The notes under the pieces are model-generated. The model was not told the origin of the DNA. It searched no databases and saw only the letters and a program-made list of their open reading frames with translations. Of a stretch of 64,000 bases of DNA, positions 1 to 64,000 are shown in pieces. A program made the position numbers and the translations under genes. Positions within the stretch are counted from its first letter, which is position 1, and each line of letters starts with the position of its first letter. The DNA is from Candidatus Cloacimonadota bacterium (GTDB lineage Bacteria; Cloacimonadota; Cloacimonadia; G963667145): NCBI GenBank assembly GCA_963667255.1, contig OY762940.1:416001-480000 (forward strand), read 5' to 3'.

Positions 1-815
1 TACAAGAAAAACATCCCAGAATATCCCAAAAAAATCGGTATCGTTACCTCGCCGACAGGAGCTGCCATCCAAGACATCAAAATGTGCTTGCCAGAAGATT
101 TCCGTGTGAAATTTACCTCTATCCCGTCTTGGTGCAGGGAGAAAGAGCATCAAAATCAATAATACAGGGAATCGAATATTTTGAAGAAAAATATCCGGTT
201 GACTTGCTGATAGTCGGTAGGGGAGGAGGAAGCCAAGAAGATTTGTTTTGTTTCAACTCCGAAGAGCTGGCACGAACGATTTTCGCTGCCAAAACTCCTA
301 TAATCACGGGAATAGGACACGAAATAGACTACACTATCGCCGATTTTGTCGCCGATTTGCGAGCTCCTACTCCATCCGCCGCCGCAGAACTTGCCGTGCC
401 GGACAAAACAAAATTGATAGAAAAACTGATGGACGCAAAAAGCCTAATTTCCCTCAATTCTCAAGCAAAAATCTCCGATTTTAAGCTGAAAATCAACAAA
501 TTACAGCAAAATTTGCAATTATACTCTCCATACACCAAATTGGAAAACCTAAGAACCAGAATCGAAAAATCTCATTTGATGATAAAGCACTTGGTAGAAA
601 CGAAAATCTATCAAAATAGGCAGAAAGTCGAGGTCGCACAAAGCAAATTGGAGGAATTATCCCCGCTAAAAACACTGGATAGGGGATACGCTGTAGTGAG
701 ACAAGAACAAAAAACAATAAGAGCGACAGAGCAAATCAGCACTGACAAACCGTTGGAAATCATTCTAAAGGACGGAACTGTCTATTTGGCAATAAAGAGG
801 GTTGAAAAAGCTTAG
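1..815 (+). pseudogene. xseA: Exodeoxyribonuclease VII large subunit (5' end outside window), with an internal frameshift at about 79-82
   Basis: Frame +1 (1-81) reads YKKNIPEYPKKIGIVTSPTGAAIQDIK; frame +3 from 84 reads VLARRFP...GRGGGSQEDL...GIGHEIDYTIADFVADLRAPTPSAAAE. One extra A in the A4 run at 79-82 would join the frames. Real lesion or assembly error. Confidence 0.75.
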
Positions 816-1486
816 AAACTCTTTACCAAAACCTCTGCCACCAGAAAATCGAAAGGCGTGGTTATCTTGATGTTGGATGGCTCGTCTTCCACCCAAAAAA
901 CCAAATGCCCCAAGAACTCCAAAAGACTGGCATCATCCGTAAACTCAACACGCTCTTGAAGAGCTTTTTCGTAAGATTTTTTGAGCAAATCATAAGAAAA
1001 CGCCTGTGGAGTTGTCGCTCCGAAGATAACCGCTCTATTCAGCGTTTTTTCGACTCTATCCGAATTAACCGATTTTAGCGTATTTGTCGTGGGAACAGCA
1101 GGAATAACGGCATATTTCGCCTTTACCAAATCAACCAACTTCAAAATCAGGCTTTCCCTCACAAAGGGTCGCACACCGTCATGCACGAAGACAAAATCAG
1201 CTTTTTCGATGTATTTGAGAGCATTGAACACGGAATCTTGGCGAAATTTGCCACCTTGGACAAACTCCAAAGACGGAAATAGGGTGAATAATCTGCCTCG
1301 CTCCGTCGGAAATTCGTCCTCGGGCAAAACAACTACGATACGACTGAAAACGCCAACCGACAAAAATCTCTCTATCGTATGCTCCAAAACAGACTTGCCT
1401 TGTAGCAAAAGGAACTGCTTTTTCTTGTCGGAAACCATCCGCCTGCCACTACCACCGGCAGTAATAATGGCTACAAAATCGGACAT
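812..1486 (-). CDS. ispD: 2-C-methyl-D-erythritol 4-phosphate cytidylyltransferase
   Basis: AGGSGRRM, KQFL, VHDGVRP, TPQAF, TDDASL and NIKITTP motifs. Confidence 0.93.
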   Translation of the reverse strand: MSDFVAIITAGGSGRRMVSDKKKQFLLLQGKSVLEHTIERFLSVGVFSRIVVVLPEDEFPTERGRLFTLFPSLEFVQGGKFRQDSVFNALKYIEKADFVFVHDGVRPFVRESLILKLVDLVKAKYAVIPAVPTTNTLKSVNSDRVEKTLNRAVIFGATTPQAFSYDLLKKSYEKALQERVEFTDDASLLEFLGHLVFWVEDEPSNIKITTPFDFLVAEVLVKSF

Positions 1487-1500
1487 CTCTCGGGGATTTA

Positions 1501-2856
1501 TCAAAAAGTAACAGTCACATAGCCGTAACTTTTGTCGCTATGTATCACATAAAAGAGGAGCTTATCGCCAGCTTTAACTTTGCTCAGCTCTTGCTCAAAT
1601 TGAGATTCGCCCTCTATCAGAACATCTTGAATTTCCTGAATGATATCGCCTTCTTTGATGCCTGCCTTGGCAAAAGCTGATTCGGGTTGCACGGAAGAAA
1701 CCACAACCCCGAAGTCCAACTCCTTTTTCCTCTCGGCACTCAGCGGAGCAACGCTCACACCAAAGTTGGAATTCGGCTCAGGAGGAGCCAATCCGGGCAA
1801 AGCTGGAGCGACAGACTCTTTCAAATCCAAATAAATATTCTCTCGCTTCCCGTTTTTGTGGACAAAAACAGCCAATGTCCCTCTATTCCTGACCAGCTTC
1901 TCTATCTTTTCCAAAGTAACAACATTCGAAACACCATACTTATCTGCACCCACAATATAATCTCCAACTCTGAAACCGGCTTTCTCTCCTGCACTTCCCG
2001 GCATGATACTCTCCACAACGATACCGCCCTTGTAAGGAGACTTGTATCTCTGCAAATCCTCATCAGTTGCATTTCGCAAAACCAACCCGTAAAATGTGCT
2101 ACTAACAACAGGAGTAGGCAAAATAGGAGCTGCCTCTTCCTCCGTAACAGTAGGTGCAGGACTCGAAATTATCTTATCCGTAACAGCCAAGAAAGAAGCC
2201 GAAGACAAAATCAAGCCTTGTTGCATATAGCCGTCATCGCCACGAGTAGTAGCATCTATCGCAAACCCGACCATGTTTCCGGAATTGTCTATCACGATGC
2301 CACCAAGACCTGCCAGCGTAACAAGAGCATCAACCTCAAAAATCTGTAAATCGCTGTTACCATCCTGCAGAGTAACGCCTGTCTTCGCTACGATACCAGA
2401 AGAAGCACTCAAATGCAAACTTCCCGTTTGATTTAAACTGCTCCCCAAAACACAAATATCTTTGCCCAAATCGGCAGAAGAACCCCTCAATTTGACATCC
2501 AGTTTTTCCTCGGAAGTGAACTTATAAACCGCAAGGTTCACGCTCTCTTGCCTTCCCACAAACTCCAACGGATATTTTGCACCACCGGAAGCAACTGCGA
2601 AAAATTTCTTATGCTCTATTCCGGCAATATTTGCATTGACCGTAGCCAAATAGTAAGCGTCAGACTCTTTTTTGAAAATAACGCCCGAACCCATACTGAC
2701 CATTTCGGCTGACTTCCCCTGATCGACACTCTCTTCGACCACGACATTGACCACAACACCAGAAACCTCTTTCACAGAACTCTGCCAACTCTCAGAACCC
2801 CACAGTCCGAAACTAAAAAAACTCAAAAAAACTATCCCAAATAGCAATTTATTCAT
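1501..2856 (-). CDS. Secreted HtrA/DegP-like trypsin-fold protein with two PDZ domains; catalytic triad apparently degenerate
   Basis: Signal peptide, SMGSGVIF, two PDZ repeats (GSAGEKAGFRVGDYI; ESAFAKAGIKEGDII); TNxHV and GNSGG motifs replaced. Confidence 0.8.
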   Translation of the reverse strand: MNKLLFGIVFLSFFSFGLWGSESWQSSVKEVSGVVVNVVVEESVDQGKSAEMVSMGSGVIFKKESDAYYLATVNANIAGIEHKKFFAVASGGAKYPLEFVGRQESVNLAVYKFTSEEKLDVKLRGSSADLGKDICVLGSSLNQTGSLHLSASSGIVAKTGVTLQDGNSDLQIFEVDALVTLAGLGGIVIDNSGNMVGFAIDATTRGDDGYMQQGLILSSASFLAVTDKIISSPAPTVTEEEAAPILPTPVVSSTFYGLVLRNATDEDLQRYKSPYKGGIVVESIMPGSAGEKAGFRVGDYIVGADKYGVSNVVTLEKIEKLVRNRGTLAVFVHKNGKRENIYLDLKESVAPALPGLAPPEPNSNFGVSVAPLSAERKKELDFGVVVSSVQPESAFAKAGIKEGDIIQEIQDVLIEGESQFEQELSKVKAGDKLLFYVIHSDKSYGYVTVTF

Positions 2857-2936
2857 CTAACCCTCCACGGAATATCTCGCTTCCGTCTCTTTTAAATCTA
2901 CCGAAATATTAGTCAAATTTTTTCTTGACTAAAAAA

Positions 2937-2963
2937 GTAGCAATCGCATTCTGACACTGCTAA
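2937..2963. promoter_or_regulatory. CIRCE-like (HrcA) operator upstream of groES
   Basis: GTAGCAATC-N9-CACTGCTAA versus consensus TTAGCACTC-N9-GAGTGCTAA, just downstream of TTGACT (2925-2930). Confidence 0.75.
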
Positions 2964-2986
2964 ATAATTTCAAAAGGAGTTTTATT

Positions 2987-3256
2987 ATGAAGATTAAACC
3001 TTTAGACAAAAGAGTTGTTATAGAAAAAAAAGAGGCTGAAGAGAAAAACATCGGTGGTATCATCTTGCCAGATTCTGCCAAAGAGAAGCCTCAAACTGGT
3101 AAAATCGTGGCTGTAGGCACTGACGAAGATTTGAAAAAATTGGTCAAAGTTGGCGACGAAGTTCTTTTCTCCAAATACGGTGGAACCGAAGTCAAACTTG
3201 ACGGCAAAGAGTATATGATACTTTCTCAAGACGACATTTTGGCTGTGATAGAATAG
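2987..3256 (+). CDS. groES: Co-chaperonin GroES (monocistronic)
   Basis: [12 protein letters not shown]...[14 protein letters not shown]...[16 protein letters not shown]. Confidence 0.96.
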
Positions 3257-3275
3257 GCATAACTGAAAATATTTT

Positions 3276-3309
3276 AAAAGGCACTCTCCATTGGGAAAGT
3301 GCCTTTTTT
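3276..3309. terminator. Bidirectional intrinsic terminator between groES and modC
   Basis: AAAAGGCACT...AGTGCCTTTTTT hairpin between convergent genes. Confidence 0.8.
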
Positions 3310-3334
3310 ATTATCCGAAATTTTACTCAAACAA

Positions 3335-4408
3335 TCACAGAATATTTATATCCGTTTCATGGATTACCGCATAAATATTCGAATCTATTTTATCTCTCAA
3401 TCTATCAACTGTCCAATGCGGAATCACAGCTCTAAAATCATTACCTTTGGCTTCAACCAAACCGAAATAAACATTGCCTTCGCTGATGATATCTGTCAAT
3501 TTTGCTTCAAAAAGGTTCTTTCTCCCTGATTTATAAGGCGTAATATCGTCGGTGATGATAATATTTTCCGGTCTTATTGCCACAGTCACTTCTCGTTTTT
3601 TATCGGTTATCTCTGCCGATTTTAACAGTAAGCCGTTCAAATCTATCGCGGAATAATCAGCAGTGACTTCACTAATTTTGCCTTCATACAAGAGAGTGCC
3701 CACAAAGGATGCCACAAAATCGTTTTTCGGCTTTGCAAACACATCGGAAATCGTCCCGAATTGGATTTGCTCTCCACCTTTGAAGATAGAAACTTTATTG
3801 GCAAAAGACCAAACATCCTCAAAGTCGTGAGTTATATGAATTACCGTCATTCCGATTTTTTTTATTATTTTCTTGAGCAAAATTCTCGTTTCCCTCCTCG
3901 TGGAAGGGTCAAGAGCGGACAACGGTTCATCCATAAGTAGCATTTTCGGCTCTACAACCAAAGCTCTGGCAAGAGATGCTCTCTGCTGCTCTCCACCGGA
4001 CAATGTCCCCGGAGTTCTTTTTAGCAAATGTATAATATTCAACGCAGCGGAGATTTCTGTGATTTTCTTCCTAATTAACTCTTTTTCCGTCTTCTTGTTA
4101 TAGACCTTATCCAAACCGTATTCGATATTCCTATAAATAGTAAAATGAGGCATCAAAGCGTAGTCCTGATAAACTATTCCGATTTTTCTCTTTTCCGGCA
4201 ACTGATGTGTTATCTCTTTGTCGCCCAAAAAAATTCTGCCGCTTTCCAACTCATGAAACCCGATAATGCTCTCAAGAAGAATAGTTTTGCCAGCACCTGT
4301 CGGACCTATTATTGTGCAATAATCGCCCTTATCCAAAGACAAACTTATGTTTTTTAGCTTAAACTCTTTTAAATCAACGGAAAAATTCTCAACAGAGAGA
4401 AAATTCAT
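3335..4408 (-). CDS. modC: Molybdate/tungstate ABC transporter ATPase with C-terminal TOBE domain
   Basis: Walker A GPTGAGKT, LSGGEQQR, LMDEP; operonic with permease and binding protein. Confidence 0.85.
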   Translation of the reverse strand: MNFLSVENFSVDLKEFKLKNISLSLDKGDYCTIIGPTGAGKTILLESIIGFHELESGRIFLGDKEITHQLPEKRKIGIVYQDYALMPHFTIYRNIEYGLDKVYNKKTEKELIRKKITEISAALNIIHLLKRTPGTLSGGEQQRASLARALVVEPKMLLMDEPLSALDPSTRRETRILLKKIIKKIGMTVIHITHDFEDVWSFANKVSIFKGGEQIQFGTISDVFAKPKNDFVASFVGTLLYEGKISEVTADYSAIDLNGLLLKSAEITDKKREVTVAIRPENIIITDDITPYKSGRKNLFEAKLTDIISEGNVYFGLVEAKGNDFRAVIPHWTVDRLRDKIDSNIYAVIHETDINIL

Positions 4409-5187
4409 AATTTTACCTCCGTCTTCTCAAAAACAAAGATTGCAAAGAATGAAACTAAAATCAAAATTATGCCGCTGGTCAAAGCCATACCCATATTGCC
4501 GTAAGAGATATTTAAGTATAGAGTAATCGGTAGAGTGTTCGTGAGCCCCATAGAGCCTCCGGCGAGAATAAGCACGGTGCCGAATGTCCCGATACATCTG
4601 GCAAAAGAGATGACCACCGAGGCTACCAAGCCGTTCTTGGCAAGAGGAATGGAAATCCTAAAAAAAGTCTCCAACTGAGAGTATCCGAGAGTCCGAGAAA
4701 TAAACTCATATCGCGGATTAATGTAATCAAAGGTTGACTTGATGATTCTAATCGAATAAGGTAAAGCTGTGAAAAACTGAGCGGCTACAACACCTTTTTG
4801 CGTAAAGACAAAGTTCAAACCCAATTTCTCAAACAAAGTGCCGATAGGTGTGTTGCCAAAAAGAAGCAAAAGAGCCAACCCCAAAACGAGCTCGGGGAAC
4901 GCCACAGGCAAATCGATAACCGTCTTCATGGCACTCTTGCCGATAAAATCAAATCGCGAAAGAGCGTATCCGATTGGTATAGCGAAAATAATAACTAAAG
5001 CGGTGGAGATTATTCCCGTCCACAAAGACAAAAACAACGAAAATTTCATCTCCTCACAAAAGAGATTTTGCATCACATCACTCCAATCTGGGACATAGAA
5101 AAACGCCCCTATGGCAATTATCAAAAGTGAGGTAATTATGAGCGATAGTAGGACTAAAAAGTATTTGAAAAAATTTACTTTTCGCAC
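4405..5187 (-). CDS. modB: Molybdate/tungstate ABC permease
   Basis: Multiple TM helices, DLPVAFP..LGLALL, SFARCIGTFG. Confidence 0.85.
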   Translation of the reverse strand: MRKVNFFKYFLVLLSLIITSLLIIAIGAFFYVPDWSDVMQNLFCEEMKFSLFLSLWTGIISTALVIIFAIPIGYALSRFDFIGKSAMKTVIDLPVAFPELVLGLALLLLFGNTPIGTLFEKLGLNFVFTQKGVVAAQFFTALPYSIRIIKSTFDYINPRYEFISRTLGYSQLETFFRISIPLAKNGLVASVVISFARCIGTFGTVLILAGGSMGLTNTLPITLYLNISYGNMGMALTSGIILILVSFFAIFVFEKTEVKL

Positions 5188-5951
5188 TTTTCAAAACCCC
5201 AATTACCCCAGATTTTCATTCCTTCGTCCGACAACATAAAAGCGTTGAACTTCTCTGCCAAATCTTTTGCCTTGCTCTCTACGGTAATTGAGGTTGGAAT
5301 AGTCATAATTATATTTTTCTTAGGGTCAATGCTGACACATTCAACCTTTCCCTTATCTTCCGCCCACTCGGTAATATCTAACCAAACTATTGCGGCATCT
5401 ACTTGCCCCAATGCAGGATATATCAAAAGTTGATTTACTGTAGGACCTTTCACCGTCACATTTTTGTTTACCGCATCCCACAATTTATTTTTTTCCAAAA
5501 GTTTCTTTGTCACTCTTCCGATTGCTGGACCTTTTGGGTCTCCGACAGCCACTTTTACATTAGGTTTAGCTAAATCTTCCAAGCATGTTATATTTGCCGG
5601 ATTGCCCTTAGGGACAATAATGGTAGGAATGTGCAAAACCAGCTTTTTGGTGCTGTTCTCGATTAACCAACCGTTTTTTAGAGCATCGTCCGTGTATTTT
5701 TCCGCTCCCGGTATCAAAATATCGCAATATTGACCTGCGGCGACCATTCCGAATATCTCTCCGGATGATCCGTAATGCATGTTTATTTTTACATTTTCCG
5801 CTTCTTCGAAAGATTTGACCAAATCGGTCATAGGTTTGATTAAGCCTGCTCCTGCAAAAATAACCAAATCGTACTCCGACTTCTTTCCACATCCGGTGAT
5901 TGATAGCAAGAAAAGACCAACTGATAAGATGACAAATAAGAATTTTTTCAT
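5175..5951 (-). CDS. modA: Molybdate ABC substrate-binding lipoprotein
   Basis: Lipobox ITGC, FAGAGL, YGSSG, KGNPANI, GDPKGPAIG. Confidence 0.88.
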   Translation of the reverse strand: MKKFLFVILSVGLFLLSITGCGKKSEYDLVIFAGAGLIKPMTDLVKSFEEAENVKINMHYGSSGEIFGMVAAGQYCDILIPGAEKYTDDALKNGWLIENSTKKLVLHIPTIIVPKGNPANITCLEDLAKPNVKVAVGDPKGPAIGRVTKKLLEKNKLWDAVNKNVTVKGPTVNQLLIYPALGQVDAAIVWLDITEWAEDKGKVECVSIDPKKNIIMTIPTSITVESKAKDLAEKFNAFMLSDEGMKIWGNWGFEKCEK

Positions 5952-6086
5952 CTTCGTTCCCCCTAATTATTAATTTCGCCCCACAATGTACTCATCGGGA
6001 GTTTTAAGTCAATCAGATTTTCAGAAGAAATTTTGAAATTGCCAAATTACTTTTGTAACCTAACTTTATCTCAACATTTTAGTTAC

Positions 6087-6118
6087 AAAAAAGGCACTTC
6101 CAACTATGAGAGTGCCTT
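6087..6118 (-). terminator. Intrinsic terminator of metG
   Basis: On - strand: AAGGCACTCTC...GGAAGTGCCTTTTTT. Confidence 0.75.
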
Positions 6119-6136
6119 CCTATTTTCTTGTGTTAA

Positions 6137-8164
6137 TCAACTCACCGTGCTGCCTGCTTGTATCTCCTTGTCTGCAAAGAGCAGAGACAAGTTTCCATCC
6201 GCATCTTCCACAGCCAAAATCATTCCTTGAGATTCCATACCCATAATTTTTCTGGCTTCCAAATTCGCCAAAATAACCACTGATTTTCCCAAAAGTTGAC
6301 TGGGTGTATAATATTTAGAAATTCCCGAGAGGATTTGCCTTTTTTCAGCACCTAAATTGATTTGAAGTTTCAAGAGCTTCTTCGATTTCGGAACAACTTC
6401 ACATTCCAAAATTTTGCCCATACGCAAATCCATCTCTTGAAATTTATCGAACGGAATTGTTGTTTTCATCTCAGGGACATTCACAGCTTTTTTCGTCTCA
6501 GCCTTTTTCAATTTATCAACTTGAGCCTGAATTATGTCGTCCTCAATCTTCGGGAAAAGCGGTTCGACTCCGCTGAACACATAGGTTTCGCGGGAATTTC
6601 CGATATTCGCCCAAGCAATCTCGGTGTCTATTCCCAACATACCAAACAGCTTTTTGCACGCTCTCGGCAAAATCGGCGAATACACTATGCTAAAAATTCG
6701 CAAGAGTTCGCAACAAACATAAAGCGACTGTTCGGCTTGGGCTTTGTCCGTTTTCACAGATTTCCACGGAGCTGTCTCATCAAAATATTTATTGCCCAAT
6801 CTGGCGATGTTCATGCCCAACTCGGCGTTTCGCTTAACTTTGTAATTCCGATAATTCTCATCAATCTCATCGACCAAAGCATAAGCCTCTTGCAGAACAG
6901 AATTGGCTTTGTCGTCCAATTTGGACGGCTTGGAGATTTTCCCCTCAAAAAATTTATTGCCAAAAGTGAAAACCCGATTAGCAAGATTTCCCAAAATGTT
7001 GGCAAGCTCGCCGTTGACTTTTGCCTGAAAATCTTTCCACACAAAATCGGAATCTTTGGTCTCGGGAGCTATCCTCGCCACATAATATCGCAAAAGTTCG
7101 CCGTCAAATGATGCCAAAAAATCTTTAATCCAAATCGCCCAATTTTTGCTCGTGGAGAGCTTTTCACCTTCCAAATTGAGAAACTCGTTAGCCGGAATAT
7201 CGTGGGGGAGAACATAGCTGTCGTCCTGTCCCATCAGCACAGCAGGCCAAAAAATTGCGTGGAAAATATTGTTGTCCTTGCCGATAAAATGCACGAGTTT
7301 TGTCTGCGGATTGAGCCAATAATCTCGCCAGCCGTCAGGGTTGTCCGTCTTGGCAAAATACTCGATAGAGCTGGAAACATAGCCGATGGGAGCATCAAAC
7401 CAAACATAAAGAACTTTGCCTTCGGTATTCTCAAGAGGGACAGGAACTCCCCAGTCGATGTCGCGGGTTACTGCTCGCATTTTCAGACCTTCATCAACCA
7501 AGCCCATAATGAACTTCAAAATGTTCTCTTTCCAGTTCGACTTGGTGGACAGCCACTCTTTGAGCCTCGGGACAAAAGCGGGTAAATCCAACATCCAGTG
7601 CGTAGTGGAGCGAACCTCGGGAGTTGTGCCACAAATCTTGCACTCCGGCTCAACCAAACCTGTGGAATCCATCAGCTTGCCACAAGCGTCGCACTGGTCG
7701 CCTCTGGCTCCGGGCTTGCCACAGTAGGGACAAATCCCCTCCACATATCTATCTGCCAAAAATCGCTGGCACTTCGGACAATAGTATTGCTCGGAAATCT
7801 GTGTGGAAATGTAGCCTTTCTTCAGAAGATTCAAGAAAAATTCTTGAGACAACTTGTGATGCGGAGGACGAGCCGTGCCAGAGAAATTGTCGAACTCGAT
7901 GCCCAGACCGTCAAAATCTTCGACCATCCGCTGATGATAAAAATCAACTATCTGTTGTGGCGTCTTGCCTTCCGCTTCAGCCTTGATAGAAATGGGTGCC
8001 CCGTGTTCATCCGTTCCGCAAAAATACAAAACATCTTCACCTTTCAATCGCAAGTATTTAACAAAAATATCTCCGGGCAAATACGCACCAGCGATGTGTC
8101 CGACATGCAAATCTCCATTGGCATAAGGCAAAGCCGAGGTAACCAAAAATCTATCTTTTCCCAT
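6137..8164 (-). CDS. metG: Methionine--tRNA ligase with C-terminal tRNA-binding domain
   Basis: TSALPYANG, HVGH, zinc-knuckle CxxC motifs, YVWFDA, KLSTS. Confidence 0.97.
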   Translation of the reverse strand: MGKDRFLVTSALPYANGDLHVGHIAGAYLPGDIFVKYLRLKGEDVLYFCGTDEHGAPISIKAEAEGKTPQQIVDFYHQRMVEDFDGLGIEFDNFSGTARPPHHKLSQEFFLNLLKKGYISTQISEQYYCPKCQRFLADRYVEGICPYCGKPGARGDQCDACGKLMDSTGLVEPECKICGTTPEVRSTTHWMLDLPAFVPRLKEWLSTKSNWKENILKFIMGLVDEGLKMRAVTRDIDWGVPVPLENTEGKVLYVWFDAPIGYVSSSIEYFAKTDNPDGWRDYWLNPQTKLVHFIGKDNNIFHAIFWPAVLMGQDDSYVLPHDIPANEFLNLEGEKLSTSKNWAIWIKDFLASFDGELLRYYVARIAPETKDSDFVWKDFQAKVNGELANILGNLANRVFTFGNKFFEGKISKPSKLDDKANSVLQEAYALVDEIDENYRNYKVKRNAELGMNIARLGNKYFDETAPWKSVKTDKAQAEQSLYVCCELLRIFSIVYSPILPRACKKLFGMLGIDTEIAWANIGNSRETYVFSGVEPLFPKIEDDIIQAQVDKLKKAETKKAVNVPEMKTTIPFDKFQEMDLRMGKILECEVVPKSKKLLKLQINLGAEKRQILSGISKYYTPSQLLGKSVVILANLEARKIMGMESQGMILAVEDADGNLSLLFADKEIQAGSTVS

Positions 8165-8238
8165 TTAATTCTCCTTAACTCACAGGCTATACGCTTTCAA
8201 AATTATCCGAGACCTCACAAGTCAACAAAATTTCAAAA

Positions 8239-9606
8239 TTAATTGCTTTCTGCTCGTTTCAAAATCTTCGGGAATAAAAACACATAAAAAATTGATATCA
8301 CGATGAAGGAAGCTACCTCAGATAAAGGAATGGAATACCAAAGCCCCGCAAATCCATACCACTTACCAAAGAGCCACATAACTGGAAGCATCACCAAAAT
8401 CTGACGGATAATAGACTCGATAAAAGCAAGATAGCCTATGCCAAAACCTTGGAAAGAGACTCCGCCAACGATACATATTCCCACGAGTGGAAATCCCCAA
8501 GCGGTAATCTTCAGAGCTATTATTCCCAGCGAGAACAACTCGCCTTTCGCTCCGAAGAGCAAGAGTAACCACTCGGGAAACCAATAAAATAATGCGAAAC
8601 CTATCATACAAATCACAGTGCCGAGAGCCATTCCCGAAAAAATGGTTTTCTTCACCCGATGCACAGCTTTCAGACCGAAATTGTAACCAACTATCGGCAT
8701 TACACCCTGACCTATGCCGAAAATCGGCAAGATGATGAATAGATGCAAGCGGAAGTAGATTCCCAAGACTGCCAAAGCGTTTATCCCGTAAGCACCGACA
8801 ATCCTGCTGGCTCCTGCCATCATCACACTGCCGAGCATCTCCACCGTGGAGACGGGAACCCCGACTTTGAAAATTTCCGCAATTAAATGGTAATCGAAAG
8901 CGAAGTGAAATCTTTTCACGGAAATCTGATTGTCGCCTTTCAAGAGAGCAAGCAAAACAAATACTGAGGAGAAAACTCTCGCCAAGACTGTCGCCCAAGC
9001 AGCACCTTCTACGCCCATAGGATTTAGTCCCCAACCGCCGAAGATGAACCAAGGGTCGAGAATTATGTTGAGGATTCCGCCCAAAGACATGGTAATCATC
9101 GGAATCAAAGCGTTGCCCTCAGCTCGCAAAACCCCGCACAGCACCATGGGAGCGTAAACGAAGACGGAATTTATCAAGATTATCCTGATGTAAGACTCCC
9201 CGACAGCCAAGAGTTGCGGGTCGTCCGTGAAGATAGCTACCAGACTTTCGCTAAAGAAAAAGCCTACCAGAGAAGTGAGCAAACCGAAAATAACTATCAA
9301 TCCCAAGAGATGTTCGGCAGCTTCGTTGGCTCTAACGAGTTCGTTCCTGCCCAGTAGTCGCGAGATGAGGGAGTTGCCTCCTACTTCCAAACCAACAGCT
9401 ATGGAGATAATTACCATCTGCACCGGAAAACAAATCGTCAAGGCGGAAAGCCCTATCGTGGAATAGTGAGCAACAAAAATGCTGTCCACGACATTGTATA
9501 ACGCCTGAACGAATAACCCAATCACAGCGGGAATGGAAAGTTTGACCAACAAGCCAAACTCCTTGTCAGTCCCCAATCTTCTTGTTCTTTCTTTTTGCTC
9601 TAACAT
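8239..9606 (-). CDS. MATE family efflux transporter (MepA-like), copy 3
   Basis: LYNVVDSIFV, LNIILDPWFIFG, MGVEGAAWAT; ATG at 9606 follows GGAG SD. Confidence 0.9.
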   Translation of the reverse strand: MLEQKERTRRLGTDKEFGLLVKLSIPAVIGLFVQALYNVVDSIFVAHYSTIGLSALTICFPVQMVIISIAVGLEVGGNSLISRLLGRNELVRANEAAEHLLGLIVIFGLLTSLVGFFFSESLVAIFTDDPQLLAVGESYIRIILINSVFVYAPMVLCGVLRAEGNALIPMITMSLGGILNIILDPWFIFGGWGLNPMGVEGAAWATVLARVFSSVFVLLALLKGDNQISVKRFHFAFDYHLIAEIFKVGVPVSTVEMLGSVMMAGASRIVGAYGINALAVLGIYFRLHLFIILPIFGIGQGVMPIVGYNFGLKAVHRVKKTIFSGMALGTVICMIGFALFYWFPEWLLLLFGAKGELFSLGIIALKITAWGFPLVGICIVGGVSFQGFGIGYLAFIESIIRQILVMLPVMWLFGKWYGFAGLWYSIPLSEVASFIVISIFYVFLFPKILKRAESN

Positions 9607-9614
9607 CTCTACTC

Positions 9615-10973
9615 CTAAGCAATCGCTTTCAATTTTTTCGGAAAAACTGTCCACAACAAAAACAACATTAAACAGAAGGAAACGATAGCACCGAGAGGCA
9701 TAGCATACCACAACGCTTCCAAACCGAATTTATTACTGAGAAACCACATAGCCGGCAAAAGCACAAGCACTTGTCTGATGAGCGAAGAAAACATAGACGG
9801 AAATCCATTGCCCAAAGCCTGAAACGCCATACCACCCAGCATCACCACAGCCGTAAAAGGCATACCGTAACTACAAGCAATCAAAGCAGTTTCCCCAATA
9901 TTTAGAACTTCTCCCTCAAGTCCAAACAGCCTCAAAATAGGCACGGAAAAAAATCTCATCACTATAAATCCTAAAACACAAATAGCCGTTCCCAAAATGA
10001 AAGAAGATTTCATCGCCTGCACAATTCTCTCAGGTTTTTTGTGCCCGAAATTGTAACCAACAATTGGCATCAACCCTCGTCCCAAGCCATGCAAAGGCAT
10101 CATAATCAGCGAGTGCAACTTGAAATAAAGATTCATCACTGCCAAGGCTCCGGCTCCGTAACCTCCCAAAATCCTGTTCGCTCCGGCAAAAGTAACCCCC
10201 GCAAAAAGCTGAATGAGAGCGATAGGAATACCAACTTTGAAAATATCAAGGTAAATTTTCCAGTTGAACGAGAAATACCTCAGATTGAGCTTTATCTGAT
10301 TTTTCCCAAAAAACAAAATGAAAAAAGCAAAAGAAGAATTTACTATCCGTGAAAAAACAGTCGCCAAAGCAGCCCCTTTCACGCCCATAGCGGGGAAAAT
10401 CCACCAACCAAAAATCAAAAACGGGTCTAAAGCGATATTGATGAAAGCACCTATAAACATCGCCAACATCGGGATAAAGGTGTTTCCCTCAGCACGCAAA
10501 ATATCGCTGAGAACCATCGGAAACTGAAGAAAAATAGAACCCATGAGAATAATCCTCAAATAGTCGACTGCCATCGCCAAAAGTTGCTCATCTTTCACAA
10601 AGAAAGACAACAAAAAATGACTTCCGTAACAACCCACAAAGAAGGTCGCCACACTAAAAAATATGAAGAAGATAAAAGAGTGCAAAGCTATATTGTTCGC
10701 CAAATCGTTCTTCTGAGCTCCGAGAGTTCTGGAGAGAAGCGAAGATGTGCCGACACCGACTCCCGCGGTGATAACCATCATCAAAATCTGGATAGGAAAG
10801 CACAAGCCGACAGCAGCAAGTCCGAGATGAGAATAATGCCCCACAAAGATGCTGTCCACGATGTTGTAAGTGGACTGGATTAGCATTCCGCCCATCGCAG
10901 GAACTGACAGTTTGAAAAGCAAGCGAGAAACCGAAGCTGTTCCCAACCGTGCTGTTCTTTCTGTTTGTCCCAT
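9615..10973 (-). CDS. MATE family efflux transporter, copy 2
   Basis: YNIVDSIFV, NIALDPFLIFG, MGVKGAALAT. Confidence 0.9.
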   Translation of the reverse strand: MGQTERTARLGTASVSRLLFKLSVPAMGGMLIQSTYNIVDSIFVGHYSHLGLAAVGLCFPIQILMMVITAGVGVGTSSLLSRTLGAQKNDLANNIALHSFIFFIFFSVATFFVGCYGSHFLLSFFVKDEQLLAMAVDYLRIILMGSIFLQFPMVLSDILRAEGNTFIPMLAMFIGAFINIALDPFLIFGWWIFPAMGVKGAALATVFSRIVNSSFAFFILFFGKNQIKLNLRYFSFNWKIYLDIFKVGIPIALIQLFAGVTFAGANRILGGYGAGALAVMNLYFKLHSLIMMPLHGLGRGLMPIVGYNFGHKKPERIVQAMKSSFILGTAICVLGFIVMRFFSVPILRLFGLEGEVLNIGETALIACSYGMPFTAVVMLGGMAFQALGNGFPSMFSSLIRQVLVLLPAMWFLSNKFGLEALWYAMPLGAIVSFCLMLFLLWTVFPKKLKAIA

Positions 10974-10986
10974 ATTAAACTCGCTC

Positions 10987-12342
10987 CTAAGCTATGAGCC
11001 TTAGTTTTCGCGGGAAAAGGGTAATCAACAACGAAACCATAAAACAAAAAGAGATAAAAGAAGCAAGAGGAACAGCATACCACAACACACTCAAGCCGAA
11101 CTTATAGTTAAGAAACCACATCATGGGCAAAAGGACAATAACTTGTCTGATAAGCGAAGAAAGCATAGAGGGGATGCCAACTCCGAGAGCCTGAAAAACC
11201 ATACCGCTCAACATCTCCACAGCCACAAACGGAGTGCCGTAACTACAAGCAATCAAGGCAATTACCCCAAGATTTAGGACATCTCCCTCAAGTCCGAAAA
11301 TCTTCAAAATGGGAACTGGGAAAAACCTCATCACCAAAAATCCCGTAATACAAATCAAAGTTCCCGTAACAATGGCAATCTTCACAGTTTGCACGATTCT
11401 ATCGGGTTTTCTGTGTCCGAAATTATAACCAACCATCGGCATCAGACCTTGTCCCAAACCGAACAAAGGCATCATCACGAGAGACTGCAATCTAAAATAA
11501 AGCCCCATCACAGCCAACGCTCCAGCTCCATAGCTTCCCAAAATTTTGTTCGCTCCGGCGATGGTTATTCCTCCGAAAAACTGAATGAGAGCAACGGGAA
11601 CGCCGATTTTGAAAATCTCAAAATAAATCTTCCAATCAAACGAGAAATACCTCAACTTGAGTTTAATTTGGTTCTTGCCAAAAAGCAAAACGCATAGAAC
11701 AAAACAGGAGTTCACAATACGAGAAAACACTGTGGCTACAGCAGCTCCTTCCACACCCATAGAGGGAAAAATCCACCACCCAAAAATCAATATCGGGTCT
11801 AAAACGATATTGAGAAAAGCCCCTATCAGCATCGTAAGCATCGGGATAAAAGTGTTGCCCTCCGACCGCAAAATATCGTTGAGTATCATCGGGAAATAAA
11901 GGAAAATAGAACCGGTGAGAATTATCCGCAAATACCCCTCAGCCATCGTCAAGAGCTGCTCATCTTTCACAAAAAGCGACAACAAAAAATGACTTCCGTA
12001 TTGTCCCACGAAAAAGGTCAAAACTCCGAAAAATAAGATGAGGGAAAAGGAGTGCAAAGCTATATTGTTCGCCAAATCGTTCTTCTGAGCTCCGAGAGTC
12101 CTAGACAATAGGGAAGAAGAGCCAACGCCAATACCGGCGGCTATCACCATCATTAAAATCTGAATAGGAAAACACAATCCAAGAGCCGCAAGTCCGAGAT
12201 GAGAATAATGCCCCACGAAAATGCTGTCCACAATATTGTAAGCCGCTTGGATTAACATTCCAGCAACAGCAGGAACAGACAACTTAAAAAGCAACCGAGA
12301 GACAGGAGCAGTCCCCAAGCGAGCTGTTCTTTCATTTTGCAT
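10987..12342 (-). CDS. MATE family efflux transporter, copy 1
   Basis: YNIVDSIFV, NIVLDPILIFG, MGVEGAAVAT; close paralog of 9615-10973. Confidence 0.9.
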   Translation of the reverse strand: MQNERTARLGTAPVSRLLFKLSVPAVAGMLIQAAYNIVDSIFVGHYSHLGLAALGLCFPIQILMMVIAAGIGVGSSSLLSRTLGAQKNDLANNIALHSFSLILFFGVLTFFVGQYGSHFLLSLFVKDEQLLTMAEGYLRIILTGSIFLYFPMILNDILRSEGNTFIPMLTMLIGAFLNIVLDPILIFGWWIFPSMGVEGAAVATVFSRIVNSCFVLCVLLFGKNQIKLKLRYFSFDWKIYFEIFKIGVPVALIQFFGGITIAGANKILGSYGAGALAVMGLYFRLQSLVMMPLFGLGQGLMPMVGYNFGHRKPDRIVQTVKIAIVTGTLICITGFLVMRFFPVPILKIFGLEGDVLNLGVIALIACSYGTPFVAVEMLSGMVFQALGVGIPSMLSSLIRQVIVLLPMMWFLNYKFGLSVLWYAVPLASFISFCFMVSLLITLFPRKLRLIA

Positions 12343-12772
12343 CGATATTCCCTTGTTGCAAATTCCTCACAATTCTCTCCAAAAAATCCAAAAGTTGTCC
12401 CTTTTCTTCCGCACTAAACCCCGCAAAAGCCAGCTTTTCCATCAAATCCAAATACTCCTTAAACTTCGGAGCGAGATTTTTCGCCTTTTCCGTAGGCACA
12501 AGGGAGTGCTTTCTCTTATCCAGCGAATCGACATTTTTCTCCAGATAGCCATTCTGCACCAACTTGTTCACAGCCCTGCTAATGGCGGCTTTATCCGTAT
12601 GCCGATTGTGACAAATATCTTTGCTACACACTGTGCCTTTGAACAAAATATGTTTCAAAATAAATACTTGCCCATGCCACAAATCGTAAGGCTTCAGCAG
12701 TTCATCCAAAATCTTCGACTGAAATCTGTGTGCTACGCCTATGTATCCGAGTAAATGTTCTTTCTTTTTCAT
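12332..12772 (-). CDS. MarR family transcriptional regulator
   Basis: Winged HTH DKAAISRAVNKLVQNGYL...DKR...LVPTEKA; first gene of the MATE operon. Confidence 0.9.
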   Translation of the reverse strand: MKKKEHLLGYIGVAHRFQSKILDELLKPYDLWHGQVFILKHILFKGTVCSKDICHNRHTDKAAISRAVNKLVQNGYLEKNVDSLDKRKHSLVPTEKAKNLAPKFKEYLDLMEKLAFAGFSAEEKGQLLDFLERIVRNLQQGNIDAK

Positions 12773-12792
12773 AATGGAAGTCAAAGAGAAAT

Positions 12793-12816
12793 ATTTGTTT
12801 GACCTGTCAACTAAAT
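12793..12816. promoter_or_regulatory. Candidate MarR operator overlapping the -35 of the marR promoter
   Basis: Imperfect palindrome ATTTGTTTGAC-CT-GTCAACTAAAT with core TTGAC-N2-GTCAA. Confidence 0.55.
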
Positions 12817-12854
12817 AAAAATAGTATCTTCTTTTAGGGGAAATTCGTTAGAAA

Positions 12855-13568
12855 TTAGTCTCGCTTATCTTTGATGTAAAGCCCTTTGTTTTCAACCTTA
12901 TTGAAAAGAAACAAATCCGAAATTCTCACCAAATCACTGAGCTTTTTGTAGCCGTAATTTATGGGAGAGAACGACGAATTGTTGGAAATATATTGCCCCA
13001 CAGTCGCCAAATTTGCCCAACCTTCCTCATCACTTATCTGCTCCACAGCAGTCCTGAGCAAGTTAACCAATTTGGTATCAGCTCTGAGCTGCTCCTTTTT
13101 ATAAGCCTTTGCCACACCGTCTTTTTGCTTGCTCTCTTCCAGATTTTCCGTATAGATAAACAGCGAGCAGGCGTTGACGAAAGGCTCAGGTGTTTTCTCC
13201 TCGCCAAAGCCGTAAACAGTGCAACCGTTGGAGAGAAGTCGCATCACGAGTGGCGTAAAGTCACTATCGCTGGTCATTAGGGCAAATCCATCAACATCTT
13301 TTGAATACAGAATATCCATCGCATCAATTATCATCGCCGCATCCGTGGCGTTCTTGCCCTTGGTGTAGTCAAACTGTTGCACAGGCATTATCGCCTGCAG
13401 ATGCAACTGCTCCTCCCAACTCTTCAATCTCGACGATTTCCAATTGCCATAAGCCCTGCGAATATTCGTAACGCCATACTTGGCAAGCTCGTTCAAAACT
13501 CCGTCAATCGACTTCGCACTGGCGTTATCACAGTCAATCAACAAAGCTATACTTTTTTTATTTTCCAA
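12855..13568 (-). CDS. NYN (LabA/DUF88) domain protein with C-terminal OST-HTH/LOTUS domain
   Basis: LLIDCDNA, RRAYGNW, GKNATDAAMIIDAMD, TSDSDF, FSPINYGYKKLSDL. Confidence 0.88.
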   Translation of the reverse strand: MENKKSIALLIDCDNASAKSIDGVLNELAKYGVTNIRRAYGNWKSSRLKSWEEQLHLQAIMPVQQFDYTKGKNATDAAMIIDAMDILYSKDVDGFALMTSDSDFTPLVMRLLSNGCTVYGFGEEKTPEPFVNACSLFIYTENLEESKQKDGVAKAYKKEQLRADTKLVNLLRTAVEQISDEEGWANLATVGQYISNNSSFSPINYGYKKLSDLVRISDLFLFNKVENKGLYIKDKRD

Positions 13569-13594
13569 TTTTCTTCCTTTTTTTTAAATCCAAA

Positions 13595-14554
13595 TTAATT
13601 CAACAAATTTACCGGTTTTCCATCAATAAATCCAACCACTGTCTCCGTGATGATTCTCGGCAAATTAACCATACTGGCTTCCGTAGTCAGCGACCCGCTA
13701 TGCCAACTGAAAACCACATTTTTATATTTCAAGAGCGGATGACTCTTGGGTAAAGGCTCTATCACATCAAGACCTACACCCGCTATTTCTCGGGCTTCCA
13801 GAGCCATTACCAAGTCAGACAAGCAGACAATTCCCGCCCTCCCTGTATTGATAAGATAAGCTGTTTTCTTCATCAACTTCATCTTCTCCAGCCCAATCAT
13901 CCCTCTCGTTTCATCGTTCAGCGGAATATTAACCGTAACAAAATCGCTCTCTCGGAGCAACGACTGCATATCCACAAAATCCGCCAAATCGGATTTCATG
14001 GGATTTCTATTGCAAACTAACACCTTCATTCCCAAAGCGTTAGCCTTTTTTGCCAAAGACTGCCCGATGTTCCCAAAACCGATACTCCCCAAAGTTTTGC
14101 CCTCAACCTCCATCCCAAAATACGGCAACATCTCCACATCGAACGGATAACAATCGGGAATTTGCGGTTCCGCTCTGAAACTCTCGTCAAGCAAAAAGAG
14201 CTTGCGAGCCAAAGCAAAAATCAACACAAGGTTCAACTCTGCCACGGAGTTTGTGCAGAAATTCGGCGTATTGCCAACCTTCACTCCGTGCCGTGTCGCC
14301 GCCTGCAAATCGACTTTGTCATAACCCGTGGAACTAATAACCACCAACTCCAAATGTGAACAAGCCGAAAAAAACTCCTCATCGAGAGACAGAACGAAGC
14401 TATCAACAACCGCAATCTGTGCATCTTCCAGTCGCTCCCGTGCCAACTCCAAAGTAGCGGTGTCTTTATAAACGGCAACTTCAGCCACTTCCCGCAAATT
14501 CGCAAGATGGCTTTCGCTCATAAAAACTTCGTTCAGAACAACAACTTTTTTCAT
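13595..14554 (-). CDS. D-isomer-specific 2-hydroxyacid dehydrogenase
   Basis: GYDKVD, SVAEL, GSIGFGNIG, LINTGRA, GLDVIEP. Confidence 0.88.
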   Translation of the reverse strand: MKKVVVLNEVFMSESHLANLREVAEVAVYKDTATLELARERLEDAQIAVVDSFVLSLDEEFFSACSHLELVVISSTGYDKVDLQAATRHGVKVGNTPNFCTNSVAELNLVLIFALARKLFLLDESFRAEPQIPDCYPFDVEMLPYFGMEVEGKTLGSIGFGNIGQSLAKKANALGMKVLVCNRNPMKSDLADFVDMQSLLRESDFVTVNIPLNDETRGMIGLEKMKLMKKTAYLINTGRAGIVCLSDLVMALEAREIAGVGLDVIEPLPKSHPLLKYKNVVFSWHSGSLTTEASMVNLPRIITETVVGFIDGKPVNLLN

Positions 14555-14555
14555 T

Positions 14556-15137
14556 CTATTTCAACGCGTTACGCACAGGTTCAAAGCTCTTGCGATGAAT
14601 TTCACACGCTCCGTATTTTCCCAAAGCCTCTATATGCTCTTTCGTAGGATAACCCTTGTGTTTAGCGAAATTGTATTGTGGGTATTTGCCAGACAATCTG
14701 ACCATTATGCGGTCTCGGGTAACCTTCGCCAAAATAGATGCAGCGGAGATACAATCGTGGTAAGCGTCGCCACCAACCACCGCTTTGGCAATATCCCGCA
14801 AATCATAAGGGACTTGATTGCCGTCTATCAGCACAAACTCTGGCTTCGGGTTTAACTCCTTGACAGCCTTGCTCATCCCAAACAAAGTCGCCTGCAAAAT
14901 GTTCATCTCGTCTATCTGCTTGGGGTCAACCTCCACTATCGAGTAGCCCAAGGCTCGCTCCACTATCAACTCGAACAACTCCTCCCGTTTTTTTTCGGAG
15001 AGTTTTTTGGAATCGTCCAACCCCTCTATGTGATTAGCTTTGTCCAATATCACGGCTGCTACAACCACAGGCCCCGCCAAAGGTCCTCGACCCGCTTCGT
15101 CCACACCTGCCGTCAAAAAATTTCTAAAACAATTCAT
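14556..15137 (-). CDS. rnhB: Ribonuclease HII
   Basis: GVDEAGRGPLAGPVV, DSKKL, IDGN, AASILAKVTRD. Confidence 0.96.
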   Translation of the reverse strand: MNCFRNFLTAGVDEAGRGPLAGPVVVAAVILDKANHIEGLDDSKKLSEKKREELFELIVERALGYSIVEVDPKQIDEMNILQATLFGMSKAVKELNPKPEFVLIDGNQVPYDLRDIAKAVVGGDAYHDCISAASILAKVTRDRIMVRLSGKYPQYNFAKHKGYPTKEHIEALGKYGACEIHRKSFEPVRNALK

Positions 15138-16042
15138 CTATTCAAGTCCTCTATTTTGTCTTTCCAATCGTCCATAAAACCCATTTTACCAATATCTATG
15201 CAAGGGAAGTCATCAAACAGTTTTTTAACTTTATCAAAAAAATCAAATTTAGAATTGATTTTCATCAACAAATAATTTATAATCAGAACAATTATAAAAA
15301 TCCTATTATTGCAAGACCCTCTCAACTCTTTCCAATACTTTGATTTATCTGGAAGCAATGGTTTAATTCCCAACTCCCTATTCCAAACCCTAGAGTAATG
15401 AGCACACATATTTCTCACTGTCCTAAGAGAATTTAGCCAAGAAATCAAAACCTTATGATGAACACCAAACTCTTTGGCTATCTCAGACTTAAGCTCATTT
15501 GTAAAGCCACCATAAAGTAAATTTAAGTTTCCAAATGATAATAGTTCTACCCCCATCCAAAGTGGCAAAAAATCGTGATTGTCTCCATAAGTAGCAAAAA
15601 AATGTTTAACATAAATTTCGCTAGTCTTTTTGACATTCAAGAGATAATCAGAACTAAGATATTTCAAAATTCTAGTATGCTGATCCTTTCTCAATTTAGG
15701 CAAATTATTTTTGTTTATATAGGCAAAACCATCATCATATTTACGAGTAAAATGATAAGTAAACTTCATTCTAAAGCAAATTTCAAGAATTTTAATGCTT
15801 TCAAAAAGTAACAGTCTTAACTTCTTGTCAAAATTGTAAATATCAACTATTTCTTTGAAAGTAGTGCCCTCTATAAAAAAATCAGTTTCTTTGTTTTTGA
15901 AAGGAAAAGTATAACCACTTAACTTATAATAATTTACTTTGTTTAGAAAATCAATTATTTCTGATTTATCTCCCATCAAGCCTCGTGCTAACAATTTCTC
16001 GGCTTGTTGTTCTACAGACAGTGGCTTTTTAGGGTATTTCAT
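15134..16042 (-). CDS. Abi_2 (AbiD/AbiF) family HEPN RNase, abortive-infection-type protein; low GC
   Basis: KPLSVEQQ..L.RGL, VNYYKLSGY, YNFDKKLR, PLWM..ELLSFG, HEPN motif RNMCAH. Confidence 0.9.
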   Translation of the reverse strand: MKYPKKPLSVEQQAEKLLARGLMGDKSEIIDFLNKVNYYKLSGYTFPFKNKETDFFIEGTTFKEIVDIYNFDKKLRLLLFESIKILEICFRMKFTYHFTRKYDDGFAYINKNNLPKLRKDQHTRILKYLSSDYLLNVKKTSEIYVKHFFATYGDNHDFLPLWMGVELLSFGNLNLLYGGFTNELKSEIAKEFGVHHKVLISWLNSLRTVRNMCAHYSRVWNRELGIKPLLPDKSKYWKELRGSCNNRIFIIVLIINYLLMKINSKFDFFDKVKKLFDDFPCIDIGKMGFMDDWKDKIEDLNR

Positions 16043-16044
16043 AA

Positions 16045-16097
16045 AATAAAAAAACCCATCGAGTAAGCTACATAAATGTAGCCCGACGGGTATGATA
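16045..16097 (-). ncRNA. Putative abiF-type structured RNA (antitoxin or leader) ending in a U-tract
   Basis: ACCCGUCG/CGAUGGGU stem plus inner GCUACA-UUUA-UGUAGC stem, followed by a U-run, lying between a promoter and the Abi ATG. Confidence 0.65.
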
Positions 16098-16149
16098 AGC
16101 ACAAATCATTCTTATCTTGCTTTGTGTCAACAAAAATCTTCATTATTCC

Positions 16150-17649
16150 CTATAAATATATATCCCGATTGCCTTTCGCTGTCTCTTCGTAATTCTTGAG
16201 GAACAGTTCGAGGAGGTTATGCTCTTGGAAAAATGGTGTTTTCTTAATCTCCTCAATCTCTTTGGCAATAACAGCTTCTCCGGCTTTTTTCGTCTCCTCA
16301 CTGGCATAATCGTCCAAAAACTCTCTGAAAGTTAAAACGGCGTTGAGTTTGCAAAACTTCCCCTCAGTGCAACTCCGCAAAAGCCCCATTATCTTGTCTC
16401 CCGTGCGACCACATCTGTAGCCCGCAGTGCAAAACGAACTGATATAACCCATCTTCGCATATTCGCCAACAGTGTAGTCCAAAGACGCTTGATCGCCAAG
16501 CGTGAACTGCACTTTGTCGGGATTTTCCTCTTGCAACTGGCTGGCACTATAAGCTCCAACTCCTATCTTGGAAGAGGCGTCCGTCTGCGTGCAACCAATC
16601 TGTATCATCTCCTTGCGGATGTGCTCTGGCTCTCTGGCGGTAACTATCATCCCCGTGTAAGGCACGGAAAGACGAAGAATTGCCACGATTTTTTTGAAAT
16701 CCTCATCGCTCACCAAATACTTGGAATTTTTGCTCATCTCCGCACCGAGAGCCTCTTTAAGCCGTGGAAACGAGATTGTATGAGGACCTATGCCCGTCTG
16801 TCTCTCCAAATCCAAGGCGTGATAAACCAGACCCATCACCTCAAATCGCCAGTCGTAAAGCCCGAACAACGCACCAATCGCCATATCGTCGATACCCGCA
16901 TCCATCGCTCTGTGCATAGCGTAGAGCCTCCAGCGATAATTCCCCTTAATCGTGTTCGCAGGATGCAATTTGGCGTAAGTCTCTTTGTGATAAGTCTCTT
17001 GGAAAACCTGATAAGTCCCGATTCCCGAAGCTTTCAATTTTTTCAAATCAGCGATGCACATCGGAGCGGCGTTGATATTCACTCGTCTTATCGCATTCTC
17101 GCCATTGCCCTTGGGAGTCTTCCGCTTCACACTGTAAATCGTCTTCACCGTGTCCACGATGTAGTTTATATCCGACTTGGGATGCTCTCCAAAAACCAAA
17201 ATCAACCGCTTGTGCCCCTCGTCAACCACAGCAGCAGTCTCGTTCTTGACCTCATCCATAGTAAGGATTTTACGCGTTTCCTGACAATTATCCGACCGAA
17301 ATCCGCAATAAGCACAATTGTTGACACACAAGTTCGCAGCATAAAGAGGAGCGAAAAATACCACCCGATTGTCATAAACCTTTCTCTTAATCTCGCCCGC
17401 AGCCTTATAAATTTTCTTCCAAAGTTTTTCGTCTTTCAAGTTGATAAGTTTCGCCGTCTCATTGGGAGTTAAAGTTTGGATGCTCAGAGACTTATCAATT
17501 ATCGCCAAAATCTCCTCTTCGCTGGGATTTGCTCCATCGTCAATCTGCTTCCAAATCTTGTCCTCATCTATAAAATCTTTGCCCTCAAGCAAAAATTTAT
17601 CAATCTCATCTTGCTTAATAACGCTGTCGCACCAATCTTTTACATTCAT
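16150..17649 (-). CDS. hydG: [FeFe]-hydrogenase H-cluster radical SAM maturase
   Basis: CVNNCAYC, VFQETYH, GPHTISFPR, C-terminal CX5CX19C. Confidence 0.95.
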   Translation of the reverse strand: MNVKDWCDSVIKQDEIDKFLLEGKDFIDEDKIWKQIDDGANPSEEEILAIIDKSLSIQTLTPNETAKLINLKDEKLWKKIYKAAGEIKRKVYDNRVVFFAPLYAANLCVNNCAYCGFRSDNCQETRKILTMDEVKNETAAVVDEGHKRLILVFGEHPKSDINYIVDTVKTIYSVKRKTPKGNGENAIRRVNINAAPMCIADLKKLKASGIGTYQVFQETYHKETYAKLHPANTIKGNYRWRLYAMHRAMDAGIDDMAIGALFGLYDWRFEVMGLVYHALDLERQTGIGPHTISFPRLKEALGAEMSKNSKYLVSDEDFKKIVAILRLSVPYTGMIVTAREPEHIRKEMIQIGCTQTDASSKIGVGAYSASQLQEENPDKVQFTLGDQASLDYTVGEYAKMGYISSFCTAGYRCGRTGDKIMGLLRSCTEGKFCKLNAVLTFREFLDDYASEETKKAGEAVIAKEIEEIKKTPFFQEHNLLELFLKNYEETAKGNRDIYL

Positions 17650-17824
17650 CTGAAACCTCCCAAATCTTTCTCGTTACCAACTCTTCCTATCACAAAAACA
17701 ACTCGCCATTTGTCAAGCCATTAATAATATCTAACGCTTTATAAACTTCTTAGGAAAAATTATTTGTTGACAAAAAATATAAACATATTTAAAAAACCAC
17801 AAATAAAATTTAAGGAGAAGTCGA

Positions 17825-18310
17825 ATGAAAAAATTTCTAAAAACTCTAATATATCTCTTGCCTTTACTCATAATAATTGCAGGATGTGATTTACCCTTCG
17901 GTAACGATGACGACGATGACAAAAATAGCACTACTTCAGTCGAAGGAACATGGATTAAAACCAATAACACAGGGAACAATAGTTTAAAAAGAATTCTTAG
18001 CGGAACTAGTTATTATTATTTAGAACTAACCTATAATACTACTCAAACAAACACTTACACAGAGTCGGAATGTTACGGAACCTTTTCAACTAATACCAGT
18101 TCATCCCCCAAAACAATTACTATCACCTACAACAGAATTCGAACAAGAGTCACTACCAACGGAACAACTGCTGACTGGTCAAGTTGGACAACTATAACAA
18201 ATGATGTAGCAACAAGATACTATAAACTTGAAAACAACTATTGGTACACCGTACCAACTTCAGACTATGATGCAAGTTGGTCTAAAGCACAAATATTTAG
18301 AAAACAATAA
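17825..18310 (+). CDS. Hypothetical Thr/Asn/Tyr-rich lipoprotein (lipocalin-like GTW motif), low GC
   Basis: Lipobox IAGC, SD AAGGAG, own TTGACA and terminator. Confidence 0.75.
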   Translation: MKKFLKTLIYLLPLLIIIAGCDLPFGNDDDDDKNSTTSVEGTWIKTNNTGNNSLKRILSGTSYYYLELTYNTTQTNTYTESECYGTFSTNTSSSPKTITITYNRIRTRVTTNGTTADWSSWTTITNDVATRYYKLENNYWYTVPTSDYDASWSKAQIFRKQ

Positions 18311-18328
18311 ATTTAGTTTGTTATGACG

Positions 18329-18359
18329 AAAGGGAATAGAAAATTCTGTTCCCTTTTTT
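18329..18359. terminator. Bidirectional intrinsic terminator
   Basis: AAAGGGAATAGAA/TTCTGTTCCCTTTTTT. Confidence 0.75.
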
Positions 18360-18364
18360 ATTCC

Positions 18365-19627
18365 TCAAAAATACCTCAGCATAATATACAAATGCGAGAT
18401 TGCCAAAAGAAACAAAGTAATTGGGATTCCGTATTTTAGAAATCTGCCAAAGCTGATTTTGTTGCCGGTTTTGGCTGCCATATTTGCCACGATGATATTT
18501 GCCGAAGCCCCTATCAGAGAGCCGTTTCCGCCAAGGCACGAGCCGATGGACAAAGCCCACCAAAGTCCGTTATTGCCCGAAGAATTGAGATGAACCTGCA
18601 CATCTTGCAAAAGCGGAATCATCGTTGCCACAAAAGGAATATTGTCCACAACAGCGGAAGCAATGCCCGAAAACCACAAAAGCACCTGAGCGGTAAACTG
18701 CAAATTGCCGTGAGTGAAAGCCAGCATCTTACTGCTGACAAGGGAGATAGCTCCCACTTCCACAAGTCCACCAACCATAATAAAAAGCCCCGAGAAGAAG
18801 AAAATGCTCGACCATTCCACTTTGCGAAAAATCGACTCCGCCTCGGTTTTGCCGATAATCATCAAGACGGAAGCCCCCGTCATCGCAATGGTGGCAGCCT
18901 CCAAATCCACAAATCCGTGAATGGCGAAACCCAAAATTACCAAAGCCAAAACCCAAAGCGACTTGAACAAAAGCTTGGTGTCCTTGATAGACATCCGCTC
19001 GTCAAAAGCCATAATTCTCGCCTTGTCCTCGTTGCTCACTCGCATCTGCTTGGCAAAGAGAAAATAGAAAATCACCGAGACCAAAATCAGTTGCACAACT
19101 ATGAGCGGAGCGACATTGAACACAAAATCCATAAACGACAAACCGGCGGCACTTCCTATCATAATGTTCGGCGGGTCGCCTATGAGAGTGGCTGTTCCTC
19201 CGATGTTGGAGGCGAAAATCTGCGAGAGTAGAAATGGAAGCGGGGAAATTCGCAACTCCTCAGCTATCAAAACCGAGACCGGAGTGATGAGCAAAACCGT
19301 GGTTATATTGTCCAAAAGTGCCGAAAAAACCGCCGTAATCATAAAAAGCATAATCAATATCTTTACCGGAGATCCGCCCACTGATTTTGCCAGTTTTATC
19401 GCCACAAACTCAAAAACACCCGTTCGCTCCACCGTGCTAACCAACACCATCATACTTATCAGCAGGACAATCACATTGAAATCGATGTGTCCCATCGCCG
19501 TTTCTTGAGGCAAAATATGCAAAATCAACATCAACGAAGCACCGAGGAGAGCCACCAAAGTTTTGTTGATTTTTTCCCAAGCTATCATCAAATATGACAA
19601 AACAAAAATCGTTATCGCACCCGCCAT
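18365..19627 (-). CDS. ArsB/NhaD (IT superfamily) transporter
   Basis: SALLDNITT, ASNIGGTATLIGDPPN, VDNIPFV, LGGNGSLIGASAN. Confidence 0.88.
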   Translation of the reverse strand: MAGAITIFVLSYLMIAWEKINKTLVALLGASLMLILHILPQETAMGHIDFNVIVLLISMMVLVSTVERTGVFEFVAIKLAKSVGGSPVKILIMLFMITAVFSALLDNITTVLLITPVSVLIAEELRISPLPFLLSQIFASNIGGTATLIGDPPNIMIGSAAGLSFMDFVFNVAPLIVVQLILVSVIFYFLFAKQMRVSNEDKARIMAFDERMSIKDTKLLFKSLWVLALVILGFAIHGFVDLEAATIAMTGASVLMIIGKTEAESIFRKVEWSSIFFFSGLFIMVGGLVEVGAISLVSSKMLAFTHGNLQFTAQVLLWFSGIASAVVDNIPFVATMIPLLQDVQVHLNSSGNNGLWWALSIGSCLGGNGSLIGASANIIVANMAAKTGNKISFGRFLKYGIPITLFLLAISHLYIMLRYF

Positions 19628-19628
19628 T

Positions 19629-20525
19629 TTATGCCCTCAACACCTTGCTGACAAAAGACCTGTCGCTCAACACCGCCAAAGGTTTGCCCTGCTCATCGAC
19701 CACCGTGAGATGATGCCAGCCGTTTTTGAGCATCTTAAATCCCACTTGCAAAACCTGCTCATTTTCCCTGACAATCCGCAACTTGTCGTCAGAACAAATA
19801 TCGCCGACTTTCAGAGTTTTTTCCATCTGATGAAACTTCTCAAAGCTACGACTGGTGGACATAAAGCTAAGCGTGGACATCAAAAATGAAGACTTGGGGT
19901 AAGCCGCTCTGATGATGTCAAAAGCGTCCAACTTGCCAACATAACACCCTTTTTCATCGACAACCGGCAAATATTTCAGTGACTTTTCTTTCATCTTATC
20001 CACAGCCTCCGCCACACTATCGCCCTTTTGCACGGTCAAAACCGCTTCGGGATTGATAATATCCGAAATAAGCAAACTCTTATCGACATCCAAATCCAAG
20101 CTCTTTATGAGCTCAATCAACTGACGAGGAGCTTTGCAATCGCGGATTTTCGCCTGATGTCTCTGCACGATTTTGGCAAAAGAAGCTAGCACCATCAGAT
20201 AGCGGTTGCTACCCGAATTGGAAGTCAAAGTGCAATAAAAAACATCAGCCTTTTTGCCCGCAAAATCGATGGGCTTTTTGGTCTTAACCAAAGAGATGAT
20301 GAGGTCTTCAAAGCCTTCTATCCTGCCGTGCGGCACGGAACTGCCATCGGGGAAAACCACATAACCAAGCTTTTCTCTCTCCAAAAAAGCGTCCAAAATT
20401 TCCTGTTTGGACAGAGAAAACATCTTTTCAATTTGGGCGGAAATCATCTCATACATCTGCAAAGAGTTAGCGACATCCACATCCCAAAAAATCAACTCCG
20501 AATTAAGCAAATTATCTAATTTCAT
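19629..20525 (-). CDS. PTS EIIA(Fru/Ntr-type) domain fused to a CBS domain pair
   Basis: LEREKLG...VPHGR (phospho-His), followed by CBS motifs LPVVDE and LTVVDEQGK. Confidence 0.8.
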   Translation of the reverse strand: MKLDNLLNSELIFWDVDVANSLQMYEMISAQIEKMFSLSKQEILDAFLEREKLGYVVFPDGSSVPHGRIEGFEDLIISLVKTKKPIDFAGKKADVFYCTLTSNSGSNRYLMVLASFAKIVQRHQAKIRDCKAPRQLIELIKSLDLDVDKSLLISDIINPEAVLTVQKGDSVAEAVDKMKEKSLKYLPVVDEKGCYVGKLDAFDIIRAAYPKSSFLMSTLSFMSTSRSFEKFHQMEKTLKVGDICSDDKLRIVRENEQVLQVGFKMLKNGWHHLTVVDEQGKPLAVLSDRSFVSKVLRA

Positions 20526-20546
20526 CTTAATCCCATCCTTATTTAT

Positions 20547-21284
20547 TTAAAACTCCAACACCAATTTAACGATGCTCATTACCATCGCCACGACCAGCAA
20601 AATCTTGGCAAAACCCTCACCTTTTTTGATAGCAATACTGCAAGAAGCATACGAGCCGAGCAATCCGCCAATCACCAGAGCCGGTGCATAGTGCCAACAA
20701 ATCTTGCCATGATAAGCCAAAATAGCCACTCCCACGATGTTATACAACATAATTATCACGAGCTTATTGGCATTCGCCGAAATCAAATCCAGATTTTTTA
20801 CCATACCCAAACCCGCAAGGAGCAAAAGCCCGGCTCCCACTTGCACAAATCCGCCGTAAAAACCGATGGCTACGAAAATCACAATCTGCAACCAGACCGG
20901 AAATTCCTTGTGTGTCAGCCCATTTTTTTGTCGCAAAATCACAAACAAAGCCACAAAAACAATCACTCCGGCAAGAGCATAGTCGAAAATCTCCTTGGGA
21001 ATGTTCGCCGAAACTTGAGTTCCGAGCAGGCTCCCTATGAAAATCGGCACAAATATCCGCCAATCAAACTCGATTTTCTTGTGCTTGCGGTGCAGAATGC
21101 TCGCTCCCAAAAGCGATTGACAAACCAAAGCAACCCGAAAGGTAGAAATAGCAACGATGGAAGGAATGTCGATAAACAGCATCGCCGTGATCACCACGAT
21201 AGAGCCAGCACCAGCCATCACATTGATGAACGAAGCCACAAAAGAGGCAGCCACCAACAACAAATTAATCCAAAGTTCTTCCAT
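20547..21284 (-). CDS. TauE/SafE (TSUP) family membrane transporter
   Basis: FINVMAGAGS, IGFYGGFVQVGAG, SANANK. Confidence 0.85.
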   Translation of the reverse strand: MEELWINLLLVAASFVASFINVMAGAGSIVVITAMLFIDIPSIVAISTFRVALVCQSLLGASILHRKHKKIEFDWRIFVPIFIGSLLGTQVSANIPKEIFDYALAGVIVFVALFVILRQKNGLTHKEFPVWLQIVIFVAIGFYGGFVQVGAGLLLLAGLGMVKNLDLISANANKLVIIMLYNIVGVAILAYHGKICWHYAPALVIGGLLGSYASCSIAIKKGEGFAKILLVVAMVMSIVKLVLEF

Positions 21285-21397
21285 TTATGATTGTTCCTAA
21301 AGCTTTTAAATTCTTAAACTACAATTTAACAACTCGCTCCCCAGCTCCAGACAAGCAACCATTTATTTCCTGTGCTAATGTCCCACAAGCCCCAACT

Positions 21398-21420
21398 GGA
21401 TTCCCGCTTTCGCGGGAAAG
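21398..21420. repeat. REP-like GC-rich palindrome (dRS3-like)
   Basis: GGATTCCCGC-TTTC-GCGGGAA; single copy in window. Confidence 0.6.
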
Positions 21421-21464
21421 AGGGCGAGATATATCTTTTTCATTCTTTGTTCTCGTTCCCAAGC

Positions 21465-23372
21465 TCATTTTCGCCTTGTGTAATGTCGCAAAGAAGTAAC
21501 CAACTGATAACCCAAAAATACAGAAAACAGTTTGAATAGGATAAAAGGAAATGTAGCTACTTGCTTTCCACAATGTAAAATACCTTCAGTATTGAAAGGA
21601 TTGATAAAACTTAAAAATTCTTTTTCTTTTTGAAAATAATGAACAACATAGATTAAAACAATAAAAGACAAAACGACAAAAGGCAAATAAACAAATAAAT
21701 TGATAGAACCTTTTAAAAATTTTTTGTCTAATGACAAATTCTTTGTCCCTAAATAACCAGTAAAAAATACTATCAGAGAAAGAACTCCTAAAACAATACT
21801 TAACTTAATAACTTTATTGTAATTGCAAAAATTATAATATAATAAAATCCCCAGAAAAAGCAAAAATAAATTCAAAGTCAAATATAGAAAGTAAATCCCC
21901 CTTCGATAAGCAAATTTTAAATTCATAAAGTGTTTGCTTTTCGAAATAAGAAAAATAAAAATTAGTATTGAACTAAAAAATAAAATTATAGGGTATCTAT
22001 AAAAATCTATATTTTTTTTTATCAAGAAATCAAAGTTATAAAAAAAGAGTCCTATAGCAAAATACCAAAAAAAAGGTAACATCCAATTTTGAGAAAAATT
22101 AGACACCAATTTCCCAAACGAAAAGACTAGACCTTGACTTATTGATTTTTTCTGCCAAAAATACTCATTCATTTCCAAAGAGTAAAAAACATTCGCATCG
22201 ATTATATTCCCCTGCAAATCGTTCACATGTTTCAATTGTCTCAAAGTATCTCTTGTCGCCTTTTCAAGTCTATACCCAAGATTTTCTCCCCAATTAACCC
22301 CATTAAAAATAGAGTTGCCGTTAGAGCCTATAAAAGAAGCATTTTCCAAATTAATTTCTTTTGCCTTAGATACATCAAAGTTATTAAATTCAACTCTTGA
22401 CAAATTACTATGATAAAAAGACAATTTTGAGTTTACACAAACATCTGTAAGTCTAAAAATTTTTGCAGAATTAGTAAAATATGCTAATTTAAAACTATCA
22501 ACGGCAACATTCTCTATAAAAACACTTCCATTTTCTTCAAAAGTAGGATTAGAAAAGATTATTTCACTTCTTTTATGTTTCTCTTCATTCTCATAATCTT
22601 CCATTATGTAGGTATTCGCTTTAAATTTGCAATCATCAAAGAAAACAGAATTAAAGTAAAACCAATTATTTTCCTCAAAAGTAACTTTTTGAAATTTCAC
22701 ATTTAGTTCTCGAATCTCTTTTGAGAAAAAAGGTTCAAAACTATTCCCTATATTTAAAACAGAACCATTAATAGATTTTGCTCCATTCAAGATTAAAACG
22801 CATATTTCTTTGTCTTTCAAACAAAGTGAAGAATCTTTATAAAAAGAAGATTCTCTAAAAAATAACTTTGAACATTTAATATCAAGAATAGAAACTTCAT
22901 CAAGAAAAATAGCTTTGTTAAATAGTAAATTGCTAAAAATACTGTTTTGGAAAAATATCTTTTCCTTAAACTTACATTCGCTAAAGCTAACACTATCATT
23001 AAATTTTACAAAAATATCATTGGTTTCACTAAAAGAAAAATCACTATAAAAAAAAGCTCCCTTAAAATTGAAAGATTTATTAAATTCGTTAACATCTATA
23101 AGTGTAGAAGGGTGGATATAAGAAAAAATAGAACCCCTTGTCTTTGGAAAAATAATGCCTGTAAAATCATGTTCTTTTACATTATCATTAGTTTCGTTTT
23201 TTGCTAACTCTTCTCTAAATTTATCCCAAAACTTTTTACATTTCTCTTCAGATTTACTCCAATCCCTATTTCCTTTATTGTCTTTTATATACCAATCTGT
23301 CTTCTCACAATGGAAGATACACTTATCTCCCTCGTAAACCTCGCTTCCACACCAACATTTATCTTCGGGCAT
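21465..23372 (-). CDS. Low-GC pentapeptide-repeat-like protein with multi-TM C-terminus
   Basis: N-terminal CWC...CIFHC, periodic FxxxxF repeats, several hydrophobic helices; SD GGAG/GGGAG. Confidence 0.7.
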   Translation of the reverse strand: MPEDKCWCGSEVYEGDKCIFHCEKTDWYIKDNKGNRDWSKSEEKCKKFWDKFREELAKNETNDNVKEHDFTGIIFPKTRGSIFSYIHPSTLIDVNEFNKSFNFKGAFFYSDFSFSETNDIFVKFNDSVSFSECKFKEKIFFQNSIFSNLLFNKAIFLDEVSILDIKCSKLFFRESSFYKDSSLCLKDKEICVLILNGAKSINGSVLNIGNSFEPFFSKEIRELNVKFQKVTFEENNWFYFNSVFFDDCKFKANTYIMEDYENEEKHKRSEIIFSNPTFEENGSVFIENVAVDSFKLAYFTNSAKIFRLTDVCVNSKLSFYHSNLSRVEFNNFDVSKAKEINLENASFIGSNGNSIFNGVNWGENLGYRLEKATRDTLRQLKHVNDLQGNIIDANVFYSLEMNEYFWQKKSISQGLVFSFGKLVSNFSQNWMLPFFWYFAIGLFFYNFDFLIKKNIDFYRYPIILFFSSILIFIFLISKSKHFMNLKFAYRRGIYFLYLTLNLFLLFLGILLYYNFCNYNKVIKLSIVLGVLSLIVFFTGYLGTKNLSLDKKFLKGSINLFVYLPFVVLSFIVLIYVVHYFQKEKEFLSFINPFNTEGILHCGKQVATFPFILFKLFSVFLGYQLVTSLRHYTRRK

Positions 23373-23462
23373 TCTATTCTCCCTGCTCCTTTGTCCTCAA
23401 ATTATCAATCATCCATTGTCAATTATCAATTACTATGCTCTTGGGCATAGTCAAGCACAACT

Positions 23463-24548
23463 CTATTCCACTTCTTCTTGCTTTTGTGCTTGATCACATC
23501 CCCTGCTTTCATATCTAATAAACCACAGCATCACCAGCATACCCACCACAACAAAGAGAAGTGTGGTCAATAGTTGCCCGACATCCGACGGCAAAGCAAG
23601 CTTATTGGTCATCAAAGACTGGTTTTGCAAAAGCACGATACTTCCATCAACTTTGCTATAAATATCAGTTATCCTACAAGCCTTGAACGGCCATATCGCA
23701 TACAACGAACCGAGCATCAAGCCGATGAGAAAATACAAAGTCTGGTCTTTGAAGCGATTGAATAGGTAGTTAAGCACTCTCACGAAAAGCAAAATGCCGA
23801 AAATCACACCCAGACCAAAGGCAAACAAGAGCATAATGTCGTCAGGATTGAAGCGATTAAGCCGCGAAACCGCACCGATTATCTGCGAATATCGCCCAAA
23901 AAGCAAGAGAATAAACGAACCGCTCACACCCGGAAGCACCATCACACTGATAGCCAGCATCCCCACGAGGAACAGGGAAACATACTCCATTATCGCATGA
24001 GAACCGCCTGCATTGGCTCCATAAAGAAAAATTTGTTGCAAATTGGCACTTTTTTGCAAGATTTTGGAAGACGGATCAACCATAGCTGAAATAATCACCG
24101 TCACACACAAACCCAAAATTAACCAAAAAATGAACGAATTTCGCCTATTTTTTATCATTTTATAGGGCAAATATAGCGAAAATAGGATTAAACCGAAGAA
24201 AAACCCGTAAGTCGGCGAATAATGATTTGCCAAAAGATACTTCATCAATCTGCTCATCAAAAGCAAGGCAATCACATCTCCAACGACTATTTTACCCAAG
24301 AAAAGGTTGTCATCTGCGAACAACTCCCCGAAAAACTCCTTGAATTTCCCCTTAAACAACTTACCAAACAAACTTTTCACATATTGCACATTCCAGCCCG
24401 CCACAGCATGCAAAAGGCGGTGGTAAATCCCCAAAACAAGAGCAAAAGTCCCGCCAGAAACTCCCGGAATAATGTCGGCTATACCGATAATCGCACCAAA
24501 AATAAACTCCATTTTTTCTATCTCCCTATAAATCAATCCATTATTCAA
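23463..24548 (-). CDS. DUF368 membrane protein (undecaprenyl-phosphate translocase family)
   Basis: GIADIIPGVSGGT and MVLPGVSGSFILL; start codon uncertain. Confidence 0.88.
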   Translation of the reverse strand: MNNGLIYREIEKMEFIFGAIIGIADIIPGVSGGTFALVLGIYHRLLHAVAGWNVQYVKSLFGKLFKGKFKEFFGELFADDNLFLGKIVVGDVIALLLMSRLMKYLLANHYSPTYGFFFGLILFSLYLPYKMIKNRRNSFIFWLILGLCVTVIISAMVDPSSKILQKSANLQQIFLYGANAGGSHAIMEYVSLFLVGMLAISVMVLPGVSGSFILLLFGRYSQIIGAVSRLNRFNPDDIMLLFAFGLGVIFGILLFVRVLNYLFNRFKDQTLYFLIGLMLGSLYAIWPFKACRITDIYSKVDGSIVLLQNQSLMTNKLALPSDVGQLLTTLLFVVVGMLVMLWFIRYESRGCDQAQKQEEVE

Positions 24549-24576
24549 TTGTTCCCCGAATAACCGACCAAGTTTT

Positions 24577-25563
24577 TTATATCAATTTTCTTTTTTTTTT
24601 TGCCAGTTTATCACAAATCTCTTTCACTTTCTGACTCTCGCCCTTCTTGCAAACCAAAATATTGTCGCTCTGAGCAATAATGATGCTGTCTTTCACACCA
24701 ACGAGACCCACGGTTTTCCCCTCGGCGATTACCAAATTATTATTGCTATCCACTTGGATACTCGCCGTAGAATCCACCACCTCAAAAAGCGAGTCGAAAC
24801 TCCCCAAATCGTTCCACTTTCCGATAAAAGGTACAACTTTAACCTTTTTAGAACGCTCCATCACGGCATAATCGATGCTATCCTTAGGAATATTGAGCAT
24901 ATCGTCCATATTTATCAAGCCGTCAGTGCTTTTTTCGTGAGCAATCTTCGCCATCTCGTAAATTTTGGGGGCATATTTCTTCAATTCCGCAAGATAAGCA
25001 CCCGCTTTGAAGCAAAACATCCCGCTATTCCACAGATAATTGCCCGAATCGAGATAACTCTCCGCTGTTTTCAAGTCAGGTTTCTCGCAAAAAGCCAAAA
25101 CATCATCACTTTTAGCACAAATGTAACCGTAACCGGTCTCAGCGTATGTCGGCAAAATCCCAAAAGTCACCAAATTCCCTTCTTCCGCCAAGCTCTCAGC
25201 TTCAAACAGAGATTTTCGATAATATTTGTCCGCAACAATCAAATGGTCGGCAGGACTAACCAAGAGAATCTCCTCCGAATCAACGGAAAAACAAGCCAAA
25301 GCAATAGCTGGAGCGGTATTTCGTCCTATAGGCTCTTGAATAAAATCGACTTGCGAATCCTCATCAATCTGCTTTTTCGCTAAATTTAAGTGTTTTTGCC
25401 CCAAAATTACCAAAAATCCATCACAAAAAGGCGAATTTCGCTCTAAAGTTAGCTGGAAAAGCGATTTTTTTTTGAATAATGGCAGAAATTGTTTTGGGTG
25501 TTCCGGCATACTTATAGGCCAAAGCCTCGTTCCCGAACCTCCGCAAATTACCAAATTTTTCAT
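24577..25563 (-). CDS. manC: Mannose-1-phosphate guanylyltransferase
   Basis: GGSGTRLWP, PKQF, EPIGRNTAPA, ETGYGYI, WNSGMF, WNDLGS. Confidence 0.92.
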   Translation of the reverse strand: MKNLVICGGSGTRLWPISMPEHPKQFLPLFKKKSLFQLTLERNSPFCDGFLVILGQKHLNLAKKQIDEDSQVDFIQEPIGRNTAPAIALACFSVDSEEILLVSPADHLIVADKYYRKSLFEAESLAEEGNLVTFGILPTYAETGYGYICAKSDDVLAFCEKPDLKTAESYLDSGNYLWNSGMFCFKAGAYLAELKKYAPKIYEMAKIAHEKSTDGLINMDDMLNIPKDSIDYAVMERSKKVKVVPFIGKWNDLGSFDSLFEVVDSTASIQVDSNNNLVIAEGKTVGLVGVKDSIIIAQSDNILVCKKGESQKVKEICDKLAKKKRKLI

Positions 25564-25612
25564 AAAATCTCCTAAATTTACTCAAATTTTGCTGAAAATT
25601 AGCAAATTTTTA

Positions 25613-27685
25613 TCAATATCCTCTTGTTTTTTCTATTATGGCTTCTTTTACTCTCTCCGGAACTAAGTCGTATTTCAAAAACTCCATACTCATCGAAGCC
25701 CTTCCCTTGGACAAATTACGCAACCTCGTTGTGTAGCCAAATAGCTCACTAACCGGCACTTCGCAAACAACCTGTTGCCTCGCATCCATATGCTTGATAT
25801 CGAGGACTTTACCTCGCTTGCCATTGAGGTCGGCAATGATATCTCCAACATACTCCTCTGGGGACAAGACCACAGCCTTGACAATAGGCTCAAGGAAAGT
25901 TGCCGTTGCCTCGGACAAAGCCCTGCTGACAGCAGTAGAGGTCACGATGGAAAAAGCCATTTCCGAAGATTCGCCCTCTTTGGTTTCCACATTCACAATC
26001 TCGATTTTCACATTCCGCACCGGCCAAGAAAAAATAGGTCCTGCCGCACAGCCACCCAAAGCACCTTCCTTGATAGCACGCATAAACTCTGGCAATAAGT
26101 CGCTCTTCTTTACTGGATTCTCATAAACATTCTTGCTCTTTTCTTCGTTATCAGGCATAGGGGAGAGACGCACCTTGACCTTCGCATAGTGCTTTTTGCC
26201 CTTAATCTCACGGTCAAACTCTTCCTCAAACTCAACTGAACTCAAAATCGTCTCTCTGTAAGCCACCTGAGGCGTTCCCACATTCGCATTAACACAAAAC
26301 TCATTTTTTAGACGATAAACCAACACTTCCAAGTGCAACTCGCCCATACCGGAAATCACAATTTGACCGGAATTTTTGTCCTCTTTCACGAAGAAAGTAG
26401 GGTCTTCATCCTCCAATCTCTTCAGAGAATCCATCAATTTGTCGTAATCGCCCTTAGTCTCAGGCTCTATCACCATAGAAATTACCGCCTCGGGAAAATT
26501 CATCTTGGGCAATTCAAAATCAACTCCTCTTCCTCCCAGCGTCTGTCCGGTTTTCACATCTTTCGGACCCACAAAAGTGGCAATATCTCCATACGAAATC
26601 TCGTTCAAATCTTGAGTCTTATTGGAATGCATCTGCAAAATCCGCATAACTCGCTCTTTCTTGCCTGTCTCTTGGTTTGTGAGAGTATCGCCCTTTTTTA
26701 TCGTCCCCGAGTAAACTCTGCCATACAACAGCTTACCCATATGCTTGTCACTCTGTATCTTGTATATCAACGCCAAGGGGACATTATCAGACGGAGAAAA
26801 AGATGAAAGCTTTCCATCCTTAATGATTTGGAAATCAGCCTTGTCAACGGGGGAGGGCAACAAGTCGCCAATCGCATCCATCAGAAGCCTAACTCCCATA
26901 TTTTTGAACGAAGAACCACAAAGAACAGGTGTAACCTTCAGCGAAATCGTCGCTTTCCGCAAAACAGGAACAATCTCCTCCGCCGTCAGCTCTTGCTCCT
27001 CCAAAACCTTTTCCATCAAAGAATCGTCGTATTCCGACAAAACATCCAACAGCAACTCGCGATACATATTGTATTCATCAAGAGCATCTTCGGGAATCTC
27101 TTTGGCAATCATTTTGCTTCCATATTCCTCTTGGTCAAAATAGTAAGCAACACCCCTCACAACATCCACAATAGCCTCAAAATCCGCTTCTTTCCCGATG
27201 GGAAACTGGATAGCCAAAGCCCCGGGAGACAATCGTTCTCTTATATCTTCCAAAGTCCGCTCAAAATCGGCACCCATTCTATCCATTTTGTTCACATAGG
27301 CTATCTTGGGGATGCTATATCTCTCTGACTGTGCCCAAACCGTTTCGCTCTGGGGCTCCACACCTCCGACACCACAAAAAACGCCAACAGCTCCATCCAA
27401 TACCCGTAGGCTTCTCTCCACCTCAGCAGTAAAATCAACATGCCCCGGAGTATCAATAATATTAATCTGTCGCTTCTTCCAGCTCAAAGATGTCACAGCC
27501 GAAGTTATAGTAATGCCTCTATCCTGCTCTTGGTCCATCCAATCCATCGTCGCATTTCCATCGTGCACCTCTCCCATACGATGAATCCGTCCGGAATAAA
27601 ACAAAATCCTCTCGGTAGTTGTAGTTTTGCCCGCATCGATGTGAGCCATAATTCCGATATTTCTGATATTTTCTCTACTCGCCAT
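25613..27685 (-). CDS. fusA: Elongation factor G paralog (outside the str operon, divergent domain IV)
   Basis: AHIDAGKTT, RGITI, DTPGHVDF, NKMD, GMGELHLE. Confidence 0.9.
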   Translation of the reverse strand: MASRENIRNIGIMAHIDAGKTTTTERILFYSGRIHRMGEVHDGNATMDWMDQEQDRGITITSAVTSLSWKKRQINIIDTPGHVDFTAEVERSLRVLDGAVGVFCGVGGVEPQSETVWAQSERYSIPKIAYVNKMDRMGADFERTLEDIRERLSPGALAIQFPIGKEADFEAIVDVVRGVAYYFDQEEYGSKMIAKEIPEDALDEYNMYRELLLDVLSEYDDSLMEKVLEEQELTAEEIVPVLRKATISLKVTPVLCGSSFKNMGVRLLMDAIGDLLPSPVDKADFQIIKDGKLSSFSPSDNVPLALIYKIQSDKHMGKLLYGRVYSGTIKKGDTLTNQETGKKERVMRILQMHSNKTQDLNEISYGDIATFVGPKDVKTGQTLGGRGVDFELPKMNFPEAVISMVIEPETKGDYDKLMDSLKRLEDEDPTFFVKEDKNSGQIVISGMGELHLEVLVYRLKNEFCVNANVGTPQVAYRETILSSVEFEEEFDREIKGKKHYAKVKVRLSPMPDNEEKSKNVYENPVKKSDLLPEFMRAIKEGALGGCAAGPIFSWPVRNVKIEIVNVETKEGESSEMAFSIVTSTAVSRALSEATATFLEPIVKAVVLSPEEYVGDIIADLNGKRGKVLDIKHMDARQQVVCEVPVSELFGYTTRLRNLSKGRASMSMEFLKYDLVPERVKEAIIEKTRGY

Positions 27686-27769
27686 AATAAACTCCTAAGA
27701 AAGCAAATTTTTGTCTCTCCACGATTTTTCAAGCAAAAAAAAGGTCAAACTCTTTTTGAGAAAGTAAAA

Positions 27770-28050
27770 TTTTGATTTTCAACGAAAATTCTTCCCTGAT
27801 TTTTACAAAAATTACCCGATTTTAGCAAAATATCGCCAAATTAGCACAAAAAACAGCAAATTTTCCGTTTTTAGGGTCTATAGTCTCCCAATTTTAACAT
27901 CTTTTCTCCGAAATTTGATTTCTTCAAAAACCCATTATAATATTCGAGGAGAATTTAAAAGAAAACTAAAATTTTAATGTATTCAAATAATTTTGATGAA
28001 AATTTAGTCAATTCTTTAGAAATTTGCTAAAATTAAGTAAAAATAGCGAG
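27770..28050. other. Non-coding region of helically phased A/T tracts (predicted intrinsic bend)
   Basis: AAAATT/GATTTT tracts recur about every 10-11 bp; no ORF in the track. Confidence 0.55.
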
Positions 28051-28189
28051 AAAAGAAGAAAAACTCCCCTTAATCCAAAAGTTCCTCATAGAACAAAGGA
28101 GTTTAATAATAGAAATTCAGTAAGATAGGAAATTTTTTGGTTTTCCCTATTTTATAAATTTTTTTTCTAACTAATAGAAAAATAAAATA

Positions 28190-28798
28190 TTACAGGCTTT
28201 CTATAATTTCGACATCTTCAGGGAAAGAAAGATTGAAAATAGAATCGTCCAAAAAATTCTTAAACCTCAAATCAGAAAATTCGTAAGATACGGAATTTTC
28301 CTCAAAATCGCAATATTTCACCTTGTTTATTTTCCCGTTTTTGATTCCGATTTCCACTTTGGCAATATTCTCATTTTTGGCTATATCTGGTGAAAAACTG
28401 TAAAAAATCTCCTCTTTTTGAGTAAATTTGCGGAAATTCTTAGCATTTTTCACAAATTTGGAGACCATCACATTAGGCCAAAAAACCAAAGTCGGAGCGG
28501 AAACAATCTTTTGATTACTCTTTTCGATATAAACTATCGACTGCAAAGTGTCGGCGTAAATCAATTGTTTGTCCGGCTTTTCATAATCAATCAAAAGTCT
28601 CTTGTTATCAAAAAAAATCTTTCCGACATAAACTTCTCTGCTTTTGGCAAGACTGACGAAATTTGTCTGCTTAATCTCTGCTTGAAACGCTTTTATCTGC
28701 AAGAATCCATCGACAGCCTTTTGCAACTCGCTCGGTATCTCTTCAGCCCAAAGAAGCCCGAAACACAAAAAAATAAAAACCCAAACTTTATTAAACAT
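28190..28798 (-). CDS. lolA: Outer-membrane lipoprotein carrier LolA-like
   Basis: Signal peptide, FQAEIKQ, IDYEKPDKQLIYAD; directly downstream of ftsK. Confidence 0.8.
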   Translation of the reverse strand: MFNKVWVFIFLCFGLLWAEEIPSELQKAVDGFLQIKAFQAEIKQTNFVSLAKSREVYVGKIFFDNKRLLIDYEKPDKQLIYADTLQSIVYIEKSNQKIVSAPTLVFWPNVMVSKFVKNAKNFRKFTQKEEIFYSFSPDIAKNENIAKVEIGIKNGKINKVKYCDFEENSVSYEFSDLRFKNFLDDSIFNLSFPEDVEIIESL

Positions 28799-31085
28799 AG
28801 CCCAAAATCCTCAACTCTTCTTCCGTCGCTCTCACTTCCCGCGGCTTGCTCCCCAGATGTGGTCCGATTATCCCCGCTTGCTCCAACAAATCGATTAATC
28901 TGCCCGCTCTGGCGTAACCTATTTTGAAATGCCTCTGCAGCATCGAAACCGAAGCCGTTTTGCTCTCAACGATAAACTTCGCTGCCTCCACAAATAGGTC
29001 ATCTTCCTGCTCAAAACCATTGCTTATAATGTCGGCTTCCTCGGTAAACAATTGCAAATTATCTTTCGGTTTCGGCTGAGTTTTCAGATACTCCACCACG
29101 CTCTCTATCTCCTCATCAGAGATATAAGCACCGTGAACCCTTATCACATCAGATTTCCCCGGAGCCAAAAACAACATATCGCCTCGTCCCAGCAATTTTT
29201 CCGCTCCATTAGCATCCAAGATAACGCGAGAATCTATTTTGGAGGAAACCCGAAAAGCTATTCGCGAAGGGAAATTCGCCTTAATGATACCGGTAATAAC
29301 TTGGGTTGACGGGCGTTGAGTCGCCAAAATCAGATGAAATCCCACAGCTCTACCCATCTGTGCCAAACGGGTAATCGGCTTTTCGATGTCCTTTCCTGCG
29401 GTCATTATCAAATCCGCAAATTCATCCACCACCAACACAATATACGGCAATTTCTTCACTCTCTCCGCTTCCGCCAGATGTCCCTGTTTCAGACCATCAA
29501 CTACTTTATTAAACGAAAACAAATCACGAACATTGTATTTTTGCAACAACATATACCGCTCATCCATCTCCTTCGCAGCCCAGTTCAAAGCTCCCAAACT
29601 ATCCTCAGGCAAAGTTATGATTTCGTGCAAAAGATGGGGGATATCCGCATAACCTGATAACTCAATTTTCTTTGGGTCTATCATTATCATCCGCATCTCG
29701 TCCGGCGTGAGATTAAACAGCAGAGAGTTTATTATCGTATTAATGCAAACACTTTTGCCCGAGCCGGTAGCACCAGCGATGAGCAAATGCGGTGTTTTGG
29801 ACAAATCGGTTACCACAGGATTTCCCACAATATCCACACCCAGAGCGATAGGCAAAAACATATTTTTTTTGTATCCCTCCAAAACTTTGCGGAGAGTAAT
29901 CGTCTCTATTTTCTCATTGGGAAGCTCTATGCCAATCTTGTCCTCGCCTGGAATAGGAGCTTGCACTCTTATGGAGAAGGCTCTCAACGCCAAAGAAAGG
30001 TCGTCTTGCAAAGAGATAAACCGACTAACCTTAACTCCGGGGGAGGGCTTCAACTCAAATTGCGTAATCACAGGTCCATAATTGACCCCGACAACCTTGG
30101 CTTCCACTCCGAACTCAGCCAATTTTTTCTCCAAAATAGAAGCAATTTTATCCGACCTGCTCTTCAATTTGGAGAGATTTTTCGCCGTTTCTACGGGAAC
30201 AGCTTTTAGAAAAACATCAACTCTCGGCAAAACAAATTTTTCAGTGCTGCTAACTTGTTGATTATGCTCTTTTTGTGAAGATGTTCCATGTGGAACAAAT
30301 TTTTCAGTATTTTTTGTATCAGACTTATTTTCCTTTATCTTATCATTCTTCGGTTCTTCTGGAAAAGCGAACTCTTCAAATACGCTTTCACTAACACCAT
30401 CAAACACAATTTCTCTCGTTTGCTCGGTAGTAAGTTCTTTTGGAGTTCTTTTAAAAATTCCCGAAAGAGTTTTTGGCGTATTTAACGGGTTTCCGAAACA
30501 GAATATCTTTTTAATCCAAACACAAATTTTTTCCGTTTCTTTGTATGTTTTGTTTATTCCTTTACCAATTGCTTCAAAAAAAGAGAAGATTTTGTTCAGT
30601 TCCAAAAACAAAACAAAGAAGAAACAAGAAACAAAAAAAGAGACGATTGCCGAACCGACTTTGCCAAGAACTTGCGAAAAGAAAGATAAATAGTTCTCAC
30701 CCAAAATTCCAACAGGGGAAGAGAAAGCATTCAGGTGAATGAGAAAAAAATAGAAGAAAGATGCAAACAGAAAAAAGCCGAAAAGTTTACTAACCCAAAG
30801 ACCTATTCGAACAGGCAAAAGCAAAATCAATCCCAAGAGAAAAAGAACGAAGCTGACCAAGTAAACAAAGTAGTTTCCAAAAATCAAATATCCCCAAAAA
30901 CTAATCACGAGACCAAAAACTCCTACGGGATTAGAAGTGACAACGCCAAACTTCTCACTGCCCTTTATGGAGGCAAAAGTCCGATAGTCAAAAAGCGTGT
31001 CCACATATCCGGCAGACAGAGCGATAAAAACAAGGGCGGAAAATAAAATAATTACTCCGCCCCAAAAAAATCTTCTTTTACTCAT
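28791..31085 (-). CDS. ftsK: DNA translocase FtsK
   Basis: N-terminal TMs, PHLLIAGATGSGKS, VDEFADL, ATQRPS, gamma domain IGYARAGR. Confidence 0.96.
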   Translation of the reverse strand: MSKRRFFWGGVIILFSALVFIALSAGYVDTLFDYRTFASIKGSEKFGVVTSNPVGVFGLVISFWGYLIFGNYFVYLVSFVLFLLGLILLLPVRIGLWVSKLFGFFLFASFFYFFLIHLNAFSSPVGILGENYLSFFSQVLGKVGSAIVSFFVSCFFFVLFLELNKIFSFFEAIGKGINKTYKETEKICVWIKKIFCFGNPLNTPKTLSGIFKRTPKELTTEQTREIVFDGVSESVFEEFAFPEEPKNDKIKENKSDTKNTEKFVPHGTSSQKEHNQQVSSTEKFVLPRVDVFLKAVPVETAKNLSKLKSRSDKIASILEKKLAEFGVEAKVVGVNYGPVITQFELKPSPGVKVSRFISLQDDLSLALRAFSIRVQAPIPGEDKIGIELPNEKIETITLRKVLEGYKKNMFLPIALGVDIVGNPVVTDLSKTPHLLIAGATGSGKSVCINTIINSLLFNLTPDEMRMIMIDPKKIELSGYADIPHLLHEIITLPEDSLGALNWAAKEMDERYMLLQKYNVRDLFSFNKVVDGLKQGHLAEAERVKKLPYIVLVVDEFADLIMTAGKDIEKPITRLAQMGRAVGFHLILATQRPSTQVITGIIKANFPSRIAFRVSSKIDSRVILDANGAEKLLGRGDMLFLAPGKSDVIRVHGAYISDEEIESVVEYLKTQPKPKDNLQLFTEEADIISNGFEQEDDLFVEAAKFIVESKTASVSMLQRHFKIGYARAGRLIDLLEQAGIIGPHLGSKPREVRATEEELRILGYV
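30282..30297. promoter_or_regulatory. parS centromere-like site inside the ftsK linker
   Basis: TGTTCCATGTGGAACA, 15/16 match to the palindrome TGTTCCACGTGGAACA. Confidence 0.8.
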
Positions 31086-31111
31086 TATAAACCAAACTCT
31101 CCTAACAGCTC

Positions 31112-32185
31112 TTAAACATTAAATCTAAAATTGATAATATCTCCATCCTTGACCACATACTCTTTTCCCTCCAGACGCAAAAGTCCTTTACTCTTGGCAA
31201 CAAACATAGAGCCACACTCCTTGAAATCGGTAAACGAAATGGTCTCGGCTCTAATAAACCCTCTCTGAATATCGGAATGAATTTTGCCCGCAGCCTCGGG
31301 AGCAAGAGTCCCGTTTTTGATAGTCCAAGCTCGCACTTCCTTTTCTCCAGCTGTAAGGAAGCTAATCAAATTCAGAAGCTTGTAACTGCTAAGCACAATT
31401 TTATCCAAACCAGACTTGTCCAAACCCATATCTTGCAAAAATTCCGCCTTGTCTTCCAGTTGAGCAATTTCGTTCTCTATCTCCGCAGAAATCATCACCA
31501 CTTGGTCATCGCCAACCTCTTTCTCCAAATCTCGCACAAATTCGTTACCGCTCAAAATATCCTCTTCTCCCACATTTGCCACATACAACACCGGTTTGTA
31601 GCTGAGAAGATTCAAATTTTTGACCTCTTCTCGCTCATCATCGGAAAAAGCAATCTCTCTTATCGATTTGCCCTCATCCAATTGTGCGGACAGCCTCTCC
31701 AGCAAATCCACTCTCTTGGCAATAGTTTTGTCCGCCTTCAGCTGCTTTTTCGCCTTCTCAATCTGCCTCTCCAAAAACTGTTGGTCGGCAATCATCAGTT
31801 CCAGATTAATCGTCTGCACATCTCCCACAGGGTCAACTTTCCCATTCACATGAATAATCTTGTCGTTCTCAAAACATCTGACCAAATGCACTATCGCCGC
31901 AACCTCTCGAATGTTCGCCAAAAATTTATTCCCAAGACCTTCTCCTTGAGAAGCACCTTTTACCAAACCTGCAATATCGTAAAACTCAATGGAAGTATAA
32001 ACCTTAGATTTGGAATTGTAAAAATTCTCCAAAAATTCCAATCTCTCGTCAGGAACAGACACCACTCCGACATTCGGCTCTATTGTGCAAAACGGGTAAT
32101 TAGCTGACTCTGCTCCCGCACAAGTTATAGCATTAAATAGGGTGCTTTTCCCAACATTCGGCAATCCGACAATTCCTAATTTCAT
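31112..32185 (-). CDS. ychF: Redox-regulated ATPase YchF
   Basis: GLPNVGKST, NYPFCTIEPN, DIAGLV, GFIRAE. Confidence 0.96.
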   Translation of the reverse strand: MKLGIVGLPNVGKSTLFNAITCAGAESANYPFCTIEPNVGVVSVPDERLEFLENFYNSKSKVYTSIEFYDIAGLVKGASQGEGLGNKFLANIREVAAIVHLVRCFENDKIIHVNGKVDPVGDVQTINLELMIADQQFLERQIEKAKKQLKADKTIAKRVDLLERLSAQLDEGKSIREIAFSDDEREEVKNLNLLSYKPVLYVANVGEEDILSGNEFVRDLEKEVGDDQVVMISAEIENEIAQLEDKAEFLQDMGLDKSGLDKIVLSSYKLLNLISFLTAGEKEVRAWTIKNGTLAPEAAGKIHSDIQRGFIRAETISFTDFKECGSMFVAKSKGLLRLEGKEYVVKDGDIINFRFNV

Positions 32186-32337
32186 GATCTATCTTAATCC
32201 TAATTCTCAATATTTGATACAGGCAATCAAAAAATAAAACAAGCAATGTCAACCAAATTTACTGAAAATCAAAATTTCCTTGACATAAGAACAAAATTCT
32301 ATCCCTAATACTGAAAAACCTTTCTTTAGGAGATATT

Positions 32338-32880
32338 ATGCAAATAAGTATGACAGCCAGACACTTCGAGTTAACAGATTCAGTTAAGGACTTTATCAAC
32401 ACAACCTGCGAACACTTTTCGCTCTATTTCGAAAACATCATTGATGTGAAAGTAATCTTGGATTACAATAGCTCCAAAACAAACAATTTGTCTGTTTCCA
32501 TCAGTGTTCACTCTTCTGGAAACGATTTCAGAGCGGAAACCGAGGATGACGATTTGTTTAAAGCCGTAGACCTCTGTGCTCAAAAGATAGAAAGCCAACT
32601 TAAAAAAGAAAGAAAAAAAGAGATTAGCAATCATAAAAACAAAAGTAAAAACTATTCCAAAAGGTCAAAAAGTTTACTATTCAAAAAAGGTCGTGGCGAC
32701 GAAAACAAAATTGAATTGGAAGAAAATATCTTCTTCAGCACTCCTATGGAAACCGACGATGCCATAAAACACATGGAAGAGAACGATTTGAACTACTTCG
32801 TTTATAGAAATACAAAATCCGAAAAAGTTGATACTATCATCAAAATTGATGATGAACATTACAAAATAATCGAAGCTTAA
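32338..32880 (+). CDS. hpf: Ribosome hibernation promoting factor (long form)
   Basis: MQISMTARHFELT...DLFKAVD...C-terminal PMETDDAI..YFVYRN. Confidence 0.85.
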   Translation: MQISMTARHFELTDSVKDFINTTCEHFSLYFENIIDVKVILDYNSSKTNNLSVSISVHSSGNDFRAETEDDDLFKAVDLCAQKIESQLKKERKKEISNHKNKSKNYSKRSKSLLFKKGRGDENKIELEENIFFSTPMETDDAIKHMEENDLNYFVYRNTKSEKVDTIIKIDDEHYKIIEA

Positions 32881-32900
32881 ATTTTTCTCTATCTAATTTA

Positions 32901-33839
32901 ATGAAAAAACTTACCTCTCAAGAACTTTTTGATTTACTGGGAAAAGACCAAATCCTCAGCAAGATAACTGACGAAAAGACTTTTTCCACTGTAATCACTA
33001 ACCCGTATATCAACCGACCGGGGCTCGCTCTTGCCGGATATTTTGAAAGGTTTTCGTATGATCGTGTGCAGATTTTGGGCGACCCCGAAGTTGGCTATAT
33101 CCAAAGTTGTGCCAAAGACAAAATGTATGACATCCTTAAAAAAATGTTCACTTACAACATTCCTTGTCTGTTTTTTTGCAAAGGCAACACCGTCCCGAGT
33201 TACATTACCATTTTGGCAAACGAATCCAATATCCCTATTATCCAAACTCCCACTTCTACGGACAACCTGCTAAGTTTGCTCTCGCAACAGCTGGGAATAT
33301 TCTTCAGCCCTCGCACTATCGAACATTCCACTTTCCTTGATATCTATGGTGCCGGAGTGCTTATTACTGGTAAAAGCGGAGTGGGGAAAAGCGAGAGTGC
33401 TTTGGACTTGATAGAGAGAGGTCATCGACTCATCTGCGACGACTCCACCAGTATCTCCAAAATGCCCAACGGTTCACTGCTTGGCACATCTACGAGGGAA
33501 GACAGCTCTTTCATGGAGATAAGAGGTATCGGGATAGTCGATATTCAAAAAATGTTCGGGATACAAGCCATCAAGAAAAAGAAAAGCTTGGATATGATTA
33601 TCGAGCTTGTCCCGTATAATGTAAACAAAAATTACGATTCGATAAACACTGAGAGGCTGGATAATAAAAAATTTAGAAGTATTTTGCAAACGCCCGTTCC
33701 GCTTTTTCAACTTCCAGTTTCTCCTGGTAAAAATATGTCAATCCTCATAGAGACAGCTGTGCTCAACTTCCTCTCGATTTCTATGGGCTACGATGCGGCT
33801 AAGACCTATATAGAAAAACAAAAGAAATTTTTTAAATAA
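32901..33839 (+). CDS. hprK: HPr kinase/phosphorylase
   Basis: RPGLALAG, GKSGVGKSE, DD, EIRGIGI, PGKN. Confidence 0.95.
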   Translation: MKKLTSQELFDLLGKDQILSKITDEKTFSTVITNPYINRPGLALAGYFERFSYDRVQILGDPEVGYIQSCAKDKMYDILKKMFTYNIPCLFFCKGNTVPSYITILANESNIPIIQTPTSTDNLLSLLSQQLGIFFSPRTIEHSTFLDIYGAGVLITGKSGVGKSESALDLIERGHRLICDDSTSISKMPNGSLLGTSTREDSSFMEIRGIGIVDIQKMFGIQAIKKKKSLDMIIELVPYNVNKNYDSINTERLDNKKFRSILQTPVPLFQLPVSPGKNMSILIETAVLNFLSISMGYDAAKTYIEKQKKFFK

Positions 33840-33841
33840 TT

Positions 33842-34114
33842 ATGATTTCCAAAACAGTAACTATAAGCAACAAATCTGGCATTCATGCCAGACCGGCACA
33901 GCTGATTGTCCAAACAGCAGAGGAGTTCTCTTCTGAAATTTTTTTGGAGAAAATCGACGAGGGATTTAAGGCAAACGCCAAAAGTATCTTCAATGTGATG
34001 GCAATGGCAGGAGAATGTGGCGACAATATTCAGATTACCACCAACGGTGATGACGAAGACGAGGCTCTGGAAGCGATGTTAGATTTATTCGACAGAAATT
34101 TTACCAATGAGTAA
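33842..34114 (+). CDS. ptsH: Phosphocarrier protein HPr
   Basis: GIHARPA (His15), NAKSI (Ser46). Confidence 0.95.
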   Translation: MISKTVTISNKSGIHARPAQLIVQTAEEFSSEIFLEKIDEGFKANAKSIFNVMAMAGECGDNIQITTNGDDEDEALEAMLDLFDRNFTNE

Positions 34115-35735
34115 GACAATAGAAAATGCCGGCTTTCCCCTTTGCGAAGGATGTGTGATAGGCAAAACGCTTAAAATAAGCGATGCCAAAAATCCCTATG
34201 AAAATAAATCCATCAAAAAAGAGGAAATCGAACAAGAGTTGCAACGACTGGAAAATTCGCTCGTTAAAGCCAATGAGGATATAGACAATACTCTGGAAAA
34301 TATCTCCTCGGAGAATAACAATCTCAACGAAATTATAAAAATTCACAAATCTATTTTGAACGACCCGGAGATTAAAAAAGGAATTATTGACCTCATAAAA
34401 AACAAATTGCACTCTATGGAACACGCTATCAATCAAAAATTTATGGAAATTGAAAACAGTTTTGCTACCATAAAAAACCCATATTTAAAAGAAAGAGTCA
34501 ACGATTATGTTTTTGTTAAAAACACACTTATCAATAAACCTGCGAAAAAAGAAGAGGGAGAAATAAACGAGCCGACCATTTTACTGATGAAAGATATCTC
34601 GCCAGAGCAAGTTATAAGATATCATAACAACAAAAACATTTTGGGAATTTGCCTCAAACACGGAAGCAGAACTTCCCACGCATCAATCATCATAAAATCA
34701 CTCAATCTGCCTGCCATTATAGAAACTTCTACAAACTACAAAAGCATCCCAAACAATAAATTGGTGGTTTTCAATTCGTATGAGAACAAACTGGTAATAA
34801 ATCCAGAAAAATCTGACATAATTGAATGCGACAGAATAATAGAAAAAGAACAAGAAAATTTGAATAAATTGCAAGAATTGGTAAAAAAACCGGCGATTAC
34901 CAAAAGTGGAAAACGCATAAAATTGAGAGCCAATCTGGAGTTTGAAGAAGAAATCCCTTTGGCAATAAAAAACGGTGCTGAAGGCGTTGGACTGTTAAGA
35001 ACAGAGATGTTTTATCTCAACCGTAAAATGTTACCGAGCAAAGAGGAACAATTTACCTATTACAAAAAAATCGTCTCCTCTTTTGAAAACAGCGTTACCA
35101 TCAGAACTTTGGATTTAGGTGGAGACAAAAACACTCTTCTGCTTAAAACAAAAAAAGAGGAAAACCCAAATCTTGGACTTAGAGGAATAAGGTTTTCGCT
35201 ATCAAAGCCGGAAATCTTCGTAGAGCAGTTGGAAGCTATTTTAATGGCATCAACTTATGGGAAAATAAAAATTTTACTCCCGATGGTTTCAAAAATAGAA
35301 GAGGTCCGCGAAACCAAAAAAATCTTAGATAATTGCAAAAAAAAACTAAGAGAAAAGAATATTCCTTTTGATAATAATATTCAATTAGGAGTTATGATAG
35401 AAGTGCCTTCGGCGGTCTTTGAAGTAGAATCTTTTGCTAAGGAATGCGATTTTTTTAGTATAGGAACAAACGATTTGACACAATATATTATGGCTATAGA
35501 TAGAAACAACGACCATGTGAAAGATTACTATGATGAAACAAATCCTGCAGTTTTAACCGCACTAAAAATAGTGGTAGATGGAGCCAAAAAACACAATAAA
35601 ACCGTTTCTCTCTGCGGAGAAATAGCATCAAATCCAGAGAAATTGAAAACTTTTATTGAATTAGATGTTGACGAAGTTAGCGTAAGCACAAGTTCATTAT
35701 TAAAAATAAAAGAAAAGATAATAAACTACAGATGA
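34107..35735 (+). CDS. ptsI: PTS enzyme I
   Basis: RTSHASI, GLLRTE, RTLDLGGDK, ENPNLGLRGIR, SIGTNDL, CGE. Confidence 0.95.
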   Translation: MSKTIENAGFPLCEGCVIGKTLKISDAKNPYENKSIKKEEIEQELQRLENSLVKANEDIDNTLENISSENNNLNEIIKIHKSILNDPEIKKGIIDLIKNKLHSMEHAINQKFMEIENSFATIKNPYLKERVNDYVFVKNTLINKPAKKEEGEINEPTILLMKDISPEQVIRYHNNKNILGICLKHGSRTSHASIIIKSLNLPAIIETSTNYKSIPNNKLVVFNSYENKLVINPEKSDIIECDRIIEKEQENLNKLQELVKKPAITKSGKRIKLRANLEFEEEIPLAIKNGAEGVGLLRTEMFYLNRKMLPSKEEQFTYYKKIVSSFENSVTIRTLDLGGDKNTLLLKTKKEENPNLGLRGIRFSLSKPEIFVEQLEAILMASTYGKIKILLPMVSKIEEVRETKKILDNCKKKLREKNIPFDNNIQLGVMIEVPSAVFEVESFAKECDFFSIGTNDLTQYIMAIDRNNDHVKDYYDETNPAVLTALKIVVDGAKKHNKTVSLCGEIASNPEKLKTFIELDVDEVSVSTSSLLKIKEKIINYR

Positions 35736-35977
35736 TAATTTTAATAAAACTAATAGATTTATACTCTTTGCTCATAGTCGTCAGAGCTGTTATTTCTTGG
35801 ATTAGCACTCCTACAAATAGCACTATTTATTACTATATCTATAAACTAACCGAACCTATGCTGGCCAAATTAAGATTTATCTCTTTGCGACTCAATTTAC
35901 CTTTCGATATCTCTCCAATAATTGTTCTTCTTGCCCTTAATTATATTAAAAAATTTTTGATTACCTATCATGTCTAA
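35732..35977 (+). CDS. YggT family membrane protein
   Basis: RAVISW...LTEPML...DISPII. Confidence 0.85.
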   Translation: MIILIKLIDLYSLLIVVRAVISWISTPTNSTIYYYIYKLTEPMLAKLRFISLRLNLPFDISPIIVLLALNYIKKFLITYHV

Positions 35978-36458
35978 AATAAAAAAGAGTTTTGCATTCA
36001 TTGTTCTATTACTAATTATTGCTGACCAGATTACCAAATATTTGGCATTGACTTTTTATAAAGAAATAGGTTTTTACTCATACTCTATCGTGGATGACTT
36101 TTTAAAGTTCACTTTTGCTAAAAATTTTGGTGCGGCTTTTTCTCTCGCTTTTTTTAAAAATAGCACCGCTAATAACTACTTTTTTATTTTTATAACAACC
36201 ATTGCAATTTTAATAATAGTTAAAATTTTAATAAAAACAGAAAAAAAACTGGAAATAGTAAGTTATTTTTTAATAATAGGCGGAGCTGTAGGAAATTTGA
36301 TAGATAGGGTAATCCACGGGTTTGTTATAGATTTTATTGATTGCGATTTTCCCGATATTATTATAGAAAGATGGCCGGTATTTAACTTAGCTGATTCCTA
36401 TATCTGCATTGCCATTTGCATTCTTATTATCCAATCCGTAAAGGTAGTAAAAAAATGA
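35970..36458 (+). CDS. lspA: Signal peptidase II
   Basis: DQITK, NFGAAFS, GAVGNLIDR, VIDFI, VFNLAD. Confidence 0.95.
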   Translation: MSKIKKSFAFIVLLLIIADQITKYLALTFYKEIGFYSYSIVDDFLKFTFAKNFGAAFSLAFFKNSTANNYFFIFITTIAILIIVKILIKTEKKLEIVSYFLIIGGAVGNLIDRVIHGFVIDFIDCDFPDIIIERWPVFNLADSYICIAICILIIQSVKVVKK

Positions 36459-36724
36459 AAAAAAACATAATTCCTAATAGTAAGACAGATTTTGCAAAAT
36501 TTGTCGCAAAAAGTGCCATAAATCTAATCTTAAGCGATAAGAATAATAAACAAGCTATGGAAAATTACCAATTAAAATTAAACTACGAAAAAAAACTCTT
36601 AAAAATAGATAAAAAAATAAACGAATTAAATTATAAAATAAAATCACTAAAAAATAAACTTTTTCTTATATTTATTGTTATGATAGTTGCTATTTTATAT
36701 TTTTCCGGAATAATTATTAAGTGA
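36455..36724 (+). CDS. Small hypothetical coiled-coil protein with C-terminal TM helix
   Basis: ATG overlaps the lspA stop; ends just before the dnaA SD. Confidence 0.55.
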   Translation: MKKNIIPNSKTDFAKFVAKSAINLILSDKNNKQAMENYQLKLNYEKKLLKIDKKINELNYKIKSLKNKLFLIFIVMIVAILYFSGIIIK

Positions 36725-36732
36725 GGTAAAAA

Positions 36733-38064
36733 ATGAATTCTTTAGACCAAGATATATGGGACAATATTCTAAATAAATTAGAAGAATCCATTAATGAACA
36801 GAGTTTCAACACTTTTTTCAAATATACTAACTTAATAGAGTTAAAAGAGAATGAGTTATCCATAGAGGTTGAAACAGACTTTGCTGCAGGATTTTTAAAC
36901 CAAAATTATGCAAAAACAGCAGAAGAGATAGCGTGGCAACTCTATGAAAAAAAATATAAAATAAGATTTTATGGAAAAAACAGACAAATATCTGTCGAAA
37001 AGAAAGAAGAAGAAAAAAACCAAATGACCACTAAAATAAAATTGAATGATAGGTTCACTTTTGACCAATTTGTTGTGGGTAAAAATAATAATTTTGCGTA
37101 TTCCGCTGCCTACGGCGTTTCAGAAAACCCGGGAACAAAATATAATCCACTATTTATTTATGGAAACTCTGGTATGGGAAAAACACACCTTATGCAAGCT
37201 ATTGGACACTATATACAAAATTGTTCCATAAAAAAGAAGGTTATTTACACAACATCCGAAAATTTTACAAACGAGTTAATACAATCTATTCAAACAAAAA
37301 CCACAGAAAGCTTTAGAAATAGTTATAGAAATGTTGATGTTCTCTTGATAGACGACATCCAATTTTTTAAACGGAAAGAATCATCTCAAGAAGAATTTTT
37401 TAGCACTTTTAATATTTTATATAATAACCAGAAACAAATAGTTATTACCAGTGATAAACCTCCAAAAGATTTGGATGGAATAGAAAAAAGATTGGTTAGT
37501 AGATTTGAGGGTGGTTTGACTGTGGATATATCTATCCCCGACTACGAAACTAGAGTAGCTATTGTAGAAAATAAAATAAAGAGAGATGGCACAAAATTAT
37601 CAAAAGAAGTAGTAAATTTTATTTGTGAAAACATCGTCGATAATATTAGATCACTCGAAGGAGCTATAACAAAATTATTAGCCTATTCATCTTTCCATAA
37701 TATCCAAACCGAAGAAATAGAAATAAACCTTGCAAAAGATATATTATCTTCGCTCATATCCAAAAAAATAGAAGCTTTAACTTTAGATAATATAAAAGAT
37801 AAAATATGTGAAAAATATAAAATAAGCAGTAAGGATATCTTTTCAAAAACAAAGAGAAAAGACATAGTATTCCCAAGACAAATCGGAATGTATTTATCAA
37901 ATTTCTTAATCCCACAATTAGCGTTAATTAACATAGCACAATATTATAAAAGAAAAGACCACTCAACCGTAATAAATGCACGAAGATTAATACAAAATAA
38001 AATGAAAGAAGATAAATCATTTTACTTAGAAATACAAAAACTTATAGAAAATATAAAATACTAA
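36733..38064 (+). CDS. dnaA: Chromosomal replication initiator DnaA
   Basis: YNPLFIYGNSGMGKTHL, LLIDDIQF, RLVSRF, NIRSLEGA, KDHSTV. Confidence 0.97.
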   Translation: MNSLDQDIWDNILNKLEESINEQSFNTFFKYTNLIELKENELSIEVETDFAAGFLNQNYAKTAEEIAWQLYEKKYKIRFYGKNRQISVEKKEEEKNQMTTKIKLNDRFTFDQFVVGKNNNFAYSAAYGVSENPGTKYNPLFIYGNSGMGKTHLMQAIGHYIQNCSIKKKVIYTTSENFTNELIQSIQTKTTESFRNSYRNVDVLLIDDIQFFKRKESSQEEFFSTFNILYNNQKQIVITSDKPPKDLDGIEKRLVSRFEGGLTVDISIPDYETRVAIVENKIKRDGTKLSKEVVNFICENIVDNIRSLEGAITKLLAYSSFHNIQTEEIEINLAKDILSSLISKKIEALTLDNIKDKICEKYKISSKDIFSKTKRKDIVFPRQIGMYLSNFLIPQLALINIAQYYKRKDHSTVINARRLIQNKMKEDKSFYLEIQKLIENIKY

Positions 38065-38250
38065 TAAACAATCAGTGCATAATAAAAAGGAAACATAAAG
38101 TAATACACAAAAACTAAATAAAAAAGAAAAAAATAAAACTAAAACCAAACAATTAATAAACAAAATATAATAAACCTAACTATCTTTTAAAAAAGAAAAT
38201 ATATATAATAAACACAAAAAAACAAAATCTACTACAACGATAAATTTAAA
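38062..38250. other. Putative oriC (A-rich DnaA-box variants followed by trio-like repeats)
   Basis: TAATA(A/C)AC(A/C) at 38062, 38101, 38154, 38168 and 38206; AGTGCATAA at 38074; CTA-CTA-CAA-CGA at 38229-38240; near the change in codon strand bias. Confidence 0.6.
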
Positions 38251-38268
38251 TAATAAGGTAAATAATAA

Positions 38269-39036
38269 ATGAAGAAACTCTGCATATTAATTTTAATAAT
38301 CTGTATAATAGGATGTAAAAAAAAAAAAGACATCGTGGCAAAAGTTAATAACTATATTCTAACACAAGAAAATCTAAAAACCTTAAATGTAACACAAAAA
38401 AACAAGAAAGAGTTTGTAACAGAATGGATTAACTTAAAACTATTAGCTTGCTCTATAGAAAACAATGAGCTTATTAATCTTAAAAAAGAAAACTATGAAA
38501 CTAAATTAAAAGCAAACATTTATATATCTAAATTATTAGAAAGTGAAAATATAGATAAAGATGAGCTATTAGAATATTATAATGCGAATTACCAAAATTT
38601 TTATAAAGAGATAACCAAATATAAATTTCAAAAAATATATTTATCAAATAAAAAAAACAAAGATAATTTAGTTAAAGAATTAAGTAAAATAAGCGGAATA
38701 ACATTCAGTGAATTAGCTAAAAAATATTCAGAAGAATTGTATGGAAAAAATGGAGGATATACCGGCTTTGTGGATAAAGAAAGTATAAGACCTCTTGTTT
38801 GGGATAAATTAACTAACTCTGAAATAGGAAAGTATTATTGGATTGATGTTCCCGAAGGCTATGTAATAGGAAGATGGTATGAAAAGAAAGATTTTAAAAT
38901 ACAATTAGGTTTCGAACAAGTAAAAAACGATATAATAAAAATTTTAAAAAAAGAGGATAGAAAAAAAATAATAGAAAAAGAGCTACAAAGATTAAGAAAA
39001 ATAAATAAAGTAGAAATTAATTTAGATTATAATTAA
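38269..39036 (+). CDS. PpiC/parvulin-like foldase lipoprotein
   Basis: Lipobox IIGC, IVAKVN, FSELAKKYSE...KNGGYTGF. Confidence 0.75.
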   Translation: MKKLCILILIICIIGCKKKKDIVAKVNNYILTQENLKTLNVTQKNKKEFVTEWINLKLLACSIENNELINLKKENYETKLKANIYISKLLESENIDKDELLEYYNANYQNFYKEITKYKFQKIYLSNKKNKDNLVKELSKISGITFSELAKKYSEELYGKNGGYTGFVDKESIRPLVWDKLTNSEIGKYYWIDVPEGYVIGRWYEKKDFKIQLGFEQVKNDIIKILKKEDRKKIIEKELQRLRKINKVEINLDYN

Positions 39037-39046
39037 GGGAGAAAAA

Positions 39047-39370
39047 ATGAATAATATTTTTTTAGCACAAGAGAATCTTTTAGGTTCACTATTACCATTT
39101 ATTTTAATGATAGTGATAATTTGGTTTTTAATAATAAGACCACAAAAAAAGAGACAAAAAGAACATAAAAATATGTTGGAAAATCTCAAAACAGGAGATA
39201 AAGTAATAACAAATGGTGGAATGCAAGGAATAATATCTAAAATAAATGTAGAGAAAAACTTAGTTTCTATAAAAGTAGCAGATAATATAAAAATAGATTT
39301 TCTTATATCTTCCATCGCAACCAAAATATTAGACAAAAAAGTAGATGATAAAGAAGAAAAAAAGTTTTAA
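39047..39370 (+). CDS. yajC: Preprotein translocase subunit YajC
   Basis: FLIIRPQKKR...LKTGDKVITNGGMQG. Confidence 0.93.
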   Translation: MNNIFLAQENLLGSLLPFILMIVIIWFLIIRPQKKRQKEHKNMLENLKTGDKVITNGGMQGIISKINVEKNLVSIKVADNIKIDFLISSIATKILDKKVDDKEEKKF

Positions 39371-39860
39371 TATTAGCTTATTAGGGAAAAAAGAACTAAA
39401 AAAAATAAGCGAAGAAATTATAGAAATAAGCGAAAATATAAAAGATTTGGCTATGGATATGGCTAATACTATGTATTCAAGTAATGGAGTTGGCTTAGCT
39501 GCTCCACAAATCGGAAAAAATTTGCGTATTTTCGTTATAGATACTTCTAAAAAGAAAAATGATTTGAAAATTTTTATAAATCCTAAAATCATAAGCATGA
39601 AAGGTATGGAAATAAACGAGGAAGGTTGCATTAGTATTCCTGGTATTTATGCCGAAGTTCCCAGAGCGACAGAAGTGGAAATTGAAGCTTTTGACGTGGA
39701 TGGCAAAAAGTTTAAATTAAAAGCAGAAGGCTTGCTCGCTATAGCTATCCAACATGAAAATGACCATCTTAATGGGAAACTCTTTATAGATTATTTAAGT
39801 AAAACGAAACTCTTAGAATTAAAAAGCGAATTAGATAAAATAAAATGCAAAGAAAATTAA
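39345..39860 (+). CDS. def: Peptide deformylase
   Basis: GVGLAAPQIG, EGCIS, QHENDHLNG. Confidence 0.95.
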   Translation: MIKKKKSFNISLLGKKELKKISEEIIEISENIKDLAMDMANTMYSSNGVGLAAPQIGKNLRIFVIDTSKKKNDLKIFINPKIISMKGMEINEEGCISIPGIYAEVPRATEVEIEAFDVDGKKFKLKAEGLLAIAIQHENDHLNGKLFIDYLSKTKLLELKSELDKIKCKEN

Positions 39861-40369
39861 AATCTATAAAATTATTGGTTTCCGATTGTGATGGAGTGTT
39901 GACAAATGGCTTATATTATTATGGATTACAAGATTTAACTGTTAAAACCTTCCATACTCAAGACGGTTTAGGAATAAATATGTTCCAAAATTTTGGCTAC
40001 AAATTTGCTGTGATAACCGGAAAAACAAGTGTGGCTTTACAACAAAGATGTGAAGATATTGGGGTTAAATATCTATATCAAAAAATAAAAAATAAGGTTG
40101 AAATATTAGATAGTCTACGGATAAAACTGAATTTAGATTGGGAAAATATAGCTTATATTGGTGATGATTTAAACGACTTAAAGTGCATAGAATTATCGGG
40201 ATTTACTGCTTGTCCGGCTGATTCAAACAAAAAAATTCTGAATACGGTTGATTTCGTTTGTTCCAAAGCCGGTGGTTATGGTTGCGTGCGAGAAGTTATT
40301 GATTTTATTCTGGAAGAAAAAAAAGAATTGGCAGATGCTCAAAATAAATTTATCGAAAGTCTGTCTTAG
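39845..40369 (+). CDS. kdsC: KDO 8-phosphate phosphatase (HAD family)
   Basis: DCDGVLT, DGLG, ITGK, YIGDDLND, GGYGCVRE. Confidence 0.9.
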   Translation: MQRKLKSIKLLVSDCDGVLTNGLYYYGLQDLTVKTFHTQDGLGINMFQNFGYKFAVITGKTSVALQQRCEDIGVKYLYQKIKNKVEILDSLRIKLNLDWENIAYIGDDLNDLKCIELSGFTACPADSNKKILNTVDFVCSKAGGYGCVREVIDFILEEKKELADAQNKFIESLS

Positions 40370-40898
40370 TTTTTTTATACTATTTATGCTTGTTTCTTGT
40401 GTAAAAGGCGAAGACATCCTTGATAAAGGGAAGAAGTTTTTTGATAAAGAGGATTTGCCGGAAAAAACAAGCGATACTGTTTCACTGGTCTCTATGGAAG
40501 AGGATAAAATAAAGTGGTTTCTGAAAGCTGATCATATTAAAGAGTTTGCTAAGAAGAAAAAAATATATGCCAAAAAAATGACAATCTATGTTTTTGATGT
40601 TGATGACAATATAGTTTCCACAATGACAGCTGATAGTGCCAAAATAGACGAAGTAACTAAAATGCTTAAAGCTGAAAGTAATGTTAAAATATTGAGTTCT
40701 AATGGGGTTTTGGAAACCTCTATACTTTACTGGAATCTGGCAAATAACAGCATTTTTACCAAAGAAAAAGTGAAAATAACTCGTGGCGAAAATGTTATGT
40801 ATGGGCAAAATTTATATACAGATGTTGCTTTAAATTCGGCTAAATTAGACGATATTAAGGGAGAGGGAGAGGTTGAAGAAAATAGTATTGCTTTCTAA
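40335..40898 (+). CDS. lptC: LPS export protein LptC
   Basis: Position kdsC-X-lptA-lptB; ADSA...V...LETSILYWN; start codon uncertain. Confidence 0.75.
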   Translation: MLKINLSKVCLSFFILFMLVSCVKGEDILDKGKKFFDKEDLPEKTSDTVSLVSMEEDKIKWFLKADHIKEFAKKKKIYAKKMTIYVFDVDDNIVSTMTADSAKIDEVTKMLKAESNVKILSSNGVLETSILYWNLANNSIFTKEKVKITRGENVMYGQNLYTDVALNSAKLDDIKGEGEVEENSIAF

Positions 40899-41991
40899 TT
40901 TTTTTTTGTTTGTTATTATTTCCTGCCTTTTCGGGACAAAGATAAAAAGCATTGAGGAACGAACTGTAAAAAAAAGTTCGAAAAACTATAAGATAATTAA
41001 TTCGGATGTCCTCAATTTAAAAAAAGATGGAAACGAAATTATCTCTCAAATGAGAGGTAATGTGCATTTTTTTTACGATAATATAGAGTTTTTTAGTGAT
41101 GAAGCGGAGATATATGAGAAACAGCAAAAAGTTAAACTGATAAAAAATGTGATAATTAAGCAAGATACGATTACCGTGAAAGCGGAAGATGTTACTTATT
41201 TAAAAGAGCTAAACAAAATAATTCTCACGGAAAATGTATTTATCAAAATTGATTGCAAAAGTAGTAAAACTATAAAAACCTTTTCTTGTCAAACAGCGGA
41301 AATAGACAGAAAAAGTGGCGATTTGAAAGCGGATAAGGATGTTAGGGTTTTTGACGAATCACGAAAAGTGAAGGTTTTTTGTGGTAAGATGCGTTATAAT
41401 ATGCATACGCGAAAAGGTTATTTGGTCGATAATCCCGAGATTTTTTCGGTTGATGATGATTCTACAAAGTTGATTGCTCAGAAGATAGATATATTGGATG
41501 GTCAAAATAAAATAAAAGCTATTTACGGAGTGAAGACGATTTCGGCAAATCATCAGACCGAAAGTGAGGAGTTGGTGTTTCTAAATGAGGAAAAAAAGAT
41601 AATTATGCTGGGAGAGCCAAAGTTTTATTCCAAAAAATTGTATGCGGAAGCTAAGAGGTTCTATTTTTATTCCGATATGTCTTTTAAAAATATAGAAAAA
41701 ATAGTTCTTGAGGAAGATTGTGAGGTTGATTTTCCGAGTGAAGAGGGCAAAGCTTTTGACAATCATTTGGTTTCTGGTAGAGTTAACTTGAACTTCACGG
41801 ACTCAAATCTAAAGAATGTTGTGGCTACGGAGAAAGTGGCGTTGAGCTTGATTAACGAAGATTCAACGGGGGTGTCGGTAAACAAGATTTACGGAGATAC
41901 TTTGTTTTTGCGGTTTAATGATGAAAAAAGATTGGAATATATGACTATGAAAAGTCAGAGGGTTAACGGAGTTTTTAAATTTAAGAATTAA
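40873..41991 (+). CDS. OstA/LptA-like multi-jellyroll protein
   Basis: Repeated GNV/ENV beta-jellyroll motifs; directly upstream of lptB. Confidence 0.7.
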   Translation: MKKIVLLSNFFLFVIISCLFGTKIKSIEERTVKKSSKNYKIINSDVLNLKKDGNEIISQMRGNVHFFYDNIEFFSDEAEIYEKQQKVKLIKNVIIKQDTITVKAEDVTYLKELNKIILTENVFIKIDCKSSKTIKTFSCQTAEIDRKSGDLKADKDVRVFDESRKVKVFCGKMRYNMHTRKGYLVDNPEIFSVDDDSTKLIAQKIDILDGQNKIKAIYGVKTISANHQTESEELVFLNEEKKIIMLGEPKFYSKKLYAEAKRFYFYSDMSFKNIEKIVLEEDCEVDFPSEEGKAFDNHLVSGRVNLNFTDSNLKNVVATEKVALSLINEDSTGVSVNKIYGDTLFLRFNDEKRLEYMTMKSQRVNGVFKFKN

Positions 41992-41993
41992 TA

Positions 41994-42740
41994 ATGAAGA
42001 ACGAAATAGAAATCAAAAATATTGTGAAATACTATGGCTCTAAGTTGGTGTTGCGAGACATAAATGTGAAGATAACACAGGGAGAGTGCGTGGGAATAAT
42101 GGGTCCGAACGGAGCCGGTAAATCAACGACTTTTTATATTGTGCTTGGACTTATCAAAGCGACCGCAGGGCAAGTTTTGTTCAATGGTAAGTTGATTAAT
42201 AATTTACCGATGTATAAAAGAGCAAGATTAGGTATTGGTTATCTTGCTCAGCAACCGTCTATTTTTCACAATCTTACTGTGGAACAAAATGTTATGGCAA
42301 TTTTAGAGATGCTAAAGATTTCTAAAGTGGAAAAAAGAAGACGGTTGGATGAACTTTTGGCTGATTTGGATTTGACCAAATTGAGCAAGCAAAAGGCTTA
42401 TACGCTATCGGGCGGAGAGAGGCGAAAATTGGAAATTACCAGATCGCTAGTAACAAATCCTTCGTTTTTGCTTTTAGACGAACCATTTGCCGGAGTTGAC
42501 CCTAAAGCTGTGGAAGATATACAAAAAATTATCAAGAAATTGGGCGAAAAAAACATCGGAGTTCTGATAACAGACCACAATGTGATAGAAACTCTGAAGA
42601 TTGTGCAAAGGGCTTACATTGTGTTTAATGGAGAGATTCTATTTTCCGGAACATCAGCGGAGCTTGTAAACGACAAAAGAGCCAGAGAGGTTTATTTGGG
42701 GAACAGCTTTATGCAGCACAATTTTAGCGAACAAAATTAA
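41994..42740 (+). CDS. lptB: LPS export ABC ATPase
   Basis: GPNGAGKS, PMYKRARLGIGYL, LSGGERR, DEPFAGVDP, ITDHNV. Confidence 0.96.
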   Translation: MKNEIEIKNIVKYYGSKLVLRDINVKITQGECVGIMGPNGAGKSTTFYIVLGLIKATAGQVLFNGKLINNLPMYKRARLGIGYLAQQPSIFHNLTVEQNVMAILEMLKISKVEKRRRLDELLADLDLTKLSKQKAYTLSGGERRKLEITRSLVTNPSFLLLDEPFAGVDPKAVEDIQKIIKKLGEKNIGVLITDHNVIETLKIVQRAYIVFNGEILFSGTSAELVNDKRAREVYLGNSFMQHNFSEQN

Positions 42741-42749
42741 GAAGAGATT

Positions 42750-44120
42750 ATGGAAGTTATAGTTGCGGGATATAATGTTGATGCGGAAGTGATAAGGAAA
42801 TGCACCAAAGGTGCTACTCCGGAGACGATTTCGGCTGCGTATGCCAGAATTAGCAGAAGCAAAGATTCCGTGGAAAAATTGCGTGCTGAAGCTATCTTGG
42901 ATGTGGAAAAAGCCAAAGATTCCAACACGAGCATCGTCTTTGAAATGGGTCATTCGTCCATCGCCGAGCATGTGATTTTCAACTTTGATTTAATAGGGAT
43001 TTCGCGATATTTGGCGGAGTTTATCCATCGGAGCAGGTTAGCCTCTTTTACGGAAAAATCCCAACGATATGTAACCTTGGACGGCGATTTCTATCTGCCG
43101 GAAGAGGTAAGAAACAGTAAATTGAGAGAAGATTTTGAGCAAGTGATTTCCGAGCAAAATTCGTTGTATGAGTTGTTGTTTGCCAAAGCGAAAGAGAAGT
43201 TGGAAGCGGACGGCTTCGCAGGGAGTAAAAGAGATAGATTTAGTAAGGCGAAAGAGGACGCGCGCTATTTTTTGTCGCTATCCACTTTGACACAGATGGG
43301 AATCACGATTAACGCTAGAAGTTTGCAAAAGCTTTTGGTTCGCTTGGATAAATCGGATTTGCATGAAGCCAAAAAGCTAAAGAAGAAACTGGAAGAAGAA
43401 GCCAAGAAAATAGCACCGTCTTTGATTCGCTATACAGATGCGGACGATTTTACTCGATTTACTTGGGAACTTCCTGAAAATAAAGAGATTAGACCGAGCG
43501 AGAAGGTTAAACTTATCAACGCATCCGACAATCCTGACGACTTGGTTTTGCAGGGGATGTTGGTCGATTTCGGCTATCCGTATGAGCAGGTTTCCGACTA
43601 TTTGTCAAAAATAACATCGCAAGAGAAAGAGCAGATTTTTGATGCTTTATTCGCAAAAGGCAAGCTTTACTCCTCTATGCCAAGAGGGTTTGAATTAGCC
43701 GATTTTCTTTTTGAGGTTTGCTGTTCTGCGTGTTGCTTCGGACAGATGAAAAGACATCGCATGTCCACGATACTCAAATCTGAATATCACCCCGACTACG
43801 GGTTTGTTGTTCCGGAGTTGATCAAGGCTTTGGGCGAAGAAGAGAAAATTGACGAAGTTATTAAGCGGACAAACGATTTATATTTTGAGTTGGAAAAAGA
43901 GAAAAAAGGATTGGGAAATTACATCTTGACTAATGCTCACAACACTTTGATTTTATTCAAGGGTAACTTGCGTGAAATTTACCATTTTTCTCGACTGCGT
44001 GCTGACGAACATGCTCAGTGGGAGATAAGAGAGATTGCTAATAAAATCGACGAAATTGTGCGAGAGGTTGCTCCTTTGGCGGGTAAATTTTTAGGGGGGA
44101 AAAGTGAAATATTTAGTTAA
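42750..44120 (+). CDS. thyX: FAD-dependent thymidylate synthase, tandem two-domain form
   Basis: GHSSIAEH, SFTEKSQRY, EDARYFL, second repeat KRHRM...HAQWEIR. Confidence 0.88.
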   Translation: MEVIVAGYNVDAEVIRKCTKGATPETISAAYARISRSKDSVEKLRAEAILDVEKAKDSNTSIVFEMGHSSIAEHVIFNFDLIGISRYLAEFIHRSRLASFTEKSQRYVTLDGDFYLPEEVRNSKLREDFEQVISEQNSLYELLFAKAKEKLEADGFAGSKRDRFSKAKEDARYFLSLSTLTQMGITINARSLQKLLVRLDKSDLHEAKKLKKKLEEEAKKIAPSLIRYTDADDFTRFTWELPENKEIRPSEKVKLINASDNPDDLVLQGMLVDFGYPYEQVSDYLSKITSQEKEQIFDALFAKGKLYSSMPRGFELADFLFEVCCSACCFGQMKRHRMSTILKSEYHPDYGFVVPELIKALGEEEKIDEVIKRTNDLYFELEKEKKGLGNYILTNAHNTLILFKGNLREIYHFSRLRADEHAQWEIREIANKIDEIVREVAPLAGKFLGGKSEIFS

Positions 44121-45240
44121 GACAAGTTTAATTTTTGTTGTGATTTTGCTGTTTGCGTGTAACAAAGATATTACGAAAGGCAAATACGAAAATGTTTCCG
44201 AGCGAATTAACAGTGACCAAAATATGTTTCAAGGAAATTTGAAAAGAAACGGAGTTTATCAGACGAATGGTCTCGAAAAAAAGTGCCCAAATGTTGTGAA
44301 ATGGCGATTTTCTTTGGAAGCCAAGATTTACTCTTCCCCTATGTATTATGACAATAAGATTATAGTTAACGATTATGGCAACTATATAACGGCGATAAAT
44401 TATGTTACCGGAGAGAGCGAGTGGATATTCAAAACTCGTAACAGAAATACAACAAGTGTAGCTGTTGCCAATAATGTGGTGTATTTTGGTAGTTATGACA
44501 AATATTTTTATGCTCTGAACGCTTCTAATGGGGCTCTTATCTGGAAATACAAAGTGGAAGGATACATCACTTCGTCTGCTGCGGTTTATGGTGGAATTGT
44601 GTATTTTGGCAGTTGGGACGGATATTTTTATGCCTTGAATTGTAAGAACGGAGAGTTGATTTGGAAAATCAAGATTGGCGACAGAGTTTATACTCCTCCT
44701 GCTATTGACGAAGAAAACAAACTGGTTTTTTACGGAGATAGAGCGTTGTATGCCAGCGATTTGAAGACAGGGAAATTGAAGTGGAAATTTTCCACAGGCA
44801 ATTTTATAGAATCCGCTCCTGTCGTAGATGGAGACAATGTATATTTTGGCAGTAGAGACTACTATATGTATTGTGTGAACAAAAAAACCGGAGACGAGAA
44901 GTGGAAATTCAAGACTGGCTATTGGGTTACCGGCTCGCCGTCTGTTTGCGGAGACAAATTGATTTTCGGTTCTTACGACGATTGCATTTATATTTTAAAG
45001 AAAAAAAGTGGAGAGCTTTTCAAGAAAATCAATAGTGGCAGTGATGTTCAACTTCCGGCTATTGTCGTGGGGCATAACGCTTATTTGCTCAATGTAGAAG
45101 GCGGTTTTGCGGCGATAGATGTTGGTTTGGGCAAAATTATCTGGCGAAAAAGGTTCAACAATAAGAGCTCTCTGCCCTTAATTCATGAGGGAAATCTTAT
45201 CATTGTGCATGACGAAACGCTTTTGAAACTGGGTTATTAA
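44104..45240 (+). CDS. PQQ-like beta-propeller repeat lipoprotein (BamB-like)
   Basis: Lipobox LFAC; repeated VYFGSxDxYxYALNxxxGxxxWK. Confidence 0.85.
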
Positions 45241-45248
45241 GGGAAAAA

Positions 45249-45695
45249 ATGAATAGATTAGACTGGAACGAATATTTTATGGAGATTGCCAAGGTAGTCG
45301 CCAAAAGGTCAACTTGTCTCAGAAGGCAGGTAGGTGCTATTTTGGTAAGGGATAAACAGATTTTGGCGACTGGATATAATGGGAGTCCTAAAAATTTGGA
45401 GCATTGCCAGACCAAAGGTTGCTTACGCCAAGAGTTGGGGATACCTTCGGGGCAAAGGCACGAGATTTGTCGGGCGGTGCATGCGGAACAGAACGCCGTG
45501 ATACAAGCTGCCGTGAACGGAGTTTCTATCAAAAATGCGATTTTGTATTGCACCAATTTCCCTTGTAGTATCTGTGCTAAAATATTGGTAAATGCTGAGG
45601 TAAAGAAGATTTATATCGCCGACGATTATCAAGACGACTTGTCCAAGCAAATCTTGCAGGAAGCCGGAATCGATGTCGTTAAGCTGGGCGATTGA
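45249..45695 (+). CDS. dCMP deaminase (ComEB family)
   Basis: [26 protein letters not shown]. Confidence 0.92.
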
Positions 45696-45710
45696 CAATA
45701 GGTAGTCAAA

Positions 45711-46958
45711 ATGAGTGAATTAATAGAAAAAGCTCAGAAATTGAAACAACAGCGGAAAGATTTGTCGATTTGTTCCGCTATCTCCAAAAATAAAGCTCTT
45801 CTCTTGGTTGCTGGTCAACTGGAAAAGCAAGCCGATTTCATCCTACAAGCGAACAAAATTGATGTGCAAGAGGCTCGTGATGCAGGAGTTAGCGAGGCTC
45901 TGATAGATAGATTGTTTTTGGACGAGAGCAGGATAATGGCTATTTGCCAGAGTTTGGGACAAGTAGCAAATCTGAAAGACCCTGTTGGCAAAGTTCTTGG
46001 TGGTTGGCAGACGGAAGAAGGGCTGTCTATCCGCAAAGTGAGTGTTCCCCTCGGTGTTTTGGGGATGATTTACGAGTCGCGACCCAATGTTACTGTGGAC
46101 GCTTTTGCTTTGGCTCTGAAAAGCGGAAACGCTATCTTATTGAGAGGGAGTTCCTCCGCTTTGGCATCGAACAAGGCGTTGGTCAAAGTCATCAAGGACG
46201 GTCTGTTTTTGAGCGACATCTCTCCCGACATGGCTCAGTTGTTGGAAGACCCCGATAGAAATCAAGTGCTGGAGATGCTACAACTTACGGAGTATTTGGA
46301 CTTGATAATTCCCCGTGGTGGAGCGACTCTCATCGATATGGTGGTAAAAAACGCTAAAGTGAAAACGATAGAGACCGGAGTTGGCAATTGCCATATTTAT
46401 GTTCACGAAAGAGCCAACCAGGATATGGCTCTGAAAATCATCGAAAACGCCAAAACGCAACGACCTGGGGTATGTAATGCGTGTGAGACTGTCTTGATAG
46501 ACAAGAATATAGCAGAAGAGTTTTTGCCCAAAATGAATGCAAAGTTGTCAGACAAGGTTGTTTTGCGAGGTTGCGAAGAAACGAAAAAATTTATTGATTG
46601 TGAGCCTGCCAAGGAAAGTGACTGGTCTGACGAGTTCTTGGACTTGATTTTGGCGGTAAAAGTCGTGGACGGCTTGGACGAAGCTATAGAACACATCAAC
46701 GCTTACGGCACATTGCATTCGGAGGCTATAGTCAGCGAAGACTATTCTGCGTGCCAAAAGTTCCAAGCGGAAGTGGATGCAGCGGCTGTGTATGCCAACG
46801 CTTCTACCCGATTTACCGATGGTTCTGTGTTCGGTTTTGGTTGCGAAATGGGAATCAGCACGCAAAAAATGCATGCGAGAGGACCGATGGGCTTGGATGA
46901 GTTGGTCACATATAAATATATCATAAACGGCAAAGGTCAAATACGAGGAGGAAACTAA
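45711..46958 (+). CDS. proA: Gamma-glutamyl phosphate reductase
   Basis: [40 protein letters not shown]. Confidence 0.96.
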
Positions 46959-47740
46959 TGGGAAAGAACATCGAAGAGATTGCCAAAAAGATTTTTGATT
47001 TGGAAGAAGGCTTTATCTCCAGAAGCGGAGGAGAACACCGTTTGTCGCTTGGCTCTGTGGTGGACAGGAGTGATTTGCCCGACCAATTGGTTACCGATTT
47101 TGGTTCTTTGGCGAAATATATAGACCACACTGTTTTGAAACCCGAGACGAGCCTCAAACAGATAGAGAAATTGTGTCAGGAAGCGGAAGAGTTTGGCTTT
47201 GCCAGTGTTTGCGTTAATCCTGTTTGGGCTACGGAAGCGGAAAAAGTTTTGAAAACTGTTCCTCTGTGCTGTGTTGTGGGGTTTCCTCTCGGAGCGAATA
47301 TTGCCGAAGTGAAAATGGTGGAGACCATCAAAGCGTTGGAAGCTGGAGCCAAAGAGATAGATATGGTGATAAATGTGGGAGCACTCAAAGGCAAGAATTA
47401 CTCTTTGCTTGAAGATGAGATAGCTCTTTTGGCTTTGGATTGTCACAAGTCGAACGCTAAATTGAAAGTGATAATCGAGGCGTGTTTGCTTACGGAAGAG
47501 GAAAAGATAGTTGCGTGTTTGCTCTCCAAAAAGGCTGGTGCGGATTTTGTGAAAACTTCGACTGGATTTTCCACAGGTGGAGCGACAGTCGAGGATATCG
47601 CTTTGATGCGGGCAGTAGTGGGACCCAAGATGGGAGTGAAGGCTTCCGGTGGTATCCGCGACAAAGAGACCGCTTTGGCGATGCTGAAAGCGGGTGCAAA
47701 CAGAATTGGTGCTTCGGCTGGGATTTCTATTTGCAGTTAA
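46958..47740 (+). CDS. deoC: Deoxyribose-phosphate aldolase with N-terminal extension
   Basis: [34 protein letters not shown]. Confidence 0.95.
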
Positions 47741-47770
47741 TTCTGCGTAAAAATTTAGGGAGAGATTGTA

Positions 47771-48271
47771 ATGATAGAGTCGTTTCAGGGGATTGAACCA
47801 AAAATGGACGAAAGCAGTTTTGTTCATGAAACAGCTGTTTTGATAGGAAAAGTGAAAATAGGGAAGAATGCAAGCATTTGGCCCGGAGTGATAGTTCGTG
47901 GAGATGAAGCGGAGATACAAGTTGGAGAGTATTCCAATGTGCAGGACAATTCCGTTTTGCATTGCGTAGAGGGGACACCTACGATAATAGGTAAATATGT
48001 TACGATTGGTCATAAGTGTATTGTCCACGCTTGCAAAGTCGAGGATTTTTGCCTCATAGGTATGGGTGCGACTGTGCTGGACGGAGCTGTAATAGGCGAA
48101 GGGAGCATAGTTGGTGCTGGAGCTCTTGTTACCAAAAACACCATTATACCGCCAAACTCTTTGGTGTTGGGCATTCCTGCGAAGGTTGTGAAGCAACTGG
48201 ATGATAAAAACTTAGAAAGACAAAAAGCACACGCTACTCATTATTGGGAGTTGGCGAAAAATTATTTGTAA
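47771..48271 (+). CDS. Gamma carbonic anhydrase family protein
   Basis: RGD, SNVQDNSVLH, TIGH..H, hexapeptide repeats. Confidence 0.92.
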   Translation: MIESFQGIEPKMDESSFVHETAVLIGKVKIGKNASIWPGVIVRGDEAEIQVGEYSNVQDNSVLHCVEGTPTIIGKYVTIGHKCIVHACKVEDFCLIGMGATVLDGAVIGEGSIVGAGALVTKNTIIPPNSLVLGIPAKVVKQLDDKNLERQKAHATHYWELAKNYL

Positions 48272-48303
48272 AAGAAAAAAGTAAATAGAGAATAGGAGGG
48301 CAA

Positions 48304-49278
48304 ATGTTTTATACAGGCGATCAAATGAAAAAAGTTATCATGAAAGCCAAGAAAGAGAAGTTTGGGATTATCGCTTCTAATGTGGTTTTCGATACATCTG
48401 TCAGAGCGATGGTGCAAGGCTACAACGCTATGGGTGCTGACGGGCTTTTGCAAATATCTTCCGGAGCGTGTAAATATGCTGCTGGAGCAACCAAAGATTT
48501 GTTGGTGGGAGCGAAGTTTATTTCCGATATGGTCAAAAATATTGCTAACCAATATCCAAAAAGTGGTGTCGGTTTGAATATAGACCATGGTGCACCCAAA
48601 GATATGGATTTCATCATTCACTGCATCGAGAACGGTTTGGTTTCCACTGTGATGATAGACGCTTCTCACGAGAGTTTTGAGGAGAATGTCCGTCTTACCA
48701 AAGAGGTGGTAAAGGTTGCTCACAAGCATGGTGTTTTGGTGGAAGGCGAGATTGGATACATCAAAGGCAATGAGGACGAACTCGTGAGCGATAGCCAGCT
48801 CTACACCAATCCGCAAGAGGCTCTGGAGTATGTGAAAAAGACAAGCGTTGACCTTTTTGCTGCTTCCGTGGGCACTAACCATGGAGTGACCAAAGGTGCT
48901 GATGTTGTCTTGCGTTTGGGACTCATCAAAGAGATAGACGACTTACTCCGAGCAAACAATTTGGAAGCTGGTTTGGTGTTGCATGGTGCTTCCGGTTTGA
49001 CCGTGAAACAACAACAAGATGCTGTGGCTAACGGCGTGGTGAAGATTAACAAAGATACTTGTTATCAGATGGAGATTGCCTCCGCTGTTCAGGCTTATTG
49101 GGAAAAAGAGAAAGATGCTATCGTTTGTCCGAGCGGAATGAGTGAAAAGAAATATTCCCCAGACAAAGGTAGATTTGACCCGAGAAAGTGGCTCATCAAA
49201 GGCGAAGATGCGATGCAATCTGAGGTGGAGAGCTTAGTGGAGATTGTCGGAGGAAAAGGCACTTCGATTTTGTCGTAA
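48304..49278 (+). CDS. fba: Class II fructose-bisphosphate aldolase
   Basis: IDHG, VMIDAS, VEGEIG, GTNHG, LVLHGASG, KIN. Confidence 0.9.
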   Translation: MFYTGDQMKKVIMKAKKEKFGIIASNVVFDTSVRAMVQGYNAMGADGLLQISSGACKYAAGATKDLLVGAKFISDMVKNIANQYPKSGVGLNIDHGAPKDMDFIIHCIENGLVSTVMIDASHESFEENVRLTKEVVKVAHKHGVLVEGEIGYIKGNEDELVSDSQLYTNPQEALEYVKKTSVDLFAASVGTNHGVTKGADVVLRLGLIKEIDDLLRANNLEAGLVLHGASGLTVKQQQDAVANGVVKINKDTCYQMEIASAVQAYWEKEKDAIVCPSGMSEKKYSPDKGRFDPRKWLIKGEDAMQSEVESLVEIVGGKGTSILS

Positions 49279-49287
49279 AAAGGGATT

Positions 49288-49548
49288 ATGAAAAAGAGCA
49301 TTTTAATCTTTGTAATTTTCATTTTCTGTACATCTCTATTTGCGAGAATACAGACTATAGGTTGGGATTCTGAAAATTTATATTATGTAACAGATTGCGC
49401 TAATAGATGGTTAGAAGATAATAAAGACATTAGAATTATTTCGGCAACCCATGCTAGTAGTATGAAAAGGAGCAATAGTCATGTTTTTAGTTTAGTTATA
49501 GTCTATGAAGAAGACGATGAAAAAGACAATACCAAAAATACTGATTAG
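49288..49548 (+). CDS. Small secreted hypothetical protein, low GC
   Basis: Signal peptide MKKSILIF...SLFA. Confidence 0.6.
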   Translation: MKKSILIFVIFIFCTSLFARIQTIGWDSENLYYVTDCANRWLEDNKDIRIISATHASSMKRSNSHVFSLVIVYEEDDEKDNTKNTD

Positions 49549-49572
49549 TTTTTATGGTTTAGGAAAATAATT

Positions 49573-50671
49573 ATGGAAATGCAGGAATTTGTCGAGAGAG
49601 CGAAAGAGCTGATAACCAAATCCAAACAGCTTGGGAGGTTGGTTTGACTCCGCTGAGTTGGAGCGGAATATAGCGGAACTGCGAGAGCAGACTTTAAACC
49701 CTGAATTTTGGAATCATCATGCGAATGCACAGAAAGTCAGCAAGCAATTGAGTGCGTTGGAGTCCAAACAGGAGGAAATTCGGAAGATTGCCACGATTGG
49801 CGAGGATTTGCAGGTTTATTTGCAGATGGTTCAAGAGGACAACTCATTTTTGACGGAGGCTGTCTCGGAGCTAAAGCAATGGGATAGTTTTTTGGAGAAA
49901 GTGGAGATAAACGCTCTTCTCTCGGGCGAGCTTGATGCGGGCGATGCGATATTGACGATAAACCCTGGAGCTGGCGGCACGGAGAGTCAGGACTGGGCGG
50001 AGATGCTCCTGAGGATGTATCTTCGTTGGGCGGAGAGAAGCGGATTTAAAGCCGAGATTGTGGAGCTTTTACCAGGAGAAGAAGCGGGGATAAAGAGCGT
50101 GACTGTGGAAGTGAAGGGCGAGTTTGCTTACGGATATTTAGCGTGTGAGATTGGCATTCATCGCTTGGTGCGGATTTCTCCTTTTAACGCTCAAGGCAAG
50201 CGGCAAACCTCTTTTGCCTCGATATTTGTCTATCCTCTCGTGGACGACAGCATAGAGGTGGAGATAGATGCAGGCGATTTGCGGATAGATACTTATCGAG
50301 CTTCCGGCAAAGGCGGACAATGTGTGAACACCACCGATTCTGCCGTGAGGATTACGCACTTGCCGACGGGGATAGTGGTGCAGTGCCAAAACGAGCGGAG
50401 TCAGCTAAAGAACAAAGAGCATGCGATGAAGATTTTGAAGTCGCGACTGTATCAGCATTTCTTACATGAAAAGCAAAAAGAGAGCAAAGAGCTGGAAGAC
50501 ACCAAGACGGAAATCGGCTGGGGCAACCAAATCCGCTCCTATGTTTTTCATCCGTATCAGATGGTGAAAGACCACCGCACCAAGCACGAAGTGAAGAACA
50601 CAGAAAAAATAATGGACGGAGATTTGGACGGGTTTATTGAGGAGTATCTGCGGTATAAGATGCAGAAGTAG
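49573..50671 (+). CDS. prfB: Peptide chain release factor 2 (programmed +1 frameshift at 49642-49648)
   Basis: 24-codon ORF0 ends GGG AGG TTG GTT TGA C; the +1 frame carries SPF and GGQ motifs. Confidence 0.93.
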
Positions 50672-50691
50672 AAGATTTTGGGTTGTTAACA

Positions 50692-50724
50692 AAAATAGGC
50701 AATCTATGAAAGATTGCCTATTTT
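50692..50724. terminator. Bidirectional intrinsic terminator
   Basis: AAAATAGGCAATCT-N5-AGATTGCCTATTTT perfect stem. Confidence 0.85.
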
Positions 50725-50737
50725 GCTATAATTAATT

Positions 50738-51238
50738 TTAATCTGTAATTGTAAGAATAATTGTGGTTGAAGAGCCCCCTGTAATACTAAAAACAAGATA
50801 ATAAGTTCCAGTAGAAAGGTTAGAAATAAGTGTAGGGTTATTAGTTTCCGAACAGCTTACAACACGAGAGGTAGTCATGGTAGGAAAGTAGGAATAAGCA
50901 GGAAGAAGAGGGATTGAAGGGGTAAAAGTTGCTATTGTGGTATTGCTTGAATTTTTTAGAAAAATATTAAAGGGAGGATTAGTAATATCCGTGGGAGAGA
51001 AACTATAAAGCTGAAAAGAGCATCCAATGTATTTGGAATTATAAGAACTTTTAGAGATAGTAGTAATGCCACTATTACTATAAGAACTAGCTAAATTATC
51101 GGTTAATAAAAGACAGCCAGATCTAGTAACACTGACATATTTATATGTATTATCATCATTGCTAGTAGAAGAGCCACAGCCATTCAAACTAAGCAAAAGC
51201 ACACACATCATAAAAATCAATTTTATGAAAGATTTCAT
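50738..51238 (-). CDS. Hypothetical Ser/Thr-rich lipoprotein, low GC
   Basis: Lipobox LNGC; SD GGAGG. Confidence 0.72.
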   Translation of the reverse strand: MKSFIKLIFMMCVLLLSLNGCGSSTSNDDNTYKYVSVTRSGCLLLTDNLASSYSNSGITTISKSSYNSKYIGCSFQLYSFSPTDITNPPFNIFLKNSSNTTIATFTPSIPLLPAYSYFPTMTTSRVVSCSETNNPTLISNLSTGTYYLVFSITGGSSTTIILTITD

Positions 51239-51244
51239 TCTTTC

Positions 51245-51310
51245 CTCCAGGAGTTTATTTACTCCAGGAGTTTATTTACTCCAGGAGTTTATTTACTCCA
51301 GGAGTTTATT
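51245..51310. repeat. 17-bp tandem repeat, about 3.9 copies (CTCCAGGAGTTTATTTA)
   Basis: Exact copies at 51245, 51262 and 51279, plus 15 of 17 nt at 51296. Confidence 0.95.
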
Positions 51311-51442
51311 GGAAGCAAGGTGTAAAAAAATAAAAAAAATGTCAAATAAAAAAGTTATAAAACCACATAAACCCATTAATTATTTGACAGATAAACACAT
51401 AGCAAAACTTTGCACTTAACGATAACAAATAAGGAGGCTGAC

Positions 51443-51712
51443 ATGGCACTTACTAATCAAGCCAAGGAAGCAATCGTGGCAGAGTTTAAACTCCACGACA
51501 GCGACACAGGTTCTCCAGAAGTTCAGGTCGCTTTGATGACTAACAACATCAAAAGCATTACTGCACATTTGGATACTCACAAAAAGGATCATCACTCTAG
51601 AAGAGGACTTCTCAAAATCGTAGGTAGAAGAAGAAAGCTTTTGGAATATTTGAAAGACAAAGATATAGAGCGTTACAGAGCTCTTATAGAAAAGTTAGGT
51701 TTGAGAAAGTAA
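51443..51712 (+). CDS. rpsO: 30S ribosomal protein S15
   Basis: [37 protein letters not shown]. Confidence 0.97.
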
Positions 51713-51730
51713 AAGGGATTTTTCCCTTTT
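51711..51730 (+). terminator. rpsO terminator
   Basis: AAAAGGGA-TTTT-TCCCTTTT. Confidence 0.7.
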
Positions 51731-51794
51731 ACTTTTCTTTGATTTAAAATATTAGTGCTTCGGTTTATTTACCAACGGATACTATTTTACACTA

Positions 51795-51869
51795 AAGAGA
51801 TTGTTAGCAATAATCAAAATCCTTGTTCAAGAAGATTTGAGGATGTTTGGTTATTGCTTTTTTTCTCTT
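51795..51869 (+). promoter_or_regulatory. Long stem-loop in the pnp leader (candidate RNase III site)
   Basis: AAGAGA/TCTCTT, AGCAATAATCAAA/TTTGGTTATTGCT and ATCCT/AGGAT nested stems. Confidence 0.65.
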
Positions 51870-51940
51870 GGTTGGCAGAGTTCAACAGCTTGTTTGATAT
51901 TCGACTGGGTATAGACCGACAGGAAAATTAAGGAGAAAAG

Positions 51941-54148
51941 ATGCACATTATTAGAAAATCGATTGAATTGTCAGGCAAGACCTTGACATTGGAAACCGGT
52001 CGGATGGCGAAACAGGCTAACGGCTCGGTTTTGTTGACTTATGGCGAGACCATAATGTTGGCTACAGCTACGGGAGAAAAATTAGCGAAAGAGGGACAAG
52101 ATTTTTTCCCTCTTACTGTGGACTTCATCCCCAAGATGTATGCTTCGGGCAAGATACCGGGAGGATTTTTCAAAAGAGAAGCTAGACCTCCGATAAGTTC
52201 CATCTTGATGGCGAGGGAGATAGACAGAGGCTTGAGACCTCTATTCCCCGACGGTTTCAAAAACGCCGTGCATGTTGTGATTACCGTGCTTAGTTATGAC
52301 GAAGATTGCGACCTCGGTTCGCTTGGTTCATTGGCTGCCAGTGCAGCGTTGACTATTTCGGATATTCCGTTTTCGGGACCTTTGGCAGGAGCTTTTGTTG
52401 CCAAAAAAGACGGCGAGCTTGTCGTCTTCCCGAATAAAGAGCAAAAGGAAGATGCCCAGTTGGAGCTGTCTGTAGCAGGGACTTATGAGAATGTGAACAT
52501 GGTGGAATCGGGTGCTTGGGAGCTGTCTGAGGAAGAGATTTTGGACGCTATTTATATGGCTCATGACAAGATTAAAGAGCTTGTGGATTTCCAAAAAGAT
52601 TTTGCCAAAGATTGTTCCAAGGAGAAATTTCCGTTTGAGGTTAAGGAGATTTGCGAAGAGGCTTTGAGCTTCGTTAAGGACAATTTCTACGCAAAAATCC
52701 AAGAGGCGAATAAGATTACCGAGAAGTTGCCGAAATATGCGGCTCTTGATGATTTGAGGGTTGAGCTTGCTGAACTGATGGCGGAGAAACTTTCTGAAGA
52801 GGAGATTGCCGAGAAAGGTAGCGACTACAAAGAGGCTTTTGAGAAATATCTGAAAGAGGTAGTCAGGGACTTGATTTTGAGTGGTTGCCGTCCTGATGGT
52901 CGCGACTTGGACGAAATCAGACTGATTACGGTGGAGAAAGATATTTTGCCTCGTGCACACGGCTCTGCCCTTTTCACCAGAGGAGAGACCCAGTCTTTGG
53001 GCGTGATTACCTTGGGAAGTCCGAGAGACGAGCAAATGATAGACGATTTGGAAGAGAAGCATTTCAAAAACTTTTTCTTGCACTACAATTTTCCTCCCTA
53101 TTGTGTAGGAGAGGCTGGATTTATGCGTGCTACGGGCAGAAGAGAGCTTGGTCACGGACATTTGGCAGAGAGGTCGCTCTACGCTGTGATGCCTAATAGC
53201 GACGAGTTCCCATACACTATCAGAGCGGTTTCGGAGATTATGGAATCCAACGGTTCCAGCTCTATGGCGAGTGTGTGTAGCTGTTCTGTTGCGATGATGG
53301 CTGCTGGCGTTCCCATTGCTCGACCTGTGGCGGGTATCGCTAACGGTCTTGTGATGGATGGCGACAATTTCGTGGTTCTCACAGACATACAAGGAATGGA
53401 AGACCATCTTGGCGATATGGATTTCAAGGTTACTGGAACGGAAAAGGGAATCACAGCAATCCAAATGGATATCAAGATTAAGGGTATCACCAGAGAGATT
53501 ATGGAGATAGCTTTGGGTAAAGCCAAGATAGCCAGAGAGTTTATTTTGGGCAAAATTACCGATTGCATTTCCGAGCCGTCCAAAGAGCTTAGCAAATACG
53601 CTCCGAAAATCGAGAGCATTATGATTGATAAAGACAAAATCAGCCAAGTGATAGGCTCAGGTGGCAAGGTAATCAAAGAGATTATCGAGGTTACTGGTGC
53701 GGACATCAACATTGACGATGACGGGAGAGTGTCTATCGCTTCTCCTGATGCTGAGGCTTTGCAAAAAGCTATGAGCATCGTGCGAAATATCGTGGAAGAC
53801 CCTATCAATGGCGAGGTTTATGAGGGCGAAGTTACCAGAGTCGAGGCTTATGGGGCTTTTGTGAAGTTCATGTATAACAAGCAAGGTATGGTGCATGTCT
53901 CCAAGATGGACAAAGAGCGAGTTAGCGACCCTGCTGATTTGGTGGCTATTGGCGACAAGGTGAAAGTTCGTTTTGTCGGTTTCAAGGAAGGCAAACTCAG
54001 TCTTGCTATGGACGGTATCGAGGGCAATCCTACGCTCAAGAGCAAGGGCATCAAGCCTGCGGAAAAGCCTAAATTTAACAGCTCTGATAGAGACAGAGAC
54101 AAAGACGATAGGCGACCAAAGAGACGATTTGAAAAGAAAGATAGATAA
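51941..54148 (+). CDS. pnp: Polyribonucleotide nucleotidyltransferase
   Basis: FFPLTVD, GGFFKRE, RRELGHG, SNGSSSMAS, DHLGDMDFK, KH and S1 domains. Confidence 0.97.
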   Translation: MHIIRKSIELSGKTLTLETGRMAKQANGSVLLTYGETIMLATATGEKLAKEGQDFFPLTVDFIPKMYASGKIPGGFFKREARPPISSILMAREIDRGLRPLFPDGFKNAVHVVITVLSYDEDCDLGSLGSLAASAALTISDIPFSGPLAGAFVAKKDGELVVFPNKEQKEDAQLELSVAGTYENVNMVESGAWELSEEEILDAIYMAHDKIKELVDFQKDFAKDCSKEKFPFEVKEICEEALSFVKDNFYAKIQEANKITEKLPKYAALDDLRVELAELMAEKLSEEEIAEKGSDYKEAFEKYLKEVVRDLILSGCRPDGRDLDEIRLITVEKDILPRAHGSALFTRGETQSLGVITLGSPRDEQMIDDLEEKHFKNFFLHYNFPPYCVGEAGFMRATGRRELGHGHLAERSLYAVMPNSDEFPYTIRAVSEIMESNGSSSMASVCSCSVAMMAAGVPIARPVAGIANGLVMDGDNFVVLTDIQGMEDHLGDMDFKVTGTEKGITAIQMDIKIKGITREIMEIALGKAKIAREFILGKITDCISEPSKELSKYAPKIESIMIDKDKISQVIGSGGKVIKEIIEVTGADINIDDDGRVSIASPDAEALQKAMSIVRNIVEDPINGEVYEGEVTRVEAYGAFVKFMYNKQGMVHVSKMDKERVSDPADLVAIGDKVKVRFVGFKEGKLSLAMDGIEGNPTLKSKGIKPAEKPKFNSSDRDRDKDDRRPKRRFEKKDR

Positions 54149-54152
54149 TAAT

Positions 54153-54186
54153 AAAAGGGCAGGAGATTTTCCTGCCCTTATTTTTT
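54153..54186. terminator. Bidirectional terminator between pnp and clpB
   Basis: AAGGGCAGGA/TCCTGCCCTT. Confidence 0.8.
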
Positions 54187-54188
54187 GC

Positions 54189-56729
54189 TTATCTCACAAA
54201 AAACTGCTTATCAAAATCGACTTGCACTTTTTCTTGTAACTCGCCTTTGAGAAATTTTTGGGCAAGCATGTTTTCCAAGTTCTCCTGAATGGCTCGTTTT
54301 ATCGGTCTTGCTCCGAAGTGTGGGTCAAAGCCGATTTCCGCTAATTCTTCCAAAGCTCTGTCCGTAAGAGTAAGCTCGAACCCTTTATCTTTCAAGCGAT
54401 TTTGCAAGGTTTTGATTTCCAAGAGCACAATCTGTTTAATGTTCTCTTTGTTCAATTTGTGGAAAAGAACCGTCTGCGTAATTCTGTTGATAAATTCCGG
54501 TCGGAAGTGCAATTTCACCTCTTCCAAAATTTTATCTTTCACATCGTCGCTGTTCTCGGCATCTACCAAAAGCGGAGCACCGATATTGCTGGTCAGCACT
54601 ATCACAGTGTTGCGGAAATTCACGGTTCGTCCTTTGCCGTCCGTGAGTCGTCCCTCGTCCAAAATCTGCAAGAACAGATTGAAAACATCGGGATGAGCCT
54701 TTTCGATTTCGTCGAAGAGCAAAACGCAATAAGGGTGCCGTCTGACTTGCTCCGTCAGCTTTCCTCCCTCTTCGTAACCCACATACCCTGGAGGTGCACC
54801 TATCAGTCTAGAGACGGAGTGCTTCTCCATAAATTCGCTCATATCAAAGCGGAACATAGCTTTTGTGTCGTTGAAAAGAAGCTTCGCCAATTGTTGAGCG
54901 AGAAATGTTTTGCCTACTCCGGTTGGTCCCAAAAACAGGAACGAACCGATTGGGGCGTTCTCGTCCGAAAATCCGCTCCTCGCTCTACGAATTGCGTTGG
55001 AAACGGCGACAATTCCCTCTTTTTGCCCGACAACACTTTCCGAGAGAATCTCCTCCATATTGGTCAGCTTATCGGCTTCGTTTTTTAGCAGTCTGTCCAG
55101 CGGAATATTCGCCCATTTGGAGATGACGGCAGCAATGGTGGTAGCGTCCACGATTTTGCTAATCAGTTGAGAATCTTCGGGATTTTTCTTCAAGCTCTCT
55201 TCGGCCTTCTTCAACTCCTTTTCCAGCTCGATAATCGTTCCATACTTCAGTCTGGATGCGGTCTCCAAATCGCCATTCCTCTGGGCAATCTCCATCTCCG
55301 ATTTCGCCTTGTCAATTTTGTCGTTCAGTTGGCTGATGTTGTTCAGGTTGTCCTTTTCTTGTTGCCATTTGCTCATCAAAGCGGAGTATTTTTCCTTCAA
55401 ATCGGCAATCTCTTTTTTCGCTTTCTCCTTCTTTTCATCAGATTCGTCTTTAAAAGAGAGCTCCTCGATTTCCAATTGTTGCAGTTTCCGTTTCATATCG
55501 TCGAGCTCCTGAGGCATCGAGTCGATTTGCATACGCACAGAGGCACAGGCTTCGTCCATCAAGTCGATGGCTTTGTCTGGCAAAAATCTGTCGCTGATGT
55601 AGCGAGCAGACAGTTTCCCAGCGGCAATCAAGGCATCGTCTGTGATTTGCAGTCCGTGATGCAACTGATATTTTTCCTTAATACCTCGCAAGATGGAGAT
55701 GGTGTCGGCGACACTCGGTTCGGGTATCATCACCGGCTGAAATCTCCGCTCAAGAGCAGCATCTTTCTCGATGTATTTTTTGTATTCGCCGAGCGTGGTC
55801 GCTCCTATACAACGCAACTCTCCGCGAGCCAATGCGGGCTTGAGCATATTCGATGCGTCGCTCTGACCCTCGGAAGCACCCGCTCCCACGATGGTATGCA
55901 GTTCGTCGATGAAGAGAATAATCTCGCCGTTGGAGTTTTCCACCTCTTTCAGCACAGCTTTCAGCCTCTCTTCAAACTCTCCGCGATATTTCGCTCCAGC
56001 CAAGAGTAAAGCCAAATCGAGCTCCAAAACAGTCTTGTTTTTCAGATTTTCGGGCACATCTCTATCGACAATTCTTTTCGCCAAACCTTCCACAATAGCG
56101 GTTTTGCCGACACCCGGTTCGCCTATCAAGACGGGATTATTCTTGCGACGACGGGACAAGATTTGGATTGTTCGCCTGATTTCGTTGTCTCTCCCGATGA
56201 CAGGGTCTAATTTCTCTTTTCGAGCCAAATCGGTCAGATTGCGAGTATATTTCTCCAAAACTTGATACTTCGCCTCGGGATTTTCGCTGTCCACTTTTTG
56301 GTTGCCCCTGATGTCTTGGATAGCTTTCAGCAAATCCTTATCGCTTGGTTTGCCAAGCAGTTCCTTGATTTCCGCACTCCCTTTCACAAAAGCCAATAGG
56401 ATATGCTCCAAACTCACGAAATCGTCTTGAAATTGTCCTGCGATTTTGTCCGCTTGCAAGAGCAGTTTGTTCAAATCTGCGCTGAGGTAGGCGGGAGAGC
56501 CACCTTCGACTTTCGGCAAGTTTGCCAGCTTTTCTTTAATCTTCTCTTCTACCAAACTCGGATTTATTCCTATCTTTTTTAGCAAAGTCGGCACAAGCGA
56601 GTCCTCCACCAAGAGAGAGCCCAACATCATATGCAAAGGCTTAATCTCTTGATGTCCGTATTCCGTCGCCAAAACAGCGGCTTTTTCTATGCTTTCTTTC
56701 GATTTTACAGTATATTTATTAAAATTCAT
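54189..56729 (-). CDS. clpB: ATP-dependent chaperone ClpB
   Basis: Two AAA+ modules ([16 protein letters not shown]), long M-domain, [16 protein letters not shown]. Confidence 0.96.
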
Positions 56730-56760
56730 TTTTCCTCCTAAAAAGGCTAACTGCAAAAAA

Positions 56761-56787
56761 TTAGCACTCTTGGGGAGAGATTGCCAA
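56761..56787. promoter_or_regulatory. CIRCE (HrcA) operator upstream of clpB
   Basis: TTAGCACTC-N9-GATTGCCAA. Confidence 0.85.
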
Positions 56788-56953
56788 CAAGTGCTTTTTT
56801 GTCAATCTTTCGTTGGAAAATTTTTGCTATGACAGAGATGAGAAAAGCGTGCATAGGGGAAAAGTAACATCAAAAATACTTGACTGATTAGAAGTGCAAC
56901 AAACTTTTAGAAAGTAAATTAAAGGAAAAGTTTAAATTTTGAGAGGTAGCAAA

Positions 56954-57811
56954 ATGAATGAGATTTTGAAAAAAGAGGTGTTCTCGGAGAATGTAGTGAA
57001 GTTGGTCGTGAAGAACAAATACATCGCCAAGAATGCGAAAGCCGGAAATTTTGTAATTGTGAAGATAGGGGAAGAGGGCGAGAGGATTCCGCTGACTATT
57101 TGCCAAGCGGATGCCAAGGAAGAGACGATAAGCCTTGTTATCCAAAAAGTGGGTGTTTCTTCGGATAAGCTGTGCAATATGAACGAGAACGATACTATCA
57201 CTGACATTGTTGGACCTCTCGGGAATCCGACTCATATCAAGAAATACGGAACTGTCCTCGCCGCAGGTGGTGGAGTGGGCGTTGCTCCGCTTTTGCCGAT
57301 AATCAAGTCGCTGAAAGAAGCCGGAAACAGAGTGATTTCTGTGATAGCTGCCAAGAGCAAGGATTTAATCATTCTGGAGGACGAGGTCAGAGAGTGTTCC
57401 GACGAAGTGATAATAATGACGGACGACGGCAGTTACGGAGAGAAAGGCTTGGTAACTGTGGGTATGGAGAAAGCTATTCAGAAAGAGAAGATAGATTTTT
57501 CTGTGATAATAGGTCCTGCCATCATGATGAAGTTCGCTGCTCTCGTTACCAAGAAATACGAAATCCCGAGTATCGCCAGTCTCAACACAATAATGGTGGA
57601 CGGCACGGGGATGTGCGGAGCGTGCAGAGTGACTATCGGCGGGCAGACGAAGTTTGTGTGCGTTGACGGTCCGGAGTTTGATGCTCATCAGGTGGATTTT
57701 GAGGAGATGCTGATGCGACTCAACTCTTTTAAAGAGGAAGAAGCAGAAGCCAGAGAAGAGCATATGTGTAAGGCTGAAGCGAAGTTTAACAAAGAGCATA
57801 AAAGAGATTAG
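56954..57811 (+). CDS. nfnA: NADH-dependent ferredoxin:NADP+ oxidoreductase small subunit
   Basis: ERIPLTI, GPLGNP, GGGVG, TDDGS, DGTGMCGACR, CVDGPEF. Confidence 0.88.
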   Translation: MNEILKKEVFSENVVKLVVKNKYIAKNAKAGNFVIVKIGEEGERIPLTICQADAKEETISLVIQKVGVSSDKLCNMNENDTITDIVGPLGNPTHIKKYGTVLAAGGGVGVAPLLPIIKSLKEAGNRVISVIAAKSKDLIILEDEVRECSDEVIIMTDDGSYGEKGLVTVGMEKAIQKEKIDFSVIIGPAIMMKFAALVTKKYEIPSIASLNTIMVDGTGMCGACRVTIGGQTKFVCVDGPEFDAHQVDFEEMLMRLNSFKEEEAEAREEHMCKAEAKFNKEHKRD

Positions 57812-57820
57812 GGAAGAACA

Positions 57821-59224
57821 ATGGAAAATAAAGATAGATTGAAAATAGAAAAAGTGAAAATGCCTGAGGCTGACCCTGAGGTAAGGTCGCACTCCAGCAT
57901 CGAGGTAAATTCCGGAATTTCCAAAGAGCAAGCCGTGATGGAGGCTCACAGATGCTTGAATTGCAAAAATCCGACTTGTATGGAAGGTTGCCCCGTGAGC
58001 GTGAACATTCCGAAGTTTATCAAGGAGATTGAGGAAGAGAAGTTTGAAGATGCGATTACGACTATCAAGCAAACCAACTTGTTGCCGGCTATCTGTGGTC
58101 GGGTTTGTCCGCAAGAGAAACAATGCGAGGCAAGCTGTATTTATACGCTAAAAATGGGTAAGCCGTCCGTGGCGATTGGCTACCTTGAGAGATTTGCAGC
58201 TGACTACGAGAGAGAGCAACTTAAACTAAAAAAAGCGAAACCTGCCAAGTCTAATGGGATAAAAGTGGCTGTCATCGGCTCTGGTCCTGCGGGACTGACC
58301 TTTGCCGGAGAGATGGCGACCAAAGGTTGTCAGGTAACGGTTTTTGAGGCGTTGCACAAACTGGGTGGAGTGCTGAGATACGGCATTCCTGAGTTTAGGC
58401 TTCCTAAGGAGATAGTGGATTACGAAATAAACTCTCTGAAAGATTTGGGAGTTGAGTTTAGAGCGAATTTTATCGTGGGTAAAACGATAAGTTTCGAGCA
58501 ATTGAAAGACGAAGGCTACAAGGCGTTTTTCGTTGGTTCGGGTGCAGGTTTGCCGAACTTTATGAATATCAAAGGCGAAAACTCAATCGGCGTGATGTCT
58601 TCCAACGAATATTTGACTCGTGTGAATCTGATGAATGCCGGTAAAAAAGAGTTCGACACACCTATTTACAAGGGCAAATTTGTGGCTGTGATAGGTGGTG
58701 GAAATACCGCTATGGATTCCGTGAGAACTGCCAAGAGATTGGGTGCTGAGCGAGCTATGATTATCTATCGTCGGTCTTTTGACGAGATGCCGGCACGACT
58801 GGAGGAGATTAAGCACGCCAAGGAAGAGGGCATAGAGTTTATGAACCTGAACAATCCTGTGGAATACATCGCTGATGAGAAGGGCAGAGTGAAGAAAATG
58901 ATTTTGCAAAAAATGGAGCTTAGCGAGCCTGACGAATCTGGCAGAAAGCGACCTGTGCCTATCAAAGGTTCTGAATACGAAGTCGATGTTGACCTTGTGG
59001 TAGTGAGCGTGGGCGTGTCTCCAAATCCACTAGTGCCAAACGAAGTGAAAGAGCTGAAAACCAGTAAGTGGGGGACGATAATCACCGATGACAATTTGCA
59101 AACCAATGTGGAGGAAATCTACGCAGGTGGTGACATCGTGCGAGGCGGAGCGACAGTTATCTTGGCTATGGGCGACGGCAGAAAAGCCGCTAACGAGATG
59201 TATAAGAAACTGACGGAAAAGTAA
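57821..59224 (+). CDS. nfnB: NfnB / GltD-like large subunit
   Basis: RCLNC..CMEGCP, CGRVCPQEKQCE, GSGPAGL, GGGNTAMD, AGGDIVRG; paired with nfnA. Confidence 0.88.
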   Translation: MENKDRLKIEKVKMPEADPEVRSHSSIEVNSGISKEQAVMEAHRCLNCKNPTCMEGCPVSVNIPKFIKEIEEEKFEDAITTIKQTNLLPAICGRVCPQEKQCEASCIYTLKMGKPSVAIGYLERFAADYEREQLKLKKAKPAKSNGIKVAVIGSGPAGLTFAGEMATKGCQVTVFEALHKLGGVLRYGIPEFRLPKEIVDYEINSLKDLGVEFRANFIVGKTISFEQLKDEGYKAFFVGSGAGLPNFMNIKGENSIGVMSSNEYLTRVNLMNAGKKEFDTPIYKGKFVAVIGGGNTAMDSVRTAKRLGAERAMIIYRRSFDEMPARLEEIKHAKEEGIEFMNLNNPVEYIADEKGRVKKMILQKMELSEPDESGRKRPVPIKGSEYEVDVDLVVVSVGVSPNPLVPNEVKELKTSKWGTIITDDNLQTNVEEIYAGGDIVRGGATVILAMGDGRKAANEMYKKLTEK

Positions 59225-59248
59225 TTAAAATAGATTTTATAGACAATG

Positions 59249-59281
59249 ACCCTCTGTCTTTTAGCAAGATGGAGGGTTTTT
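59249..59281. terminator. Intrinsic terminator of nfnB
   Basis: ACCCTCTGTCTT/AAGATGGAGGGT followed by a T-run. Confidence 0.75.
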
Positions 59282-59969
59282 AATTTTGTTCTATTGAATC
59301 GATATCTTTTTGCAAAATATTAACCCAATCCAACATCTGTTGAACGGTCAAATCACCGTTATGCACACGCCTGAAGATAAACCAGTCTATTCTGCGAAAG
59401 TCGAAAATCCTCTGTTCCTTAGGTCCTACATCTTCCCATTGAATACGGTCTTTATTAAACAGCATAAGTTCAGCATCATAATCAAATTCTAATAAACAAT
59501 TTTTTGCGTATGCTAACATCTGTTTGAAAGTCTTTTTTTTCCATTCAGGCAGTTTTTTAAATGCATCAAGATAAAACGGCTTTACCCATTTATACAGTGC
59601 TTGTTGTTGAGATGGAGACTTATAGAAGTTTTTGATTATTCTATTATAAGAGGTTGGGTTCTCAAGAAGCTCTCCGAACTTAGAAAAATCAGCAAGATCA
59701 TCTTTATAATAACAATCCCAAAAACATCCAAGCATGGCAACTACAAGATGTTTTGTTGCGAAGGAGCTTGTGTCATTGAGAAATGAATCTTGACTAGCGA
59801 AAATAGTATAATGGCTTTTGACAATCCTTTGCCAAGTAAGCTCTGACAATGAGGGGTCAATTGTTGGCAACTCTTTCGGAGCAGTTCCCAATTGCAAAGC
59901 TGTCTCCTGTGCAAATGCAAGTGTGGTCATAGTAAGCAGCATAGTTAAAATAAAAATCTGTCTTTTCAT
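59280..59969 (-). CDS. Secreted hypothetical protein, lower GC
   Basis: Signal peptide MKRQIFIL...AFA; no family recognised. Confidence 0.7.
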   Translation of the reverse strand: MKRQIFILTMLLTMTTLAFAQETALQLGTAPKELPTIDPSLSELTWQRIVKSHYTIFASQDSFLNDTSSFATKHLVVAMLGCFWDCYYKDDLADFSKFGELLENPTSYNRIIKNFYKSPSQQQALYKWVKPFYLDAFKKLPEWKKKTFKQMLAYAKNCLLEFDYDAELMLFNKDRIQWEDVGPKEQRIFDFRRIDWFIFRRVHNGDLTVQQMLDWVNILQKDIDSIEQN

Positions 59970-60144
59970 ATTAAAACCTCTACATCCGAAAGCAATATAA
60001 CTTATTTTTGTTTATCTTAAACCTAATTAGAACATAGAAATGACACAATCTTAATATAGTCAAATTATTTTTTTGTATATAAAAGGTATAGGATGCATAT
60101 CTCAATTTTTACATCCTTTGTGTTTAAAAAAAACAGCCATTTCG

Positions 60145-60385
60145 CTCTAACTTCTTGTATATCAAGAACAAAAAAATATCACAGAAAAACACAAAGTGAA
60201 CAACCTCCCGAAAAACAGTGATTTACAGGCACACTGAAAAGCTAACCTATTGATTTGAAAGAAGTTGCAAAATGTGCATAAGTAGTGCAAAACCGTGGAT
60301 AAACATGGTGCAAAACAACATATCTTCCTGATATTCAGTGAGTAAAAAGTGGAAATTCATAGTTTTCTTTATTGTGGATTTCTCT
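60145..60385. promoter_or_regulatory. Cluster of DnaA-box-like 9-mers and IHF-like 25-mers
   Basis: TGTGCATAA at 60273, CGTGGATAA at 60294 and weaker boxes; 25-mers at 60148, 60201, 60243 and 60321. Confidence 0.55.
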
Positions 60386-60449
60386 TGTCAAAAGTTGAGA
60401 ATAAAAAATCTTGATTAGGTTTAAAATTTGAAAGAGGGAGTTGTAAAAA

Positions 60450-61160
60450 ATGAGTAACGAACTTTTGTGGATAGTGTTCATGGTAGTAAATTTCGGGCTG
60501 ATTCTGCTTTTTTATCGTTTTTACGGGAAAGCTGGTTTGTTCGCTTGGATATCGATGGCTACTATTTTGGCGAATATTCAGGTGCTAAAAACCGTGGAAA
60601 TTTTCGGAATGGTGGCGACTCTCGGCAACATAATGTATGCGACGAGTTTTCTAGCAACGGACATTTTGAGCGAAAATCACGGGAAAGCGGATGCTCGCAC
60701 GGGAATGTTTTTGGGATTTGGCTCTATGGTTGTGATGCTCATCGTGATGCAAATCGCTTTGCTCTTCTCTCCCCACGAGAGCGATTTTATCCAAGGGAGT
60801 TTGCAGCAGGTTTTCGGGATAATGCCACGAGTTGTCTTCGGGTCTGTAGTCGCCTATCTCCTTAGCCAATATCACGATATTTGGGCATTTTCTTTCTGGA
60901 GAAAACGCAGTAGCAAGCTGTGGGTTGCCAACAATCTTTCCACTATGGTCAGCCAATTACTGGACACTTTTATCTTCTCTTTCATAGCATTTTTCGGACT
61001 ATTCCCTATGGATGTTTGGTGGCAGATAGTCCTGACTACATATCTATTTAAATGGATTACGGCTCTGTGTGATACGCCATTTATTTATCTCGCTCAAAAA
61101 ATAGGACAAAAAAATTTGACACGCAAACAAGCACGAACGGGAATAGATAGGCAGTTTTAA
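60450..61160 (+). CDS. Queuosine precursor transporter (YhhQ/Vut_1 family)
   Basis: ANIQVLK, TLGN, FLATDILSE, SQYHD, NNLSTMVSQLLDT, DTPFIY. Confidence 0.9.
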   Translation: MSNELLWIVFMVVNFGLILLFYRFYGKAGLFAWISMATILANIQVLKTVEIFGMVATLGNIMYATSFLATDILSENHGKADARTGMFLGFGSMVVMLIVMQIALLFSPHESDFIQGSLQQVFGIMPRVVFGSVVAYLLSQYHDIWAFSFWRKRSSKLWVANNLSTMVSQLLDTFIFSFIAFFGLFPMDVWWQIVLTTYLFKWITALCDTPFIYLAQKIGQKNLTRKQARTGIDRQF

Positions 61161-61197
61161 AATTTTAAGAAACAAAAAATTTATTTTAAGGAGATTT

Positions 61198-62421
61198 ATG
61201 ATGAGCGTTGCTAAAAAAATCATGGAATTGGCTGAGAAGTATAGAGATTATACAGCTCAAAATCTCGCCAAATTGGTCAACATTCCTTCCGAGAGTATGC
61301 AAGAAGAGGGAGTGCAAAGAGAGTTGAAAAGACAAATGGAAGAAGCCGGCTTTGACGAAGTTATTATCGATGGACTCGGCAATGTGCTTGGTCGCGTGGG
61401 CAACGGTCCTATTGTTTTGGCGATTGACGGGCATATGGACACAGTTGGTGTGGGTAATATGGCTAACTGGGATTTCGACCCTTATTGCGGAGAGATAAAA
61501 GACGGCAAGATTTTCGGTCGTGGCACGGTTGACCAGGAGGGTGGTCCTGCTGCTGCTGTTACTGCCGGTCGCATTCTCAAAGAGCTCGGACTTGGCGACA
61601 AAGTTACTTACTGGGCTGTAGGCTCGGTAATGGAAGAGGATTGCGATGGTCTTTGCTGGAACTACATCGTGGAAGAGCACGGGTTGAAGCCTGATTTTGC
61701 TATTTCCACAGAGCCAACTAATATGAATATCTATCGTGGACATCGCGGTAGAATGGAGATTGGCGTATCTTTCCGCGGGATTTCTTGCCACGGTTCTGCT
61801 CCCGAGAGAGGTAAAAACGCTATCTATATGGCTTCCAAAGTTTTGGTGGAGATAGAGAAATTGAACGAAAATCTGCAACCTGACGAGGGCAATTTCTTGG
61901 GCAAAGGCACTGTTACCGTTTCTCACATCGAGTCTGGTTCTCCATCGCTTTGTGCTGTTGCCGATTCTGCGTATTTCCACTTGGATCGCCGTCTTACTTG
62001 GGGCGAGACCGAAGAGTCCGCTTGCAAAGAGATTCAAGATATTATCGACAGATTAGGTTTCACAGATGAGGCCAAAGTGGAAGTGCTTGAGTATAAAGAA
62101 AAGGCTTGGACAGGTTTGGAATACGGAATGAAGAAATATTTCCCAACTTGGAAATTGGACGAGTCGGAGCCAGTGGTGCAAGTTGGCGTGGAGAGCTTTA
62201 GAGAGCTTTTTAACAAAGAGCCTAAAGTTGACAAATGGACTTTCTCTACCAACGGTGTTACCATCAATGGTAAGCACAAAATCCCTATGATTGGTTTCGG
62301 TCCGGGCAACGAAGTTTTGGCTCACGCTCCCAACGAGTGGTGTCCACTGGAAGACCTCGTAATGGCGTCCGCTTTCTATGCTATGTATGCCGTTAAATTA
62401 GGCGACACCGTAAAAAAATAG
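61198..62421 (+). CDS. YgeY-family M20 metallohydrolase
   Basis: DGHMDTVG, GRGTVDQEGG, EEDCDGLCW, RGHRGRME, FSTNG, GFGPG..LAH. Confidence 0.88.
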   Translation: MMSVAKKIMELAEKYRDYTAQNLAKLVNIPSESMQEEGVQRELKRQMEEAGFDEVIIDGLGNVLGRVGNGPIVLAIDGHMDTVGVGNMANWDFDPYCGEIKDGKIFGRGTVDQEGGPAAAVTAGRILKELGLGDKVTYWAVGSVMEEDCDGLCWNYIVEEHGLKPDFAISTEPTNMNIYRGHRGRMEIGVSFRGISCHGSAPERGKNAIYMASKVLVEIEKLNENLQPDEGNFLGKGTVTVSHIESGSPSLCAVADSAYFHLDRRLTWGETEESACKEIQDIIDRLGFTDEAKVEVLEYKEKAWTGLEYGMKKYFPTWKLDESEPVVQVGVESFRELFNKEPKVDKWTFSTNGVTINGKHKIPMIGFGPGNEVLAHAPNEWCPLEDLVMASAFYAMYAVKLGDTVKK

Positions 62422-62445
62422 TTTGATTGTTTCAATAACATTGAT

Positions 62446-62476
62446 AAGGAAACTGTATCAACAGTTTCCTTTTTTA
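62446..62476 (+). terminator. Intrinsic terminator
   Basis: AAGGAAACTGT/ACAGTTTCCTTTTTT. Confidence 0.8.
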
Positions 62477-62621
62477 TTAGCACAAAAAAATGATTGGTAG
62501 AGGGAAAAACCAATCGCAACCGTCAAAGATTTGTCGTTAAAAGTTTGACAAAAGTTCCGTTGTTTTTCACTTGAAATTGATTGAAATTTTAATAGATTAG
62601 TAAGATCATTGGAGGTATAAA

Positions 62622-63326
62622 ATGCAACAAAATATAATTTATGAAAACAGTTCGGTTAGTCAGTCGCTGGTCGCCAGATTTATGTATGCGACATATCTAT
62701 GGATGGGTATCGGTCTGTGCGTTACGGGATTTGTAGCAATGGCAGTAGCGTCTATGCCGTCTGTATTGGCTTTCTTTTATTACAATAGAATAATGCTTTT
62801 CGGCGTTCTCATCGCCGAGATTGGCTTAGTCTTTTATTTGGCGTCGCATCTGATGAAGATGGAATATTCCAAAGCAAGAAACCTGTTTTTGGTCTATGCA
62901 GTTCTCAACGGAATCTCCATGGCAGGCATCTTCATCGTCTATACAGGCTCGTCCATCTCGGCCACTTTTTTGGTAACAGCAGTGACTTTCGGGATAATGT
63001 GTTTATACGGCTACATCACCAAAACAGACCTTTCTCGCTTCGGCAATATTTTGTTCATGGGCTTGATAGGGATTATCGTAGCTTCGTTCGCCAATATGTT
63101 TTTCGCTTCCAGTGGATTTTCCAGAGCGATTACCTACATCGGAGTCCTTCTCTTCTGTGGGATTACCGCTTACGATACGCAATATCTAAAAAGAGTTGCT
63201 CTCTCCACCACGGACGAAACTGCTTTGCTCAAACTGTCGCTCTACGGGGCGTTGAAGCTGTATTTGGATTTCATCAATATGTTTATGTTTATGCTCCGCC
63301 TGATGAGTGCTGGCGGCAGAGATTAA
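62622..63326 (+). CDS. Bax inhibitor-1/YccA family membrane protein
   Basis: TYLWM, TKTDLS, TAYDTQ, ALKLYLDFINMF. Confidence 0.92.
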   Translation: MQQNIIYENSSVSQSLVARFMYATYLWMGIGLCVTGFVAMAVASMPSVLAFFYYNRIMLFGVLIAEIGLVFYLASHLMKMEYSKARNLFLVYAVLNGISMAGIFIVYTGSSISATFLVTAVTFGIMCLYGYITKTDLSRFGNILFMGLIGIIVASFANMFFASSGFSRAITYIGVLLFCGITAYDTQYLKRVALSTTDETALLKLSLYGALKLYLDFINMFMFMLRLMSAGGRD

Positions 63327-63357
63327 AGAAGTTTAGAACCATTCAAGGAGAAATTTT

Positions 63358-63735
63358 ATGAAAGAGTTAATCAAGACAGGCAAAGCACCTGCGGCTATCG
63401 GTCCGTATTCGCAAGCAACCAAAGTCGGAAACCTTTTGTTTGTGTCGGGGCAATTGCCTCTTGACCCAAAAACAATGGAATTTGTCGGAGACGACATCGT
63501 CTCTCAAACCGAGCAATCTCTAAAAAATCTGATTGCCATTGTTGAGGCTGCCGGCTCCAGTGTAGAGAAGATTGCCAAGGTGAACATCTTTCTTGCCGAC
63601 ATCAAAGATTTTGCAGCTATGAACGAAGTTTACGCCAAGTTCTTCACCGCAAATCCTCCGGCTCGTGCAGCGGTGGAGGTTGCCAATTTGCCCAAATACG
63701 CCAAGGTGGAGATAGAGGCTGTCGCTGAATGTTAA
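63358..63735 (+). CDS. ridA: RidA family enamine/imine deaminase
   Basis: APAAIGPYSQA, SGQ, PPARAAV, LPK..VEIE. Confidence 0.93.
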   Translation: MKELIKTGKAPAAIGPYSQATKVGNLLFVSGQLPLDPKTMEFVGDDIVSQTEQSLKNLIAIVEAAGSSVEKIAKVNIFLADIKDFAAMNEVYAKFFTANPPARAAVEVANLPKYAKVEIEAVAEC

Positions 63736-64000
63736 ACTATCCGAACTTTGACCCCACTATCGTCAAAATCGGCTTCTTGCAAATTCGTTGGTATGGAGTT
63801 TGCTACCTAATCAGCATTGTTTTCGGCTACCTTTTCTACAGAGATGTGATGCTGTGGCGAGGAGTAAAAATCAGCAAGAAACTTTACGAGGACTTGCTTT
63901 TTTACTTGATAATGGGCGTAATATTCGGCGGTCGATTAGGCTATGTTTTATTCTACAACTTGTCCTATTATCTGTCCAATCCGTTAGAGATTTTCGCAGT
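63729..64000 (+). CDS. lgt: Prolipoprotein diacylglyceryl transferase (5' part; runs off the window; absent from the ORF track)
   Basis: ATG at 63729: MLNYPNFDPTIVKIGFLQIRWYG...GGRLGYVLFY. Confidence 0.88.
   Translation, partial: MLNYPNFDPTIVKIGFLQIRWYGVCYLISIVFGYLFYRDVMLWRGVKISKKLYEDLLFYLIMGVIFGGRLGYVLFYNLSYYLSNPLEIFA

Follow-up and report, generated by a model that had tools for sequence, protein, structure and literature searches.

The abiF locus

All coordinates below are positions in the window, a stretch of 64,000 nt (OY762940.1, 416,001–480,000) from a genome of 1.59 Mb assembled as one contig (G000); its congeners are denoted G001–G005. The minus strand carries, in this order, hydG, an abiF module, rnhB, a gene for a 2-hydroxyacid dehydrogenase and a gene for an NYN protein (Table 1). 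The elements on the hydG side, the stem, bulge, inner hairpin and U-tract, and the start codon and ORF of abiF all lie where the initial annotation had placed them. Its remarks on the low GC content of abiF (0.30, against 0.48 for rnhB) and on the stop codon overlapping the rnhB start were also borne out: TGA and ATG share the sequence ATGA. GC content as low as that of abiF is found in ∼9% of 1316 crudely called genes of the G000 genome. The Shine–Dalgarno (SD) sequence of rnhB sits within the tail of the abiF ORF.

A contig assembled from a public run, probably from the same sample, covers hydG–abiF–rnhB unbroken with 0 differences; the gene order is therefore not an assembly artefact. Neither target-site duplication nor terminal repeats were found at the module ends, thus there is no sign of a transposon.

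Table 1. Features of the abiF locus (positions in the window)
Feature	Position	Strand	Basis or remark
hydG	16150..17649	−	Upstream neighbour; TIGR03955 above its cut-off
−35 element TTGACA of likely promoter	16125..16130	−	Fixed spacing, strand bias
Likely degenerate −10 hexamer, 16 nt past −35	16103..16108	−	Inferred; no canonical TATAAT
abiF-type RNA, ∼50 nt, likely antitoxin and own terminator	16046..16097	−	Best match of model R1; predicted start A16096
P1 5′ arm, 8 bp, pairs with 16061–16054	16084..16091	−	Fold; covariation
P2 (3 bp, two invariant G–C pairs) and fully paired inner hairpin	16066..16083	−	Fold, alignment
Single-stranded 3′ bulge, 4 nt	16062..16065	−	Fold; 5–6 nt in most homologs
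P1 3′ arm and U-tract (16053–16043), straight into start codon	16043..16061	−	No separate SD
abiF, Abi_2 / AbiD-F family HEPN protein, 302 aa	15134..16042	−	Pfam, PADLOC and 8VZ6 matches
HEPN motif RNMCAH (residues 210–215; R210, H215)	15398..15415	−	Aligned with PbAbiF R210/H215
rnhB (RNase HII)	14556..15137	−	Downstream neighbour; ATG overlaps abiF stop

Several other features of the window and of the matching congener regions were recorded. The gene run that holds the module has what appears to be a second swappable defence slot (21284–23463), bounded by tauE and a 361-aa ORF at 23463–24548. Its cargo differs by species: a pentapeptide-repeat protein in G000 and G004; a PADLOC PDC-S05 candidate defence gene in G001; a HepT/MntA-like pair in G003; both in G002; and no matched gene in G005. 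A low-GC ORF at 17825–18310 (plus strand), lipoprotein-like as judged from its sequence, was matched only in G001 (38% identity) and had no Pfam, NCBIfam or PADLOC match; one depth-2 contig in public run X2 omits 17797–18367 and is possibly a variant without this ORF, or another organism. G001 is without an orthologue of the 2-hydroxyacid dehydrogenase gene that follows the module in G002–G005 (G001 locus ∼10890–10988); only a distant paralogue was found in its genome. Three tandem transporter ORFs lie at 8239–12342 (minus strand), where congener regions match only two; we take them to be MATE-like transporters.

The AbiF protein

Abi_2 (PF07751) is the sole Pfam match of the abiF product (E 9e-51, 173 bits against a cut-off of 25.6). 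The protein also matches the PADLOC AbiD model (E 3e-72); no NCBIfam model was found for it. Its only PDB match by sequence is PbAbiF (8VZ6, E 1.5e-37), the sole solved relative. A Foldseek search with the predicted structure (pLDDT 73; residues 104–144 poorly modelled) gave 8VZ6 as the only match under 0.001 (E 8e-13, TM 0.68), while the best Cas13 fold match had an E of 1.2. The catalytic R-phi-xxx-H motif is complete, in agreement with the intact RNxxAH motif read earlier; the PbAbiF R210/H215 double mutant is reported as inactive in the Saunier preprint (bioRxiv 10.1101/2025.04.15.648962). An in-frame GTG at 16102 was rejected as the start of abiF: it lies upstream of the predicted transcription start, and homologs begin at an MKY-type Met.

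A full HMMER search returned no relative of G000 AbiF closer than ∼43% identity; the closest by tree has 48%. A scan of genome contigs with the single protein produced 81 candidates, 0 of them confirmed, whereas an alignment-based scan did find loci. We counted 62 columns conserved at ≥90% across 129 non-genus homologs, a set biased towards conservation because it was fetched with patterns from our own alignment. G000 AbiF keeps 51 of these columns (including R210, N211, A214, H215 and R218) and has lost 11, against 8–9 in its congeners and a family median of 1. The losses include R40K and H216Y, position 216 adjoining the catalytic His. In the unbiased HMMER set (∼149 aligned relatives), K is found at position 40 in three sequences and Y at position 216 in five.

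An abiF-type RNA upstream of the gene

The structured RNA of ∼50 nt with an 8-bp stem, a 4-nt bulge, a hairpin and a U-tract, as proposed in the initial annotation, is upheld by folding. A 51-nt piece of the minus strand folds at −20.0 kcal/mol (z −6.0; 0/200 shuffles as good); the fold of the plus strand, −14.8 kcal/mol, is weaker yet also non-random (z −4.5). The inner hairpin has a 4-nt loop, and one extra G.U pair lengthens its stem to 7 bp. The window contains a single copy of the RNA.

Comparison with the Rfam abiF model (RF03085), the check that had been suggested, gave no match on its own: nothing was reported at the G000 site even at E ≤ 10, nor in scans of the five congener loci at the same limit. 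The gathering threshold of RF03085 is 37 bits; the G000 site lies below it and so is not filed as a formal match to the family. In G001, the best RF03085 match genome-wide is the RNA preceding its abiF gene (18.8 bits).

Scans with the genus alignment provided a wider set of loci, from which the best 80 of 489 genome loci, the best 80 of 530 metagenome loci and all 61 viral loci were kept. The analysis covered 166 loci: both the genome and the metagenome set, a single viral locus, the G000 locus and four loci from a phylum search. A start codon was found at 164 of them. Among the 151 non-genus loci with enough upstream DNA (near-duplicates included; best 80 of 489 genome and best 80 of 530 metagenome loci), the same RNA element was detected by a strict pattern upstream of 143, and seven of the eight misses have the element by eye. 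The CUCU loop, present in 135 of the 143 non-genus cores from these best-80 sets and in 5/5 congeners, is absent from the G000 RNA, which has a paired hairpin instead; P1, P2 and the bulge are kept. No protein column tracked the CUCU loss among the seven listed partners compared, one of which was mis-called.

The covariation among upstream regions of homologs anticipated by the initial annotation was found. Removal of redundant entries reduced 123 distinct cores to 73 non-genus RNAs, whose alignment shows three helices. In it, 98.2% of the cells are paired and both partners vary at 12 of the 14 pairs; 0/500 shuffles reached as high a value, and slid controls gave 35–45%. In P1, both-side changes occur at 8/8 pairs among the 73 RNAs and at 3/8 within the genus, where 5/14 pairs covary overall (model-fitted alignment). 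The G–C pairs are invariant, and the bulge and loop are conserved in sequence, over many phyla. The layout of the alignment is the same as that of the RF03085 consensus, and two of its members score above the RF03085 cut-off (52.9 and 44.1 bits); among 14 homologous loci compared with the Rfam model, two pass the cut-off, six fall below it and six have no match.

We built an RNA model, R1, from the 73 non-genus RNAs, the genus being left out. Its best match in the window is the RNA at 16097–16046 with 37.9 bits, the next match having 12.1. Genome-wide, the pre-abiF RNA ranks first in 6/6 genomes of the genus, G000 scoring 38 bits compared with 37–43 for the congeners. Because related loci share the element, two of them pass Rfam, the pairs covary and R1 finds the site, the G000 hairpin belongs to the abiF motif; by sequence criteria it is a divergent abiF-type RNA, linked to RF03085 through bridging members. 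Most of a large subfamily that spans phyla thus escapes the Rfam abiF model, whose cut-off is passed by two of 14 tested loci; the model built here does find the members of this subfamily.

Some loci deviate from the single-RNA arrangement. In L079 and L164, a single abiF gene is preceded, at 1363–1482, by two tandem abiF-type RNAs (68.6 and 66.7 bits), an arrangement also found in RCd22 of Clostridioides difficile. The upstream regions of three other Cloacimonadota AbiF genes (L017, L019 and L020) are without an R1 match; L019 and L020 have a common leader of a different kind, possibly another RNA type.

Putative promoter, terminator and translation signals

The TTGACA reported at 16130–16125 is present, and its spacing is fixed in 6/6 species, with 30 nt from TTGAC to the CATACC of the RNA. 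In the G000 genome as a whole, TTGAC occurs upstream of genes 250 times in sense and 128 times in antisense orientation; counting from it, T peaks at position 28 (0.58 sense versus 0.42 antisense) and A at positions 35–36. At the module, position 28 is T and the start position is A in 6/6 species. From these TTGAC-linked peaks, transcription is likely to start at 16096. A consensus scan at the module found no canonical −35/−10 pair and no terminator. Genome-wide, the promoter-like pattern of G000 (strong TTGAC, 16-nt spacer, −10 without its first T, A at 35–36) may be lineage-specific; a −10 of the form nAnnnT follows 68 of 250 sense and 18 of 128 antisense TTGAC sites.

The abiF start codon has no SD sequence in the −13..−4 region (+1.0 kcal/mol), as first noted. 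G000 does use SD motifs, at 534 of 1137 ATG starts (47%) versus a 10% background; a site of SD strength in −13..−4 is present in ∼80% of the 130 distinct leaders from outside the genus (best 80 of 489 genome and best 80 of 530 metagenome loci). In the congeners, SD-like bases fall inside the 3′ arm of P1. The distance from P1 to the ATG is 11 nt in G000, with a family median of 23 and values ≤12 in 2/151 others; from the RNA end to the ATG there are 9–11 nt across the genus (with the upstream ATG used for G002). With SD absent in G000 and SD-like bases buried in P1 in the congeners, weak translation of abiF is likely, by analogy with AbiD1, which is described as controlled at translation and weakly translated (PMC2661086).

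The same features would suit an RNA acting purely in cis, as attenuator and translational block on abiF, and not as a protein-binding antitoxin: hairpin and U-tract adjoin the ATG, the SD-like bases of the congeners lie within P1, and AbiD1 is under translational control. We consider this very improbable. The conservation of the G–C pairs, bulge and loop over many phyla goes beyond the needs of a terminator, the closest solved relative, PbAbiF, is bound to its ncRNA, and RCd22 is described as acting in cis as well as in trans. A protein-binding antitoxin RNA is therefore the preferred reading.

A 34-codon ORF (16143–16039, minus strand) starts 6 nt past the hydG stop, spans the promoter and the RNA, and ends with a stop codon that overlaps the abiF ATG. 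A short ORF (13–40 codons) in the same frame relative to TTGAC is found in all six species, with no shared peptide. Seen post hoc, these ORFs are not clearly above background (comparable ORFs at 136 of 412 G000 gene ends; 9–78% in shuffles). A short ORF over the promoter could aid read-through.

Distribution and probable exchange of the module within the genus

Each of the six species of the genus has exactly one Abi_2 gene; an Abi_2 match was found in six of 226 other genomes of the phylum, many of them incomplete. The module lies downstream of rnhB in G001–G005 (5/5) and upstream of it only in G000, a one-gene move in which RNA and ORF shift together between gene slots. The insertion between hydG and rnhB described initially thus holds for G000 and not for its congeners. 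Non-genus loci have neither rnhB nor hydG in the flanks examined (≤1.5 kb).

These positions bear on two further explanations. Since the hairpin with its U-tract lies 58 nt past the hydG stop, it might be just the hydG terminator, unrelated to abiF, a reading raised in the initial annotation as damaging to its proposal. That reading is refuted by the movement of the RNA together with abiF, as the element follows rnhB and not hydG in the five congeners and precedes abiF at at least 143 of 151 unrelated loci; we leave it next to no chance.

The second explanation, that the module is retained for regulating or protecting, via read-through, rnhB and the housekeeping genes downstream, draws on the ATGA overlap, the position of the module beside rnhB in 6/6 species and the short ORFs running from the stop of the upstream gene towards the RNA in 6/6. 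We give it hardly any credence: rnhB is upstream of the module in five of the six species, no rnhB occurs around any non-genus locus (flanks ≤1.5 kb) and short ORFs of this kind are found at a third or so of G000 gene ends (136/412). Read-through governing rnhB, as earlier suggested, therefore lacks support as a selected role, with the module after rnhB in 5/5 congeners and rnhB having its own SD; mechanically, read-through may still matter in G000.

Sequence divergence of the module differs from that of its surroundings. By nine neighbouring genes, G000 and G001 are sisters (support 100/100; 73–94% identity), whereas their AbiF proteins share 47% identity. The G000–G001 path in the AbiF tree is ∼10 times that of the neighbours, the G002 and G005 tips being ∼2.4 times; fourfold sites differ at 20/27 in abiF versus 466/1082 in the neighbours (p 0.0015). 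In the pair G003–G004, promoter, RNA and ORF have 90–94% DNA identity and the flanks 69–89%, with 7/64 versus 482/1101 fourfold sites differing (p 4e-8); both p-values are rough, as sites were treated as independent. This contrast suggests that G003 and G004 exchanged the entire module recently. All six abiF frames of the genus are intact, and dN/dS is 0.26 in G003–G004, the one unsaturated pair.

In an 18-row tree, built without a mixture model, the six AbiF proteins of the genus are monophyletic (100/99), and the other five group to the exclusion of G000 (98/95). The AU test did not reject the grouping of G000 with G001 expected from plain vertical descent (p 0.27), and a 138-row quick tree gave the genus clade a support of only 41. 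Monophyly of the genus AbiF could be partly compositional, because all six proteins have odd composition. The G000 copy likely has its origin in a deeply diverged congener or in an old paralogue, not in the sister lineage: probably an allele of a deep congener took the place of an earlier copy, or one of two old paralogues was lost. The six species likely exchange versions of the module, which would have entered the genus once, stayed beside rnhB and been exchanged as a whole unit.

A more far-reaching scheme, which we put forward as speculative and on balance unlikely, is that in this Cloacimonadota genus (1.5–1.6 Mb) the AbiF module constitutes a fixed defence slot, in which toxin and RNA alleles with distinct specificities are swapped between species by recombination. 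The CUCU-less RNA and altered protein of G000 would then be a re-coded pair that congener RNAs do not cross-neutralise, and the housekeeping transcript would get past the inserted terminator thanks to short ORFs that are coupled to the gene upstream. If true, the six natural pairs would be a small ready set for studying shifts in AbiF RNA–protein specificity, a step proposed before Cas13 guides. A streamlined genus that keeps AbiF in 6/6 species, compared with 6/226 genomes elsewhere in the phylum, is in itself a compact natural series for antitoxin specificity. Among the papers listed by a non-exhaustive literature search, none dealt with an AbiF system in Cloacimonadota.

Proposed mode of action

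The locus very probably encodes a two-part AbiF module: a likely promoter would drive an abiF-type RNA of ∼50 nt, likely ending at its own U-tract, and this RNA likely binds the predicted HEPN RNase encoded behind it and keeps it blocked; on imbalance caused by phage or stress, the RNase would cleave host RNA and bring the cell to a halt. The basis in hand is the protein family, the fold, the catalytic motif, the membership and covariation of the RNA, the promoter spacing, the co-movement of RNA and gene, and the presence in 6/6 species. Against it can be set the RNA score below the Rfam threshold, the absence of CUCU, the loss of 11/62 conserved columns and the non-canonical −10.

The steps of the mechanism are taken from studied relatives. 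By analogy with PbAbiF, C. difficile AbiF and AbiD1, the majority of transcripts would end at the hairpin and so supply antitoxin RNA in excess; rare read-through would yield a toxin mRNA that is poorly translated, having no SD in G000 and, in the congeners, SD-like bases in the P1 3′ arm. The bulge would plug the active site of the HEPN dimer, as in PbAbiF, and phage infection or stress would release the predicted RNase. The blocking part is likely the 3′ bulge at 16065–16062, by analogy with the bulge of the PbAbiF RNA as described in PMC12737573. The model of short-RNA excess, read-through, HEPN-dimer blocking and release follows descriptions of C. difficile AbiF/RCd22 (bioRxiv 10.1101/2025.04.15.648962) and of PbAbiF (PMC12737573, PMC13064643).

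Could the module instead be an attenuated or decaying relic, AbiF-derived, with little or no RNase activity and no further need of the RNA block? H216Y, R40K and nine further changes at conserved columns, the lost CUCU, the absent SD and the long branch would agree with this, but the frame is full-length with R210 and H215 intact, the same H-to-Y change occurs in five other full-length relatives, and the RNA keeps P1, P2, bulge and promoter spacing with a score like those of the congeners. We regard decay as quite improbable and retain the active module.

Comparison with known systems

The initial proposal of an AbiF HEPN toxin with a cis-encoded abiF-type RNA antitoxin is supported, at the level of sequence and structural models, by family, fold, motif, covariation and an RNA model blind to the genus. 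On every feature examined at the protein and structure level, the locus is by its sequence an AbiF RNA toxin–antitoxin module; the evidence on protein and RNA therefore adds it, as a new member, to a type III-like toxin–antitoxin system that is already published. The new elements are a divergent AbiF member and the way the module behaves in a single genus with reduced genomes; the kind of system is known. The finding matters mainly as annotation and does not establish a new kind of system.

A ToxIN-type array system and Cas13 were ruled out by the single RNA, the fold, the size and the one motif. Classical type III systems (ToxIN, CptIN, TenpIN) have tandem RNA repeats, whereas G000 has a single copy, and in place of their ToxN-like fold only PbAbiF fits by fold, Pfam giving Abi_2 alone. 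Cas13, including Cas13e, combines a large two-HEPN effector with a repeat–spacer array; G000 has 302 aa, one motif and one RNA.

The lactococcal AbiD/AbiD1/AbiF group resembles G000 in the PADLOC AbiD match, a leader terminator with poly-U and weak translation. Unlike in G000, a second hairpin masks the ribosome-binding site (RBS) of AbiD1. Phage Orf1 switches AbiD1 on. The G000 RNA shares with RF03085 the two helices with a bulge and the GC/GC core; it differs in scoring below detection, in its shorter bulge and in having a paired inner hairpin where the CUCU loop would be.

The C. difficile AbiF_Cd/RCd22 system is like G000 in its Abi_2 protein with RNxCAH and in the abiF motif. Its promoter shared by RNA and gene and its terminator before the gene have putative counterparts in G000, where the conserved −35 and spacing and the U-tract are seen, with empty consensus scans. 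RCd22 is described as lying in a prophage, with two abiF motifs and a separate terminator, a leader of 168 nt and an RBS; G000 has one motif whose own stem comes before the U-tract, with a leader predicted at 54 nt and no SD, and it sits among chromosomal housekeeping genes.

PbAbiF with its RNA AbiFr (8VZ6; Zilberzwige-Tal et al., Cell 2025) is, as described in PMC12737573, PMC13064643 and the Saunier preprint, like G000 in R210/H215 in register and in one upstream RNA with a single-stranded bulge. The two proteins share ∼27% identity by structural alignment, G000 having K for R40 and Y for H216.

Follow-up and report, generated by a model that had tools for sequence, protein, structure and literature searches.

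A graded GC trough centred near the predicted replication origin of a Cloacimonadota genus, consistent with a local mutational hot zone

Within the window, i.e. the whole 64,000-nucleotide stretch of DNA analysed, a GC trough is centred near the predicted replication origin, recurs throughout the genus and has descended vertically. By modelling, G/C>A/T substitution is estimated to be raised in the trough and A/T>G/C to be unchanged, with a stronger loss of leading-template cytosines at twofold sites, and mutation rather than fixation bias is the presumed cause. Our preferred explanation, to which we assign a probability of about 45%, is that the trough is the long-term footprint of a local hot zone in which prolonged single-stranded exposure at initiation raises G:C>A:T change about 2-fold.

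A graded trough runs through intact core genes

GC per kb declines from 0.416 (33–34 kb) to 0.213 (38–39 kb) and returns to 0.395 (42–43 kb), in agreement with the gradual fall from about 33 kb and the recovery by about 42 kb reported in the preliminary description, the spot counts of which were exact as well (11/60 GC and 39/60 A at 38941–39000; 34/60 GC at 7561–7620). Through the intact core genes around dnaA and the predicted oriC, GC3 drops smoothly from ~0.5 to 0.16, being graded across about ten genes with edges that cut through genes. A Gaussian trough fitted to 33,602 synonymous sites, pooled from six genomes that are related and hence non-independent, gained 565 log-likelihood units over no trough and outfitted a box-shaped one by 55 lnL, yielding a centre at ~37,850, a sigma of 2.57 kb and a depth of 1.15 log-odds; the tails extend to ~33.5 and ~42 kb, and the affected core genes span ~6–8 kb. 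The centre, taken from the pooled fit together with the per-genome profile ranges (−1100 to +300 bp), corresponds to the dnaA 3′-end beside the predicted oriC, and the genes just past dnaA are the deepest; the earlier placement ‘centred on dnaA’ is thus right as to the neighbourhood and is shifted to the dnaA 3′-end as to the exact centre.

Among the genes shared with genome G001, ATA supplies 0.56 of Ile codons in the trough versus 0.24 in the rest, TTA 0.50 versus 0.10 of Leu codons and AAA 0.87 versus 0.67 of Lys codons, while Lys, Ile and Asn together reach 0.33 versus 0.21, matching the codon shift and the Lys/Ile/Asn-rich proteins noticed previously. At fourfold sites in the trough, A and T are near equal (A/(A+T) 0.39–0.57), so the trough is AT-rich and not specifically A-rich; what had been called an A-rich trough keeps its AT-richness and loses its A-specificity, the A-richness coming mostly from coding-strand bias plus the A-rich origin. 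Raw GC is equal or lower in five other 5-kb windows of the genome, which, judged by eye from their protein sequences, are accessory islands (polysaccharide/glycosyltransferase, CRISPR-cas or IS-rich), and only two windows, the cas and glycosyltransferase islands, have a lower GC3 than the trough (genes shared with G001). On a scale of 100 kb, GC3 peaks around the origin (0.49–0.50) and is lowest near the terminus (0.42–0.43), as expected from the contrast with an AT-rich terminus drawn at the outset; over a few kilobases the trough thus inverts the usual trend.

The names given earlier to lspA, dnaA, yajC, def and kdsC were upheld by matches above the NCBIfam cut-offs, and that of the foldase by a weak rotamase match only (Table 1). 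The yajC GC3 is the minimum of 1,080 shared genes of at least 80 codons. The orphan 89-aa ORF was found in 6/6 genus genomes, with no family match and no match at 0.9 or above in an Atlas search, and the real lptC start is probably downstream of 40248. DnaA carries Asn in place of the E. coli His439 in all six genus genomes. Neither a tRNA nor an Rfam match was detected within the window, and the repeats at 33–43 kb are only short, low-complexity ones.

Table 1. Features of the trough and of the predicted origin (window coordinates)
Feature	Position	Strand	Remarks
GC trough, full width at half depth	34830..40870		Gaussian fit
ptsI	34107..35735	+	trough shoulder; GC3 0.34
yggT-family gene	35732..35977	+	GC3 0.30
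lspA	35970..36458	+	GC3 0.26
Orphan 89-aa ORF	36455..36724	+	directly 5′ of dnaA; GC3 0.19
dnaA	36733..38064	+	GC3 0.23
Predicted oriC	38065..38268		intergenic, 3′ of dnaA; 129/204 A, only 10 G
Two candidate degenerate DnaA boxes	38206..38224	+	both end in ACA; 14 and 4 bp 5′ of the trios
DnaA-trio-like repeat, CTA CTA CAA	38229..38239	+	trio motif as defined in the part of PMC8287927 cited
PpiC/PrsA-like foldase lipoprotein	38269..39036	+	GC3 0.17; weak matches
yajC	39047..39370	+	GC3 0.16
def, peptide deformylase	39345..39860	+	GC3 0.25
kdsC	39845..40369	+	GC3 0.23
lptC and LptA/OstA-like gene	40248..41991	+	right shoulder; GC3 0.29 and 0.35

The trough centre lies close to the predicted oriC

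Of all 150-bp windows in the genome, the one richest in A falls inside the predicted oriC, where fourfold G/(G+C) also changes, from 0.29 on the left to 0.51 on the right. The change point of the fourfold skew was placed at −200 to +800 bp in the pooled data and at −700 to +1800 bp in single genomes, and the minimum of the raw cumulative skew is 3.5 kb left of the predicted oriC. The trough centre is within ~1 kb of both the trio motif and the skew switch, which corroborates the origin location proposed before. A site equivalent to the DnaA-trio-like repeat is present in 6/6 genus genomes and also in G006, G010 and G022; in the six genus genomes CTA/NTN repeats occur 1,429–1,501 bp past the dnaA start, with the three or more trios of the B. 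subtilis type. No DnaA box with at most 2 mismatches was found within 16 bp of the trios in this genome (G000), the nearest elements differing from the E. coli consensus at three or more positions. The candidate degenerate boxes appear to sit where other families have near-canonical ones, and we infer a divergent DnaA box beside the trios.

The trough is shared by the genus and vertically inherited

A V-shaped GC3 profile, scaled to each genome's background, was found in the equivalent syntenic genes of 6/6 genus genomes, the trough thus recurring in all five relatives in which the profile was checked. By contrast, it is not visible in six genomes of families f2 and f4, where dnaA, yajC and def are at background GC3, and yet these families share the origin architecture of the genus; no genus-specific cause of the trough was found. 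Low-GC dnaA regions also occur in families f3, f5 and f6, with a GC of 0.28–0.31 in five f3 genomes, as measured over the dnaA region alone. Protein trees of trough genes and flank genes have identical topology, and DnaA nests within the class, in a tree obtained by a quick method with long outgroup branches. A DnaA search of plasmids gave a best identity of 44%, against 42–53% (best 53%) for class relatives. Under a free-root model the trough predates the diversification of the genus (root shift −2.06).

The synteny, the concordant trees and the nesting of DnaA bear out vertical inheritance of intact core genes, and the preliminary judgement that horizontal transfer is a poor explanation holds in view of the graded edges, the concordant trees and the absence of tRNA and integrase; neither clustering with a distant donor, nor a chimeric join, nor troughs at unrelated core loci were found. 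The marks of a low-GC island were likewise missing, with no tRNA, no integrase among the scanned genes and only short or low-complexity flanking repeats, and a horizontally acquired island was rejected for want of sharp edges, patchy distribution, discordant trees and mobility marks. The trough also cautions against taking low GC and odd codon use at dnaA as evidence of horizontal transfer.

G/C loss is estimated to be raised in the trough

A tree model of six genomes and 637 trough sites, with rates relative to the flanks, gave a G/C>A/T rate of ×2.34 [2.12–2.59] and an A/T>G/C rate of ×1.00 [0.90–1.16] in the trough, and a pure selection or conversion shift fitted 24 lnL worse than the raised G/C>A/T. 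Across 40 reference genes the 95th percentile of G/C>A/T was 1.40 and the maximum 2.14. With a free root state, the rates were ×1.73 for G/C>A/T and ×1.10 for A/T>G/C, and fixing A/T>G/C at 0.63 cost 14 lnL; in 60 simulations per model both sets of true values were recovered. The 4-state fit of this analysis came without reported convergence for its lagging-strand reference. The A<>T exchange, 1.08 [0.61–1.49], showed no clear rise. Fourfold distances were 1.35–1.41 times the flank values in 3/3 independent species pairs. A pair analysis found G/C>A/T to be raised in the low-GC islands too (1.45 versus ~0.67). The tree-model rates agree with a mutational hot zone confined to the trough. Selection for AT together with a general rate rise of 1.5-fold would place the A<>T exchange at the margin of its interval, and is conceivable. 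It is the model, applied to divergent sites (0.7–2.4 substitutions per fourfold site), that separates mutation from fixation bias. Contigs of two runs, which drop rare variants, showed no variants over the trough core and had them only from 41.7 kb rightwards, and no close relative was present among 43 metagenome loci, all 32–46% identical.

Transitions are raised at twofold sites in the trough; a 12-rate spectrum fit was set aside for implausible, unstable rates, so transitions are not separable from transversions. By template, twofold cytosine loss was ×2.93 on the leading-strand and ×1.65 on the lagging-strand template (LRT 31), the leading-strand template having the greater loss left and right of the origin alike. 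A pattern mirrored about the origin speaks for replication rather than transcription. Further twofold splits by base or by side were not significant, and the mirror pattern is incomplete at fourfold sites, where G loss is near equal (mean log-odds −1.16 left, −0.96 right) and G/(G+C) retains its normal strand asymmetry within the trough. The comparison by strand, suggested earlier as a check, thus shows the mirror pattern at twofold sites and only in part at fourfold sites. A strand-blind extra rate, as from blocked repair, would also give a larger fold change on the normally protected strand, and is compatible with the model intervals.

A proposed mutational hot zone at initiation and its rivals

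In the explanation that we prefer, a few kb of both strands would remain unpaired for an unusually long time as replication starts, helicase unwinding ahead of priming creating the exposure; exposed cytosines would deaminate as the presumed lesion, G:C pairs near the origin would change to A:T about twice as fast, and synonymous sites would drift to a lower equilibrium, with proteins becoming richer in Lys, Ile and Asn in turn. According to the part of PMC6263442 cited, the deamination of cytosines in single-stranded DNA is an established source of replication strand bias. Doubtful, in our estimation, is a fuller account in which initiation is focally mutagenic as such: in lineages whose origin opens well ahead of replisome assembly, a multi-kb bubble would expose both strands to deamination, G:C>A:T would double in dnaA and its neighbours, and the DnaA boxes would erode, with the change of His439 to Asn in the recognition helix of DnaA alongside. 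If true, initiation kinetics in uncultured bacteria could be read from their genomes through the width and depth of the trough.

The main rival, which we regard as somewhat unlikely, keeps the mutational hot zone and dispenses with extra single-stranded DNA: a nucleoprotein at oriC (spreading DnaA, ParB/SMC or a nucleoid protein) would keep uracil-DNA glycosylase or other base-excision repair away from double-stranded DNA, and lesions at G:C pairs would become fixed more often. Such occlusion predicts the raised G/C>A/T and unchanged A/T>G/C as estimated, the intervals of the four strand classes accommodate its added strand-blind rate, UDG, MutS and ParB genes occur in 31/31 genomes, and the ~6-kb Gaussian shape resembles protein spreading. 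No anchor for the protein was found, however: there is no conserved canonical parS near the origin, with parB ~485 kb away, GATC is not enriched, and box-like motifs are not over-represented within the coding part. One palindrome resembling the parS consensus lies 7.9 kb left of the origin in this genome only (1/6); a non-canonical parS is conceivable. GATC does not cluster at oriC in the Dam/SeqA manner, being under-represented in the zone of 6/6 genomes at levels near those outside. With 300 codon shuffles per genome, neither A-tracts nor box-like motifs in trough coding DNA exceeded expectation, and the top origin-specific 8-mers formed no clear motif, being small counts that we read as shared coding sequence. 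We consider it improbable that the DNA around oriC is selected for being AT-rich, meltable or bendable, or that GC-biased gene conversion has been lost locally, with or without a general increase in rate. The maintenance of the trough since before the genus diversified would suit this, for the AT-rich terminus of E. coli a proposal invokes low recombination with lost GC-biased conversion (PMC2617782, in the part cited), and Caulobacter GapR can move to AT-rich DNA at Cori and parB (PMC5587793, likewise), but A/T>G/C should then be ~0.6 where 1.0–1.1 is estimated (the pure model being 14–24 lnL worse), synonymous divergence is raised and not lowered, the twofold shift differs by template strand, and A6/T6 tracts equal the codon-shuffle expectation in 6/6 genomes except for an A6 deficit in G004. 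Of the ‘mutational or selective process’ originally envisaged, the mutational class is supported; selection for meltability or bending is disfavoured because A/T>G/C is not suppressed and A-tracts and box-like motifs do not exceed the shuffles, and repair occlusion is still a candidate, though no anchor for it was found.

Still less probable is error-prone first synthesis, by Pol I or a translesion enzyme or from skewed dNTP/dUTP pools in the first kilobases. The graded decay on both sides of oriC and the presence of polA accord with it, and such synthesis is reported beside human origins, where nevertheless C>T is depleted and AT>GC raised, the opposite pattern (PMC9645720, in the part cited); errors of a polymerase should also have increased A/T>G/C, and the genome carries mutS. 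No loss of repair or replication genes was seen, dciA, dnaN, dnaG and polA being present in 5/5 genomes, besides UDG, mutS and parB in 31/31. We give hardly any credence to a cause unrelated to the origin, namely acquisition from a donor of low GC, a chimeric assembly, or GC3 that is intrinsically low through expression or head-on transcription, even though the genome holds several equally low-GC islands, some highly conserved short genes have low GC3, and transcription in the left half of the trough is head-on. Donor transfer conflicts with the graded edges and the trees, and the dnaA-foldase-yajC-def linkage exists in other families at background GC3; one contig covers 28,500–41,927 with 0 differences, which speaks against a chimera though it may stem from the source sample; no depletion is seen in reference genes on the lagging strand, and 51 highly conserved short genes have a GC3 of 0.41 and low divergence.

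Comparison with known systems

The comparisons below refer to the cited parts of each paper. Work in 10–100 kb bins has led to the usual view of low substitution rates around the origin and an AT-rich terminus (PMC7851589, PMC6606806), and in the literature searched we found no description of an origin GC trough at kilobase scale. Genes at the origin would bias phylogenies and divergence estimates. At the sequence level, the basal unwinding system (BUS) of B. subtilis type (PMC8287927) likewise has its trios 3′ of dnaA, here preceded at 4 and 14 bp by elements of box length, whereas the canonical boxes by its trios are absent in the genus studied; moreover, a DUE or BUS covers tens of bases and the trough kilobases of coding DNA.

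GC skew by cytosine deamination on the single-stranded template (PMC6263442) shares with the trough a G:C>A:T bias tied to replication geometry and, at twofold sites, mirrored about oriC, but is replichore-wide and mainly on the lagging-strand template, whereas the trough is an added excess within ~±3 kb, on both strands, that lowers total GC. The AT-rich, fast-diverging terminus (PMC2617782) similarly combines low GC and high divergence in core genes at a replication landmark, on a scale of about a megabase; the trough is ~6 kb, at the origin, and lacks the drop in A/T>G/C expected from lost conversion. In E. coli mutation-accumulation lines of mismatch-repair mutants, a wave symmetric about oriC ties the rate to position relative to the origin, as here, with reduced rates over ~200 kb around it (PMC6606806), in contrast to the raised G/C loss in the trough; the 100-kb bins used would hide a 6-kb peak. 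Efficient human origins (PMC9645720) show focal, initiation-linked mutagenesis of the kind proposed here, with a strand bias that inverts at the origin, but they are eukaryotic and show depleted C>T and raised AT>GC, while only G/C loss is raised here. If our explanation is true, the start of replication damages DNA right beside the origin, and the conserved, oriC-centred 6-kb zone, where G:C loss is roughly doubled, would match in bacteria the focal mutagenesis reported at human origins.

Genome setting and inheritance of the trough

The source genome (G000) is a single contig of 1,587,896 bp with a GC of 0.393 and a clean two-replichore skew pattern, and the window lies at G000:C1:416,001-480,000. 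Per-kb GC fell from 0.416 (33-34 kb) to 0.213 (38-39 kb) and recovered to 0.395 (42-43 kb), bearing out the gradual fall and recovery around dnaA noted in the preliminary description, whose base spot counts were exact upon recounting. At the 100-kb scale, GC3 of G000 was maximal near the origin (0.49-0.50) and minimal near the terminus (0.42-0.43), agreeing with the remark that AT enrichment is usual at the terminus and with the trend discussed in PMC2617782; the trough thus reverses the usual pattern over a narrow stretch. Raw GC was as low or lower in five other 5-kb windows of G000, which, as read from their protein sequences, are probably polysaccharide, CRISPR-cas and IS-rich islands. By GC3 over the 1,100 genes common to G000 and the related genome G001, the origin window was the third-lowest distinct 5-kb region (0.221, against a mean of 0.437 for 2,547 windows), with cas and glycosyltransferase islands lower and the next region above at 0.252. 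Fourfold divergence of those islands between G000 and G001 is 40-50%, yet both copies have kept a low GC3; their amelioration therefore does not proceed at the genome-average rate. Two lone low-GC genes of the window, an Abi_2 family member and one with a weak pentapeptide-repeat match, are ordinary inserts with sharp edges and patchy distribution, in contrast to the graded trough.

All five other genomes of the genus, each single-contig, share the gene order and show the trough as an offset from their own background; the preliminary description had proposed checking the profile in relatives. Protein trees from trough and flank sites had identical topology after removal of two non-orthologous genes, and the six DnaA proteins formed one clade within the class in a quick tree, in line with the earlier view that horizontal transfer explains the trough poorly. 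One sequencing-run contig, which may derive from the source sample, covers 28,500-41,927 with zero differences. Families f2 and f4, represented by six genomes, likewise carry foldase, yajC and def a few kb downstream of dnaA, but with GC3 at background (for example dnaA 0.50, yajC 0.48 and def 0.49 in comparator G010), so the effect is tied to place in the genus lineage and not to the genes. The dnaA regions L020-L023 and L028 (family f3) and L010 (family f4) have a GC of 0.28-0.32 and a dnaA GC3 of 0.22-0.30, values that would fit either a trough or a generally low-GC genome.

Features of the window and of the source genome, with GC3 (genes in map order; C1, contig of G000)
Feature	Position	GC3	Remark
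Abi_2 family gene	window 15134-16102	0.30	
Pentapeptide-like gene	window 21465-23372	0.23	
parS-like palindrome	window 30282-30297		single, inside ftsK; not found in other five genus genomes
hpf			
hprK		0.47	
ptsH		0.46	
ptsI		0.34	shoulder
yggT		0.30	
lspA		0.26	
Orphan ORF	window 36455-36724	0.19	
dnaA		0.23	
dnaA C-terminus	window ~37,950-38,000		Asn at His439-equivalent
204-bp gap			
DnaA-trio-like repeat	window 38,229		
foldase		0.17	
yajC		0.16	
def		0.25	
kdsC		0.23	
lptC		0.29	right shoulder
LptA-like gene		0.35	right shoulder
lptB		0.40	
thyX		0.46	
lptB-thyX block	window ~41,700-44,300		dense variants and contig breaks in sequencing runs X1 and X2 (28,500-41,700 invariant); resembles a recombinant stretch that segregates in the sampled population
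~33-kb ORFs flanking the origin, leading strands	C1:377,030-410,773 (-); 491,876-525,049 (+); 526,084-558,840 (+)	0.35-0.41	~70% identity to G001
cas and glycosyltransferase islands	C1:827,500-834,300; 717,400-734,000	~0.2	common to G001
dnaG	C1:1,218,071		
Skew maximum	C1:1,224,616		
UDG	C1:1,236,672		
polA	C1:1,242,281		

The trough centre at the predicted origin

The gap 3' of dnaA, at window 38065-38268, is 63% A, includes the most A-rich 150-bp window of G000, and closes with a trio-like repeat (motif as defined in PMC8287927) that is kept in all six genus genomes. At fourfold sites of plus-strand genes, G/(G+C) stepped from 0.29 to 0.51 at the predicted oriC, with a pooled change point at -200 to +800 bp; the minimum of the raw cumulative skew sat on a plateau 3.5 kb further left. 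With strand-matched references, the trough was best fitted by a Gaussian whose centre falls 378 bp to the left of the trios (sigma 2.57 kb), exponential, triangular and box shapes being worse; this centre is compatible with both the dnaA 3' end and oriC, which the fit does not separate. Together, the Gaussian centre, the step and the repeat near the dnaA 3' end uphold the origin location first proposed.

Within 1.5 kb of dnaA, genomes of the genus have 0-2 strict DnaA boxes and those of f2/f4 have 5-8; upstream of dnaA, the genus carries an ORF in place of the intergenic box cluster found in other families. The His439-equivalent of DnaA, a base-contact position according to PMC5043019, is Asn in 6/6 genus genomes, while 24 others have His (22) or Tyr (2) and never Asn; the few boxes and this Asn suggest a possible change in box specificity. 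The orphan ORF (89 aa, 43-80% identity), conserved across all six genomes, matched no family in NCBIfam, Pfam or Atlas, and its sequence appears to hold a coiled-coil-like stretch and a hydrophobic C-terminus.

Substitution rates in the trough

Both G and C were depleted left and right of the origin: of 48 shifts by class, side and genome, 47 were negative. At twofold sites, C loss was 2.93-fold on the leading-strand template versus 1.65-fold on the lagging-strand template (LRT 31), with no significant split by base or by side; at fourfold sites, G loss was not mirrored and the G/(G+C) asymmetry was preserved inside the trough, both against a mirror pattern. An added strand-blind rate would likewise make the fold change greater on the strand that is normally protected. 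The A-richness first described was seen, but not as a specific A excess, fourfold A/(A+T) being 0.39-0.57 and slightly higher on the right side; its source is mainly the Lys, Ile and Asn codons of all-plus-strand genes, plus the origin gap.

Trough-to-flank ratios of fourfold distance were 1.35, 1.41 and 1.41 in three independent species pairs. A two-state substitution model with branch-specific rates was fitted against 63 reference genes (43 leading, 20 lagging), taken from 82 six-way orthologues by excluding those of >1,500 codons or changed orientation. Over 637 trough sites, G/C>A/T was raised 2.34-fold (2.12-2.59) and A/T>G/C was 1.00-fold (0.90-1.16), with intervals that assume independent sites and with sites partly saturated. 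G/C>A/T was 1.8-3.4 in every one of the nine genes running from yggT to lptC (14-230 sites per gene); among 40 reference genes, the 95th percentile was 1.40 and the highest value 2.14. With a free root the factors were 1.73 for G/C>A/T and 1.10 for A/T>G/C, and the ancestral trough was already deep; both fixed-root and free-root scenarios were recovered in simulations. In the low-GC islands, from the G000-G001 pair alone, G/C>A/T was also raised (1.45) and A/T>G/C was lower (0.34 versus ~0.5).

Candidate mechanisms

We read the trough as a mutational footprint of the origin, with a probability of about 0.8 for three variants together. Of the mutational or selective process originally suggested, the mutational part is favoured by the unchanged A/T>G/C rate, and a shift in selection or gene conversion fitted 24 lnL worse, which leaves selection or lost conversion an unlikely cause; a general rate rise combined with selection is likewise unlikely, since A<>T exchange in the trough was 1.08 (0.61-1.49). 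Transfer, artefact or gene identity, set against concordant trees and linked genes at background GC3 elsewhere, is very improbable.

Among the mutational variants we tentatively prefer prolonged single-stranded exposure, in which both strands would stay single-stranded long at initiation and exposed cytosines would deaminate, raising G/C>A/T near the origin, because it accounts for which way the composition shifts, where the trough is centred, how it fades outwards and the mirror signal at twofold sites; GC skew, too, is conventionally explained by deamination of template that is single-stranded (PMC6263442). Repair occlusion around the origin fitted the rates equally well but lacks an anchor in sequence searches, and seems rather doubtful. 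As for why this genus has the trough, a missing repair or replication gene was sought, and none was absent among UDG, mutS and parB in 31 genomes and dciA, dnaN, dnaG and polA in 5. Error-prone first synthesis at the origin has a eukaryotic precedent, whose spectrum differs (PMC9645720), and has little likelihood. In G000, dnaG, UDG and polA are each less than 20 kb from the terminus; in genomes G002 and G004 they are also roughly opposite dnaA, while in G008 dnaG is ~97 kb from dnaA. Low dosage of these three genes at initiation may be offered as a speculative lead.

Relation to published patterns

No description of a GC trough on the kilobase scale that crosses core genes at oriC was found in the main texts of a mostly open-access literature, where the related papers concern the origin DUE, the terminus, GC skew and 100-kb waves; PMC7851589 mentions that changes in composition around origins had been described in older work. 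The trough is probably a case of replication-linked mutational heterogeneity. Around the E. coli origin, reduced rates in 100-kb bins are reported in PMC6606806. New here are the rate split, with raised G/C>A/T versus unchanged A/T>G/C, and the contrast between lineages of a single class, with the trough in this genus and background GC3 in families f2 and f4.

What the first reader, a model, noticed from the sequence alone, without database searches (positions are those of the whole stretch)
38062..38250. oriC-like spacer with A-substituted DnaA boxes and a divergent DnaA recognition helix
Seen: the spacer after dnaA has no TTATCCACA. It has five same-orientation TAATA(A/C)AC(A/C) 9-mers plus one opposed AGTGCATAA; after the last box comes CAAAAAAACAAAAT and then CTA CTA CAA CGA. 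Established: many origins end in tandem DnaA boxes, a short GC-rich motif and DnaA-trios; here the layout appears retained but C/T positions are A. DnaA domain IV reads ALINIAQYYKRKDHSTVINA in place of SLPEIG..FGGRDHTTVLHA (conserved Pro and last His changed). Inference: this is oriC and box specificity may have co-evolved with DnaA. The AT-rich background makes chance 9-mers more likely.
Basis: partly seen in the sequence, partly recalled or inferred. Interest (0 to 1): 0.7.

Follow-up and report, generated by a model that had tools for sequence, protein, structure and literature searches.

The report
Replication origin with A-eroded DnaA boxes
The spacer after dnaA is very likely the chromosome's replication origin; in this small-genome Cloacimonadota genus the initiator protein lacks a near-universal DNA-reading arginine and its forward binding sites are A-runs ending in ACA, which likely reflects loosened rather than switched site recognition.

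Summary
The spacer (38065-38268) is very likely oriC. The G/C skew of silent sites switches there, and the tandem-box, linker and CTA-trio module sits exactly where 81 other Cloacimonadota have it. In all six genus members the forward boxes are A-runs keeping only 3' ACA (65 of 69 departures go to A). The distal reverse box still reads TTTT(A/C)CACA or TTATGCACT. Loss of the Pro is class-wide. Best reading (0.6): DnaA readout relaxed to the 3' half, letting a top-strand A drift erode the rest while the trios fix the melting site. This is a single evolutionary event and untested. The origin also lies in an 8-kb low-GC trough, a pattern this scan noted earlier in other genomes.

The parts
36733..38064 (+). 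dnaA, 443 aa; the only domain-IV-bearing gene found in the genome
   Evidence: TIGR00362 482.6 bits over cut-off 343.9; Pfam DnaA_N, Bac_DnaA, Bac_DnaA_C; one PF08299 match in G000
37402..37404 (+). Ser224 = B. subtilis His231 (AAA+/AAA+ filament interface, essential in B. subtilis)
   Evidence: S in 6 of 6 genus members; H in 41 and N in 1 of 42 outgroups; mapping; essentiality in PMC6669920 passage
37852..37854 (+). Lys374 = E. coli Arg399, the minor-groove reader of the box's 5' TTA
   Evidence: alignment to 1J1V; K in 6 of 6 genus members, R in 94 of 94 parsed outgroups; role from PMC5742627 passage
37963..37977 (+). recognition helix S411-T-V-I-N415 = E. coli T435 to H439 (T435S, H439N)
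   Evidence: N in 6 of 6 genus members and 0 of 94 outgroups (H 87, Y 7); T435S is common elsewhere (14 of 36 unrelated DnaAs had R/S/H)
38065..38268 (+). predicted oriC spacer; 65% A on the top strand, within the most A-rich 200-bp window on either strand of the genome
38062..38070 (+). forward box F0 at the dnaA stop (TAATAAACA; relatives AAATAAACA, AAAAAAACA, AAAAGAACA)
   Evidence: outgroups have a TTATCCACA/reverse-box pair near the stop
38074..38082 (-). reverse box R1, TTATGCACT (1 mismatch to TTWTNCACA); TTTTACACA or TTTTCCACA in 4 relatives, deleted in G001; likely high-affinity distal anchor
38097..38109 (.). relic of reverse box R2 (top strand AAAGTAATA; TGTGTAAAA in two relatives) overlapped by TAATACACA, which has no counterpart in relatives
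38154..38173 (+). forward pair at 11-bp spacing: F1 TAATAAACA (its ACA invariant in 6 of 6) and a second site decayed here to ATATAATAA
   Evidence: alignment A1
38208..38216 (+). BUS box B1 (-21 from trios): ATAAACACA; outgroup consensus TTATNNNCA
   Evidence: C at -14 in 6 of 6 (with a 1-nt gap in G001)
38216..38224 (+). BUS box B2 (-13 from trios): AAAAAAACA; outgroup consensus ATATNCACA
   Evidence: C at -6 in 5 of 6
38225..38228 (+). 4-nt linker, AAAT here (AACC or TACC in four relatives, often GC-rich in outgroups)
38229..38243 (-). DnaA-trios (top strand CTA CTA CAA CGA TAA); two perfect trios here, four or more in 5 of 5 relatives
38244..38268 (.). AT-rich tract after the trios (no C, 2 G), predicted unwinding element
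34000..42000 (.). V-shaped low-GC trough centred on the spacer, across housekeeping genes (ptsI, lspA, dnaA, PPIase-like, yajC, def, kdsC, lptC); limits approximate
   Evidence: GC 0.26 within 2 kb vs 0.41 at 5-10 kb; GC3 0.23 vs 0.46; gene names
30282..30297 (.). parS-like perfect 16-bp palindrome inside ftsK, 7.8 kb from the spacer
   Evidence: only copy within 2 mismatches in G000; present at -7.8 kb in 6 of 6 genus members; parS label recalled; ParB_N gene present

Best explanation
The spacer is very likely the chromosomal origin of the ancestral box-plus-trio (BUS) type, and this genus's DnaA is predicted to read mainly the 3' (C)ACA half of a box because it carries Lys instead of the minor-groove Arg399 and Asn instead of His439. 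Shown: the residue changes, the A-run boxes, the kept ACA and trios, and the skew switch. Inferred steps: (1) With 5' readout relaxed, an A-ward drift on the top strand of the origin, milder in other Cloacimonadota, eroded the now unconstrained T and C positions of forward boxes. (2) The same drift leaves the 5' half of reverse boxes T-rich, so they still look canonical, and selection keeps their G-rich 3' half. (3) DnaA would dock at a distal reverse anchor and cooperatively on weak ACA sites; the AAA+ filament would extend from B1/B2 onto the trios and melt the AT-rich tract, the trios supplying most of the positional information.
For: Origin: skew changepoint -300 to +1000 bp, cumulative minimum +177 in G002, G003, G004; terminus about 770 kb away; same -21/-13/4-nt/trio layout as 81 well-anchored outgroups; parS-like site 7.8 kb away in 6 of 6. 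Trio-capturing and filament residues N187, I190, I193, R202, R206, F218, K222, E223, E228, R264, L269, G317 are intact (roles). Relaxation: R399 reads 5' TTA and the helix reads 3' TnCACA. Outgroups with R399 keep T4 in B1 79 of 81, T4 in B2 79 of 81 and C6 in B2 79 of 81, even in A-rich spacers G047 and G069 (A 0.50); in the genus T4 is kept in 0 of 6 B1 and 1 of 6 B2. C8 of B1/B2 is kept in 6 of 6 and 5 of 6, while no non-box column among 39 reaches 5 of 6, although dnaA silent sites between these genomes are near saturation (identity 0.21-0.52 vs 0.25-0.33 expected). Strand drift: 65 of 69 forward-box departures go to A; spacer AT skew 0.49-0.60 vs outgroup median 0.10, maximum 0.44; silent-site A/(A+T) rises from about 0.40 in the flanks to 0.53-0.54 within about 1 kb. 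The relaxed signature (two ACA 8 bp apart, 4 nt, CTA.TA) occurs twice in 1.59 Mb, and once in its W-rich form (patterns drawn from this site).
Against: One lineage, so one event and no independent contrast. The genus DnaA is on a long branch: 28 of 160 outgroup-conserved columns changed, and 3 of 5 base readers changing has only P = 0.038, chosen post hoc. Arg to Lys is conservative and may still enter the minor groove. R1 is a perfect TTWTNCACA in 4 of 5 genomes that have it, so DnaA may still prefer canonical boxes. Outgroup G068 has ATAAACACA at B2 with an unchanged DnaA, so some erosion needs no protein change. The spacer is more A-skewed than nearby silent sites, and low-GC genes elsewhere already reach A 0.34-0.40 at silent sites, so drift alone may not explain it. 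In G000 itself the cumulative-skew minimum is at window 34754, 3.3 kb away on a plateau, and only two perfect trios are present. No binding or coverage data.
Confidence: 0.6

Rival explanations
1. Anchor plus decay: DnaA specificity is essentially unchanged (canonical TTWTNCACA). The forward boxes are weak sites eroded by a local mutational A drift, tolerated because cooperative filament growth and the trios do the work, and the protein changes are by-products of the long branch and the AT-rich trough.
For: R1 canonical in 4 of 5; G068 has an eroded B2 with normal DnaA; many unrelated DnaA positions also changed (28 of 160); dnaA lies in the GC trough; E. coli uses low-affinity sites cooperatively; a distal box works in either orientation in B. 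subtilis.
Against: G001 has a 94-bp spacer with no box within 1 mismatch of TTWTNCACA on either strand. The genus has 0 of 6 perfect boxes upstream of dnaA, against 31 of 34 parsed outgroup genomes with at least one (24 loci unparsed, one mis-sized row and four duplicates dropped). A-rich outgroup spacers keep TTAT.
Confidence: 0.2
2. A-tract shape is itself the signal: selection favours top-strand A-runs (narrow minor groove, bend, or a T-rich bottom strand) that the Lys-containing loop or an HU/IHF-type protein recognises.
For: Most A-rich 200-bp window of the genome (0.655 vs next 0.595); maintained across six near-saturated genomes; stronger than the bias at nearby silent sites; 6-11 A-runs of 4 or more and almost no T-runs per spacer; two HU/IHF genes.
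Against: Silent sites near the origin also shift toward A, which selection on the spacer does not predict; the A-runs are not conserved in position. The shape properties of A-tracts are recalled, not tested.
Confidence: 0.12
3. One reading: DnaA switched to a new consensus TAATA(A/C)AC(A/C).
For: Five copies, densest cluster in the genome; H439N and R399K are genus-specific.
Against: Relatives with the identical DHSTVINA helix do not carry the motif at homologous sites; reverse boxes are not TGTTTATTA-like; three of five copies are out of register; motif-blind enrichment is marginal.
Confidence: 0.05
4. The spacer is a decayed relic and replication starts elsewhere (for example near window 32-35 kb) or without DnaA boxes.
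For: G000 and G001 cumulative minima lie 3.3 kb upstream; RNase HI family not found in the 4 genus members searched; H231S hits a residue essential in B. subtilis.
Against: Silent sites of + strand genes keep C over G up to the spacer and switch after it; no other cluster of perfect boxes within 8 kb; trios and ACA are conserved; RNase HI was also not found in the outgroup searched.
Confidence: 0.03

Closest known systems
Bacillus subtilis incC basal unwinding system (PDB 8BTG; PMC6669920, PMC10721633, PMC8287927)
   Same: Origin directly after dnaA; tandem boxes, short linker, trios, AT-rich tract; distal boxes; trio-capturing residues conserved.
E. coli DnaA domain IV (PDB 1J1V; base contacts R399, P423, D433, H434, T435, H439 per PMC2533591 and PMC7561715 passages)
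   Same: Same domain (E 1.4e-9); D433 and H434 kept.
   Different: R399K, P423I, T435S, H439N: four of six contacts differ; only R399K and H439N are unique to this genus among the Cloacimonadota examined.
Thermotoga maritima DnaA with its divergent box AAACCTACCACC (PMC10225481, PMC7561715 passages)
   Same: Changed reading residues accompany changed boxes.
   Different: Thermotoga keeps the arginine and has a new defined consensus; here the arginine is what changed and the boxes lost information rather than gaining a new word.
Aquifex aeolicus DnaA (PDB 1L8Q, 2HCB)
   Same: Also lacks the Pro and has KRKDH before the helix.
   Different: Keeps R399, T435 and H439.
Other Cloacimonadota origins (94 outgroup genomes examined)
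   Same: Identical BUS geometry and trios.
   Different: Canonical TTAT/ATAT boxes, R399 in 94 of 94, milder A skew and shallower GC trough.

Membership tests
Bacterial oriC | Replication-strand skew switches at the site | tested here: met
   Pooled silent-site changepoint -300 to +1000 bp; minimum at +177 in 3 of 6 genomes; plateau minimum -3.3 kb in G000 and G001
Bacterial oriC | Intergenic, next to dnaA, with AT-rich unwinding tract | tested here: met
Bacterial oriC | Cluster of consensus DnaA boxes (TTWTNCACA) | tested here: not met
   No perfect box and two 1-mismatch boxes in G000; none in G001; 1-2 perfect reverse boxes in the other four
Bacterial oriC | Read-coverage peak or autonomous replication | not testable with these tools
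   Only contigs were available and none spanned the stretch
BUS-type origin (Pelliciari 2021 criteria) | Better tandem box within 2 mismatches of TTATCCACA, other within 4 | tested here: not met
   ATAAACACA 3, AAAAAAACA 5 mismatches (criteria)
BUS-type origin (Pelliciari 2021 criteria) | Box-to-trio spacer at most 16 bp | tested here: met
   12 bp from the end of B1 to the first trio, same geometry as outgroups
BUS-type origin (Pelliciari 2021 criteria) | At least three consecutive trios with central adenine | tested here: inconclusive
   Two perfect then CAA CGA in G000 (words also seen in outgroup G034); four or more in 5 of 5 relatives
BUS-type origin (Pelliciari 2021 criteria) | DnaA with trio-binding ISM residues and arginine finger | tested here: met
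   N187, I190, I193, R202, K222, E223, E228, R264 conserved; H231 is Ser, R321 is Lys, N196 is Lys
BUS-type origin (Pelliciari 2021 criteria) | Box- and trio-dependent strand separation by cognate DnaA | not testable with these tools
   bench assay
Lineage-specific switched DnaA box (Thermotoga-like) | One new consensus shared by boxes of both orientations and by close relatives | tested here: not met
   Forward boxes AAA(T/A)AAACA-like, reverse TTTT(A/C)CACA

The most novel reading that the evidence does not exclude
A natural DnaA that has given up base readout of the box's 5' half (R399K, H439N) and locates its origin by phased ACA half-sites in A-tracts plus the DnaA-trios, with G001's 94-bp spacer a natural minimal origin carrying no recognisable DnaA box. 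The A-tract would arise from, or be selected within, an origin-centred mutational footprint that also lowers GC at silent sites over about 8 kb.
Probability: 0.35. Interest if true: 0.72.

Novelty: new variant of a known kind. Interest (0 to 1): 0.5.

Why it matters
It offers a natural test of how much origin specificity comes from the double-stranded boxes and how much from the trios and filament cooperativity. Six complete genomes carry a DnaA without the arginine that even Thermotoga keeps, and 94 relatives give a clean ancestral control. Such origins fail the published BUS search thresholds, so they may account for part of the 15% of genomes where no BUS was found (PMC8287927). The origin-centred GC trough and strand-specific A drift point to an unexplained local mutational process that can reshape an essential element.

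Tried and rejected
Pro423 loss as a specificity change: rejected, class-wide and in Aquifex. T435S as special: rejected, common in unrelated DnaAs. Repair loss as cause of the drift: mutS, mutM, UDG and one HhH-GPD gene found in 4 of 4 genus members searched; mutY not found in the genus but also not in 35 of 42 outgroups, so not specific. RNase HI family not found in 5 of 5 including the outgroup. ParB spreading as cause of the trough: disfavoured, the trough centres on the spacer while GC at the parS-like site is about 0.41. Genome-wide Markov over/under-representation of box words: essentially no signal; only AAAANMACA reached z 2.2 of 10 patterns. More genus members in metagenome contigs: none among 43 loci. 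Reads: no RNA holder listed; three contig runs gave no piece spanning the stretch, so coverage and sequence could not be checked that way; six separately assembled genomes with different spacer sequences argue against an assembly artefact. Single-sequence AlphaFold of domain IV was unusable (pLDDT 47) and was not searched. A dif-like pattern search was too loose to be informative. A strand-polarised 8-mer turned out to be a CRISPR-like array. The promoter scan showed nothing distinctive in the spacer. The Fujikawa 2003 structure paper was not held; base contacts come from passages in other papers. Literature searches on an origin-centred GC trough or relaxed DnaA specificity found no paper on either in the listings; three returned nothing and the library lacks most subscription journals. 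Supplements of PMC8287927 (predicted BUS table) were not read and may list Cloacimonadota origins. No broad protein-database survey of R399K was run.

Full report
Setting. The window is 416001-480000 of a single 1,587,896-bp contig. Its five closest relatives (same genus, one contig each, 1.5-1.6 Mb; DnaA 81-92% identical) are matched by records titled Cloacimonadota or Cloacimonadales. The gene at 36733-38064 is dnaA. It lies at the end of a run hpf, hprK, HPr, ptsI, yggT, lspA and an 89-aa ORF, and is followed by a PPIase-like protein, yajC, def, kdsC, lptC and lptB.

Observation. The five 9-mers, the opposed AGTGCATAA, the trios and the protein sequence are as described. The motif as written is not reached by shuffles (0 of 20000 at 4 or more), but it was chosen from the sequence; motif-blind controls give 1.4% and 13%. 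The stronger fact is compositional: this is the most A-rich 200-bp window on either strand of the genome (0.655; next 0.595) and the most A-rich of 215 co-directional spacers (0.63; next 0.52).

Is it the origin? Cumulative GC skew has its minimum at window 34754, on a flat plateau from about 32.5 to 38.3 kb, and its maximum at 1,224,616. The plateau covers + strand genes that point toward the spacer. Using only four-fold silent sites of + strand genes pooled over six genomes, C exceeds G up to the spacer and the changepoint falls at -300 to +1000 bp from the dnaA stop. The raw minimum is at +177 in G002, G003 and G004, +694 in G005, and about -3.3 kb in G000 and G001. Of 94 outgroup genomes parsed (6 others not parsed), 81 had a well-anchored module (13 dropped by score): two boxes at -21 and -13, a 4-nt linker and CTA trios. 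The genus has the same geometry. A parS-like palindrome lies 7.8 kb away in 6 of 6 (label recalled). Read coverage could not be tested. I put the origin assignment at about 0.95.

What the boxes really are. Anchoring on the trios and the stop codon, the homologous sites here are F0 TAATAAACA (38062), R1 TTATGCACT (38074, reverse), a relic of R2 (38097), F1 TAATAAACA (38154), B1 ATAAACACA (38208) and B2 AAAAAAACA (38216). In relatives F0 is AAATAAACA, AAAAAAACA or AAAAGAACA; B1 and B2 are A-runs ending in ACA; R1 is TTTTACACA or TTTTCCACA. Against the class consensus, 65 of 69 departures in forward boxes are T>A or C>A on the top strand. In reverse boxes 12 of 25 go to A and 8 are G>T, partly at the free fifth position and partly from one box read 1 nt off register. 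A switched specificity would change the same box positions in both orientations; it does not. Outgroups keep T4 in 79 of 81 B1 and 79 of 81 B2, and C6 in 79 of 81 B2; the genus keeps T4 in 0 of 6 and 1 of 6. The C of the final ACA is kept in 6 of 6 and 5 of 6, while no non-box column among 39 reaches 5. Since dnaA silent sites are near saturation between these genomes, the ACA and the trios are likely under selection. G001 has lost about 70 bp including both reverse boxes and has no site within one mismatch of TTWTNCACA. The genus also lacks the upstream boxes that 31 of 34 parsed outgroup genomes have.

The protein. E. coli base contacts are R399, P423, D433, H434, T435 and H439 (passages of PMC2533591 and PMC7561715). 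R399 reads the 5' TTA in the minor groove and the helix reads 3' TnCACA (passage of PMC5742627). By alignment to 1J1V this DnaA has K, I, D, H, S, N. Pro is missing at that position in all 42 outgroups and in Aquifex, which have or are taken to have ordinary boxes, so it explains nothing. T435S is common. R399K and H439N are in 6 of 6 genus members, 0 of 94 outgroups and 0 of 36 unrelated DnaAs parsed from 77 loci. The trio-capturing residues named in PMC10721633 (passages) and seven of the eight filament residues of PMC6669920 (passage) are conserved or conservatively changed (R321K); H231 is Ser in 6 of 6. Caution: 28 of 160 outgroup-conserved columns differ in the genus, so three of five readers changing is only modestly unusual (P = 0.038).

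The surroundings. All six genomes show a V-shaped GC trough about 4 kb each side of the spacer, 0.13-0.16 below the flanks, with GC3 0.17-0.25 lower, across housekeeping genes. Forty outgroups with enough flank range from +0.01 to -0.11; their flanking genes differ, so the comparison is not gene for gene. Silent-site A/(A+T) rises from about 0.40 to 0.53-0.54 within about 1 kb (0.58-0.64 in the last 500 bp of dnaA), but low-GC genes elsewhere in G000 are also fairly A-rich. The spacer's AT skew (0.49-0.60) exceeds all 81 outgroups (median 0.10, maximum 0.44). No genus-specific repair loss was found. Four earlier notes of this scan report origin-centred GC troughs in other genomes and one reports changed DnaA readers in a Clostridia genome; I did not check those. 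In E. coli mutation-accumulation data the rate is depressed around oriC at 200-kb scale (passages of bioRxiv 10.1101/523696), which neither explains nor excludes a kilobase-scale bias. The cause is open.

Mechanism. Most likely (0.6): relaxed readout plus strand drift. Outgroups with A-rich spacers but intact R399 (G047, G069) keep TTAT/ATAT in their boxes, whereas the lineage with K399 does not, which is what loss of constraint predicts. The same top-strand A drift makes the 5' half of a reverse box T-rich, so reverse boxes look canonical without needing 5' readout, while their TGTG half persists against the drift. DnaA would load at the distal anchor (B. subtilis tolerates either orientation there) and on ACA half-sites, then polymerise onto the trios as in the B. 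subtilis BUS. All binding steps are inferred. Rivals: unchanged specificity with decayed weak sites (0.2), selected A-tract shape (0.12), switched consensus (0.05), origin elsewhere (0.03).

Comparison and novelty. It works like a B. subtilis-type BUS origin but fails the published box thresholds (3 and 5 mismatches against limits of 2 and 4; PMC8287927, parts 2 and 4 of 5 read), and G000 has only two perfect trios. It is not a Thermotoga-type switched box (PMC10225481 passages). Searches for a description of this found none, within a library that lacks most subscription journals. Verdict: a new variant of a known kind, real and directly testable, resting on a single lineage; interest 0.5. Papers seen: PMC8287927 two parts; PMC10721633 passages and section 8; PMC6669920, PMC2533591, PMC7561715, PMC5742627, PMC10225481 and 10.1101/523696 passages; PMC13220808 searched with no hits; Fujikawa 2003 not seen.

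Noticed in passing
window 34000-42000: Origin-centred low-GC trough at silent sites of housekeeping genes in all six genus members; the three next-deepest troughs are in small outgroup genomes (G148 -0.11, G068 -0.08, G019 -0.08; 1.4-1.8 Mb), hinting at a link with genome size.
   Followed up: partly
window 30282-30297: parS-like palindrome inside ftsK, conserved 7.8 kb from the origin in 6 of 6 genus members; the parB gene is far away (genome 939 kb).
   Followed up: partly
window 32338-38064: dnaA appears to be the last gene of a 5.7-kb co-directional run (hpf, hprK, HPr, ptsI, yggT, lspA, 89-aa ORF) pointing at the origin, with no promoter or box region directly upstream, unlike most outgroups; autoregulation by upstream boxes may be lost.
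   Followed up: partly
window 36455-36724: 89-aa ORF with a C-terminal hydrophobic stretch, no Pfam or NCBIfam hit, conserved before dnaA in all six genus members.
   Followed up: no
window 36814-36816 (DnaA residue 28): Domain I Trp (W in 42 of 42 outgroups, aligned to B. subtilis W27) is Phe in 6 of 6 genus members; from recall this surface binds accessory factors; not verified.
   Followed up: no
G001 spacer (L002, after dnaA stop): 94-bp stop-to-trio spacer with 1% G and no recognisable DnaA box: candidate natural minimal origin.
   Followed up: partly
genome G000 about 836 kb (outside window): CRISPR-like array with about 125 repeats at roughly 65-bp period.
   Followed up: no
L130-L132, L203 (G048, G097, G058, G172): One outgroup genus has trios starting TTG TTA TTA rather than CTA after canonical boxes.
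   Followed up: no
48 Cloacimonadota genomes: mutY found in only 7 of 48; RNase HI family in 0 of 5.
   Followed up: no
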